DNA of 62,512 nucleotides, the filler included, from Bipalium vagum (Eukaryota): the NCBI GenBank assembly GCA_037834085.1. It is 3 parts of 3 records of this genome, joined end to end, with 100 filler letters (N's around TTAATTAATTAA, not from the genome) between each part and the next. Parts side by side here need not be neighbours in the genome. Positions count along the whole stretch, not along the records: positions 1 to 24,354 come from JBBMKC010201717.1; 2 more parts are not named here. One strand, written 5' to 3'. Below, in pieces: positions 1 through 62,512 of the stretch. The position numbers and the translations under genes were made by a program. The notes under the pieces are model-generated. The model was not told the DNA's origin. It searched no databases and saw only the letters and a program-made list of their open reading frames with translations. Within the stretch, counting starts at the first letter, position 1. Each line of letters opens with the position of its first letter.

Positions 1-833
1 TGGAACATGTGATAAACGAGTGAAAGCCGTAAGAAAATCGAACGGGTCCCTCACAGATGCGCAAGAATGTTGATATTCGCGTTTTGCTTAACTTCTGCTA
101 GCTTCGTTACAATCTCCTTTTCTGACTAACTCTGTCCATTAAATTTATAGATCTAGAAATTTAATAATTCATGTTCTTGTTTTGATAAAGCATCCAGAAG
201 CTTCTTTGTTTTTTGTCTTCTCGTAACTATACCAATATTTTCGGTGTGATCGCCAGTTATAACTTCTTTCAAATTAATTAATTAAACGATTTCGATTTTA
301 AAAAGTATTTATTTTAAAATGCCTTGTACAATCTCTAACTATAACATTAGTAGGTGATTTCATTTTATACTGTTTGACTACTAAATTTGCTAAAAGATGT
401 GGAAATTTATACTAGTTTTTTAATCATTATAATGTAAAAACTATTGGTTGAATAATTTAAAAATAAGCAATTAAGCTTCTGGTATGATTGACATCATTTA
501 TTATCGTTTTGAAAGTCATGGATTCAAAATAGGGTAGTTTAGTATTTAGTCCTACTGGTATGTCTTAGGTTTACTTTGGACCTGGACCGCCTTAGTTTGA
601 TTTGAATTTTATTACATTTTCACTGAAATATTAATTTGTATAATTATTTTCTATATTTAGTTTTTTAAAGGAATCATTTTTAATTTCAGTTTTAAAAGTT
701 ATTTTGATAAGAAATTGATAACTATTTTAAAAATAAAATAATAGAGAGATCTTAAAATAATTTTATTAGCTTTTCTATAATTGTTTTAATATTTTCTCTT
801 AGGTCATTTTATAATCATTTTGGGAATTTAATC

Positions 834-3800
834 ATGTCATCTATGGACCATATTACAACACAAAAAGAAGAAATTAAAGCATTGCGTAATATATTTGGCA
901 AAGAATTTCGATTACACAGGCCTAAAAATATCAACAAAGTCTACGATTCTATTTAACTGTATATATATTCAGTGATCACTATTTCAGAAATACGAGCCTC
1001 CTCATATATCTGTGTTGATTAATGTTGGTATTTCATCAAATAATGTCACAGAATTTTCAGTGAAAATTCACTTTGATTGTGCTATAGATTATCCCTTATC
1101 GTAAATATTCAAATTAAATGTATATATTTATTTTGAGTTTTAGTTGCCCCAAATTATCACTCTCAGACACTGTTAATATTCCAACAGCGATTCGTGAAGA
1201 ACTGATTACTGTTTTGACGAAAAAGTGTTCTGAATTAAAAGGAGTAATATATAAAAATTACCATAATATAAATTATTGCCGATTAATTAAAGAATCAAAT
1301 GATTTACCATTTGGTCGATGAAGCTCGCGAAATGTTAGTAAGTAAACTTGACAGACAAAAGTCAGCGAACGTTATTTCTCATCCTAACTATGATGATATA
1401 ATTCAGAAAGAAAAAGTAAATATTGCCATCTTTTCATATTTCATGTTTCAATTGTCACAGGTAAAATTAAATTTACTGCGCCAGCGTCACAATTTTGCCA
1501 AAGTTCTTTGTCTTTCTTTTCTGTTTTTTATTTGAAATTATTTTATCTATGTTTGTAGAACGAGTCAACTCAGGCCAAGAAAATTGAGTAATATCCTTCT
1601 GATTAACAATTTTGAAAATATATCGATTTTTAACAATTCATGTACTTTAGAAAGTGCTTTCACACTTATCAACAAAATTCCAATGTTATAGAATGCTACT
1701 ATTCTCCTGACAAGAACGTAATGCAACTGTACAAGGGAATCTGTGAAGGCAATCATCGTGTAAAGTTGATCAATAACAATTTACAATTGATTTTTAATAC
1801 TTTTCAGGGTTTCCTTAATATCGATTTTTGTTGATTATCAATTGATTAATGTCTTTTCAGGTTTCAACTTGACTAAAGGTTTAAATGCTAAAATACACCA
1901 GATCTCGTTATCCAGTGTCACACAAAAACGATTGGAGCACCTGAAGAGTGATTGGTTGGAAAAATTGGAAAAGGATTTCTCAATACTATACACATTGGAC
2001 CATCCAAACTTGTTGCCCTATGTCGCCTATCGATCTCACATTCATGACAAACAAATTCGCAAGAAAAAGTATTTCGACATCAATATAAACGTACGACACG
2101 AAATCTTTCCCAATTTGAAATTTATTTTTCTAATCAATATTTATTATAATACTTTAATTTCATTGGTCGATTGTTATTAGATAATAATGAAAGGCAATTA
2201 ATCATTAGGTAGTCGTAATTAATTTTCAAATTGAATTTAGTATACTCGATCGATTGTTTTCGGGAATGATAAAATTTACGATTTACTTTTAATTTTCCGT
2301 TCAGTATGTTACTCAAAGCTGTTCGGGTGTTAAATTATCAAAAATGTGTGAAATCGATGTGCAAAGTGAACCGGGCGGAATGAAACCCAGATTGCCAATT
2401 ACAAAAATTCGCGGTTATTTGAAAAGTGTGATGAGCGCAGTCAGGTATTTACACGAAAGACAAATTACCTTTGTTAAACTCAATGTAAGTTCGATTGATA
2501 AAGAAAGGAGATCATTGAATTTATTCATTGTTTTATTTGTAATTGCAGATGGATTCGATATTGATAGATGAAAATTTTGAATTGAAACTGTGCCATTATT
2601 ACATTGGCAAAAGGTGAGACGTTTTTATGATTTATTGATATCTTTATTAGACCTGTATAATATCGATCTCATGTTTCAAGATTTGAAGAATTGAAAGAAA
2701 AGTATAGAAAGGAATTTGCTGAAGATACAACAGAATCAACGGACACTGTTCGTTCGAAAAAGGGATCCACAAAATACGACATTTTGAAAGTGGTAATGAT
2801 TTCAATACGTAATAAAACTTTTCAAGTTTATTTTTTAATCGATTTGATTTGTTAATATTGATTTTATTTAAATACTCGTTCGAAAAGGTTTTGTCCATTT
2901 ATCTTTATTTATTTTTGTTGATATTATTCAGTCTTGATTGAATCGTTCGAATTTTTATGGAAATCAATACATTTTTTCTATTAATAAATGTTACAATCTA
3001 TTATTAATTATTAAATATAAATTTCTAATTCCTTCTGATTTTATATGAATTATGCGGTTTATTTTGTCTTTTGGAAAGAAGATTTCGTTAGTTTCATTTT
3101 GATTTTGAAATTTCCACTCTATTGATTATCTTTGATCGTCTGTTTTTCATTGCAAGTGATTGTTGAGAAAGACCTTTTTGGGACTGTTGATCTTGAAATC
3201 TGTGCGTTGATAAACTTTCATTTTAAAATGGAGTGTAAATGACGAAATATATTTTTATTTTGGTTATTTATTGGTCGATAATTAAGTTTAAATGATTTTT
3301 TCATTAAAAACCAATACTGATTTTAGTATGTAAGAAAAAAGGTATTGTGATCAGAGAATTTAGTACGAAAACTTGAAAGCTGTCATTATATTAATGTTAA
3401 TATTAAGGTTTAATGTTAACTAATTATATTCAATATCGAAAGAAATAATGGAAAATCGATAACAGACAGAGTTTGTCAAATTTCTTGTCATGTTTCTTTC
3501 ATTTTCATTATTCTGCGGAAGCGGAAATCAATTTTTTATGATAATAATAAATTATAACATTTAATTAAATCAAGAATCGATAGATTTTCCGAATTTTTAT
3601 AATCAATTCCATTTGATGTTATTATTTTTTTTCAAATTTTCCGCAAGGAATTAATTGTAATATATTTCGAAAGAGCGGTGTTTGTTTCTGGGATCATATA
3701 AAAATTAAAAATCGATTGATTAGTCGTTTTTATATCGACTTACAAATATCTGTGGGATAGTTTGTAAATTTCATTTTTTATTGATTAGGGAAAACTAGCG

Positions 3801-6800
3801 AAACAGTTGTTTTTTTTCGGAGTACCGGAACTGGAAATCAATGAAACTGAGATGCCGTTGGATCTCATCGATTTCATTCATTGCTCTGAATCCTATCCTG
3901 ACGAGTTACATCTTCATTCGTTTTTATATCCAGATAACAAAAAGAAATCTTTTCCCGATGAAATTAGCAATTTTAACCAAGGTTAGTACGAACACAGAAT
4001 TTCGTTACAGTTTTCTTTTTCTTGAATCGTAATAATTATTTATTAACATTATTATTATTTTTTGTTTTTATCTTATTACTATAATTGATTATTTTTATTT
4101 ATTATCATCATTAACATTAGCATTACTATAAATGTCATTATGAATATTATTATTAATTAAAATTATCTATACCAATCAGATCTTTCTCCATGGAAATTAT
4201 TCCAACAGAGTTCACGAATTCCAAGAGAATTTGAACTAATTAGTAAATTGGGTGAAGGTGCTTTTGGGGATGTTGTCAAAGTAATTTTTGCTTAGGGTTA
4301 CTGATTCCATGTTACTTACGCGAGGTCTTAACGAAAAATAAATTCAATTTCAGGTGAAAAATATTTACGACAACCAATTCTACGCTATTAAACGAGTTCG
4401 ACTCAATTCAATACCGAAAAAAGCTGCTCGAACAATGAAGGAAGTTCAGCTGTTATCCAGTCTGAATCACGAGAATATCGTCCGGTTAGTTTTACATATC
4501 GAAACGGTCTTCTGCGTGAATTTCTTTATGGAAATGAACTCTGAACCGATCATGTTTCGACAATCGATTGAATATTATACTTATTGTAGAAATAATAATT
4601 TTTGTTTCTAAAATCAATATAATTTGAAAATTTTTTCTAAAAACAATAATTTTAACATTAATTTATTTTTCCCATTAATTTTATGATTTATTTATTATTT
4701 AATAGCATTTACAACGAAAAATTTTAAAATAGTAAGATAATTACTGTTTTTATGGTTAATTTAATAGAAAATTTTACTTTTCTTTAATTCAATATTTATA
4801 TGTGATAGATATAGTCATTTTTAATGTGAGTTTACTGAGTATTCATAATATCCAATATGCAAATTTTACAAAAACAATTTTTAATATTTCTTTTCTTAGA
4901 TAGTTTTATTTTTCGTTTCAAATAAGTGTTCAAAGATATTTTTATTTATTTATTTTTCTTTGTAATGAGATCATTCAAGCTAATTAGATTTTACTGATTG
5001 ATTAATATTAATAATTATTGGCTATTATTTACCAATTGATGTTCAGCTATTACGCTTCGTGGTCAGAGGAAATCGTGAAAAACTCTGCTGAACAGAATTT
5101 ATCACAAAATCATTATGTAAACGCAACCTCATCTAGCATCAGGGTCAATATTAGTGATAATAAATCAATCCATAAACTGGAACACGTCAATTCTGCTCTT
5201 TTGGAAATGCAAGATACGAAGAACAGTATGCTGTTTACGAGCAGCTTACATCGTCCATCAAATTTTGGTATGGTATCGATTTTTCTGGAACTTTTTTGTG
5301 TTCAATGTTTTGTTATTGTCAGTAGTTTTGATTTTTTTTATTTAGCTGGAAATCATCATTTTGACATTGAATCGTATTCTGATTCTGAAACGGACACGGA
5401 ACTGGAGCAAAGGTATCGATTAACCTTAGAGGTTTATTATTTGAAGTAGTACCAGCAGTAGCATTGGGGAAAACGAAATGAATCCTGTGTCTGCACAAAT
5501 CGTCTTTTGTAATTCTACCTCTATTTCCGATGAAAAAAAATCCGTTAAACATTCTAAAAGAAGTTATCTTAACGATCAACGATCTGTAGCTATGCCAATC
5601 AAGTCAAAAATAGATAAGGTTTTATATTATTCATTATTATTATATACTTCCACGGCCTCTTTGTAATTATTATTAATATTATTATTAGTAGTAGTAGTTT
5701 TACGATAATTAATAATAATTGATTATAATTAATGGATAATATTATATTAAAAATTAATTGAGATTATTAATCTATTATAAATTATTGTTATTAACCAGTA
5801 GAATTTAACTATTAGGTGTGTAAATATGTAACCGGAATCCGATTAAAGCTTTCAAAGTTTTAAAATGTTGGTAGTTATATATGTTATTTTGAAATATCAA
5901 AATTAAATGTTAAAATGATTTTTTTAATATTCTATAGTTAATCTAAGATTCAAAATTTTGAAAAAGTAGCATTTGCGGGAAGTTAGGGTACTTTTTTCCA
6001 ACAAGAATGCTGCTGAGAGTCACCGTTTATTAGAGGAGACATATGGGAAAGATGCTTTGTCAAAACACAATGTTTTGAATGGTTTCATCGGTTTAAAAAT
6101 GATGATTTCATCATCAAGGATGATGATCGATTTGGGCGTCCGGAAAAGTTGATGAAGAATTGAAGACTTTACTCAGTCAAAATCCATGTCAAATGTCAGT
6201 ATCATTGGGAGTCGATCGTTGTACCGTGACCAAACGTTTACAAGCAATGGGAATGACTCAGAAACGAGAAAGACCGAGAGGTGTAGAAAGTCGTTTGTGT
6301 ATCTGTGAACAATTGCTTCAACATCAAAGACGAAAATCTTTCTTGCATCACATGTAACGGACGATGAATAATCTGAAGCGAAAAAGATCTTTGAGAGTCC
6401 GGTTCATATTTCTATATCGACGGCCAAGCGAAACATTCACGATCAAAAAGTCCATGCTATCCATTTGGTGGGATCATTTAGGTATACCATATATTATGAT
6501 TTATTGCAATCAGAAGAGATCGCTATTAACTCCAATCGATGCATTTAGGCCAAGCAACAAATGATAAACGGTCATATTATGGCGACAGGCATGATAAAAT
6601 TATTTTTTTACATGACAATGCTCGGCCGCATGTTTCAAAACTATTTACTACATACATAGAAACCCTTGGATAGGAAATCTTACCTCATCCGAAGTATTCC
6701 CCAGATATCGCTCCTTCGGAGCCTGTTCCATTCCATGTCGCACAGTCTAGGTGACCAGCAGTTTCGTTCTTATGATGACACCAGAAAATGGCTCGATTCT

Positions 6801-9800
6801 TGAATCTCCTCAAAAAATCAAGAATTTTTTCAAACTTGAATCCGTAGCCTACCTGAAAGATGGGGGCAAGTAATAGCAACTGATGGACATTACTTCTACC
6901 AAAAAATGTGTTTAATTCCTATAATAAATATTAACTTAATTATTTCTTAAAAAATTCAGGTTATATTTTCACACACCTAATAATATTCCGATTTTTCTCA
7001 ACTTCTTTTTCTAATATTTCTATCTAAACATCGATTGCCGCTATCTGTTTCAGTTTCTCATGATCCAAATGGAATTGTGTGAAGGCATGTGCAATACATT
7101 ACAGAAATATATCGAAACTCAAAAGCTGTATTTGAACAAAAGATTGATTTGGCGATTCATCCGTGAGATTGTGTCAGGTCTGGATCACATTCATTCGAAA
7201 AATATGATCCATCGAGACTTGAAGCCGAACAACATTTTCCTCGATCTTCAAAGACGAATAAAAATAGGTGACTTGGGATTAGGAATGAATTTCATTCAAA
7301 GAGTATCACTCGTCTATTATCGAATTTTTTCATTGTATTTTGTTTTCATGAAAGATTAAAGTAATTTTTCAGAGTCCCAATGATCCAGCATCCAACCAAT
7401 CGGCTGGATTGGAAGAAAATCAATTTCCCAATGAGGTCGAGAGGGGGCCGGTCGGAACTGCGCTGTACATTTCTCCCGAGATGATGTCCAATAGCTTTTA
7501 CACCAACGTAACACTGTTTTCTGGTCATTCGCGATTAATAAATCCTGCTGCGATTTTTCATTCAGAAGGTCGACATGTACAGTTTGGGAATAATTATCTT
7601 CGAAATGTGCTTCAAACCTTTCCAGACGACCTCAGAACGGTTTATTGTACTCAACAGGTTGCGACTACCCCAAATTATATATCCCAATGAGAAAGAGTTA
7701 AAAATCGATCTTCCGTTCAAACACATAATTAATTCTCTCTTGATTCATGATCACACAAAAAGACCAAGTGCCTCAGTAATTTTACTTAGTTTTAATCAGT
7801 GAGATGGATAGAGGAAGAAGGAAAGAGATACGATTATTATTATTTTGATTTTAATAGGAACTGCTCAAGTCCAATATCATTCCTCCTCCAGAAGGAAAAG
7901 AATTGGAATTCCGTCAATTTCTCATTCAATTGACGAAAACCAGTAATAGCAGTCTTTATAAATTAATGTTGAAGGAACTGTTCCAGCAGACATCGACCGA
8001 AGTAATTTGATTTTTTTGTTAAATATAAATGGTTTTTTTTTCCAGTCACGTCAATATGAACTTCCCGTACTTTATCAGTCGCCGTTCAAATACTTTTTGT
8101 CCAATACTCGCTCTCCAATAACGCAAATATTATCTGAAGATCGATTGGATGAAGGCGATTACACCTACTTCATTTTGAAAAGGTCCTTAGTTTTCCATTT
8201 ATAAATACCGATTATTCTTCACTCTTTTTAGTTTGTTATATGGTCTTTCCAGTTGAGTTATATTACTCATTCATTTTTACACATTTAACCGTTTTTAAAA
8301 AATTCTTTTATCAAAATTTTTGTAAGTTAATTCATGTGTAGTCAATTTCTTTTTAATTTTAAATTATATCGATTTTCATTGAATTTAATATTTTCTAATT
8401 AAATTATTGATTTTGTAATTAAATAATTCTATTTGACAATCAATTATGTTAGATTAATTCGTTTTTCTTTTATTGATATTGGTTTCTTCATTATATAGTA
8501 ATAATTTATTTATTGAATTGTGAACCCGTGAATTTACACTTGCAAAAAATTATTGATAATTTTTCCTTTAATAAAATTTTTTGAAAAATGATTTCATTTT
8601 ATTTTCAATCAATAATTCAACGTTGAACTATTATCATTGAATAATTTTTGTGTCTCTGGAATCAGAAATCAATTGTAATTATATTGATTGTTTCGTGGTA
8701 ATTTTTAACAAAAAATTAAAAATATATTTGATAATTGAAATTGATTGTTTAAAAATTTATTTATTTTTGTTTAAATTAATTTTTGTTATTTTATATCATC
8801 TATGATTCATCTTATTAATTTTTAGTATTATTGATTAATAATTATGTACTATCATAATTATTATAATAATATTATTAATAATCTTAGTAATAAAAATAAT
8901 AATAATTATTAATTTTTTCAATAAATTTATTTTCAAATTTAGAGACGTTTTGCGTCATCTCGAATCGGTATTTGTGTCTCATTGTGCTGTGGAATTCACT
9001 GCACCGCTATTGTCCCCAAATGTTACGAAGCACGGAACTGATAAATTATTCACTCTTTTGGATTGTGAAGGTGTTGTCATCAGCTTGCCCGACAATCTCC
9101 GAGTCAACTTTGCGGACTTTCTCCTCAACAACAATATCACTTCAACAAGGCGTTTTGCAATCGGTCCAATTTATCAGCACCAAGAATATCGACGGGATCA
9201 TCCACGAGAACTGATTGAAGCGGCTTTTGATATTGTGACTGATTATCACAGGTTTTTTCAGAGCTTTGTTTTCAGAATAAAATAAATAATTGCATTTTTT
9301 GTTTCAATGACAATTGTTCCGTTACAGTATTAACAAGTCGATCGAGGTGCTCATTATTCTTAATCAGATTCTCAAAAAGTTTTTCAAAATTGAAGTAATA
9401 TTCTTGATTTTTTCATCAATAATCCATTTCAAAATATTCGTCTGAGTTCAGCATATCTCATTAATTCTGGAAATCAATCACACGGATCTGTTTGATGGTT
9501 TAATGGATTATTACAAAATTCCCAAGGAACTCTGCCAAAAACTTCGTTCTTCTCCATTCCAAAATCAGGTAAATTAATCGATATTTTTAGTCATTATATT
9601 ATTTATTATTATGGTATTATCTTTTGAAATTACATTTATTTTTATGTTATTAATAATAATTATTAAAATTTTTCCAATAATTAATTTATAACTATTATTG
9701 ATATTTTTTTACTTTAACAAAAAATAAATCAATACATATTGCTTAAATTTATTGTTATTTTTAATTTCTTGAAGGATTGGACAATTATCATTGTCTTATT

Positions 9801-12800
9801 TTTTAGGCGATTATAAATCTTGAATAATTTTGCTAAAGTAAAAAGATTTTTTATTCTTAATGATTTTTTGTAAAAATTTTTAATTGTTCTCATTGAATCA
9901 ATAATCGATTGATATTTTATAATTTTATTAGCACTGCGATTATATCATATATTATATATTAATTATATCAATATTATTTTTCTATTACTTATCTTTTATA
10001 ATTTAATTTATAGTTTTTATTATTAATTCTAAGAATTTTTTTCCAAAAATTACTCAATCACTTTATCAATATTGTTTATATTTTAGTACTTTATCAAAAA
10101 TAAGTCAATAGAATCTGTTTATATTTTTGCTATTTTTACTTGTTTGATAGGAAAGAGCTATTGTTATTGTTTAGTTTTTTGACTATTAAAATAAATATTG
10201 CGAAAGCAAAAAAAGTTTTCCTATCGCTCGTTGATTTTTTAAAAATTTTTTTTAAAAAATTTTAATTTCTTCTCATTGTAACGAATTTTTTCTTTTGATT
10301 AAATGACAAAATTTAGACTTTATCTGATATCGATTATTTGGATTCTGATGAGTTCCGTGAAAGTTCCAAATTACCCGAGATCCATTTGGTCAATCTAAAA
10401 AATATTCTTCGATTCAATGACGGAAGTCTGGATGGTTTTGAGAAGCTTCTGAAGCAGTTTTTGAACCGTACTAGTGATTTGAAGGTCTCTACATTCTTCC
10501 TTTCTGAAATATGTTTTAATTTTCTATCTCTATTTCCAGAGCTTTGATGTGATAATGATAGCCCTGAATGAGTTACGAACGATGGAGCAACATTTCAACA
10601 ATTGTCTTGCCAACCCTTGCTTTGCCATACAAATTCGACCTAAATTCGTACCCGTGGACTCAATTTATCGTGGTTTTGTATTCCAGTTGATGTTGTACAT
10701 ACACGACCGACTTTTTGACTGTGTCAATTATTCAAACAAGAAACAGGCCAAATTTCTTATGAAATATTTGAGGAATCCAAAAACATTGGGCAATGGTGGC
10801 GATTATTCTCGTTATTTCCTGTCTGCGCAGAGGTAATCTTTCACTCTTTGCTTTATATGGATTATAAGAAGTTCCATTTTGAAATTGTTTAGTCTCTATC
10901 AGTGTCATCAATTGTAATTTGTTTTTGACTGATCGTAAAATATTATTAGGTTTGAAAAAACGTTCGTGTACTTTTAAGTATTGGAATTTATTAATCATTT
11001 AGTTGTTGTTTAAATAAGATAATAGTCTTTTGTGATAATTAAAATATCATTATGCAAGATAAAAAATTGTATTTTAAAAAGCGCAAGAATTTTCTTACCA
11101 ACCATCTAAAAAATATTGATCCATTTCCACTGAAAATAATTATCTGTCGATATCAAACACAGTTTGGTGGGCGATTATATCGATTAATTCTTTTCTATTT
11201 CTATTTTTCTTTAATACCGGTCATTGTTTTCGAATATATTTTTGAGTAGTATTGATTAAATTATTTAAATCGAGTTTTCTCTTAACCTGTATTAAATTTC
11301 AAACTATTGAAAATAATATTTTATATATAATATTTTAATATAAGCGCATAAATATTTTTATTGATTTGATATTTTAAATTTAAATATTAATTATAAATCA
11401 ATACTGCTCTTAATAATTGATTTAAATTAATTTACAACTGTTTTCCTTTTTCCTCTCACATCACTGTGTTAATGTTTAAAAATGAGTGCTGTGAATTATA
11501 AATATATAATTTTCTCAGTGTAAACTGACTGGAAAACTTTGACAAAGTGGATTTCTTTTATTATTATTTATGGTTATTTTTGATTTGTTTGTCTATCTGG
11601 CGATTATCATTGGCTTTTGATAAAAATTGTGACTGACAATAAAATGTTTATTCTTTTAAAAATCTGTCGAATATCTAATCAGATGTCACTACTTGATCAA
11701 TGAAATCAATATTTTTCAATTTCTAATCGATACAAACCGACTTAAGGTCTGATAATAATCGTAATAATTATCTTTCTCATTTCATTTGTCAGTCCCGCTG
11801 TGACCGAAAACGGCGACACGAACACCGCATTACCCGTGTCAGCGGTCGGGGTCAGCATCGACGTTTCGACCGTGTTGCAGTGCTTGTATTCGATCAGACA
11901 ATTGTGCCTCATCAACGGTGATTTTGAAAGTCGACCTGTATGTGATTTTTTTCTCATCGATTTTCGTGTGCTTGTGTGTACTGCACCGATATCATGTGCT
12001 TTTTTGTGTGTTGGCGATTGTGAGAATGTTTTAAATGTCTGTCGTTTTCAGGAATCGATCGTTGTCAATGGCATTGTCACCGCTCTGGTTCAATACGACG
12101 CGGACAACGATCTCAATTGCCGTGAACTGATGACAGCTCTTTGGACCGCAGGCATCAGCGCTCAGCTTTATGATTTGGTAATCGATTTTTGACAAAAGTA
12201 TTTTTTCATTAATGTTCGTTATTCTTTCAGGACGGAAATGGGGAGGACTTTGCGTTCAATCGGAAAATCAATTTCTTCGTTAAATTTTTACCGAAAAACG
12301 ACAAGAAATCGTCAAGCGTTGTGAACAGTCGAATTTTTATCACCAAAAATAGCGATTACAAGGGTGTGGGAGTCGAATTGGATGATTCGGCCAAAGTCGT
12401 TGAATTCATTTCCAGAGAATTGTCAAGGCTCAAAGAAACATGTGTGCTGCGCAGTGAAAAAGACAAGTTCGAAATTTTCGACTTTTTGATTATCGATCTT
12501 CATTTGACTTTGGTATTTTCACAAACAGCATAAATCTACCAAAACTATTATTATTGATTTATTATCAATCCCTAGATTACACTATTTTTAAACGTAAAAA
12601 GCAAAAAACATTAAATTCTTTATTTATTCTTAAATTTATTTTGCATATTTATTACACAAAAGAAAGGAATAAATAAAATCCTTTAGAATTAGTATTTTTA
12701 ATAATATTGGTTATTGGTTTTAGATGATCTATCACTTTGGAGGATACTGTAGAAAGAAAATATTTCTATATAAATTAAAATTATTGATTGTAAAAATAAT

Positions 12801-13927
12801 ATTTTTGAAATATAAAATATTGATTTTTAATTGTTGATCACATAAAAGTGAAGTGTCATTGTTCAGATTTTGTTTTAGATTTGAAATTAAAACATAAAAT
12901 ATCGATTATTTTTTAAAAATATTGATTTTGAAAAATCCATAACATTTGTTTGTGATTTTACAAAAGAACATTTTTATATTAAATTTTTTTTATTAGTAAA
13001 ATAATAATTAATAATTGTAATAATCAATAATTTAAAAACAATCAATTATAATTATCAGTAAAATATTAATAATAAATATTATAATTCGGTTAGTTATCTT
13101 TCATTAATAAATTGATATCATAAATTTTCTGAGTTGCACTGCCTATAAATGTTGTACACAGGTTTCAAAGACAAAGGAGTGACAGTGCTTCACTGGAATC
13201 ATCAATGGAAATCGATTTAAAGAAAATGATGAATACTAATAAAACCGAAACAACAATGGCCAGTCGATATCTTTATAAATTTATCAATGTCAAAGACGGT
13301 AAAATCAGCGCCAGTCGCGATTTGTGTCTGTCGTACTTTGTCGAAACCCAAAAGCACATGCAGTCGCTAATTCAAAAGCATGTTGACATCGATAATTCAC
13401 AAATCAAAATTGTTGCCAAACTCAACTGTCATTTGTCAAACTTGAATCGCTGGTTGCAAGGCCGGTTCCCTAATCCTTTGTTTTGCATTGTAGCAGAATT
13501 GTCCTCTGCCAAATGTCGTTTGCTGTTGGAAGAGGTCAACTTGAAATCTTTGAAGGATCCAAATAAAGTGATGAAAATACTCAACAAGGTTGAATCGGCG
13601 AAAATTTACTCAAGCAATGTGTAAGATTTCCTCTATCGATTTTGTTATTGCTATTATTATTTATTAATATGATTATTATTATTAATTTTTTTAATCATAT
13701 TTTCACGGAAAAGAGATTCATGACAAAATTTTTATTAGTAACGGTGAAAAACAATGGAAAGACATTCTTCCAAGGATATGGGAAGCTATGCAAATAGCAG
13801 TGAAAGAAAAAATGTAATTTTATTTTAAAACACTTGTCTTTAAAAAATAATATTATTATTTTCAAGATTCAAAATAGTTCTCTACAGTCATGTCGATGAT
13901 AGAATCGAATTTGTGGAAATTAAATAA
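834..13927 (+). CDS. GCN2: eIF2-alpha kinase GCN2 (RWD - pseudokinase - kinase - HisRS-like - C-terminal domain), ~33 exons
   Basis: Manually spliced GT-AG exons keep frame: 834-938, 988-1100, 1144-1243, 1293-1415, 1461-1502, 1559-1587, 1651-1808, 1861-2090, 2305-2484, 2549-2613, 2681-2792, 3789-3981, 4180-4280, 4354-4484, 5047-5267, 5346-5412, 5447/5450-5618, 7054-7302, 7373-7507, 7566-7775, 7858-8001, 8046-8182, 8943-9251, 9328-9394, 9452-9568, 10317-10484, 10540-10832, 11793-11937, 12052-12177, 12231-12466, 13162-13620, 13739-13813, 13867-13927. Motifs: RWD (EEIKALRNIF...DYPLSCP), SRIPREFELISKLGEGAFGDVVK, YAIKR, LNHENIVRYY, IQMELC, HRDLKPNNIF, GTALYISPE, KVDMYSLGII, HPRELIEAAFDIV, terminal IVLYSHVDD. 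Some internal boundaries are uncertain. Confidence 0.95.
5812..6980 (+). mobile_element. mariner element (Mos1/mauritiana-like), decayed near-full-length copy in a GCN2 intron
   Basis: TA-flanked TIRs TTAGGTGTGTAAATATGTAACC / GGTTATATTTTCACACACCTAA; frameshifted transposase motifs NAAESHRLLEETYG, CFEWFHRFK, SIWWD, FLHDNARPH, HPKYSPDIAPS. Confidence 0.92.
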
Positions 13928-14714
13928 AATTTGTCTTTTCTCTGTCTATTATTTTATTTTTTTGAACTAAGACCAACGAAAAATTGACAACCTTAATCAG
14001 GAACACGGTTAAAGTGTTGTAAATAAAAATTTAAAAATGTAAATTAATTATCACGCAAATTCAACATACAACCTTATAGCTTGACATATTAACTTTTTGG
14101 TCGTAATTACAAAGCGTATCTGTTTTTATTTTAAAGTTCTAAGTAAAAATTGGTAATTTTATATTTGTTTACAATTATAAACTTTGTATTAACGCTTCTG
14201 GATTGATATTGCATTTGTAGCTACACTCATAATAAAACTTTGGTTTTAAAAATACTCGTTTATTAGCTTTTCTGGGTAAAACTTTAGTAAAGGGCAGAAC
14301 TATACAATTTTTCAATTAATTAATATTAATAAATGCTATTGGTGGGTCAAAGAATCACGTTCTTTTTAATTTATATTTTTACAGCTCTAATATAGTTAAA
14401 GATTTGAATTTAGGATTAATTAAAAAGAAATTTAGAAATGAATTATTTTTAGTCAGTAAGTAAATTAAATAAGTTTTTATCTAGATAATTTATAACATTT
14501 TTCAAGTGGTTTCCCAGTAGTTTAAATGCATCTTGTCTCCGAATTTTCATTTATCAGAAACATTATTGTAAGGATTAAATTAAATTAATATTAAATAATA
14601 AATCAAATATTAAAATTTTAATCCTCAATGTAAAATATATTTTTTAAATAATTAAATTAATTTTAATAAAAGTTAGATAATTAATTTGTTTAAATAAAGG
14701 ATAAAAACTAACTA

Positions 14715-17700
14715 ATGTCGAGATAAACGCATTAATGAACCTTATGCGCGAAGCAATAAACCCTGTAATTTTCAAGAAAGGTGACGACATCGAAAAATTT
14801 ATTAAAAGTTGCACCAAATATTTTGCATGTGTTGATATAAATAAAAAAGAAAAAGGTCTGTTAGTGGTAGGAATAATTGATCGAGAGCTAAGGGAAGCCT
14901 ATGAATGCCAAGATTAATCTCTAGATTATGAAGATCGTCTGAGAAAGACAACTTTAATGCAGGACTTAGAAGAAGCAAAAAGTACAAAAGGATAGATGCG
15001 AATATCTATTTGTACAAGAAGAAGATCGAAGGATTAGTCAATAAAATTTTGACGCATACGCTGGACAAATAACAATTAACAAAGGAGATCATTGTTAATA
15101 GTTGACAAGATTTAAGAATTCAAACGAAAATTAGGAAATTCAGAAGATATATTCGAGGCGATTAAAACATGATTTGAGCGAGACGGACAACATTAATGTA
15201 GTTCAGAGTTAGAGTCGTGTTTTAAAAAGGTCATAAATTAAAAACACGGCCAGTGAAAGACCACGACCTCAAAAAGTTATTCCACATAGAGTCAGAAATA
15301 AGGTGACTTGCTAGTATTGTCAAAAAATTAGGTTACATAAGTCGAAGATGCCCGGAAAAAAGAAGTCGTGTTATGCATGTGGATCTGATCAGCACCTGAG
15401 AAGTCAGTGTGAAAGGATAAGATGTACAAGATGTGATAGGAAGGGAAACCGTACAGAGGAATGTTACATAAATCTGAGACAGCGGCCTTACAGGCAAGGA
15501 AATGACAACTTATTTTTTAACCGAATAAGCATTGAAAACAGAAGATATGATGGAAACAACGGGTTTTTAAACTTTGGTAGAAGGACAGGAGGTAATAATG
15601 GATATAAAAGAACAAACCACACCGGATACGTAAGTGCGATTGCAGAAGAAGAAGAATATGTAACAAGAGGATACAAGATTTACTATTTTAATAAGGAAAC
15701 GAACAGTTACAGAAAGGAATCCCCAAAAGTTCAGTTGATTAAAGCTCTAAACTAGATACCAGTTCAGATCGCAATATTTATATTTATAATAGAAGTAGTT
15801 TTATCAATATTATAAAAGACAAAGAGAATGTTGATAGAAAGGTATATTCTTTCATAAAGAAAGATAGTTGCAAAAAAGATATGAATGATGAGCATAATGA
15901 TAATAGAATAATTGCCATAGAATAGACCCATAAAGTGAAGATAAAGTAAGACATTATGCAAGGTAGACTTAGTGTTGAGGTTAAAATTCGAGGAAAGTGC
16001 TTTGAATGCTTATTAGACACAGGAGTGAAGAGAAATGTGATGAGCCAATATATACAATTGCGTCCATATGTTTTTGGCCACTCTGTAAATATCGAAATAA
16101 TTGTAGATTACAAATTATATTGAAAGTTTTATGATTTGAACAACGTTAATTTAGAAATATGTTTATGTTAGCTTTAAAACTCATTAAAAAATTATTGCAC
16201 AACTATTAAAATTGATTTGTTATCTAAAGGCGTTTCTTAAATTTTGATGTGATTTAAATATATAAACTATTTTAAGGATAATTTTTTAAAGTAAAATCTA
16301 TATGTACAACAATTTGCTAATGCTTAAGTAATATTTTTTTTAATTTTAGAAATTCTTTTGTTAAATATGGATAAGATATCCATAGATATTCGGAAACAGG
16401 TTATTGAGAAATTGAAAGAGGTTTTGTCCCCAGAAAACAGCTTGTGATCTTTTTATCAATTGGAAAACAAGCCAAACTAACTCACTTAGTACTGTGAAGC
16501 GCATTCTGAGAAAGTATGGCTTATCCGGACGAATTGTAGCGAAGAAACCATATTTAAGCGAGTGACATATAAAAAATCTTTTAAATTGGTACAGAGATTA
16601 TAGCAAACTGCTTCTTTCTTTTTGGAATGAGGTGATTTTTTCTGATGAAAGTCACACAGAACTGTTCTCTAGAAGAAGACAATACGTCCGCAGTACTGTT
16701 TACAAGAATGTCATTTGACATAGCAGCAGCGCCAGGAACGTTCCAAGAACTAATGACGAAGGTATTGGATGGTCTAGAGAAAACAATGGTATATATAGTA
16801 ATTCCAGAAAAGTGCAACTTATTACGGAAAGAAGTACTTAACTACTTAAGTAGTTTGGATATGGATTTGATTTATAGACAGGGTGAAAAGCACACCAATG
16901 CTGATATGCTTTCAATAATTAAGCGCGAAATGTGTTGCCAATGTCAAATGCACCACAAAGATCCGAAGACAGAGAAAAAAATCAAGGCAGATAAATCAGA
17001 TGATGAAAATAAGTAGATGTAAATGGCAAGACAGTGTAGCGGAAATCGAGACGATAAAAAAATATTCTGGAAGAAAACGTTACGAAATTTAAAATGGAAA
17101 ACGATTTAGTGAAAACAATAGAAACAAGGATTTGGATGATAAAAGAAATGCATGTTTTATTAACACATGCTGCAACAGAAAAAGTCACCAACTACATTAC
17201 CAATAACTATGACATGGAAGACCTGAATAAGATCACGGCAGAAGTAATAAAACAATGTATGCCTTGTCAAAAGAATAAAGTAAACACCACAGCAACGAAA
17301 GAAGCTACAATCATGTTATGTGCAGAATGTCCATTTGAAAAAATTTATATTGATATATGTGGATCATTTCGAGTAATAGTGGAAAGGCGAAAATATATAT
17401 ATGTGGAATCAGCAAACAGATTGAAGAGACTATAAAAAAAGTGATAATGGAAAAATGGATCCTGAGATTTGAAGTACCAAAAGAAGTTCATGTAGACAGT
17501 GGCAAGACTTTTGAATCAAGAAGCTTCAGAAACTTGTTAGACTCAATGAATATAAAACTATATGTCTCGAATCAGTACCATCACAATACGAATGGAATAA
17601 TTGAAAGACAATTTCGTACGATCAGAGATTGCATTTACGCTATATCAGATGATGGTAGGTGGGAGAATTGGAGCTCGAAGTTACCAGATATTGAATATAT

Positions 17701-17930
17701 GATAAATGCAACAAAACAAAAGACATTGGGAATCTCACCAGCAGAGATGATATTCGGAAGGAGAATACACAGAGAACAATTGTATTAAACCGAACGAGTT
17801 GACGATGAGCTTAGGGAAAAATAGCCGACAAAAAGACAGTTCCAAATCTGAGATGAAGTTCTGGTAAAGCTTAAGGGAAGATCAAAAGACAATGAAAGAT
17901 ATCTAGGCCGCTATAATTTTACGGAAAAGT
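14715..17930 (+). mobile_element. Ty3/gypsy LTR retrotransposon internal region, decayed (gag with three CCHC knuckles, protease, RT/RNase H scraps, integrase)
   Basis: Knuckles CYACGSDQHLRSQC and CTRCDRKGNRTEEC plus a broken one at ~15305; protease CLLDTG (~16005); RT FTRMSFDIAAAPGTFQELM; RNase H end IYRQGEKHTNADMLS; integrase HHCC (H-LLTH...CMPCQ) and D,D,E (IYIDICG, HVDSG, NGIIER); multiple stops and frameshifts. Confidence 0.9.
16055..16652 (+). mobile_element. Tc1-like transposon 5' fragment nested in the gypsy protease
   Basis: TA then TIR-like CAATTGCGTCCATATGTTTTTGGCCAC; transposase remnants MDKISIDIRKQVIEKLKE, STVKRILRKYGLSGRIVAKKPYLS, WNEVIFSDES. Confidence 0.85.
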
Positions 17931-18799
17931 ATTGAAATTTATTACTTTTTCAAATTTTTTGTTATTTAACAGTAAGATATTATTTTAATTTACATGGTTG
18001 TAGTTCTGTACGTAGAAGAATTTTAATGTAAACGATTGTTTTTATAAAATTAATATTGTTATGTTTGTATATTTAATTTTTGATATGAAAATTATTTTTC
18101 TGGAAATTAAAATTAAATTATTTGTTCATCAAAATTTACTTTTTTCCTATTCTACAATTTGTACGTTTATCACATTGGTAAGAAAATAATTGCTTTTAAT
18201 GAGTACACTTGTTATTAAAAATCTGAAATACACAACTTTTAATATAAGCAATACATTTCAACAAAAGCAAAATGATCTTATTTGAAATATGTTTGGTCTT
18301 CTAAAATCGATAAACTTATGAAAGAACATCTCTGTAGTTTTTGAGGCTTTTACAAAATCTACTTTTCATTACAATTCTAAATAATAATTAAATAATTCTA
18401 ATAACTCATTATTAACATATCCATTAGTCAATCATCAAATTCTTAACATAATTAAATTAAATTAAATCTATAATATTGTGTTAAATTAAAGTAATTTATA
18501 TAATAAATATTAATTAAAATTATAAATTATTTAATCATATTAAGGTTAGTTGTATAAAAATCATTAATTATAAAATTCCAAGATATTTTATAAATTTTTT
18601 TATAAAAAAGTTAATTCACGTATAATCAATTTTAAAAACACGATGTCATTAAGCATAAATAAAATATTTATTTTCTTTAAAAATGTTTCATTAATTTTTA
18701 TAAGAAAAGTACTGAGATGTGTTGACGAATCAATAATTACACATGTGTCTACGCAATACAAGTCAGAGTTTCACATCAGCTGACATCTTATCTCGGGTC

Positions 18800-19070
18800 G
18801 TCAGATCAACTTAAGTCTTCATACCTACCTCGTGATTTCTTTAAAATATCTCGATGATCAGATATCGACGCGACTATCAGTTACACTCTGAATTTAAGTG
18901 TGTTTATTCTGAGAAGATCTTTGTCCTGAGCACGTATTTTTAAAGCGATCATCAGTTTTGAAGAGGAGTCCCAAACTCAGTAGTCAATTTTGGAGGCACT
19001 GACTCTACCAGCATCATACATTGATGGAAGCTTGGGATCATGGGTCTGCAGAAGATTAATTTGACGGATC
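18800..19070 (-). mobile_element. non-LTR (LINE) APE-endonuclease remnant
   Basis: Minus-strand frame with stops reads ...SASKIDY*...ASISDHRDI, matching the IDY and SDH motifs at the APE C-terminus. Confidence 0.5.
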
Positions 19071-19817
19071 CAATTATTATTTGAAGAGTATGGATTTTTT
19101 ATTTGTTATTTGCTTATTATTATAATACAAAAATTCTAAGAAAAATCTTGTTCTGCTCAGTCGTCTTTGACATACTTATTCCGTCTGAGAAGATTTTTTT
19201 CTTTTGTTTATTTGTTTGTTGTAATTCTTATTATATGAAACCAACAAAAATACAACGAATCAGACGAAAATGATCTGACTTCAACAAAATCATGATTTGA
19301 ATTTTATCTTCATTATCATTATTTAAATCTAACTCGAGATGGAAAATGTGATGTTAAAACTGCAGATTATTGTATCTTTACTTTATGGGAACAAATTCAA
19401 AAAAAGCAGAATCGCTTATTAGTTTATTGTTTATTCAGATTTGAGTATTTATGTTTTTTTATATGAATGTACAATTCATAATAAATTTATCAAATAGCAG
19501 TTCCAGAATTAATCCTTTACTTATTAAGGTTATTGTGTGAAATATTTTTTAATTAATCAACTAAATACATTAACATGTATTATTAAAAGTGAAGAATTAT
19601 TGCTATATTTTTTGTCTTGTTTGATTAGGAATTTTTAAATCATTCGTTATACAGTTATATAATATATACATCTTTTAAAAACTTTAAATGATATTTCTTG
19701 GTTTTGTTTATTTAATTCAATTTTCATTATCCATTTTACAATATTTTAAAATTCAAACGTGCTTCTTTAAATAATCTTTATTTTATATCCTATGTTAAAT
19801 TAAAATTATATATTTAG

Positions 19818-21011
19818 GATAGTGTTGAAATATATCGAAATGAGGACTACCTTGTCAAAAACTATCAAGTGTCTAGCGGAGATAGGATTTGTGAATATTA
19901 TACCTTAGTTTTACATCAATCTCTTAGTTACACTAAATGTTTTGTTGTTTCTAATTTAAATGGGGAATTAATTACTTATCACGAAGAAGAAAATAATCTA
20001 GTAATATGTGATTAACTATTCAAGTGTTTTCTATACTTCTCAATTTAGATCACTAAAAAAGACGGTTACAAAGAACTGGTACCTGAAGAATTGATAGAAA
20101 AGGCATTTGAATGTATAAAATGTTCAGTATCGAACTTTAAGTCAATGGATTACGATTCATGTGTGCGATTTTATTGAATAATTGAAAACGACATTAAGTG
20201 ACATTTTGTTTAAGAAAATAGCGTGCATGAGTATCTGTACCCATCGCAATGTGGCCGTTGCCTGGAACAAAAAGACTGGTCAATCTTTATACAATGCTCT
20301 TGTCGAAGAAGACCGGCGTTGTGATGATACTTGTCAGAAACTTATCCAGAAGTCTTGGAGAAAGTCCAGGACTAACTTTCAAGTGCATTTCTTATGTTGT
20401 TTTAATGTAATGATTCTTGTTCCAGCATCTTTGTGGATTGCCAATTAGCACAAAATGGGCAGGAGTTAAGTTTCGGTGGTTGTTGGACAACATTGGTAGC
20501 GTTCGTGATGCTCTGCGCGACGGTGAATTGTGCCTTGGCACTCTGGACTCATGGCTGCTTTGGAAACTGACTGGTGGAAAGTCATATTCAATCGATTTGA
20601 CAAATGCCAGCTATACGATGCTCATGAATTTGCATCGGTGCTCCTGGGACTCATCGATCTGTAAATTCATCGGTATCGATCTTTCAGTGCTGCCAGACAT
20701 CAAAAGTTGTTCGGAAATCTTTGGGACTATCGATTTTCAATCACCGACTGGAATGGGTGGCTTAGCAATCACGGGAGTCATTTGCGACATCAAAGCTAGT
20801 GTTATTGGACATCAGAGCACCAAGCCAGGTTCTGTAGGAGTACATGTTGATCCTGAGTTGGGTTCCAGTCACGTTACGATCACAGTTGGCGATGAGGTTC
20901 AGTTTTACCGATATTTGCTAAAAAGCGTAGGTTACGTTTTGAGCACTGTCTCATATCAGTTGGGACCAAAAGCCAATGTCATATATTCTCTCGAAGTATG
21001 ATAAAAATAGT

Positions 21012-21071
<60 letters not shown>

Positions 21072-21938
21072 TGATAATAATGATAATAAACCAGTAATAA
21101 ATGATATTAAAGACCAATATCATTTTTCACTGTGGCTGTGTTCCAGGCTACTCTTTACAACAGCCAAAACTTGTTGTCATGGTTCCGGGAATGTCTGCGT
21201 GTCTCATCAAATCCCGATGATTTGGATAGTGTTGTCAACTCCGTCTCAGATTCCGATGGGTGTTTCTTCATTCCGACAACGGGAGCGTTCCATAGTTCCA
21301 TAGACCGATGCCAATATCGGCACGTGAATTTGTGGGGATTGAACCTGACGACATCACGACCGGGCCATGTTGTCCGAGCTGCTTTAGAAGCCGTTGCCGT
21401 TGAAGTTTCGCAATTCCTGTCAACAGTAGCCCACGTTGTCAGCAAACCATATGATATTTTGAGTGTTGGTGGTCGAGGACTAGATCGTGCCGATTCCTTT
21501 TGTCAAATCATGGCCGATCACACGGGGCTCAAGGTTGAGCGGTTGGCCATGTCGGAGGCTGTGATTTTGGGTGGTGCTTTAGTCGCCGCCATTGGTGCCA
21601 ATCTCGATCCGTCGGGACTGCAGGGTCCGATAAAAGAAGGGTTTCCGTGTCTCATGGTTCCAGGGGAACGCAAGAAACGATGTCGACAGTGGACGAGTCT
21701 TGCCAATGAGCAAGAGCTGCTCGATCATCGGTTCTGGATTGGGGGGGATGATGAGGTTACCACCGGTTACGACCAGCCCGCAGGTATTATGCATTTAAAA
21801 AACCGAAAGTATTTGTCGGGGGGGAACCGTAATTTTGCATTGCGTGCACTGGCAGTATTGATGATAGGAACTCCGTTCACTTTAATCGGGTTTGGAGCCG
21901 CTTTATTAATTAGTCGATCTAGATTTAATATATTTTAA
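19818..21938 (+). CDS. glycerol kinase-like (FGGY family) protein with degenerate catalytic motifs and C-terminal TM anchor; start codon not in the first recognisable exon
   Basis: Exons 19818-20000, 20049-20162, 20215-20382, 20426-20995 and 21147-21938, all phase 0 and open (~608 aa). GK motifs: AWNKKTGQSLYNAL, GVKFRWLLDN, GTLDSWLLWKLTGG, DLTNASYTMLMN, YSLE, HVVRAALEAVA, CQIMADHTG. Confidence 0.88.
21013..21068. repeat. (AAT)n microsatellite inside GK-like intron 4
   Basis: ~18-19 perfect AAT units. Confidence 0.97.
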
Positions 21939-22858
21939 CAGTTTATCGGGTTTTTGTATTTTTGATATATTAGTTTTTCTAGAGATAGATTTAATAATTC
22001 AGATAGTGGAATGATAAAGGAATTTTAAAACACTTCATCTATTTATTTTTGTATAATAGAATTGAACAAAGTGTTGAAATACTTTTATATAGATTTTACG
22101 ACAAAGTGAATTCAAAATTTCGTAGAATCAAATATATTTCATAGAATTGTATAGAAGTGTTTATATATTTATAACAAATATATTTTTATATTCTTATACC
22201 GAATTATTTGAATCGAATAAAAATTTAAAAACTACAAATTATAAGTAACTGTTAATAGAAACTAAACCAGTTAGAAAATGTTGGTAAGTAATTTAAAATA
22301 AAGCACTGTTCATTTATAAATGGTTTTGAGTTAAATATTCGCGAAATGTAATTTAATTTTAGCAATAAACATTAAACATTTATATGTTCATGTGCATTAT
22401 GTAGGTATGTAAACTTACGAAAAGTAGAGGAAATGAAAATTTTTAAATTGTATGTTACCTACTTTAAAATTGAATATACCTATATATACCAATACATCAA
22501 TTTTATATTGTAATTAAATTATTAATGGAGAATGTAGTTCCAAAATGATTTATAAATTCAGGTCTCGAGTATTTCTATTTGTTTTGATTCTTCAATTTTA
22601 TATAATAATTCAATTTGTGCATAAAATGATAAATAAGATTAAGGGACAGTTGATTTTAATTTTGCATGTTTAAGCTTAATGTTAATTTGGATTTTTTATT
22701 ATAATGCTTAAAAATTTAAGTACCGTGTAAATGGTAAATGATAAAAATGAAAAAACAAAAAAGTAAGATTGTGAGGTCTCCAAATTTTAGGTTAATTTTC
22801 GAATTTAATTTTCTAGCTTTACTGTTGGAAATTTACAAATTTATATACTATTAAGGTA

Positions 22859-23300
22859 CAGTATAACCTCTAAATCCCCATCGCTGTATTCTTCTGCTCT
22901 CTGTAAACCACCAGTTTATAGACCTTTATTTTTAAAATTTCTATAATTTGTCAATAAATTTTAACAATAATAACATAATTTACATAATTATATATAAAAT
23001 ATTTCGAGTTTTTATTTTATAGAGGTTTTAATTTATTTAAAATTTAGATAATGAATAATAAAAGGAAACGTAGAATTATCAAAAATTGAAATTTCAAGAT
23101 ATTACAACAATAATACAATATCTGATAATAAAGTTGGAAATATCTGTTCATTGAAATTTTAATACAAACAATAAATTAAATTCTAAAGAATAAACGCAAA
23201 ATTTTAGAAAATTCCGAATTTAATACAAAGCACAGAATACCAATGTTCAAATATAAAAGCATCGACACTCTTCTATCATACTGGATAGACAACTTATGTA
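22859..23300 (+). mobile_element. pogo/Tigger-like transposon 5' remnant
   Basis: TA + CAGTATAACCTC terminus; CENP-B-type HTH remnant NNKRKR...KNKRKILE...KYKSIDTLLSYWI. Confidence 0.6.
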
Positions 23301-23334
23301 CAATTCTTACTGATAACTTAATAGTTTAAAAAGC

Positions 23335-24093
23335 TTACATATGATTGGAAAGTCATATAAGGCTACTGTCTGGATACCCCATGAATTGACCGAAAAAATG
23401 AAGCTGTTAGACTATCTGTTTGTCAATCACTGATTCTAAATAACAACGGTGATCCGTTTCTTCAAAGTATTGTCACGTGGGACGAAAAGTCAATTTAGTA
23501 CCACAATCATAAAAGACAAAAGCAATGATTATTTCCAGGTGAAACCTCGATTCCAACACCAAAACCAGGTCTTCATCTTAAAAAAGCTATGCTTTGCATT
23601 TGGTGGGATTGTCATGGGGTAATCTATTGGGAATTGCTCGAATCAAATCAGACAATTAATGCAACAGATCAATTGGACAAATTAAATGAAAACTTGATTA
23701 AAATTCGCTCAGCTTTATTCAACAGGACAATGCCAAGCCACACACCTCGAAGATCACATAAAAAATGAAAGACTTCGGATGGGAAGTTATGGCTCACCCA
23801 CCATATAGCCCAGACATTGATCCAACAGATTTTTATCTCTTCAGATCTTTGCAGCACTTCTTGTCTGGAAAAAGATTTCTAAATGAAGATCAGATCAAAA
23901 AGGAGATCCAATCATTTATTGACTCTAAATCTTCCTCGTTCTTTGAAATAGGGATGAAATGCTTGGTTGACAAGTGGCAGGCTATAGTAAAAAATAATGG
24001 CGATTATGTGATTGATTTATAATACATTCAAATGTAAAAATTTGTAAAATAAAATTTTGAGATAAAAACGAGATTACTTTCTGACTCACCAAA
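23335..24093 (+). mobile_element. mariner transposase remnant (3' two-thirds with right TIR)
   Basis: WIPHEL, IVTWDEK, MLCIWWD, HPPYSPDIDPTDFYLFRSLQH, NNGDY; terminus ...CTGACTCACCAAA-TA. Confidence 0.9.
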
Positions 24094-24277
24094 TAAATTA
24101 AATTTTGTACATAAGACAAAAATTTATTCAGTGAAAAATTTACCATTTGAACCAATTGTTTACTGTCAACGGTCAAATAAAAAGGAATTTTTGAAAAAAT
24201 ATTTTTTACGGGTAGAAAACCCTAAACGCTCAAATTATTAGAAGCTTGATTGATGTGACTCTGATTTTATTTAAATG

Positions 24278-24354
24278 TGTGGAGACTACGACCAACGAAA
24301 CCTGGTGAACATCCGGCTCAACCAAGGCCTAGTGGATCAACTCGCCCGAACCTT
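24278..24354 (+). mobile_element. 5' end of an LTR, truncated by the assembly gap
   Basis: TGTGGAGACTAC terminus identical to that at 45026 and similar to 39385. Confidence 0.6.
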
Positions 24355-24454
24355 NNNNNNNNNNNNNNNNNNNNNNNNNNNNNNNNNNNNNNNNNNNNTT
24401 AATTAATTAANNNNNNNNNNNNNNNNNNNNNNNNNNNNNNNNNNNNNNNNNNNN
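24355..24454. other. assembly gap with artificial linker N44-TTAATTAATTAA-N44
   Basis: Exactly 100 nt; the 12-mer gives stops in all six frames; identical construct at 45914-46013. Confidence 0.97.

Positions 24455-24501
<47 letters not shown>
24455..24501. repeat. (AAT)n microsatellite at contig edge
   Basis: perfect AAT run. Confidence 0.95.
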
Positions 24502-24503
<2 letters not shown>

Positions 24504-25366
24504 AAAAAATTCCCAGTAATATTTTTTCTTTTTGCCTATTTCTTAAGTACTGTTAAGGCTTACAAAAAACATCAAGATGAAAATATATAAAAATTTTGAT
24601 TAATAATTTATTGTAATTTTATTAACTCAGAGCATATTTCTTGTTAGCCTTGAGCTTTTCTCCAATTGTCTATTTTGTACAAGAAAATAGTACATAAAAT
24701 ACACAAAATAAGCATTATTAAATATTTGAATTAATTTTTTAATTCAATTAAACTAATTTATTTCTATTTCTTTGTTTCCCACTACGATAGAGGAATAGAT
24801 GGAATTCTTTTTCTGTAAAAAAGACTAATGAATTCAGTTTACTGTACGGGATTAAAAAAAGAATACAAAAGAAGTCAGAATAAGAAACTATTGATTAGAA
24901 TAATGAGATTCTGTAAATCCTTTGGGGAATAAATTTTTAAAATTCTCTTCAAAACCCGGGAAAACATTTGGAGAAAATTACTTTTTTAATTGAAATCTCT
25001 CTTCAAATTTATACGCTTTCCCTCAACTTTTCAGCAGGTATGAAATGTGAATAATTTATGGGACAAAAAAATATTCAACCTTTTCTCAAATGATGAACGA
25101 GAACGAGTTCATTGAGATCTGAGTTTGAATTAATAAAAAATTTATAATTTATTACGCTCTCCATTCACTGTGTGAGAAAGTTGGAAATAATTTTTTAAAT
25201 ATTGAAAAATCTTCATTAAATCTGCTTTTTTGTCCAGGCCCCGTATGACCCAGTAAACAGCTTCAAAAACGAATATTATGCTGTTAAGAAGAATAGAGAC
25301 TGGTGGGAGAATTCTCCGAATAAATTCAGTGCCGATTCCGATTACAGAACTCTTCCTAGAAGAATT

Positions 25367-28300
25367 ATGAAAAGTAAATGAGTTTATTTGTTGTATTAAT
25401 GAATTTACTGAGATTCAAACCCATAAACATCTTTCAAAACTCAATAAAAATACTGTTTTAATTTTTCTTAAAATGAAAAATATTTGAAAGTTACTCTTAA
25501 AATTATTAGATTAAAAATTGTATTAAGTATCTTTATTGAGTTTTAAAAATGTTAATGGGTTTGAATCTCAGTAAATTATTAGACATTAATATTAGGTGCA
25601 CAAATAAGTTTTTGAGAGTTTTTATTAGATGTATTTCTTCAATGTAATTCTGAATACTAATTATTTTTTGTAATCATTTTTATTTGAATCATTTTATCTG
25701 TTTGTTTTATTAATCTATTAATAATCTATATTTAAGCACAAATTGTAGATATATAAACTATGAATGACAAAGATTTTATTTGGTACATTATTCGATATGA
25801 TTTTTATCAGGGAAAATCTGCTGCAGTTGCCTATGCATCGATTTGTTCCGTGCTTCCATGATGTTGTTTCGACAGAATTTTGGTTTCTCAGCAGATTTTG
25901 GGCAAAAAATTTCGATGTGAGCGATTGGTAGCATATTGGGGCTCTTCTAATGTCAAATCTACCTATCTTCAAGTTCTGCTAGATAAAAATTCATCATAAA
26001 CACAAGAGGAACTTGCTGAAAACCTTTGATTAGCTCAGCAAACGATTTCCAATCAATGCGTGCCATGGGAAAATTTCAAAAAATGGGGAGTGGATATCAC
26101 ATACATTAAGTCAGAAAAATGAAAATTACCGTATCGTCATGTGTTCCAATCTCCATACTAAACAGCATAGGAAACCTTTCATGTGGAAAATAGTCACTGG
26201 TGACGAGAAATGGATATATTATGAAAAATCTTAAAAGATTAAAATATTCGTTAGATCCAGATCAATCAACAGAATGTACACCATGACGCCCAGATCATTG
26301 CCAAAGTGTAATGTTGTGCATCAGGTGGGATGTCCAGGATGTGCTGTATCAGAAACTTCTCCAACCGGGTGAAATCGTTAATAGTGATCTCTATTAAGAC
26401 CAGTTGCAGCAATTTAATGAAAAAATCCATCTGAAAGCTGGCGTCCAGTAAAACTGCTTCATCATAACGATAGGCCTCATATTGCAAGATCAGTAAGGAA
26501 TAGGTTACTAATATTTTGTTGGGAAGTTTTTGCAAAATCTGACGTATAGTTCGGATATCGCTCCAATAGACTATAATCTGTTTTGTTCAATGCAAAATTC
26601 CTTGACTTATACTGCTTCCGAACTCTTGAGAATATCCGAAAATGAGTAGATGATTTCATCATGTCAAAGGATATCTTTTTTATACTGGAATTCATTCTTT
26701 GCCTGAGAATGACTTAAGGTGATAGACAAAAACGGTGAATATTTTAAAGATTAGTTGTATCATATTTTTTATAATAAATGTTGATATTTCAAAAAATTTA
26801 TATTTAGTCGATTGGTAAAATGTCTTTGATCCCTGTTTTATAATAATTACTTTTAATTTTTTTGTTTGTAGCACTGCACCATGCATTTTCTTAGCAATAT
26901 AGCACCCTTTTTCAAATCAATATTAAAAATTTTATCATTATTGAGATGTAATATATAATCAGTAACAAGCTGTTTTCTGTATATAGCTTGGTATTTCTTA
27001 TTGTCAAAATGTTCAACTTTAAAAATTTTAAAACATCTTTGATTTTTTGAATGACCTATGACAAAGGACTTTAATTTAATTGATCCAGTTGAATAAGAAC
27101 AGCATAAAATTTGGCTTTTGTTTTAAAATGAACCGTTTTTTGTTTGTTGAAATATCCTCAGATACATAAAAAAGAAATTTATTTTATTAAAGAAATCTTA
27201 TTTTTATCACAATCTTGATGTTTCTTGTCAAATTATCGCCTGATTTTCTGTTATTTAAACAACCTTAGTTTTTCTCTAAAAATTTAATTAATTACTGCTT
27301 TTCAGAACTTTATTAATTGTTGTGTTCTTTAATTTAATTTTAAAACGTTTTACTTTAATTAGATGCTTTTAAAAACTCTTAATATATTAACTCACACTCG
27401 CTTTCTTTGAAGCGCTTCCAATCCTTTGAAGAAGCTGAAAACTGGATCACTGATTGGACAGCCACCAAAGACGCCGATTTCTTTTACGAGGAATTCATCA
27501 GCTTCCTGAAAAATGGGAGAAAGTCTCAAAATATTTTTGAATAAATTATCTTTTTATTTCTATGTTTACTTAATATTTATATTACTTATTAAATAGAGAC
27601 AATACTGTAAAAAAGACTCACATTCAAAGCACAAACGTAATACTTTAAAGTTCTGCTTACTCTGTTTTTTCAGATTTTTAATTACATTGTAATAATTGTA
27701 ATGATATATATTTTAATAAAATAAGTTTTGTTTGACAAAGTTTGCGGCTCCTTGAAAATCAACATAAAAACGGCAATTTATTATTTAACAACTTGATACT
27801 ATATAAAATAATTATTAATAATAATATAATAGAAACCATTATATATTTTTAATCTTATGAATTATTTATTTTAAAATATAAAATTCTTAGGAGGAAACTA
27901 ACAATGATTGTGTATTTTAGATAATAGCAGAATTTCCGGGTCCTATGCAGCATCAGACTTAGTGAAAGAAAATGATTTTAAGTACGAGAAGGTGTTCCAA
28001 ATTCCAGACGAAAATTCAAGTCTATTATTTATTGATTTTGTATATATTTACTAAAAGAATGTTCTGTACTTTAAGTAACAATGGCTCATGAGTTCTAAAT
28101 CTGTTAAGAAAAGCTCGAAAACCAAATAATTTTTTATCTAATCTAATTGAAACTTTCTCAAATTTTATACCATATTGAAAAGGCATCTCGTTTTTAGATA
28201 CAGAGGATAAGCCTACAGCAAGGACGAAAAGAATACAATCGTCTTCAGAACTCATTGAAAATAATTTATACAGTGAAGAAGGACCTTATCATTTACATCA

Positions 28301-31300
28301 AAGAAAGGATACCCAAGAAGTTGTTTCGAATGACGTTCAGTCACATTTGAGAGACTTTCAGACTAATTATAAGTATGATCCTAATATTTTTGTATCAAGT
28401 TCTATTTTTTAAAAAAAATTCTAAAATCCTTTCTTTAAGGAATTACAGTTACGAAAATAATGAGGATAAAAAGGAGGAAAACAAGAACTTAGATGATTTA
28501 TCGGAAATGTCAGAAAATTCAAAAAACAGCCTAAATTCAACGAAAACAGAACCAATCAACAAAGATGATATATCTTCTGTTCCGAATAATGGTGCAGAGG
28601 ATTTAGTAATTTCAACGACAGAAAGCACAGAGGACCAAAAGAATATGGAACTGTCAACGTCTCAGTCTGTTTGTGAAACAGATTCTGATCAAAAGTTAGA
28701 AATGTCTAACAAGAGTTCATCTAATTCCATTTCGAAGAAGAGTAAAACATCACAAAGTTCCACAACGAGTCAGGAAAGTACTCGGCGAAAAAGACGACCA
28801 AGTATTGGACAGAAGTTTAGTACAGTTTTGGGATTTGGAAAGAAAAATAGTAATGCATCAAATTTGGGTAAGAAATGTCGTTTTCATTTTTTAGTACAAT
28901 AATAATGTCTTGTCTGTCCAAACAAGCTTTTAATCAGGTGTACCAAAATATGATTAAGAAAGTGAGACTATAATGTCTAACCAAATTCTTTCAAAGTTTC
29001 TTTGACCATTTTTAAAACATCTTCATGTAGTCAAATGTCTATTACATCTTTAAGATAAATTCATTTTTATATATACAACTTCTTTTGATAAATTATTGTT
29101 CCTAACATTTAGCATTGAGATTCTTGCCAGTTTCCAATATCTTTTGATACACATTCCGGGTTTCAATAAACACATATCAGTGTTTTCATCCTGTGAATAT
29201 TGGGGTTTGGTATTCGATTTTCTCTGTTTTGGATTGTCAAAATAAATATCTTTTTTCATCAGTAACAATTGGTAATGTCACGACACAAAAACTTCTTTCT
29301 TTGCTGTCTTTTAATCAGAATTTTATAAACTGATTAAATATTCATTAGCAACAGGCATAACAATCATGTTATTTAATTTATTCCTTTTGTCTTAGGAGAT
29401 CAGAAGTTGCTTAGTGGCTAACATTTAATGAATCTTCTCGTTTCTGCAATATTTTAGAACAATAATATTAGGTTGTAAAAGTAATTTCCTTGATTTTTTA
29501 ATATTCATTTATAAACAAAAAACACAACTTATAAACACCATTTATTCTGTTGGTCTAAGTGATTGCGAGTTAAGATAGTTCTGCTAACCGTCACTAACTC
29601 AACATAATGACTCCAAGTCTGATAAAGAATAAACAAATAGGGTTGTCATTTGTGAGTACAGTTTACAACTTCAATAATGATAAGAGATCTTAAGACAACA
29701 GATCTTAACGACTAATGGTAGCCTGGTTAAGCCCTCAGAAAACCTATGAGTCTCCACTTTAATATGTTGACACTCTGAACTGTTTGCAAGAGAAAGAGAT
29801 TTACTTTATCCTCAAGTGGGCCAGGACAGTACCCCTTGAGTATTTATTTATTTGATTTTAAATTGATTTTAACAACTGTTAAATTGAAAATTTTAAGGAA
29901 ATTGATGAGATTTTAATTTAAATTAACTTTGTGAGTGAAAGTTTATAGATCTTGTTACTCAGTTAATTAGTAGATTTTAAAATGTACCTTCCTCTAAATC
30001 TTAAGGATTTAGAAAAATTAAAATAATAAAGTTTATAAAATAAGTCGAGTTGATGTCAAAGAATTTGAATAAATATTTCTTAAGATGTTTGTCCAATTTA
30101 TATCGTTGCCTGAAATTCTTGGAATTCTTTAGATTCTCTAAGTTGTTAACTTGATTTTACGCGTTGGTAGTCTGTGTTTATTTGCCGTTTTGCTACTAAA
30201 TTTTTGGGCTTTTACAGATCTTGATTTTAATTTACACTGGTAACAATTGTTACAAAATTACATTATGTTATTTTCTATTTTTCATATTCGTTTTCTTTAA
30301 GTAACTTGAGTTGTTATTTTATTTTCATCAAATTCTTGTTGCTTTTAGCAACTTAATTTATTGCCTTTAATTAAAGGCATTATTTATTACTTAATAAATT
30401 ATTAATATAAAATTATTATTTATTTATATTTTATTATTTTATTATTATTTCTGTTTTACATTGTATTGTTTCTTTAGAAATTTTTTTAAGATTATTATTA
30501 TTGTTGCTCTTTAGAGCTGGGGAGCAAAAATAAATATATAAAAAATTTTACTCACTAGAACATACTAAAATCAGATCATGAATTGGATCACAAGAATAAA
30601 ATTTTATTACACATAGAAGAACAGTATAATGTTTTGCTAAAATATATTATCATAATCAATTGTCTGTCAAATCTACTACTTGCTCTTCTCTCCTTCATTT
30701 TGAAAGTTTTGACTTGCTTTTCTTTGGCTTTGATTTGGAATTTGTTGTTTTAACGAATGATTCAGACCCTAGGGCTGGGAATCTCCATAATTCTAAGATG
30801 ATAATAACAAATTAGTTGGTGGCAAAATCTCCTTCATTGGTAACAACCTGCTCCTACCAATTCACTAGTTTTATTGAAGTCACGACTCCAGAAAACTTTG
30901 GGCTTTGGAAGTTGTTCAGTTACTTCATAAGAATTTCTTCATTATCGAATTTAAGTCCCACCATTTGGTTAAACATCAAGATGAAAAGATGAAAATTCGT
31001 TGGAGCTAAGTCGAGAAAATATATAGAATGTATAAAAGCCTCCTCGGAGGACTTTCCCAGCGCAAAAAATTCTCATAATCCCACCAATACATCATAATCT
31101 TATTTGAGTGGGATTTTTGCTTAACTATAGTCTTTGGTGTGATGTTAAGATCCACACATTCCTTCCTTGACCTGAAGTTTGCATAAGGACACTATTTTTC
31201 GTCTCCTGTACGATTCTGTGGATAAATCGTTTTTTTGTGATAATCTGTTGCTTGGTGTAGAGTAATATATTGAGCAGCAATCACGAGACAATAATGTTTG

Positions 31301-34300
31301 TGTTTTTGGGTGAAGTGGTGAGGCACTCAAGTTCCCGGTTTTGAGAGGAAACCCATTGATTGAAGATTACGGGAGATTTTTGTTGCATTGGCGTTCATCT
31401 TCTTAGACATTTCTCTGCTTGTTTGACAACCATCCTTTATCAAAATCGACTTTAATTTGTCCTCGTCTAACATCGATAGCCGAGCACTGGGGGTGTCTTG
31501 AAGATCAAAATTTCCTTTTGGAATTTTTTATACCATTTTTTACCTGTAGTTCATGCAATTGTGCCTTCTTCGTACAGAGCACAGATCTATTGAAACATTT
31601 CGGCAACTTTCTGGTCTTTGTTAAAACCAAATAAAATTAAATGTTGGAAATTTAATTTTTATCTATCTAAAGTTTAGAAACATTTTCAAATTAATGAACA
31701 TTAAAGATGATAACTATAATTTTGTAGAAAAAAAGAATTCAAAAAATATACAAATATTAATTGTATGTATTACAGATATATGTATAAACATAGAAAATGT
31801 TTATATATATATATATATATGAAGATTAAAAATCGGTTTCTTTACCTTTGCTGAATAGATTTAATAATAAGTAGGTGTATAAAAAATTATGACGACCACT
31901 ATATCTCAAAAGCCAAAATAGATTATGCCTAATCAGAATAATAACATATATTATTAATTAATTAAAACATAAGCAGTGCGATATGTTTTTTTTTCGAAAT
32001 CTCGTATAAGATACATTGCATATTTAGTATATGTCACACTGAGAACATTATTAAAATTAATATTATATATTAAGTGTGAGAATTGATTTCCATCGTTTAT
32101 AGAAAAAAACTCGTTCATTTAAAAATGGCAAGCATTTATTTCTCATAAAGTAATTTCCATTAGCAGCTACCCCTACTTCCCTAAAATGATTTCCGTTTAA
32201 AATAATAACTTAATTAATTAGATTAAATAAATAATGAATATTGATGTTAACAAATACACCCAAATATTACCTTTTGGTTTTATTTCCATTGATAAATACA
32301 CAAAATGTTGAATCAGTTGTGTTTTACGTAGCATCTCTTTCCTTAAAAAGTAAAACTGATAAAATTTAGAATATACATTTTAATGAAAATGTTTAGATTA
32401 AAAGGATTTTTAAAATTTTAATGTAGATTTGGAATTTTTACAATGTCTAATGAATATAATTGTTAGTTGAAAATTAATCGGAGATACCTGGATTCGAACC
32501 AGGGCCTTCACATGCGCATGGAATGCTCTGACCGCTGAGCTACAAATTCATTCAAATTTTTCACAATCTCATTTGTTAAAATCCGTGAATTATTTCTTAT
32601 TAAGACATAAATCACGTTCTCATTGACGACGGAAGGCTGTCCAGAGCGTAGTTGATCTTATAACCTAAAGTCTTCATCACAAAATCTTGAAACCATCTTT
32701 CAATGATTAATAAAGAAGTATCTAAACTCTTTTAATGGTTCCAACGTTCATGCCTTTTTGGAACTCAATAAAACACAAAATATCTTAAATCCATTTATTC
32801 AATGTTCATATTTTGAAATATCTCTGCAATGATTATTTAAACAAATTGCTGCATTCAAATATTAGCTTATATTATTATATAATGTGCTGGATACAAAAAT
32901 ATTTTTTCATATATCATATACTGTCTCAAATCGGAGCAGAACATTTGCATTGATGTAGAGTGAAGAACATCCATTTAAAATCATTGAGATTTTCACTAAA
33001 TTTAATCTTAAATATTAACGTAAACCTTCATGATTCTTACAATACGTAGTCTAAACGAATAAAATTCCACAAAAGTTACTAAGTTGATACGTTAAAGTCA
33101 TAAGTTAAATCTAAAAAAATATTTCTCTAATTCCCTTAATTCAAAGAGATAATACATGCATCTTCTGTTTCAGATCCTTCTTCAAGCTTATCATACGGCA
33201 TTGACACAGTTATTTTATTTCTAACCCATACCAACATAATTACTTCCAAATTTTTCTTATTGAAAAATATATTAATTTCTTATTAAAGCATATTTTACTC
33301 ATTTTCTTATTAGAGCTTTTTTTGAAAAATGGACCAAAACATCCATTTTGATTTAGACATTGTCTAATCGATTTTAAGAAATGAAAAGGGGAAGAAAATT
33401 ATTATTTAAGAAAAATATAATTTAATTCATTTAAATAATTTTAATACTGATTAATATAATCAAAATTTAGACAAAAAACCACGGCCCTCATTCCAACGTT
33501 GTGAAGAAGTTATACCTGCTCACATAAGAGGTTAGTAAAGAATTGAGATGTATTAATTAATAAATTAAATAAGTAGAATTGTCAATGAACTCTAATTCTG
33601 ATTGTCCAGAGGAAGAAAAAGTCAATTTTAGAGATAGGTAAGTAATGCTTCATAATCCTCTTTATCAATCTTAAAAATTTACCTAGATCAAAAAATTCAG
33701 TATCTGAACGAAATGAAACTCATGTTGAAATTTTCGTTGAAGGTTTGGGTCCAGGACAACTTGTGGGTCGACAAGTCTTGGGGATGCCCTGTTTGGGGGA
33801 GATTCAATTAAGTTTTATAGATAGAAAAGGTCATTTAGAATTAGAAGTCATTAGGGCTCGAAATTTAGTTCCTAAAAATAATGGTAAACTATTGCCACAA
33901 CCATATGTTAAGGTCCACCTCTTAGAAGACAAAATGATATTAGAAAAACAGAGAACACCTTTATCATCAAGAAAAACACTTGACCCACTTTTTCAGCATC
34001 AAATCTCTTTCAGTATTTCTTACAAACACAAAATATTACAGGTAAAAACAATTTTTTATTCTTTTTTATTTCTGAGTTATTAATTAATTTGTGTCCTTCC
34101 TGTCAAGAATATGGTGATTTATAACATGATCTCTCAATGACTTAAAGACCAAATTTTTAAAAAGAAAACGTTATTTTAATGTGTAAAATTTACAAATTGA
34201 TAACAAAAAAATTAAAGTACTGAATTATGAACCAGATAGCCAATATCACACCTTCAGTTTATCATTTTCCTTCGGATGATTTGTTCAGTTCTAGAATAAC

Positions 34301-37300
34301 TTTTTAAGATTCTATGAAGGGTGAAATAAAGAAATCTTGTGTAATTTGTTCTGTTTATCTGATAAACGGTTTAAGCGATATTTACTGGGTATGTCGTTTA
34401 AACGCGAAAAAATCCACGATATGTATAAAAATTAATTTTACCAAGCTAAATTTTATTGAAAACTAAATGAAAACATATTTTATTACATTATACGTACAGA
34501 AAACAATTATTCGATAAGGCCTCTGAATAGACCTGAATCTGGAGCAATTCTTAAGAATGTTGTTCTCAGATATATTACTTCATGTTTCCCTTACAGTTTT
34601 GTTTAGATACTTCAAATTGGGATGTTGTACTTTGGAGTCCTCTGTCTGAATAAAATTCCGTTTTAAGAAATTTAGAGAATTGTGATCAGATGAGCTAGAA
34701 GGTTATATTGCATTATCCCACAAGTTTATATTTCTAACCACAACAGAGTAAAATGTTGCCTTCCGTTTTTTCAGCATCAACATGGTTTTTTTACATTTCT
34801 AAATTTTGAGGCTTTTAGTGAATTTGTTAGCAACCGGTGTATCGTTATCACTTTTGACTTTGACTCAAGATCTTCTTTAATAATTTTCCAAGTGTGTTTA
34901 GAAATACCCATTTCATTGGAAATTTTCCATATTAATCTTACAGGGTTTCAAATTATCCAATTTTTGACTTTTTAACAAAATGTTGTGTTCTAACTTTCCT
35001 TTTCCGTGATTTTCTGGGCTTCGAGGTAGTACCATATTTTTCAAAGTTCGATTTAATTTTAAATACCATTGTTTTTGATACTTTTAAAATATTAATGATC
35101 TCATTTACCACTAAGGCTTGCCTTTTATAGTTTATATTCATCTAAAACATAAAATCCATAAAAGGATTTTATTAAATTAGCTAATGAAGTCCAATGAAAA
35201 CATTTCGTCAAATAAACAAAGTGGTATTCTGTTAGATAAGGTTGACTGTTTCAAAATAGTATTCGGTCATACGATGCACCCTGTATTTATTTGTTTCATT
35301 TTAAAAAAATTAATATTGGATGACGGATTTGTTTACGAAAGACAGTATTTGACTATTTTTAAAATGATAATCTTTGAACTACTCAATCAAAGGAAACAGT
35401 TACGTCGATTTTTTTTCGTTTTGCTTAAACGGACTACTTAGAAATTTAGGGTCATGAATTTTTAAACATCTTAAAAAATAAAAATTATTTTATTTCACCT
35501 TTAAAATAATTTCACCCTTAAAACAAAACTGGGTCAGGCCGAATTTAATTCTTACAATTTTAAATAATTGAATAAGAGTTTGTAAGCAAATTTATTTGCA
35601 TATAAATAGCACTAACTAATTAAGATAATCGGAAATACTCCCGACTGATCAAAGATTTTTTGAAAAAAACTTTATGATTTTTATTCTCTCCTTAAAACTC
35701 TATCATTATCTTTTTGCAAGACCTTGTGATAGTCATTTTAGACTCTTAATAATAAAAGGGTGACTATTTTTTAAACTTGTAAAAATAATAAAAATAAATA
35801 ATAATCTTGATTATATGACAGATAAAACTGAAGATCAAAGTACATCTCATCTGGGTTTTCGGTTTTACTCAAAGTTTTTTGAATTATTCTGAAAAAATAT
35901 CCTGTTTAAAATGACTAGACCAGGTTAAGGATATCGTGAATTTTCATCTACAATGGACATTGATAATTTTCCTATTTGTAATGCGTTCATAATGTACTAA
36001 TCCCTTATGATTCCACCACCAAAGAAAGAAATCCATTTTGCAAATCTTTTCTACTTAGAAAGACATTATCTGTATGAATACCAGCTCTGAAATATTCTGC
36101 TTCGCACAATAACTAATAATAATATTTTGATTTTACTTATTTTTTAATTTTTTATTGTTCAAATTTTACTCTAAAACGTTTTTTTCATTCGCTCTCTGAA
36201 TAATATCAATAATCATGAGTATTTATCCCTCATACCTACATTATCAAAAATATTTAATTCTACATTCATATCTTTGTATTATGTGCACATTCTGGAAATG
36301 ACGGAAATGCTAAAAATTTTTATTTTAACAAAACTAAACAAATTCTTTTGTTCAAAGTAATTTCCATCTATATCTACAGTTTTGGCCAATTTATCTGGTA
36401 ATTTGTGAATACCGTCAAAAAAAATTTCTGTTTCAATACGATCCACTCATCAACCCAATTTTTGACAACCTTAAAGTTATGGAAGCGCTGCTTAAAGAGA
36501 CAATGCGTCATCGATTTAAAAAGGTAACCAAATACAACAATGTGTGGCGAATATGGGGGTTTGGTAAAAGATCCAACCAAGTAAATCCAACGTTTCCTTA
36601 ATTGGTTTTGAAACAAAAGGCCCAGTGCTATTACATGTAAAAATGCCCAGGTTTTAAGATCTCGTAGTCCTCATTGACAATATAGTGCAGACACGATTTT
36701 CTTCTGTGCTTTTCCATTAAAACTTCAAAAGTTTTTTCTTAATTTTATTCAATGCATATGGTATCTATTTTTCTTCTTTTGAATCTTTCCTATTGCTTGT
36801 AATCAATCAGAAATTGCTTGCTGGTCAACATATAAAAGAACTTTAATCTTTTGTTGAATTTGTGAGTTGTCTTCTTTCAACAATGCCTACAAATCTGTAT
36901 CTTCGAATTTTTTCTATTGACCTGGATGTTCGGAGTCTTGCACATTTAAATTTCCATTTTAAAACTGATTTGCGGACGGTGATCACGATTCATCACTGAG
37001 CCGAACGTCACTGGCTGTCATGGAGTATTTACTTTTCATCGCATGTCACAATACAATAGAGAAAATGGTCGTTTTTTTCTTAAAAGAACTGACGACACTT
37101 TAAAATTTAATTTTTTTATTTTCGTTCAACATGTTTGGCCCCTATTTGTCTAGCTTTTATGACTTTCTAATGCAACTCAAATTATCAGAGACCGTTGTTT
37201 TACTTAATCCGAGATTATACGCAGGCTTTCTAAAAGTTCTCCTTGGGTTTGTTTCAACTAAAGCCTTCAGATTGCTCTCAAAAACTTTCATCACTCGCAC

Positions 37301-38384
37301 GAAATGTCTGGAACGAAAACTGAACAGTGTGTTTTTTAGTAGTTCCAGGACCGAAAGCTTCGTTGATATCGCAAGTGGTTTCTGGTGCATTTTAGCAATT
37401 TTAAAACTGGAACAAAAAAAATTCTCTCTCATTTTATCAGTCTTAAATTTATCGCTCTAGAAAATGTGACAAAATAATTTTTCAGATTAAAATAATTAAT
37501 ATTATAAATATGTAAATAGAGAGAACACAGCGCTTTAAAATAATTTATATAATTTAAAAATTATAAGAAATTTTTACTGTAAAAATGACATAAAATTGTC
37601 AAATACGGAAACATTAATTATTTTTCGGACAGCCTAATATTTTTACATTTCTAATCTGAATGTTAAATTTTAAAAACTATAAACAAATTTATCATGCTGC
37701 AAGATAACTCGTTTTCTATTAGCTAGTACTTGAATTGTGTCTGAGCGATGTAATAATAAGTGTAAGGGTTTCACCTTTAGAAAGTAACTTGTAATTAACT
37801 GTGTTTAATTCGTCCTACCGGTTAGATATTTCACATTAATATTGATCCAAAAAACAATAAGTTCGTTTAATCACCAAATTATTGTAATAAATCAATGTCT
37901 TATTATCAGTAATCAGCAAATCGAGATTACAATGCCTTGCAAATAAAGCAGAACAAATATCCAAACGACCCATACAATAACGCTCAAGTAAAATTATGAA
38001 GAATTTATTAATTTCTAAAAGTATCCTACGATCATGATATGGTTTGTAATGAATGTATGATATACATGGCATTTTGTTCTGTCTCTTGTATGTACCAACT
38101 AATTTTGTACCAGTTCAATTTCTAATACAAAGTATATGAAATTCTGTATATGAAATTATAATTATTAATCATAAATGACTTAAGATTTTTTTGTACTTTA
38201 GGTCATTGTTTGGGGTGATTATGGTAGAATGGAAAAGAAAAATTTCATGGGAATTTCCGACATAGTATTAGATGATCTCAATCTATCATCGATTGTTTTC
38301 GGATGGTATAAATTATTTGGCATGAGTGCATCAAATGCTCATCACCATTGTCAAAAGCAAAACTCAAACTCTTCAGCAAATTAG
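25367..38384 (+). CDS. RIM/unc-10 family protein, C2B domain only (~455 aa as reconstructed)
   Basis: Exons 25367-25373, 27921-28019, 28198-28372, 28440-28867, 33471-33530, 33577-33637, 33687-34041 and 38202-38384 join in frame (1368 nt). RIM hallmarks FQRCEEV, FVEGLGPGQLVGRQVLG, LELEVIRARNL, PYVKVHL, RKTLDPLFQ, LQVIVWGDYGRME, GWYKLF. The 5' end is less certain. Confidence 0.88.
25402..25577. repeat. long inverted repeat (fold-back/MITE-like), ~52-nt arms and ~71-nt spacer, in a RIM intron
   Basis: AATTTACTGAGATTCAAACCCATAAACATC..AAAACTCAATAAAAATACT (25402-25454) is nearly the reverse complement of 25526-25577. Confidence 0.9.
25592..26790 (+). mobile_element. mariner element, decayed, in RIM intron
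   Basis: TA + TTAGGTGCACAAATAAG TIR; LFDMIFYQGKSAA, KIVTGDEKWIYYE, YSSDIAP, NGEY remnants. Confidence 0.88.
27390..27560 (+). mobile_element. mariner C-terminal fragment
   Basis: RFQSFEEAENWITDW...GIHQLPEKWEK. Confidence 0.75.
28930..29330 (-). mobile_element. mariner remnant
   Basis: minus strand IVTDEK..YFDNPKQRKS, KP.Y motifs. Confidence 0.6.
29560..29860 (-). mobile_element. LTR-family fragments related to those at 39385 and 45026
   Basis: minus strand has AATAAATACTCAAG...TTGAGGAT (~29850-29808) and a GTGGAGACTC terminus (29757-29748). Confidence 0.5.
31060..31660 (-). mobile_element. mariner N-terminal remnant
   Basis: ICALYEEGTI...KKWY...LDEDKLKSIL...QTSREM...(W)VPH. Confidence 0.75.
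32479..32549 (-). pseudogene. tRNA-Ala(CGC)-derived pseudogene or SINE head
   Basis: Minus strand GAATTTG TA GCTC AGCGGTCA GAGC A TTCCA TGCGCAT GTGAA GGC CCTGG TTCGAAT CCAGG TATCTCC G. D and T arms are perfect with intact A and B boxes; anticodon CGC; U70 present. Acceptor and anticodon stems are mismatched. Confidence 0.8.
32690..33260 (-). mobile_element. possible LINE ORF2 C-terminal (zinc-knuckle) remnant
   Basis: degenerate minus-strand CKCSAP..ETV..IF..PAHY pattern, heavily decayed. Confidence 0.3.
34386..35283 (-). mobile_element. Tc1/mariner (maT/DD37D-like) internally deleted element
   Basis: degenerate TA-CAGGGTG-type TIRs at both ends; HTH remnant EIINILKVSKTMVFKIK and C-terminal PSSSDHNSLNF...KVQHPNLKYLKQ. 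Confidence 0.7.
36340..37637 (-). mobile_element. mariner remnants (probably two juxtaposed copies)
   Basis: TIR TTAGGCTGTCCGAAAAA at 37637; LKALVETNPRRT, KPPYSPHIV, FHNFKVVKNWVDEW; a second HTH remnant at 36780-36970. Confidence 0.8.
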
Positions 38385-39092
38385 TTCTCCAAAAAGGACT
38401 ACCAGATTTTCTTATTTACTTAGGTAATGGCCAGCTTTGCAACACTTATTCCTGCAGTCTTTCGATTTAGTATTTTTCTTTTTAAATCCTTATGCAGACA
38501 TACTTTTGTAGAGATCTAACTTTTCATTTCAATTTTTAGATTTAAGGAATAAATGATTCCTTGTTACGGTTATTAAATGTAACATTGATTTTCTTGCTAA
38601 AAAAACTTAAAATTTAAGAACAAGAAAAAATTTTGAAAAATTGAGAAATTTTTAAATAATTAATCTTTTTCTATAATCTTAGATTAATATATTGGACTAT
38701 GTTTATCAATGTCAATTCGTCTTTAATCATTTTAAAAATATTTGTTCCCTACTTGACATTGTGAAATTTATTTATTTATATAAGTAAAATCACAATTTTT
38801 ATATTATTTTGTTTAATTTTTTATAAACTGCATTTAATATTCTCAAAATAATAAGGAATGGTTAATCAGTTCTTCTTACATCTTAAGAATTTTTCTCTTA
38901 AGAACTAAAATAATTTGTAAACTTTTTTCCTTAATGCGTATATGAATCAAATGTATCAAAATACTAAATGAAACTGTTTTTTTTATCAAAAACTAATAGT
39001 AGTAATAAAATACTTATAAATAAAGACCACGCCCCAATAGATTAAACTCGATTTTGTTTAGTAATTTTATTATTAACCTATCCAGTTATATA

Positions 39093-41161
39093 TAGGGTAT
39101 GTATAAACTAAGCATCCAATTTTGGAGCTCAGTAATATATAATATTTAATTTACATTGATCTAAGAAATAGAATTTCCGAAAATTTATGTAAATGTTAAA
39201 TTGTTTTAATAAGTCGGTGTTATTGAATAATTGCAGTAAATTCATATTTTAGTAATGTTCACCATTGAAGAAGTAGTGAAAATTGTCTTACTGATGACTA
39301 AGATGGAAACAATTACATTACTCAGACGGCACTTAGAACACTTGAGATTGAAAAAGATACCTACAGCGAGAACAATGATAATATTGTGGTGACTCCCATC
39401 AACAACAACAAAGGCCAGGAAGTCAAGACAATAAACATTTGGTATTATGTGATCTTTGTGATCTTAATTTTATTAACAATCATTTTGGTGTTTAAAAGTG
39501 TTTAAAAGCATTTTTATATAAATGTAAACATTTGTATATAATTGTCTTTTATGTTGTTGAATGTTTTATAAAAATAAAAATTGTAAGGTTGCCCTTGGTG
39601 GATTATAATAAAAATAAAATATTTTAAATTGTAAAAAAAATTAATAAAAATATAAATAGTTCTAGTCACTAAAAATAAAAATTACATAGAATAAATTTCT
39701 AAAAAAATAAAAAAGGGTATAAAAGAATTAAAATAATATAAAATATAATACATAATATATATATAGTAAATAATAATAATAATTATTATAAATAATTCCT
39801 AAGTTAATTAAAATAATATAAAAGACCCAATAATTAATCAAATGGGCGCAGATTAATTTTGACAAAGAAAAATATATATATTAATTAGTTATTAAAAGAA
39901 TATAATAAATCATATTGATAAGTTCGTGCACCAATTCAAGCAAATTTATTCGATAATAACTGTCAAACGAATACAAATATTTTCGAAGACCAAATAGCAG
40001 TTATTAATTATCAACTGACGTCGGTATCAAATCAAAAAAAATAAATTAGTATATAAAAAGAAAATAGATCGGCTAATTAGGACAGCAGAAAAAGAAATAG
40101 TCAAACTAAAACCAATTCGAGACGTAATTAGAGACAAAACCCATACAAGACTAACATCGATTTGAATTCCAATCTACTACAACAATCAATAACTGATTCA
40201 GATAAAAAGCCGTTCAGATCCGTATCAACAATCCAGATAAATTCATCCGACAAATTCATTTTGTTTTCAAGTAATCCATGTTCCCAAATAACGAACACGT
40301 AAAATAAAGTTTCGATTCGATTCAAAAATAATTTTTTTAATTTTATTTAACTTGTCTTATAATTAAGACAGTTTATTTATTTTCTTATATATTCAAATTC
40401 TTTATAAAAGCCTTGTGGTCAAAACAAAGTTTGATTTTAATATAACCTAAATAAATACTCTGACCAGGACCTGAGGATCAAAAAATTTGTTGTTCTCCCA
40501 TTTCTCTTTTCCGTTTTCGTTTTTGTTTTAAACTCAAACGCTAAGTATGGCGGTGAGTTAAATTGTTTATCTTAATTGAGGACCTCTGAGTCTAAGAACG
40601 AGAGGACTTTTTAACCCCTAAATAAAATCTTAACCTAAAAATAAAAAGCTTAAATAATATCCATCAAGGACGATGATCACTAGCATTTGTAAAAACACCT
40701 CTTTTTAATAAAAATATCATTTTCAAAATTTGAATTTGATTTTGTCACTTGTATTAGATTTTATTTAAACCTTAATGTTTAAAAAAATTTTAACCATAAT
40801 AATAAAAGCAACCTTCACCGTTATTCGCTAATAACCATTGTTTTTAGCTCCACCTTTCATAAATTAGGAACTTAAAAATATTTGCAAAATTCAAAGAGAC
40901 TGAAAGTGTTTGTGAAAAAAAGATCAAAGACCTGAAAAATATTATTTAAATGGAGGCAGCTAGAATATTATGAGAAATTTTTCAAAATGTTATGAATTAC
41001 TTTTATAATCGCCTACAAATGTGTATTAAAGTTAATGATCATTCTCTAATAAAATATTAAATTTTAATAAATGTCACTGTGTCAAAAATTTGCAGTGCTC
41101 TGTGGTATATATTTTATGGTATTACATTTAAGAATCGGATATTTACTTTATACAAATCCTG
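39093..41161 (+). mobile_element. Tc1/mariner-superfamily element, internally deleted and interrupted by an LTR
   Basis: TIRs TAGGGTATGTATAAACTAAGCATCC / GGATATTTACTTTATACAAATCCTG with TA flanks. N-terminal MFTIEEVVKIVLL...RRHL...IPTARTM resumes at ~40870 as KIFAKFKETESV; C-terminal FYNRLQMCIKVN. Confidence 0.8.
39385..40666 (+). mobile_element. putative solo LTR (~1.28 kb)
   Basis: TGTGGTGACTCC...CCATCA termini; shares AATAAATACTC..CCTGAGGAT and ACGCTAAGTA.GGCGG blocks with 45026-45913; no TSD seen. Confidence 0.6.
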
Positions 41162-41529
41162 TATATATTTTTCATAAACAAAAAATCCAATTACAGAAAA
41201 ATATTCAGTCAGTAGATTTATTAGCAGTCAGACAAACTTATTAAAAAGAAACAAATTATTGATCAATTGATAATGAAAAAATTTCCTTCTCAACTAATAT
41301 TTCAGAAACAGAATTATTTTTAGTGAATAGTTTAATTATAACAAAAATAATCATAAATACGCAGTGCAAAATGAAAAGAAAATTATCAAGATGTTTTTGA
41401 TCAAGTAAATATAATAATATTAATAATAAATAAAACCAGTATATCCGAAAAACTATTTTAGTTTATGAAAATAATATTATTATTAAAATTAATATTAATA
41501 ATAATACTAAATAATAATAGTCTGTTAAT

Positions 41530-41978
41530 TCATCCGTTAAGAGCTGAACTTTTTTTTAACTTGTAAGGCCTGAGCTGCAGCTCATTTTTTGCTATCATAC
41601 GAAGAGATTCACGTTTAGGCCTAGTCTCACGGGTGACTTTTTTCATGGAGAGTCTGGGATTTCGCTTGATCCTCTTGGCGATTGGAAGAGATATTGATAG
41701 TCCGTTTCCTTCCACTACCACTATTGACAAGTTCTTTGAATCACCGATCAGAGACAGTTTTTTTGGACATTCAACATCGACTAATTTCACTGACTTTTTT
41801 CGGAAAGAAAAATTCAAAAATTACTTCACGTTTATTTGAAAATTAATAATTACACTAAATATGATCAATATTTAAAGAAAAAAATCATAATACTAACACG
41901 TACATAGATTTCAAAAAACGAAAAATGTTTCTTTCAAGGACATAGAAAACTTTGTCCGGGTTTTTTCTGGTCACCCTG
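41530..41978 (-). mobile_element. Tc1/mariner (maT-like) 5' fragment
   Basis: TA-CAGGGTGACCAG terminus; IAKRIKRNPRLSMKKV...SLRMIAKNELQLRPYK. Confidence 0.8.
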
Positions 41979-41984
41979 TATATA

Positions 41985-43090
41985 AAAAGTGGCCCATATT
42001 AATAATAATGCCGCCACTTCTAACTATGAAAGTTTAGGTTACATAATAGCTAAAACAAAGAAATTTTTGAAATCATATTATATTGATCTTTTTATTGAAT
42101 AATTTATTTAGTGATAATCCTCTAGATGAAGAGAGAGCAATACGAATATAACGCCAAGGCAGTTATTGCTTTTTTCCAAGAAAATCCACAAAAAAACTGG
42201 CTACGGTTAATCACTATCGGCAGCAAAATAATAATAAGAACAATCCGGAATGTGATTTCACGCTTTCTGAAGACTGGAGTAACAGATTACAAGTCAATAC
42301 CAGGTCGTAAAACAGTTGTAAACACTTCCAGAATCCAAATAAAAGTGTTAAAGCACACGAAAAACAACAGATCACTATCAGAGCGCTTGTCATCAAAGCA
42401 GTTGCATCTGAGTCGTAATACCTATCAGAGAGTGAAAGAAGCGGTTGGATTGCGTAGCAGAAAGAAGCATAAGTATATTAAAGATCAGATACAGCGTTCA
42501 ATTACGTAGTCAGCTAAGCTTTACGAGGATAGTCTTCCAAGTGGCAAGAACTATTTCTTTGTTTTGGATGACAAAAAATATGTTCCACCAGATCCGACAT
42601 AAGTTCCTGATAACCAATATTATTTGTAGGATGATGAAGCGGAGACACCAGTTGAAGAGTGTAGCTCAAACCGGTAAATTTGAAAAAAGGTTTATGATAT
42701 GGCAGATGGGTCTGTTTCACAGCCGTTTGTGACTAATGGTACTATTAATGGTGAAATTTATCTGGTGTCAAAAGGCCAATTTTATTTTTGCCTGATCTGG
42801 CAACTTCTCATTATTGTAACATTGTGACTTCCTAACTCAGGGAAGAACACAACCCGCCGAATAAACCACAGTAACGCCCAATTGAAAAATTTTGGACACT
42901 TTGTAAGCACAGATATCAAATGCTGAATAAACCAGTTGACAGTATACCAAAAATGAAACGAATCTGGACATGCATCTCCAAGGAAATTGCAGCTGAGTCT
43001 GGAAAAACATTGTTTAAACACTGGACAAAAATGCACACTTGTTCCAAAAAATGGATTTCTTTCTGTTTAAATTTTGTATAAAAATGTACA
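41985..43090 (+). mobile_element. Tc1-like transposase remnant
   Basis: RTIRNVISRFLKTGVTDYKSIPGRK, FVLDD, KRFMIWQ, FLPDLATSHY, PIEKFW; many frameshifts. Confidence 0.8.
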
Positions 43091-43457
43091 TGAATATAAA
43101 TGTTATTCGTTCTAAAAGATTACTTGTTTATGTTTTTTTGCTGATTAAATTTCTGTTTTTTCTAATAAATTATTTTTTAATCAATTCTAAATTATTAATA
43201 GTGTGAATTACCAATCTTAATGAGATTACAGTTCTTTAAATATAAATTTAATATTTTAAAAAATTATATTTTCAATACATTTTAAAACAAATAACGCAGA
43301 AATTACAATAAATTTAAATTATTCAAAAACTTTCTAACATTAATTTTTATCTATATAGACAAATTTTTAATTTTCATTAATGGATAAACAAATTGTGGGG
43401 TATTGTTTTAAAAAAGATTGTTTAAAATCTCTGTTGCTAAAATCAATATATTTAAAA

Positions 43458-43814
43458 ATGTCCCTTAGATTTAAATTCCATCCGAAATACACATTTTTTC
43501 TGAATATAATAGCAGTGACATTTATATGTGGAATAATAATTATCCTTATAATTAAAAGGAGTTCAAACCAAAAGGATTATAATCTAGAGGATTTTAATAA
43601 TCTTTTCCATGATGAGTTTAACTCTCATCATACATGGTTAAATTCTCAAGAAGGATTAATAAACAACTCTTTAATAGAAGCACTGAAAATAAAACACGTC
43701 AACATTTCTATATTAAAAATGCATTTGTCTAATTTAAAGCAATCTATGAAATTGTACAAAATTGATATGGAAAACAAAATAAAATTATTTCAAAAGGATC
43801 TGTTACTGGAATAG
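43458..43814 (+). CDS. small orphan single-pass (type II) membrane protein, 118 aa
   Basis: Open 357-nt frame in ~80% AT DNA, AAAA-ATG context, basic N-terminus, hydrophobic stretch FFLNIIAVTFICGIIIILII, helical C-terminus; AATAAA at ~43883. Confidence 0.55.
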   Translation: MSLRFKFHPKYTFFLNIIAVTFICGIIIILIIKRSSNQKDYNLEDFNNLFHDEFNSHHTWLNSQEGLINNSLIEALKIKHVNISILKMHLSNLKQSMKLYKIDMENKIKLFQKDLLLE

Positions 43815-43957
43815 TATTTAATGAATTTCATACTATTTAATTTGTTTGACGTTTAATTTACATGTAGCAATTTTGTAATTGTAATAAATATTTATACATA
43901 GTTTTTAAAAATAAATTCATATCTAAAAAAAACAATGAATCCATAATGTTATATTTT

Positions 43958-44430
43958 TTAAGCAATTGATGGAGCAGCGGATGAAATTTTTGGCCACATA
44001 TCTGCACATTCCTTAGCAACTGGACCAGTGATTGCTGAACCTTTCATTTCTCCTTTATTATTTACTATAACCCCTGCGTTATCTTCAAATTGAATTATTG
44101 TTCCGTCTTTTCGTTTAAAAAGCTTTCTCTGGCGTATAACAACACCTTGTAGAACTTTTTTTCTGAGTTCTGGTTTACCCTTTTTAACGGAACAAACAAT
44201 CATGTCACCTACGGCAGCAGCAGGTAATCTGTTCAATCTAGATTTTGTTCCAAATACACTGATAACAAACATATTTTTAGCACCAGAATTATCAGCACAA
44301 TTTATGAGAGCCGCTACAGGCAAACCCAAAGAAATTCTAAAACGTCCACCAGATGCTCCTCCACGACCTTTAAAAGTTATATAAATTCGTTAATTAGTAT
44401 AAATAAATTAATAATACCTCGCTTTGACAT
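43958..44430 (-). CDS. RPL23: 60S ribosomal protein L23 (uL14), 140 aa, 2 exons
   Basis: join(44430-44418, 44367-43958) with a 50-nt GT-AG intron; [21 protein letters not shown]...[10 protein letters not shown]...[10 protein letters not shown]...[10 protein letters not shown]. Confidence 0.99.
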
Positions 44431-45025
44431 ATTTTAAATTTTTTTAATATTCCTTCAAATTATTATTTAAACAATATTTATATTTTATTATTAAATTAAA
44501 TGATCTAATTTTCAAAATATATTTGATAAAAAAAGTTTAAAATAAAGTGTGTAAATTTCTAAATCCTTATACTGTCCTAATTTATATTATTTTAGAAATT
44601 GGGATAAAAATTAATTCATTAATACATTTATTATAAGTTAATATTACAAAACAAATATATCGAATTAGATTGAATGTAAAATTGTTGATGGCGTTTATTA
44701 TAATGATTAAATGATTATTAAAGTAATTTAACATTTGATTTTTCAATTAATATAGTTCAAAAAGCATCCAGAATTAAAGTTTTGTTCTAATTTTTAGATG
44801 GTAATACAAAAGAACAATCATAAAAGTTTACCTACAAGTCTTAGATTTTTCTAAAAAATAATTCAAATATTTTAATTTTATTCAAAATCTCATAAAAATC
44901 AAACTTTTCAAAAATGTTCTATAGAGATTCAATCAAAATGATCCCACCGAATAATGGTGTCGGTAAAGCTAGTAACTAGTAAAATCACTTTTTATCAATT
45001 TATAAAAAATTTGTTAGTATGTATG

Positions 45026-45913
45026 TGTGGAGACTACAGCCAAATCAGGAGAGTTCAGATCAACCAAATCAAGACCAATAATTCCCAACAATCCAAGCCG
45101 CCAAACCAATCCAAGCCAAAAACGGATCCTTGACATTGTGTTACATTGTGTGATCATTATTTCCTTTAGCTTTATTTCATGAAGTGTAGTTTGATTTAAT
45201 ATATAGATATACTAAGTTGATATTCCACGTAATACCACTGAACTCAAATACTGATAAAAGGATATCGCAAATCAAAAATATTAACGTGAAGCAAAGCAAA
45301 GCAAAGTGACGCTAGAAGAAAGATAAAATATATGCTTTTGTTTGGAAGAGTAATTTTTATTATTAGCATTAACTTGTTATATTTTTGTGACAAAGTCTTA
45401 TCGGTGTAAAATAAATTGTTTAGAATAGTAATTTTTCTAATTTTATTAGTACTAACTTGTTATATTTGCGTAACAAAGTTCATCTTTAAAGTCTTATTGA
45501 TATAAAAGAAATTTTAGTAATAATAAAGTAATATTTAATTTCATAACTATATAAAATAAGTATTTATTCGCAAGCGTATAATAATATAAATAACTTGTTA
45601 CACCAGTGTAACAAAGTCTATTATCGTAAAATATATAAAATTTCAATAATAATAATTATAATAAAAACTAGCTTGGAACCAAAAGTTCACAAGACTAGTA
45701 TCGATTGTCAATTAGAAAATAATATAATTAAATCGTATTGATATTTCATGTCTTTTTCATTAAGCAGGTGTGTCTTGCTAGACAAGGCACCGTTTGTCAA
45801 TAATAAATAAATAAATACTCAGGCTAGGGCCTGAGGATTATCTAATTTTTAAACTTCCGCTCCTTATAACTTTTTCTTTTTATTGTTCATATTTCACACG
45901 CTAAGTAGGGCGG
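45026..45913 (+). mobile_element. LTR truncated by gap, with internal palindromic repeats
   Basis: TGTGGAGACTAC start; conserved blocks shared with 39385-40666. Confidence 0.65.
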
Positions 45914-46013
45914 NNNNNNNNNNNNNNNNNNNNNNNNNNNNNNNNNNNNNNNNNNNNTTAATTAATTAANNNNNNNNNNNNNNNNNNNNNNNNNNNNNNN
46001 NNNNNNNNNNNNN
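45914..46013. other. assembly gap with artificial linker
   Basis: N44-TTAATTAATTAA-N44. Confidence 0.97.
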
Positions 46014-46199
46014 AATTATAATTAATAATATTAACAATATACTAATCAATATGTATAAAACATTAACATATAAAATTTGTTTGCTTAAAAGATACATACA
46101 TAAAAACTGTTTAATGTATTAATTTAAAAAAATTGCTAATATTTTGGACGGCACTGTACGTCAGAATGTTTTATCTGACAAGGAGAAATATCCTAATTT

Positions 46200-46900
46200 G
46201 ACAAATATTATTTTGTCGCACATTAAACAAATAACTTACAAAACACTGAACAAAGTACCTATCTTACGAAATATTACACCAGTGATCAAACCCAGGTATA
46301 TATATTCAAGGATATGTATCCGAAACGAAAATAATTGTTCTGCAAATGCAAACAATGTAATTTATATATATGAAAGTGGTTTCAACTTGCACATATGACA
46401 CCGGTTTTGTCGAAATATTGTAGGACAAAGAGCGACAGTGAAAACCATAAATAGTTGAGACAATAATATAACCTTGATTATGAATATTTCTGGAAATGAT
46501 GTATTGCATTACAAATTACATTTTCCTTTTGTAATACGGAATTTACCTACCGATTTTGGAAGAATTATCTCTTATGTTGGAAGAGCCTAGTTTTATAAAA
46601 ATGGATAACGTCTCATTCTATAAGTCATTAGATGTGAAAAGGTGGTTCAACGAGTCAGGATATGAGCAAGTCTTGCTACCTACGTATATTTATCTTTTCT
46701 CCATCCGATAGAGGAAGTATTCAGTAAGCTAAATTTGTTGTAGCTTCCAATCTTCCTAACAATCGAATTGATTTGATAATTTCTAGTTATAAACTCTAAA
46801 CAATTACATAAAAAATTCTCGCAGTTTTTAAACTCTTGCTTGGATCGGCTAGAAATAAAAAAATCACCGGCAAGAATTAATACCAAAACGGAATCTTTGA
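46200..46900 (+). mobile_element. IS630/Tc1 (DDE_3) transposase remnant
   Basis: VIYIYESGFNLH, MDNVSF, SFLHPIEEVFSKL. Confidence 0.75.
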
Positions 46901-47029
46901 TTGTGTAAAAAGATTGAAATCTGTTTAAATAATTAAATCTTATTGAATAAATGTGTTTTTATAATGCGATCTTTTAATTATTTGTTTGTTAAACATGTAT
47001 TGTAATCGATTAATAATAATAAGAGTTCA

Positions 47030-47530
47030 TCATTAGTTCATCATTACGGACTGATCATAAAGCAATTACTTTTTTGAGGACAACAAAAAACCTAATTACT
47101 CCAGCACTCAAAACGTGGGTCAACTTTCTAAGTAGTTTGAATAGTACGTATTTTCAAACGGGTTTATCTAAAGGCAATTTCTGACCGCAAGCAACTCTTA
47201 AAGAAGAAAATCTGGAAGTTGGGTCACTAGACTTCAAGAGGTTGAGTTTACTTAAAATGCAAATTATTTAAAGTCTTTATGTTGATTTTCAGCAAAAATA
47301 TTTTAGGACCAAAATGATGATCCTAAGATCAAAAAGAGATTTCACAGAATCAGAACTATTAATATATAAATATCAATTGTTTAATGTTAGAAAAATAAAG
47401 AAATCGATGTTTTTTTGAATCAGAGCCCAATTTGATACTCTAAAATAAAAGTTAATGACTATCTGGCTCAGAACTTTCGGTGAACAGTCTGGACCCTTAA
47501 CGGTTGGCCTGGATTCGAGTGCAAACCTTT
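47030..47530 (+). mobile_element. gypsy RNase H scrap followed by a diverged LTR start
   Basis: LRTDHKAITFLRTTKNLITPALKTWVNFLSSL (same type as 16840); GGTGAACA...GGCCT...AACCTT resembles 24278-24354. Confidence 0.6.
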
Positions 47531-48662
47531 TTATAATTACTCATCAATAATTAATGAATTACACTCAACCATAAGTTCACTTGTAAGATGACCCATAATG
47601 AAGCTTTACAAACAACAGCAATGTTTTCAACTCTTCAAAATATCTCAATTGATTTTCTTTATTTCAGATTAGAGATATAAAATTATAAATTTAATTTTTC
47701 ATATTTCTGAAATTTTCTGTTTAGCGTGTTTTCCATAATATGAGATAATTAGACAATCGTACAAATTGATCCCTTGAAAACGGTAAAAAACCTAAAATTT
47801 TAAACGAGAATCAATAATATTTGACCGGAAGTGTTTGTTAAAATAAAATTCAGGTTTCTTAAAAATTATGCTAGATTTAAAAAATACTCAACTAAGAACA
47901 AAAGGATAAGGACATAAGTCATCATTACTTCACTCGTTTTTATATTAATTCTTTCCAATAATCATGAATTCCTTGTAAAATAAATCTCTTCGTTGTTTCA
48001 AAAAATATATTTGCTTAATTTTAAAGAGCACACCATTTTAAAGAATATTCTGCATAAAAAAGAAAAAAAATACAAAAATCACTGATATTGGAAAATGTGC
48101 ATAAAGACAATATTGAAAATAATTCAAATGACCTCACGTGAACTCAAGATTATAGGAAAAACTGCTTTGGATTTTTAATATAAAGGATTAAAGATTAAAG
48201 AATTAAAGATGATAAAAAATGTGAACCCTTAAAACATGGATTGATGAGAGTTTCGCTGGAAAAAATTCCATTATCCATTGAATTTCTTGTAACATTTATT
48301 TAGCATAATCAGAAAGCCTTAAATTCACTTCCAAATCGAGGAAAATTAAACAATATTGATAAAAAATGGCAGCTATAAATCTGTCCTTTAATATATGCAT
48401 AAATTATTTCAAAAAACAATATTATACCGAAATAATTAGTAACATAAATAAAACCCTTTTATAAATAAGATATGTCCAATGAACAAGGTCAACGTTCTTA
48501 TTTACAAGAACTAAAGTTTTTATACCATTGCTTTTTAATATCATTTTTCATATTAAGTTTCCAAAAACTCAATTGCATAATTTTTTTTTAAAATAAAATA
48601 CATTTAACAAATTATTAATTAAAACAAAGTTTATAAATATCCACTATTTATTTAATAGATAA

Positions 48663-49406
48663 TTACAAAGATGGGAAATCATCCTCTAAGTTGTATGCTG
48701 GTTTTTCAACAACTTTTTCAACGGGTTTTTTAAATGGCTGTCTATTTTGTTGAGGTTTGTTGGATTGGGGTCTGTCGAAGTTTCGGTTTGGTCGGTTGAC
48801 ACTGTTAAATCGAACTTTGATTAATTCGGTTTTTTCTTGAGTTTCAACTTTTTCAGCAACAGCATAACCATTTTGCTTTTTCCATTCGGACAGAGTCATT
48901 TCTTTGGGACCCTCGACTTCTGGTTCTACAGGTGTAGTCTCAGCAGCAACTTCTTCGACAACTTCTTCAACCTTTTCTTCCTTAACAACTTCAGGTTTTG
49001 GCTCTTCGTTTTCCTTGGTTTCGGTCTTCACCTTTCTCTCGCCGCTGAATTTTCTTTCTCCATTGAATTTTCTCTCACCATTGAACTTTCGCTCACCATT
49101 GAATTTTCTTTCACCATTGAAACGTTTTTCAACATTTTTTACCTCACCATTTTCATTTTTCTTATTATTAAATCGTTTTTCTCCATTGAACTTCTGGTTT
49201 TTGACAGCTTTAGCTTCTTTAGCTTTCTCAAGTTCTTTTTGTTTAGCAATAGCTAACAAACGTTCCTTTTTAGCGTTTTCTTCTTCCATTGTCTTCTGTT
49301 TGTGAGCATCTTGGATTTTTTTTTGAATGAGATGTTGAGAATCTAAATCCTCAAACTCATCATCCATCAAAATCGAATACTTTGAAACCGATCTAAGGTC
49401 AGCCAT
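48663..49406 (-). CDS. SERBP1/HABP4/Vig/Stm1-like RNA-binding (ribosome-hibernation family) protein, divergent, 247 aa
   Basis: Intronless ORF with N-terminal KYSILMDDE, EGPKEMTLSEWKK and terminal DDFPSL, the hallmark motifs of the family. Confidence 0.8.
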   Translation of the reverse strand: MADLRSVSKYSILMDDEFEDLDSQHLIQKKIQDAHKQKTMEEENAKKERLLAIAKQKELEKAKEAKAVKNQKFNGEKRFNNKKNENGEVKNVEKRFNGERKFNGERKFNGERKFNGERKFSGERKVKTETKENEEPKPEVVKEEKVEEVVEEVAAETTPVEPEVEGPKEMTLSEWKKQNGYAVAEKVETQEKTELIKVRFNSVNRPNRNFDRPQSNKPQQNRQPFKKPVEKVVEKPAYNLEDDFPSL

Positions 49407-51082
49407 TATCTAAAGACAACATTAAAACCTGTATGCATAATAGAAAGAAAACATGCCTTAAGTTTAAATAATTTATATTAATTTAGTTTTAAAACAAATA
49501 ATATCATTATTTCCATTTTATAAATTATAAATTATTAAAAAAGAATTTAAATGAATTAATATGTAAATCATAAAGTATTTACGATAATTTACAAAAATAA
49601 ATTTCCAGAAAAATTATTATGTATATTTTAAGATATAAAATTTAAGAGATATTTTGAGTTACTAATTAATAGTTAAATTAATTATTTCTAATTACCTTTA
49701 ATTATTCCGCTAATTTAAATTATAAGAAAAAAAGAAAATTATTCGATTTTCTACTTAAGTATTTTTAATATTCATTATCTTAGATAATTTAATATGAATA
49801 GCTCAAATAATAAATTTAATTAAATTAAATATTATTTTTTAAAATTAATTAATGACCATAATATTTATAGATTAAATAAGTAAATATTTTTCTGATTAAT
49901 TGATTAATTGATTAACATTAATTTTATAACTATTTTTTTTATTCTTATTAAAGGCTAATTAATATTGTACTTTCAAAAGTTTACATAACGAATAATAACT
50001 TGGTATTCAGAATGAGAAAATTTGATAGGCTTTCCAGAGTATGATATATTTTGAGATGAAACATTAAATTGATATATTTTAAAAAATATTTATATTTAAA
50101 AATGTTACTATTATTAATAATTTAGCATCATTTATGAATTATAATATCTTCAAAATTATTTTCCTTTTAATTATTATTATTGTTTATGCTAATTTCATAA
50201 ATTTTTTCATTAGGGAGCTGGAGAGAGAAAACTTATGTTTCGACTACGAGGCTCGAATCTAATTAAAATCATTAAAATCTAATTATTATTATTTATTTTA
50301 CAAAAAAATATTTTTCATAACTTATCATTATCTTAAAAATTCTTTTGTGAAATGGTTATAATAATTTAGATTTTCTTGTCATATTGAATATTTTGGTTTC
50401 AAAAAAACGAGACTAGCAAATGGATTATTATCAAAACTCAGGAAAAAATGAAAATGATTAGCCCATTGAAAACAATAAATGATAAATGGATGTAAATCGA
50501 ATGACAACAATACGAATATTTCACGAAATTAAGTGTTCGAATATAGCCAATCAAAATAACAGAAAAAGCACTGTCTAAGAATAACTGATATGCACGACAT
50601 TATGTGTGTGTGTATATAAATGATTTTAAACCATTATTTTTTTGTGTACCGATAAGCATGCCATGGTTTTCACAGAAATACAGTAACACATCATCCGGGA
50701 CGGAAATTTTCATCGATTTGTGCAGAAACACACACGCGGTTCATGTAGTGCATGTATGTTGGTGTGTATTTGTTTCAGCGACCTATGGACACATCGTGGA
50801 TTCTTGAAATCATTTTACCTATCATTTTATTTTATTCTACTCTCCCACCGCCCATTATTCTATTTAAATCCAAAGGAGAAATATTCTATTTCCTCCTTAT
50901 CGTTTACCTCTTTCGGATTTATTTATTTAACACAAGAACGAAACGGTAAAATTTTGATTTCCATTTTCAAAATTGTGAAGTTGTGCAGAAATAATTAGAG
51001 AAATAACTTATTGTTGTTAATTGTATTTTGCCAAACTATTCCATGTCCGTTCTCGAATTTCATCAATTATCTTAAGATTAAA

Positions 51083-54000
51083 ATGTCAGTTATAGAAGGT
51101 GGCCGATTCGATTTTGATGATGGTGGAAGTTATGTTGGAGAATGGTGTGATGGTCGAGCACATGGTTTGGGAGTAGCAACAGGACCAGACAATCAGGGAG
51201 AATTTTCCGGAGAGTGGGTCATGGGATTTGAAAGTCGTGGCATATACGTTTGGCCGAGTGGTAGCATATACGCGGGTGGATGGATGAAAGGTAAACGACA
51301 TGGAGAAGGTGTTCAAATGAAAGGAAAATGGGTTTACAAGGGTGAATTTACGACGGGATTCTGTGGACGATATGGTGTCAAAGAATCACTGTGCAGTACT
51401 TCTAAATACGAAGGAAGTTGGCATTTGAATCTGTTTGATGGTTTCGGAGTTGAAACCAATGCCGACGGAAGTAAATAAATTAAATTGATACCGTTTTTTC
51501 AATCACATTTTTTAAAAATAAATTCCAATATTTAAAATTATTTATTATCCTTATTATAATCAGAAATCTACAAATGATATAATCGTAGGAAATAATACCT
51601 GTTTCTTGCAGGTACGTACTATGGGGCTTGGTCAAAAGGTATCAGACAAGGACTTGGTGTGCGTAAATCTGCTCCTTATCACAAAGCCGCTACTCACAAA
51701 GATCCTTCATCCGTTCGTGCAGCGTCATCACAGAATAGTCTGCTGTCAGCAAATGAATCAGAACGTCAACAAATTCCCGAAGATGTTCGTCGACCGATCG
51801 ATCATCGAAGCGGTTTTGTATTGATTGGAGCAAATAACAATACAATCATTAATGAAAATAAAGAGAAAAAACCAAGCTTTCGGAAATCATTATTTCGTAA
51901 ACTGCGAAAACAAAAATCAACGGGAGACTTGCGCAGTGCTCGTATGGGGGGTTCTTTGAGATCGACATTAAGCTCAAATAGTGCAGTTAGCCAAGTAACG
52001 AATCATTCGCTTCCTGAATCGCTTGGAATACAAAACCAAATGATTGGTGATCAAAACGCTATTGAAACATATTCTGGTCAATGGAAGGAAGACAAACGAT
52101 CCGGTTATGGTGTGGCTGAAAGAACTGATGGATTGAAATATGTAGGTGAATGGCATAATAATAAAAAAGATGGATATGGTGTTACTCATTTTTCTGATGG
52201 TACAAAAGAAGAAGGAAGATATAAAGAAAATACGTTAGTACAAGCTTTACAAAAAAGGCATAAAATATTTGCTCTACGACATTCTCGTTTGAAAGACAGT
52301 ATTGAAGAAGCCGTAAAAAATGCGATGGATGCATCTCTAGATGCTAAAGAAAGAGCAATGGAAACTTCTATTCAAAGGTAATAATAAATATGAAAATCAC
52401 ATTGAGGTTTTTGTGATTCTTTTTCTTAATAATCTTTAAGAAGGAAATTAAAAATAAGTATATGAAATATTTCATAAATTTGACTCAATGTATTAGGGTA
52501 GTGGTGTCCAAAGATTTTGGTTCACCGCCCAATTATGGAAATTGATAACTATTTGTTGGATTTTTATGTAGGAAAAATCAAATTTTCAAATTTTAAGTGA
52601 TTAGGTTGTCTCAAAATTTCCACAACAGTTAAATAAAAATTATATTTCTTTGTGAAATATGATTATAACATCAAGAATAATTCCTCAATTGACTATCAAT
52701 AAATCGATAAAAATTTATATTTTTTGTTAAATAGGATTATACAAATCTCAACATTATATCTCAAATGGCTGTCATTAAATTTAAACTTCGAGTTTTAAGA
52801 CATTATTGTTGAAAGCGAGGACATAGAACAAAAGAGGTGCTGCAATGCAATCTTTTAAACTTGAAAAAACAGTAATTATTCAGTAATGTTGAAGTTGCAT
52901 TGTACCATTCAAATCGCTACCTTCACCGATGACAGAAAAGTAAAATGCATCATCCCATTGGTAAATGTTCCAAACGGACTGCTATTCAGATCTTGTTTCC
53001 TTTTTCTTATATGTATACTTGAAACAGTGTTCTTAAACAAATTAACACCTTAGTACATCACATATCTCCGGACATAATCTTCATCCTACTTCCTCCATGC
53101 AATTTTTGTTCTGAGACTTTCTTGAAAAATAATTGCTGCGCTTTCGATTTGTTAACTTCCTCTTTGTAAATCATTTGTAACTTGTTCATAACGACCTTAG
53201 TGTTTTTTCAAAAAGATGACAAAGATTGTTTTCATTCTAAGCCGAAACCTATTTTTTTGAAACCATTGGGCCACTAAGAATCAGTCTACGGTCAGTTTTA
53301 GACCGTGATTTGATATTTACCAGATAATTTATGTCAAGTATCTATCTTATGTACCCTTCTAAATGGTTTCATTTGTACAACTGAATGGAGTCATATTGAC
53401 TAGCATGGGTTTAATTAATTTTCTCGTCTATGAAATTCTGAATTATGGAACACATACTTGTACAATAGGTTCATATCATGTGTATATGTTGGTTGTGATT
53501 AAAAATTTTTCGAGCTATTCGATGAAATTCTTGGTAATATCAACTGTAGTGGGGTGACCTTTATCATATATGATTTTTAGTCTTCTACATGTGTCTTGAT
53601 GCAATTAGTTCTAAAAATTCAAGATATTGTTAACTGTTAATCGTTTCAAGGCATTCTGAAACGCTAAAACAAAAATTATTATATAAATCAAGACAATAAT
53701 GAATTTTTTCTGAAATGTTTCCTTTGTAAAATTTTGATTGATCATCATCAATTTATACCCAGCATTTGTAATTCTTCCTTGAATATAACTGACCAACATA
53801 AACCTATTTTTCATCAATAACAGAAATATCATTTATTATACTATAAGTGTTATTTTCCATCTTTGACTATTTTTTTCATTTGTTCCGCTGTTAGTATATG
53901 GTGGACTCACATTGTATAGACTAATCGAAAATCTAGTTTTCTTGATAATATCCTATAAACAACGCTTTTTATAATTTTCAAAACATTTTGTATTTCTTAG

Positions 54001-57000
54001 ATAATGTCTTGTTCTCATTAACAAGTTTCTTTATCCTTTGCTCACTTCCATTAATGGTTTTTTTTAATGTTGCCAGTTTGATTTTTCTTTTCCGCCAACT
54101 TCGATCATTTACGAGGTATCACGTGGATATTTATTATTAATGCTTAATATTTTCTCTTCAAAGTATGAATTATTTAGGTAATGATGAATTTCCGTGGGTG
54201 TAAAATTATTTTTGGTTAACAAAACAAAGAAATTTAAATTATCGGCGGTTGAGTACATTTTCATTAGTCGATATATTAACATTGATTTATAAATACTAAA
54301 ATAATTTGAAGCGTAAATGATAAAAAAATATTGACTATAAGAAGAATTTTTCTGATATTCTACATTATCTTTCCGGATCTCTATCAAGCAGTTTGTCTGA
54401 AAATAACTTTAAGGATGGTGTTTATCTGTAAAATTGGATTGAATATTTGTTTTATTAAAAAGTCTGTTGATTAAAAAGATCCTTGAATGCTGGAAGTAAA
54501 TTACAAACAATAACGGATAGTACATAATATAAAAAATAATTTTTTTTGTTATTATTATAAATATGTACTGTGTTTAAATGTATGTACTTTATTATATTTA
54601 CCATTTTGTTTAAATTGACATTTTAAAGCATTAAACAAATAAAAGTTTTTCTTAGAATGGAGTTCATAAAGTAAAACCAAAAAATATTTCCACCTTTTAA
54701 ATAATTTTGGTTTTGCCAAACTTTATTTTTCAGAGAATTTTTTAATTGAATAATAAGAATTATTTTATTGTATCCCTTGCAATATCTAGGCTCTTGAAAT
54801 CTTTACTAGTTTTTTTTCCAGGGATGAATTTATTTTGTCTTCCTTACTACAATAGTTATGCATTTCTATCTAACGAATGCACACATGGTTAGTTTCAACT
54901 GAAAATTAAACAACTGCAGTAATTGGTCCAGCAGTCAATGTGTTAAATTCTTAATAGTTATAAGCTGGGAAATAAAATCTGAAGACTAGGATGATTATTT
55001 TAATAGTAGTATATTGTTTCTTTGAATGTTTTACATAGTTTTCCATGATATTTAAAAACTTGATGTACTTTCAGGGGTTATCAATTCACATTTAGTAATT
55101 ATTTTCCACTGGACTCACTGAAACTCAGTTTTTATTAGACTTTATAACTATATGTCATCTTTCCCTGGTGTAATAATTTTCTTTTGGAATAAACTTTTAA
55201 AATTGTAGCATTTATCAATTTTAACAATCTTTCTGACATACTCTTCTGTCCAACTTAAGACTGTACATCTATATTTAAGTAACCCCTTTGTTATTGTTGA
55301 AGAATGACGTATTAATTTTTTGTTAACTCATTTGTCTTCAAACCTTTCAAAAGAGCAAGATTTACAGATTGGTTAAAATCAGACTTATGATGAATAAACA
55401 GATGAATATTATTTTTGAGTTCTTTCACTTTAAATAAAAATTATTAAAGATATTTAATAAAATTAAACCCAGATCGAGCAAAATAATCATTTATCTTTAA
55501 ATACGATAATATTAAATAATAATAATAATAAGAGAAAAAAAAATTAAAAAAAAACAAAACAAATAAATGCCTAATTTTAGGTTAATCCTTAGTTATTAAA
55601 TACTTCTATGGACCGATATGAAGCTGAAGACTCAATTTTTAAGCAATATTTATCCTTTGATAGTTTATATAAGACCCCAAAATATGAGGATCCCTATACA
55701 CTTTTCTCTTGTAAAATATTTGGGATGGGTTTCTTTTTCTTGTCTTATTAAATTATTTGTTTATTTTTTATAATGTAAAATATACTTCTTTTTTTAAATT
55801 TAACCATTTCTCAGTAGGTCCTGGGTTCTCTATCAGAAAAAAGATCATTCTTTGATATTTTTAAAATTATTAGTCAATTGAAAAANNNNNNNNNNNNNNN
55901 NNNNNNNNNNNNNNNNNNNNNNNNNNNNNNNNNNNNNNNNNNNNNNNNNNNNNNNNNNNNNNNNNNNNNNNNNNNNNNNNNNNNNNNNNNNNNNNNNNNN
56001 NNNNNNNNNNNNNNNNNNNNNNNNNNNNNNNNNNNNNNNNNNNNNNNNNNNNNNNNNNNNNNNNNNNNNNNNNNNNNNNNNNNNNNNNNNNNNNNNNNNN
56101 NNNNNNNNNNNAATAAATTATAAATAAATAAATTATAAATAAATAAATTATAAATAAATAAATTATAAATAAATAAATTATAAATAAATAAATTATAAAT
56201 AAATAAATTATAAATAAAAAAAAATTATGAATAATTAAATTATAAATGAATAAATAATGATGCATTCTTTCGATAATGAAATATTAATTATTAAGCAGAT
56301 TAAAAACGAATTGGGGTTTTTTACTTTAAACTTTTTAAAAATATAATATTTCAAGTGAAACAAAACTTTATTAATCAAAATATAAGCCATTCGATTTAAT
56401 ACATTTCGTCCAACTAGATTTAAGTTTTTTATGCCAATAACGTAAAATTCCAGAGTTCTGGAAGCGATGAAATCATTGAATGCATTTTTGGAGGTCTCTT
56501 GGTTTCTGAAATATCTATCTCGTAAGAAGTGGTCCAAATGTTTAAAGAAACGGAAATCAGTTGGCGAAAGGTCTTGTGAGTATGCTGGATGCGACATGAT
56601 TTCGTAGCAAAACCTGTTCAATTTTTCGACGTGCTTTTTATCCGGTCCTTTTCAATTTTCTGACAGTACATCTTTGCCGTAATTTTTTTGCCTGGATTCA
56701 AGAAGCTGTGATGAATTAGACTGGACGCAGATCACAAACAGTCACCACAAGTTTCTTTTGGTGTAACTTCAACTTTACAAAATGTTGAGGGGCTTGATCA
56801 CTATCCAACCATTGAGCTGACCACTGTCGACTGTCGTAGTTTCACTGTTATAACAATTATTCTTATACAAAGATTATTATGAAACAATTTTAAAAATAAA
56901 TGACACAAATAATGAATCTTTTAAAAACTATTTTAATTGAATTTATTCTGTGTTAATTTTCTTCGAAAGAACAGGAAACAATTTTGAATTATTACTATAA

Positions 57001-57776
57001 AATGTCTTCAAATTTGTTTTAGGTAACCTTTATTTTTCATGACAAAAACCTGTTTTCTACAATAATTTGCATATTTTTCTATTTTACACATGTCCACGTT
57101 ATTAATAACAGTAAGAATGGTTAAAGGCACAATATAAAAGAATTTATTAAAATTTTAAAACCACGTTACTTAGAATGAAGCTAAGTTCTAACAATTTTTA
57201 GTTCAATAATTGCTACATTTTACATACATTTTGCTTACATGAGTTAATGTAATAATAATATGAATAATAATAAAATAATAATTTATTATAATACTTAATA
57301 ATTATTCATAAAGAGATGTATTGAATAGTATGAAAAAAATATTTTCTAAATTCTAGTGCAAAATGAAAGTCTCAGAGTTTCGGTATAAATATATCGAAAA
57401 TCTTTTGTAGAAAAATACTGAATGGTTTTTGTTATTAGAAAATTATTATGAGAGTTATTATTTTAACAAAAAAATAATATAAAATTAAAAAGACAAATAA
57501 AACAAATTCAATCAGCCGGAAAAAGCAACATGAGAGATAGCTTACTAAAGGAAATAGTACAAAAAACATTTTGATAAAAAAATTCTTATTGATTAATTTT
57601 CTAAAAATAAATTATTATTATTATTTTTATTATTATTTAATGATTATTTATACATAGAGCTCAGAGTGCTAGAAATAGTGCAGAAATTGCTGAAACCAAG
57701 GCAAAAGAAGCACATACACTTTCAAACCATGCACGCGAAGTAGCTAAAGAATTTGCACCGGACTTTCTTCAAATAG
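51083..57776 (+). CDS. JPH: junctophilin (MORN repeats), 5' three coding exons; continues beyond the window
   Basis: Exons 51083-51470, 51612-52377, 57658-57776; [15 protein letters not shown], six plus two MORN repeats, [16 protein letters not shown], helical region ending [14 protein letters not shown](IG). Confidence 0.95.
52850..53640 (-). mobile_element. heavily decayed gypsy-like integrase remnant in JPH intron
   Basis: KIIYDKGHP...IVQVCVP...KPM..MTPF resembles the HHCC region; many stops. Confidence 0.35.
55886..56111. other. assembly gap (plain Ns)
   Basis: N run. Confidence 0.99.
56112..56217. repeat. 15-nt tandem repeat (AATTATAAATAAATA)n abutting the gap
   Basis: ~7 visible units. 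Confidence 0.92.
56290..56830 (-). mobile_element. mariner 3' remnant
   Basis: [37 protein letters not shown]. Confidence 0.88.
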
Positions 57777-58189
57777 GTATTTTATTTTTTTTATAAATAA
57801 TCAATATAAATAATCTGTAATGTCAATATATATAGCAGTTGACATAATTTAATGAGTGCCTATGGCGGCCGATAGTAATGGCTCCTGGCTCTTTAATATA
57901 ATGAACAAAAGACGAATGGCGGTGAATAAAATAGTTCAGTCTGATAACAGACTACAAAATTAGTTCTAGAAATTGTTTTTTTTTATCATAAATCTTATTT
58001 GATTTCCCATTGATGATAATTTCGGAGGAAAACAGATTGAAAGTGTTCATAAAAGTACAACAATTTTATTATTTTTATTGTTAAATTAACAATATACTCC
58101 TTTGACCACTATACTTATTTCAATGAAGAGCTCCAGGAACAGAACCATGTACCCCGTTTTTTTATTGATCCACCAACAATATTTTAAAA

Positions 58190-59100
58190 GTTATGATTTA
58201 ATTTATTAGGTCTGATAATAAATATTTTAACCAAAATTCAAAATTATTTTTAAAAAACATGACATAAAATTCTCCGTTAACGTAGTCATCTTTGTAATTG
58301 ATCACTTTGATGAATTCCGTCTCGAAAAAATTTTGGCTGCTTACAGGCGATGAAATTGTCAAACTATTTTCTGATTTCATCAAATGATTTGAAATCTGTA
58401 TCACATAAGATGTTATGCATTGACCAGAATAAAAGAAAATTATTTGGGGCAATGTTTGGTAAATAGACCGGGTTCTCCATAATTTCCTCGCCAAGCTTCG
58501 TTATGGTTTTCTTGGTTTTTTAAACAATATGCGACTTTCAGTTGTCATGTAACAATTTAACAGGACGTTTTCTATTTGCTAGAATACGGAAGTTTCAATT
58601 CCAGATTTTGACTCAATTTGAATAATTGATCTGGATAGTAATCGATAGTAACTTTCACCAGTTTCCAACAACTTGTAATATAGCACTCCATTTATTTCCC
58701 ACCAGATACATTACCTTATGTCCAAAACGATTAGGATTTACGGCTGATTTTGATGGTTGTCTAAGGTTTATATATGACCTCCTAGGTCTCATATTGCCAA
58801 AATAGATCCATTTTTGGTCTCCTGTAAAAACTTTCTACAAAAACGTCTTTTTACGGTCACTATTGAGACGTGAAAGACAATTCCGAGTATTGATTTTTGT
58901 TGGATTGGCTTAGATTATGTGGGACCTACTTTTCTCCTTTTTGGATTTTGCTCATCTCATGCAAATGATTGGAATACTGCAATTTCTGATAGGAGTTGCT
59001 CCAGATCTTCATTGATGCATTGATGTTTTTGCATTGTTGAAATTTTTAAAAGTGTTTCTACAGATTGTGCATCTTATCTGTTTTCTTAAAGACATCGCGA
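58190..59100 (-). mobile_element. mariner remnant
   Basis: GKVGPT, TGDQKWIYF, CIWWEINGVLYYKLLE, LLHDN, KDDY. Confidence 0.85.
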
Positions 59101-59559
59101 GAAGGAAATTTGTTAGTTTTTGCTTTATTATTTTTGTATTTATTTGCCATTTGATTATTTGTTCAGAAAATCAATTTTAAATTTATTTGTTAAAACAATT
59201 GCAATACTTTCATTATATAATAAAAATTTAGATTAATGGACCTAAAAAATTTGATATTTTCAGAAATAGTCATTAATTAATTAATTTTGTCTTATTATTT
59301 TGGTAAAAAGAGAAATAAAATCATTGGAAAAAATGTCTGGTCAATTTAGAAATGGTATAAAAGCAAGCATTTCCTTAAAAGTTATGACTTCAGTTTTTAT
59401 TATCGATTTTAAAAGGAAAATTAAAATTTTTGGAATTTTTATTTAGGTTAAGTTGATTTTTTTGAGATTATTTACATTATTCCATAAATTTTCATTTATA
59501 TATTAAATATAAACAGCTGAAATTTTGTTATTCCTTATAAAAAATTTTCCAGTTTTTGA

Positions 59560-60250
59560 GAATTGAACAAATCTTTACCTTTTCCTTAATTAGCAGCTGT
59601 CGCTAACCAGCCCTTCAGATAACTCAAATTATGAATATTTTTAACTTCTTTGACGGTAAATAATTCTACGACCTTTCATTTCAGACCAGTGTTCAATTCA
59701 CAGGTTAAAGTTCAAATATCTTTTGACACCATTTTTCTGTCACTCATAAGCCATATCGCAACTCATAAATGTTTTTGAACCAATCTCTATTGGTATTCCG
59801 AAAATCTTGTACGAGTGACTCTTTTGATCTTTAGATTGTTCCAACCCCATCCTCATTTTTTCATTTTACAAAATAAAAATAAGAAAAACAAAAAAATGTC
59901 ATAAACTGTGATTGTTTTTATTCGTTTTAAGTTGATTCAGTAAGTATCTGACCATAAAAATAAACCTTCATTCTAACAAATTTATATTTGAAATGTAAAC
60001 AAACAACAGATAGAAGCGTCATTTCTCAACGGAGCTTCCATTTCAAAAGAAATCCAAAGTTGTCCAAGGGTTTCTGAAAGTGATCTGGAACACTTTTTGA
60101 AAAATAGATGTGACGTTTATTTCAACTCTTTCCGATTTTTAATTTTCTATCCACACAAAAGATGTTTAAAATGACTGAAAACACAGAAATCGTTTGAAGT
60201 GAGACCAGAGCTGTACACTGGATATGGTGCAAATGTTAAATAAGAGATAT
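59560..60250 (-). mobile_element. mariner fragments
   Basis: PYPVYSSGLTSNDFCVFSHFKH at ~60230-60160 and an HTH-like scrap at 59600-59860. Confidence 0.6.
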
Positions 60251-61090
60251 TATTTTGTCTTGCAAGTATCAAGTCTGAATATTTCTAAACTTTTGTAATT
60301 TAATTCTAGCTATTTTGATTTGGTTACAATTGCAGTTAGATATGTTTATCTGTCAAATCACGCGCTATTCTTCCACGGACCCAAAATGCAGACAATACCA
60401 TCGGACACTCAAGAGTTTTGCAACATTTTCCTAAGACGTTATAATCTGGAAATTCACACTCATTTGAGAATCCCTTTTACTATAGCAGGAAGGGTGTTGT
60501 GAGGTTTACAATAAGCGAAGTTTATACTAATAAGTGAATACTAACAGAATCGAATCAAATTTATCACAATAACTCTTAAAAGCTTAACAATTCTTTTTGC
60601 ACTATGTATTATTTGACATCTTTTTATTTCATGAAACAATTTTTGAGCCCAATTCCTTTGTAGCACTGTAATATTTCCCAGAGGAGACCTCATCAAAATT
60701 ATTCGGCTCTCTATCACATTTTTTGTGCTCCATTTGTGCTCTATTACATTTATTTATGATTGTCAATCATTAAATTATCATTTATTAAATGGGTTATTTT
60801 TCTTAAGTTAATTTTTGTGATTAATGATAACTTTATCAGTGAAAAGTTACCATTTTCTTTATTTAAATAAAGGATTAAAAAATATAAATGATTTAGATTT
60901 GACAAATTATTATTCTGATCTTCTTCCTTTGACGGTCTTCATATCGATTTTCTTTATCGAATTTTGAATTTTAACTTGTGGGATGTGGTTTCAAACGATT
61001 TTTATCAACCATTGATATAGCCCGAAAATCGAGAATAAAATGAGCCTTAGTAATATTTGGGTGATTTTGCTTTGCGGTCTTCATAATATA

Positions 61091-62191
61091 CAATAGAGGT
61101 GGAATTAATCGGGACACTAAAATTAAATTGGTTTGTAGTATTTTTTTATTAGGTATTTCAATATTTGTTTTTATTTGTTGATTGGTTTAATTATTTGTAT
61201 TTTTAAAAATCTATAATTAAAATACAATTTCAAATTTTATACCTACTAATCTTGAATTTCTTTGAAAAATGGATACTACATTAGAAAAAAGTGTTGAAGT
61301 AAAACCTTTGTTAGATGCTGGCTTATCATAAAGGGATACTTTACAAGCAAACTGGATCCATAAAAGTTCGACGAAAAGAGAAATGCAGAAAATTCAGACC
61401 AAATTAGAAAAATAATTCGAGATAGCAAAGAAAATCCTTAGTGAACAGTTAAAGAACTTATAGTTAATAATCTAAGGTTTTTCATCATTTCTAGAAGGTG
61501 CGTATTAAAGCACGCCTAGAATGACGTATTAATTAAAAAAGGTCGCCTATGCCCCAAACCCCTCATAAACAGATGAATGGCTTACTAACAAACATGTAAT
61601 ACAAACAGTCAAATTTCCTTTGAAAGTTATGTTTTGGTTTTGCGTGTCGGGGTATGATTCTGGAAGCATATGTGTAGTAGAAGGTACAATGAATGCAGCT
61701 CAGTATTGCAAAATATAGGAAACTTTCAGTTAATTGATCAACCTAAAAATTGGTATAGTGATGTCAACGAATTTATCAATAAGATGGCACACCCTGTTAT
61801 AGTGCAAAAATCACAATGACATGTCATAATAAAAATAAAATTATTCTTGTACCTTGAGCTGCATCATCGCCTGGCATCAATCCCATCTAAAATATGTGGT
61901 CCATTATAAAGAAAAAGGTCTGTAATCCCAATACTACAACAAAAAACGATTTAATAACTTCTGCCCTCAAGGTTTAGAGGACAGATCCTGAAATTGGTGA
62001 TTTATATACAAAGTATGTCCCGTAGAATCATTGCTTTAATCAGTTCTAAAAGTCAACATACTTCATATTAACATTATCAAAAACATAATTACATATTTAT
62101 CCGCTTGTTATTTGTAAATAATGTTGATTGTATTTGTAAATTTAATAAGATGATACATAAAATATTGTCCAGATTAATTTCGCCTCTATTG
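61091..62191 (+). mobile_element. Tc1-like element, internally deleted, both TIRs present
   Basis: TA-flanked 26-nt TIRs CAATAGAGGTGGAATTAATCGGGACA / TGTCCAGATTAATTTCGCCTCTATTG; QTVKFPLKVMFW, EGTMNAAQY, QDGTPCY, SPGINPI*NMW, SMSRRI. Confidence 0.9.
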
Positions 62192-62448
62192 TAATTTTAA
62201 ATAATCACTTATGTAAAACAATTTAACCATATCAAAATAAACATATGTAACAACACTTTTTAATGTATTAGTGCATACATAAACTACATTTTTGTATATT
62301 TTCTTTATTTTCATACATTTATCATACTAATCTGGTATTTACTATCATAAGTGACAAGAATAATTTATTATTTTGATTTTCGACCAACTTATTTTTGTCA
62401 GGATAAATAATTAACATCGATAATCAGGTCCAATATAATGAGGTTTTA

Positions 62449-62450
<2 letters not shown>

Positions 62451-62512
<62 letters not shown>
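62451..62512. repeat. (ATT)n microsatellite
   Basis: perfect run to the window end. Confidence 0.97.

Follow-up and report, generated by a model that had tools for sequence, protein, structure and literature searches.

Gene-body methylation in invertebrates spares the 5' end of genes and lies in broadly expressed ones. In Drosophila, the core ATCGAT belongs to the DRE (DREF) and BEAF-32 elements, and TATCGATA is the full DRE octamer. The word ATCRAT is the in vivo motif of the CUT-class protein CUX1, which in human cells binds <4% of the ATCRAT words in open chromatin (PMC5499738, in part). Introns of C. elegans carry PATCs, 10-bp periodic A/T clusters that are pervasive there and have been proposed to mark germline expression of their host genes (PMC4947018, in part). 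The honeybee, an AT-rich invertebrate, has a CpG observed/expected ratio >1, genome-wide and at the dinucleotide level (PMC4406589, in part).

An enriched word in the GCN2 gene body

The window, by which we mean the whole stretch of Bipalium vagum DNA that was analysed (62,512 nucleotides, filler included), holds 833 bases upstream of a GCN2 gene and then the gene itself.

834..13927, + strand: GCN2 (eIF2-alpha kinase) gene, inferred model of 32 exons
834..1587, unstranded: word-free 5' part of GCN2, AATCRAT 0 versus 0.6 expected (small numbers)
1588..13927, unstranded: AATCRAT-rich domain, 75 strand-sites versus 10.1 expected (~7-fold)

The model has 4974 nt of coding sequence (1657 aa) and 31 GT-AG introns of 37-1435 nt; all exons are stop-free, all intron phases are compatible, and the donor at 12467 was chosen by us. 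The kinase pieces match Pfam Pkinase, and the best match, P0220 (1728 aa; RWD, kinase and weak HisRS-like domains), aligns with the kinase exons.

An earlier note on this DNA had listed 33 copies of ATCGAT by eye, and our script reproduced all 33 within 1622-13640, out of 54 in the whole window. The density is 2.75/kb in 1622-13640 versus 0.42/kb in the remaining window (P 2e-11), and ATCGAT ranks first among 2058 hexamer classes when the domain is compared with the rest. The window has no ATCGAT before position 1622; there is 1 in 14000-19800 and there are 9 in 22000-50000, in line with the ~1 and ~8-10 given before. Markov backgrounds of orders 0-4, trained on the domain sequence itself, predict 4.0, 7.6, 9.8, 17.1 and 25.6 copies (Poisson P 2e-19, 8e-12, 4e-9, 4e-4 and 0.09); the first value agrees with the previous estimate of ~4. 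Since P stays tiny at the low orders, the excess outlasts di- and trinucleotide correction (7.6 and 9.8 expected versus 33), the check named beforehand as able to overturn it. It weakens away only against the order-4 background, which has the word built in. Over 48-5656 and 6908-11060, two contigs of one sequencing run agree with 0 differing letters, ruling out an assembly artefact at these checked spans; because the window may itself derive from this run, the agreement provides no independent support. The excess of ATCGAT and AATCRAT in the GCN2 gene body is thus confirmed as real.

The domain contains 33 ATCGAT and 61 ATCAAT/ATTGAT, with a mean spacing of 129 nt. Fitted change points (ATCG 900-14000, ATCGAT 1600-13700, ATCAAT/ATTGAT 1700-13300) agree with the limits of the GCN2 model. 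The upstream bases 1-833 have 0 AATCRAT versus 0.7 expected, again a small number.

The truly enriched word is AATCRAT, strand-symmetric and specific over seven bases. In a test of the central pyrimidine that covered 34 contexts, AAT_RAT has C in 56/100 cases in GCN2 introns and in 24/128 elsewhere (P 6e-9). This bias replicates across odd and even introns (32/57, 24/43) and across the 5' and 3' halves of the gene (26/47, 30/53), and TAT_RAT shows no excess (24/84 in GCN2 introns versus 26/98 outside). Intron counts against expectation are 22 versus 1.8 for ATCGAT, 49 versus 13.5 for ATCAAT/ATTGAT, 8 versus 13.5 for ATCTAT/ATAGAT and 6 versus 3.7 for ATCCAT/ATGGAT. The suspected density of ATTGAT/ATCAAT therefore holds, this being the sole co-enriched pair among the well-counted one-mismatch neighbours of ATCGAT; other TCGA words, also named as dense, are mildly raised, but their excess is mostly ATCGA. 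A is preferred strongly 5' of the core and more weakly 3' of it. Flank pairs of ATCGAT are A..A or T..T in 13/33, A..T in 6/33 and T..A in 0/33, all few counts.

The pyrimidine-purine centres summed reach 15.7/kb versus 6.3/kb, a 2.5-fold rise (P 4e-12), with the remaining centres at 0.56-1.09-fold and the all-A/T precursor ATTAAT 1.5-fold up and free of depletion. The whole word appears stabilised, not merely its centre. This bears on a somewhat improbable rival in which C:G is fixed over T:A in this context by a neighbour-dependent bias of repair or gene conversion that acts on transcribed germline chromatin, the word being neither read nor functional. Its attraction is that CpG exceeds expectation in GCN2 introns (119 versus 85.9) and falls short in other non-coding DNA (243 versus 289.6), and that a fixation bias favouring CpG is documented in Apis (PMC4406589, in part). 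However, transitions at the centre cannot raise the sum of the four states that they link, so a plain CpG-building bias, such as the process in an AT_AT context proposed earlier, is inadequate. Intron GC is not raised either (21.6% in GCN2 versus 22.4%), and a seven-base asymmetric context is, in our judgement, long for such a bias.

GCN2 introns also differ in other words: CTAG stands at 1 versus 25 and CC-rich words are low, hinting at a wider compositional regime.

A transposon inside the domain offers a further view of the repair bias.

5935..6975, + strand: dead mariner copy in intron 17 of GCN2, ends approximate, Mos1 match E 3e-4
6535..6540, unstranded: ATCGAT site in the dead mariner, a Ser codon where homologues have Leu in 78/88 and Ser in 0/88

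The copy has 198 relatives and high repeat depth, and contains 2 of the 33 ATCGAT. The site at 6535..6540 looks gained, by a change that turned a CA/TG form into a CG form; as read from the alignment, this would be one event, picked out post hoc. Such a gain in dead DNA favours the repair bias. Against it, the 36 best-supported differences listed for the copy (within the best 40 of 189 rows) include 6 CpG losses and 1 CpG gain, and where conserved codons had changed, Arg had become His/Gln in 4 of 34.

Placement in introns, codons and neighbouring genes

Nine of the 33 ATCGAT are exonic, 22 lie in host intron and two within the mariner. The eight copies reported near splice sites are all intronic and <=25 nt from a modelled splice site, one of them (12492) only with the donor at 12467. 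Proximity to the donor stands for the CG form (8/22 at <=25 nt, composition-weighted P 0.009) and fails for the CA/TG form (3/49); pooled, the forms are flat (11/71, P 0.2), which leaves a splice-proximal mark unsupported for the word as a whole. A role for the word at the RNA level, as an intronic splicing element close to 5' splice sites, is very improbable. The CG form speaks for it, but two of its eight copies take their first letters from the donor, and excluding them leaves 6/22 (P 0.04, one of many tests). In addition, the CA/TG form has no donor bias and uses both strands (21 versus 28, with T in excess over A), and exons and deep intron are densely populated by the word. What separates the forms is distance from exons: 16/22 of the CG form versus 13/49 of the CA/TG form lie <=80 nt from one (P 5e-4), and the CA/TG form is denser in intron interiors (8.6 versus 4.2 per kb). 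The CG form thus tracks the GC-richer exon flanks, as the repair bias would have it.

Within the domain we found no strand bias of the word, no tandem clustering and no excess of any pair distance from adjacent sites out to 60 nt; the copies are spaced in a Poisson-like manner (CV 1.02, null 0.91-1.31).

AATCRAT also shapes synonymous codon choice in GCN2. Its coding sequence has 9 ATCGAT versus 3.2 in synonymous shuffles, and together with the glycerol-kinase-like (GK) gene described below 13 versus 5.0; in each case 0/500 shuffles reach the observed count. Ile is written ATC in 9/12 cases before Asp(GAT) and 6/8 before Asn(AAT), and in 30/113 before non-G codons. ATCG in the other four genes stands at 21 versus 20.2 in shuffles. 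GC3 is 0.39-0.40 in GCN2 and GK versus 0.16-0.29 in the other four genes, a further point for the repair bias. The general gain of CpG and GC that CpG-favouring biased gene conversion would bring is not seen: intron GC is flat, coding CpG is unchanged against the shuffles (283 versus 286), and one context only is involved.

20214..21938, + strand: glycerol-kinase-like (FGGY) 3' exons, weaker signature, 4 ATCGAT

The smaller cluster noticed in the GK-like exon is borne out by these four copies. The GK-like exons hold about 29-32 ATCG versus 13.1-13.4 expected and 3 AATCRAT versus 0.7, and their introns sum to 292 nt, too short for an intron comparison. Confinement to the GCN2 gene body was therefore an overstatement. 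RIM (14 AATCRAT versus 10.8 expected), JPH, RPL23 and a SERBP1-like gene are all without the signature, the last two being short. As taxonomic markers, JPH points to a flatworm, with 79-83% identity to parasitic flatworms and about 56-66% to most other taxa, and RPL23, with best matches of 82-83%, gives no placement.

The other genes differ from GCN2 in transposon load as well, and it is possible, if quite unlikely, that the word is the equilibrium composition of old TE-poor DNA and that the introns elsewhere are young TE debris. By our mask, TE-like DNA makes up 13% of intron length in GCN2, 39% in RIM and 53% in JPH, and an LTR-retrotransposon remnant with integrase domains lies between GCN2 and GK. 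Yet the old DNA of the other genes is also without the word. At equal GC, exon-flanking intron DNA has 17 CG-form sites in 4642 nt of GCN2 versus 0 in 3460 nt of other genes, a control that applies to the CG form only, and the other genes' exons have 2 occurrences of the word versus 1.4 expected. Non-TE DNA outside the gene, under a TE mask drawn by eye, is near expectation (8 versus 6.3 and 49 versus 43.6), and in the most AT-rich stretches the CG-form contrast is smaller yet persists (6 in 4036 nt versus 5 in 14137 nt).

Beyond the window, a metagenome scan with a kinase-exon query returned 80 generic kinase loci, 28-58% identical over the best segment, and no recognisable flatworm orthologue. 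The 21 of these 80 with GC <0.40 and a length of at least 1.9 kb, a weak background, have 11 ATCGAT versus ~33 expected and at best 8 AATCRAT versus 2.4.

A candidate reader of the word

Our preferred reading, which we put just short of an even chance, is that the AATCRAT carpet consists of dispersed candidate sites of a CUT/ONECUT-type protein that accumulate in a germline-transcribed gene body. A sequence-specific protein would read AATCRAT; an ONECUT/CUX-type CUT-class protein would occupy GCN2 in the germ line, and the word would be its likely footprint. Occupancy in heritable chromatin, of germline or stem cells, would make the word persist, either through weak selection spread over numerous sites with additive effects or through less mutation or better repair where the protein is bound, so that a sequence once turned into the word would stay so. 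It would accumulate in the transcribed bodies of broadly expressed genes, not of neuron or muscle genes, beginning some hundreds of bases past the start, and a CG or CA centre would follow the local GC gradient around exons, not splicing. By analogy with the C. elegans PATCs, its role would most likely be to mark the host gene as kept open. Among the readings offered earlier, a protein-read gene-body mark would fit best as a predicted role, although its splice-proximal version is not supported.

The likeness to CUT-homeodomain sites pointed out before is reinforced by the co-enrichment of ATCAAT/ATTGAT: the core favoured in GCN2 introns is ATCRAT, which tolerates either purine but no transversion variant. 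In Schistosoma and Schmidtea, the stem cells of the male germline express Onecut and depend on it (PMC7817839, in part), and CUT domains stimulate base-excision repair enzymes (review PMC10515288, in part). Since CUX1 binds so small a share of ATCRAT words in open chromatin, a motif match tells little about occupancy. For constitutive genes of Schmidtea, a de novo search of accessible promoter regions, not of gene bodies, yielded the Initiator only (PMC10558129, in part). Several observations count against a CUT-class reader. C. elegans CUT factors act for pan-neuronal genes (PMC10515288, in part), yet RIM is without the word. The apparent mariner gain from CA/TG to CG would be needless if both forms were read. 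The word is also missing from two short genes with presumed germline expression, RPL23 and the SERBP1-like gene. The case is built on one strong gene, GCN2, and one weak gene, GK, and the CTAG and CC-rich words of the domain introns are skewed too. A broader version, in which a hard-wired carpet of CUT-type words would mark broadly or germline-expressed gene bodies and a germline ONECUT/CUX reader would replace gene-body methylation and steer synonymous codons, is improbable.

Methylation itself supplies another rival. The word might be the target of a gene-body base modification (5mC, 4mC or 6mA), with ATCAAT/ATTGAT as relics of deaminated ATCGAT, which we consider very unlikely. Its distribution does resemble gene-body methylation, and CG near exons with CA/TG in intron interiors would suit such decay. 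But methylation erodes CpG, which is here in excess, so a modification would need a separate CpG source; the CpG depletion expected of gene-body CpG methylation is absent from the introns (119 versus 85.9) and exons (198 versus 180.9) of GCN2 alike. In addition, Schmidtea is described as having DNMT2 only and undetectable 5mC (PMC3824064, in part), and planarian triplet spectra as free of CpG loss (PMC10899757, in part).

If the word is held in place by a protein that binds it, as is likely, it would mark a gene in a manner not described before. In the open-access literature, where most subscription papers are absent, we found no description of such a word pattern, nor of a flatworm sequence code separating constitutive genes from transposon-filled DNA; PMC12660999, PMC11398382, PMC11410931, PMC5737696 and PMC11490551 yielded no decisive information (each in part). 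The word is bimodal between neighbouring genes and bears on how methylation-free animals distinguish constitutive host genes from transposon-filled DNA. If repair bias is the cause, the word would be a mutational signature that is limited to genes and has a context of unusual length. Either cause would affect analyses of codon usage and neutral sites in this lineage.

Comparison with known systems

The GCN2 word has its core in common with DRE and BEAF-32, but a link to them is not borne out: the octamer occurs at 0/33 ATCGAT sites, and DRE is a promoter element, whereas the GCN2 word spares the 5' end. Like the honeybee, the locus has CpG in excess in AT-rich invertebrate DNA; unlike there, the excess keeps to the gene, depends on a single context and comes together with a non-CpG form of the word. 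With PATCs it shares a pervasive presence in introns. The 10-bp period of a PATC-type intronic code is absent from the domain, whose spacing is Poisson-like, and the GCN2 word is a single aperiodic seven-base word that enters coding sequence too. With the CUT-class sites of CUX1 and ONECUT/HNF6 it shares the core ATCRAT with either purine, and the A-flank preference seen here may correspond to the ONECUT consensus. Known CUT-class sites, however, are discrete peaks in promoters and enhancers, whereas ~94 cores cover the 12 kb of the GCN2 domain evenly, exons and introns alike, at one per 129 nt.

The ATCGAT excess and the genes in the window

By script count the window holds 54 copies of ATCGAT, and the 33 positions that the earlier note had listed by eye, from 1622 to 13635, were all matched exactly. 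Its estimate of about 4 expected copies agrees with the 4.0 given by an order-0 Markov background. With backgrounds of orders 0-4 trained on the word-rich domain itself (1622-13640), the expectation is 4.0, 7.6, 9.8, 17.1 and 25.6, respectively. The P value of the 33 observed copies ranges from 2e-19 to 4e-4 across orders 0-3 and is 0.09 at order 4. The excess therefore persists after correction for local di- and trinucleotide composition (orders 1 and 2), a check proposed in the note. Among 7243 7-mer classes, the two most enriched in the domain relative to the rest are AATCGAT (35 vs 19) and AATCAAT (40 vs 30). The ATCGAT pattern is real, strong and sharply defined, on the basis of one window. 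Positions 48-5656 and 6908-11060 are free of differences in two contigs of the single listed run, which may be the source of the window.

Genes of the window
834-13927, + strand: GCN2 (eIF2-alpha kinase gene), 32 exons, from three-frame displays
about 19818-21938: FGGY kinase (GK, glycerol-kinase-like)
RIM, with a C2 domain
43958-44430, - strand: RPL23
48663-49409, - strand: single-exon ORF of 248 codons, presumably SERBP1-like
JPH (junctophilin)

The two gaps of the window, at 24355-24454 and 45914-46013, each consist of 44 N, 12 bases of A/T spacer and another 44 N, and are probably a linker from scaffolding.

In the predicted GCN2 model, with exons placed from three-frame displays, all 32 exons lack stops, all 31 GT-AG introns are phase-compatible, and the product has 1657 residues. 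The kinase pieces have Pfam matches, and GCN2's arrangement of RWD, kinase and HisRS-like domains is present in the best relative. The C-terminal extension of the FGGY kinase (21700-21938) ends in a hydrophobic, membrane-anchor-like stretch. RPL23 is unusually divergent, with at most 83% identity to any protein among the matches listed. In the SERBP1-like ORF, NGERKF-type repeats follow one another in tandem and the end presumably resembles SERBP1; a Pfam search with it gave no match. The same search gave none for a 147-codon open frame at 43371-43814 (+), which has a hydrophobic start and ends near the 3' end of RPL23. Trematode and cestode junctophilins match the first exon of JPH at 79-83% identity and most others at about 56-66%, which marks the host as a flatworm.

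Two-change-point fits place the domain edges at 900-14000 for ATCG, 1600-13700 for ATCGAT and 1700-13300 for ATCAAT/ATTGAT. The sharpened word AATCRAT (observed/expected) reaches 75/10.1 in GCN2 beyond its first 750 nt, against 0/0.6 in those 750 nt, 0/0.7 upstream of the gene, 4/4.9 in the GCN2-GK gap, 14/10.8 over RIM, 8/3.8 from RPL23 to the SERBP1-like gene, 10/9.5 over JPH and 3/0.7 in the 3' GK exons. The domain therefore coincides with one gene, GCN2, with a fainter echo in GK. The claim that the enrichment is confined to GCN2 thus goes too far.

Definition of the word and its probable retention

The 7079 nt of host intron in GCN2 contain 22 ATCGAT (1.8 expected) and 49 ATCAAT/ATTGAT (13.5 expected); the corresponding counts in the rest of the non-coding DNA (22683 nt, TE-like sequence masked) are 8 (6.3) and 49 (43.6). 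Among the remaining eight one-mismatch classes of ATCGAT, only GTCGAT rises comparably, on 4 counts. Across 34 nested contexts tested, a central C excess appears in AAT_RAT (56/100 in GCN2 introns vs 24/128 elsewhere), and not in TAT_RAT (24/84 vs 26/98) or in C/G-led contexts (10/35 vs 15/60). The AAT_RAT share replicates at 55-57% in both split-half tests. The word is found on both strands, and its spacing is random (CV 1.02, within the null of 0.91-1.31). Relative to other non-coding DNA, GCN2 introns are also depleted of CTAG (1 vs 25) and of four-letter words rich in CC or GG, and enriched in CGATTA (18 vs 5).

The pattern reaches into coding sequence. Against 500 synonymous shuffles holding amino acids and codon usage constant, GCN2 carries 9 coding ATCGAT (mean 3.2) and GCN2 plus GK 13 (mean 5.0), values reached by no shuffle; GK alone has 4 (mean 2.0), reached by 59/500. 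Total coding CpG shows no excess in this test (283 vs 286), nor does coding ATCG in the other four genes (21 vs 20.2). Ile is encoded by ATC in 9/12 cases before GAT and 6/8 before AAT, vs 30/113 before non-G codons. Phe behaves oppositely in GCN2 and GK exons, with TTC in only 5/34 before G-starting codons vs 36/71 otherwise. In GCN2 and the FGGY kinase, third-position GC is about 0.2-0.3 in the 5' exons and climbs to about 0.45-0.65 in the 3' exons; these two genes average 0.39-0.40, vs 0.16-0.29 in RIM, JPH, RPL23 and the SERBP1-like gene.

The earlier note had offered, as one of its alternative explanations, a local mutation, repair or gene-conversion process that builds CpG. A bias acting only from T to C at the centre shifts counts among the four transition-linked centres, and therefore does not raise their sum. 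That sum is 15.7/kb vs 6.3/kb (P 4e-12). The all-A/T centre rises 1.5-fold, with other centres at 0.56-1.09-fold, and GC is not elevated in GCN2 introns. We consider a neighbour-dependent bias of repair or conversion a fairly unlikely source of the excess. The raised sum and unraised GC point instead to retention of the whole word, probably through selection or protection.

Splice sites, age of the DNA and the mariner copy

The CG form lies near exons (8/22 within 25 nt of a donor, 16/22 within 80 nt of an exon), as would suit a splicing element and as the note had claimed. The CA/TG form, however, lies deep in introns (3/49 and 13/49), and the two combined are flat at about 10 per kb, so the claim does not extend to the word as a whole. 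Intron GC declines from 26.5% next to exons to 19-20% in the interior. We read the centre as tracking this gradient, not as a splicing signal, and a splicing element is very improbable.

The equilibrium composition of old DNA might also be invoked, as TE-like sequence makes up 39% of intron length in RIM and 53% in JPH vs 13% in GCN2 (eye-drawn mask), which bears out the TE contrast seen earlier. Exon-flanking DNA of equal GC, however, holds 17 ATCGAT in 4642 nt of GCN2 vs 0 in 3460 nt of other genes. Because of this difference TE load alone is insufficient for the contrast, and we consider old-DNA equilibrium improbable.

The dead mariner in GCN2 intron 17, taken as a neutral probe, has lost 6 CpG and gained 1 relative to family copies (36 best-supported differences, among the best 40 of 189 rows), a loss rate not above chance (P 0.17). 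Its ATCGAT at 6126 falls on an Arg codon that 11/11 homologues share. That at 6535 has a Ser codon where 78/88 homologues have Leu, and seemingly reflects one T-to-C gain completing the word. Position 6537 is absent from the differences among the best 40 of 189 rows, so this gain may predate the insertion. It is one event, with evidence pointing both ways.

Other transposon remnants
23170-24120, 25750-26790, 36180-36900, 56200-56950 and 58050-59250: decayed mariner-type copies (translated search)
about 15300-17800: remnant of a decayed LTR retrotransposon, with the zinc-binding and core domains of an integrase

The five mariner-type copies are mutually too diverged for a DNA match and are connected by translated search.

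A putative CUT-class reading and known systems

CUX1 has ATCRAT as its motif in vivo (PMC5499738), onecut acts in the stem cells of the male germline in Schistosoma and Schmidtea (PMC7817839), CUT domains aid base-excision repair (PMC10515288), and 5mC is not seen in planarians (PMC3824064, PMC10899757). We therefore tentatively favour candidate sites of a putative CUT-class protein, which would be dispersed along, and accumulate in, the presumably germline-transcribed GCN2 gene body. Two points count against this reading: in human cells most copies of ATCRAT go unbound (PMC5499738), and RIM is without the word enrichment although CUT factors act on the pan-neuronal genes of C. elegans (PMC10515288). 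A base modification seems less probable still than old-DNA equilibrium. Our order is thus CUT sites, repair or conversion bias, old-DNA equilibrium, base modification and splicing element.

The main text of the open-access literature searched contained no description of this pattern. The link to the DRE/BEAF-32 element drawn in the earlier note fails, as the Drosophila DRE sequence TATCGATA occurs in 0/33 ATCGAT sites. The word shares the core of CUT-class sites, where membership hinges on binding and the likeness here is one of sequence. The pattern is not of the kind produced by ordinary CpG-favouring conversion (PMC4406589). It resembles the periodic A/T clusters (PATC) of C. elegans (PMC4947018) in that it would act as a gene-body code, but its word lacks periodicity and it is therefore distinct from PATC.
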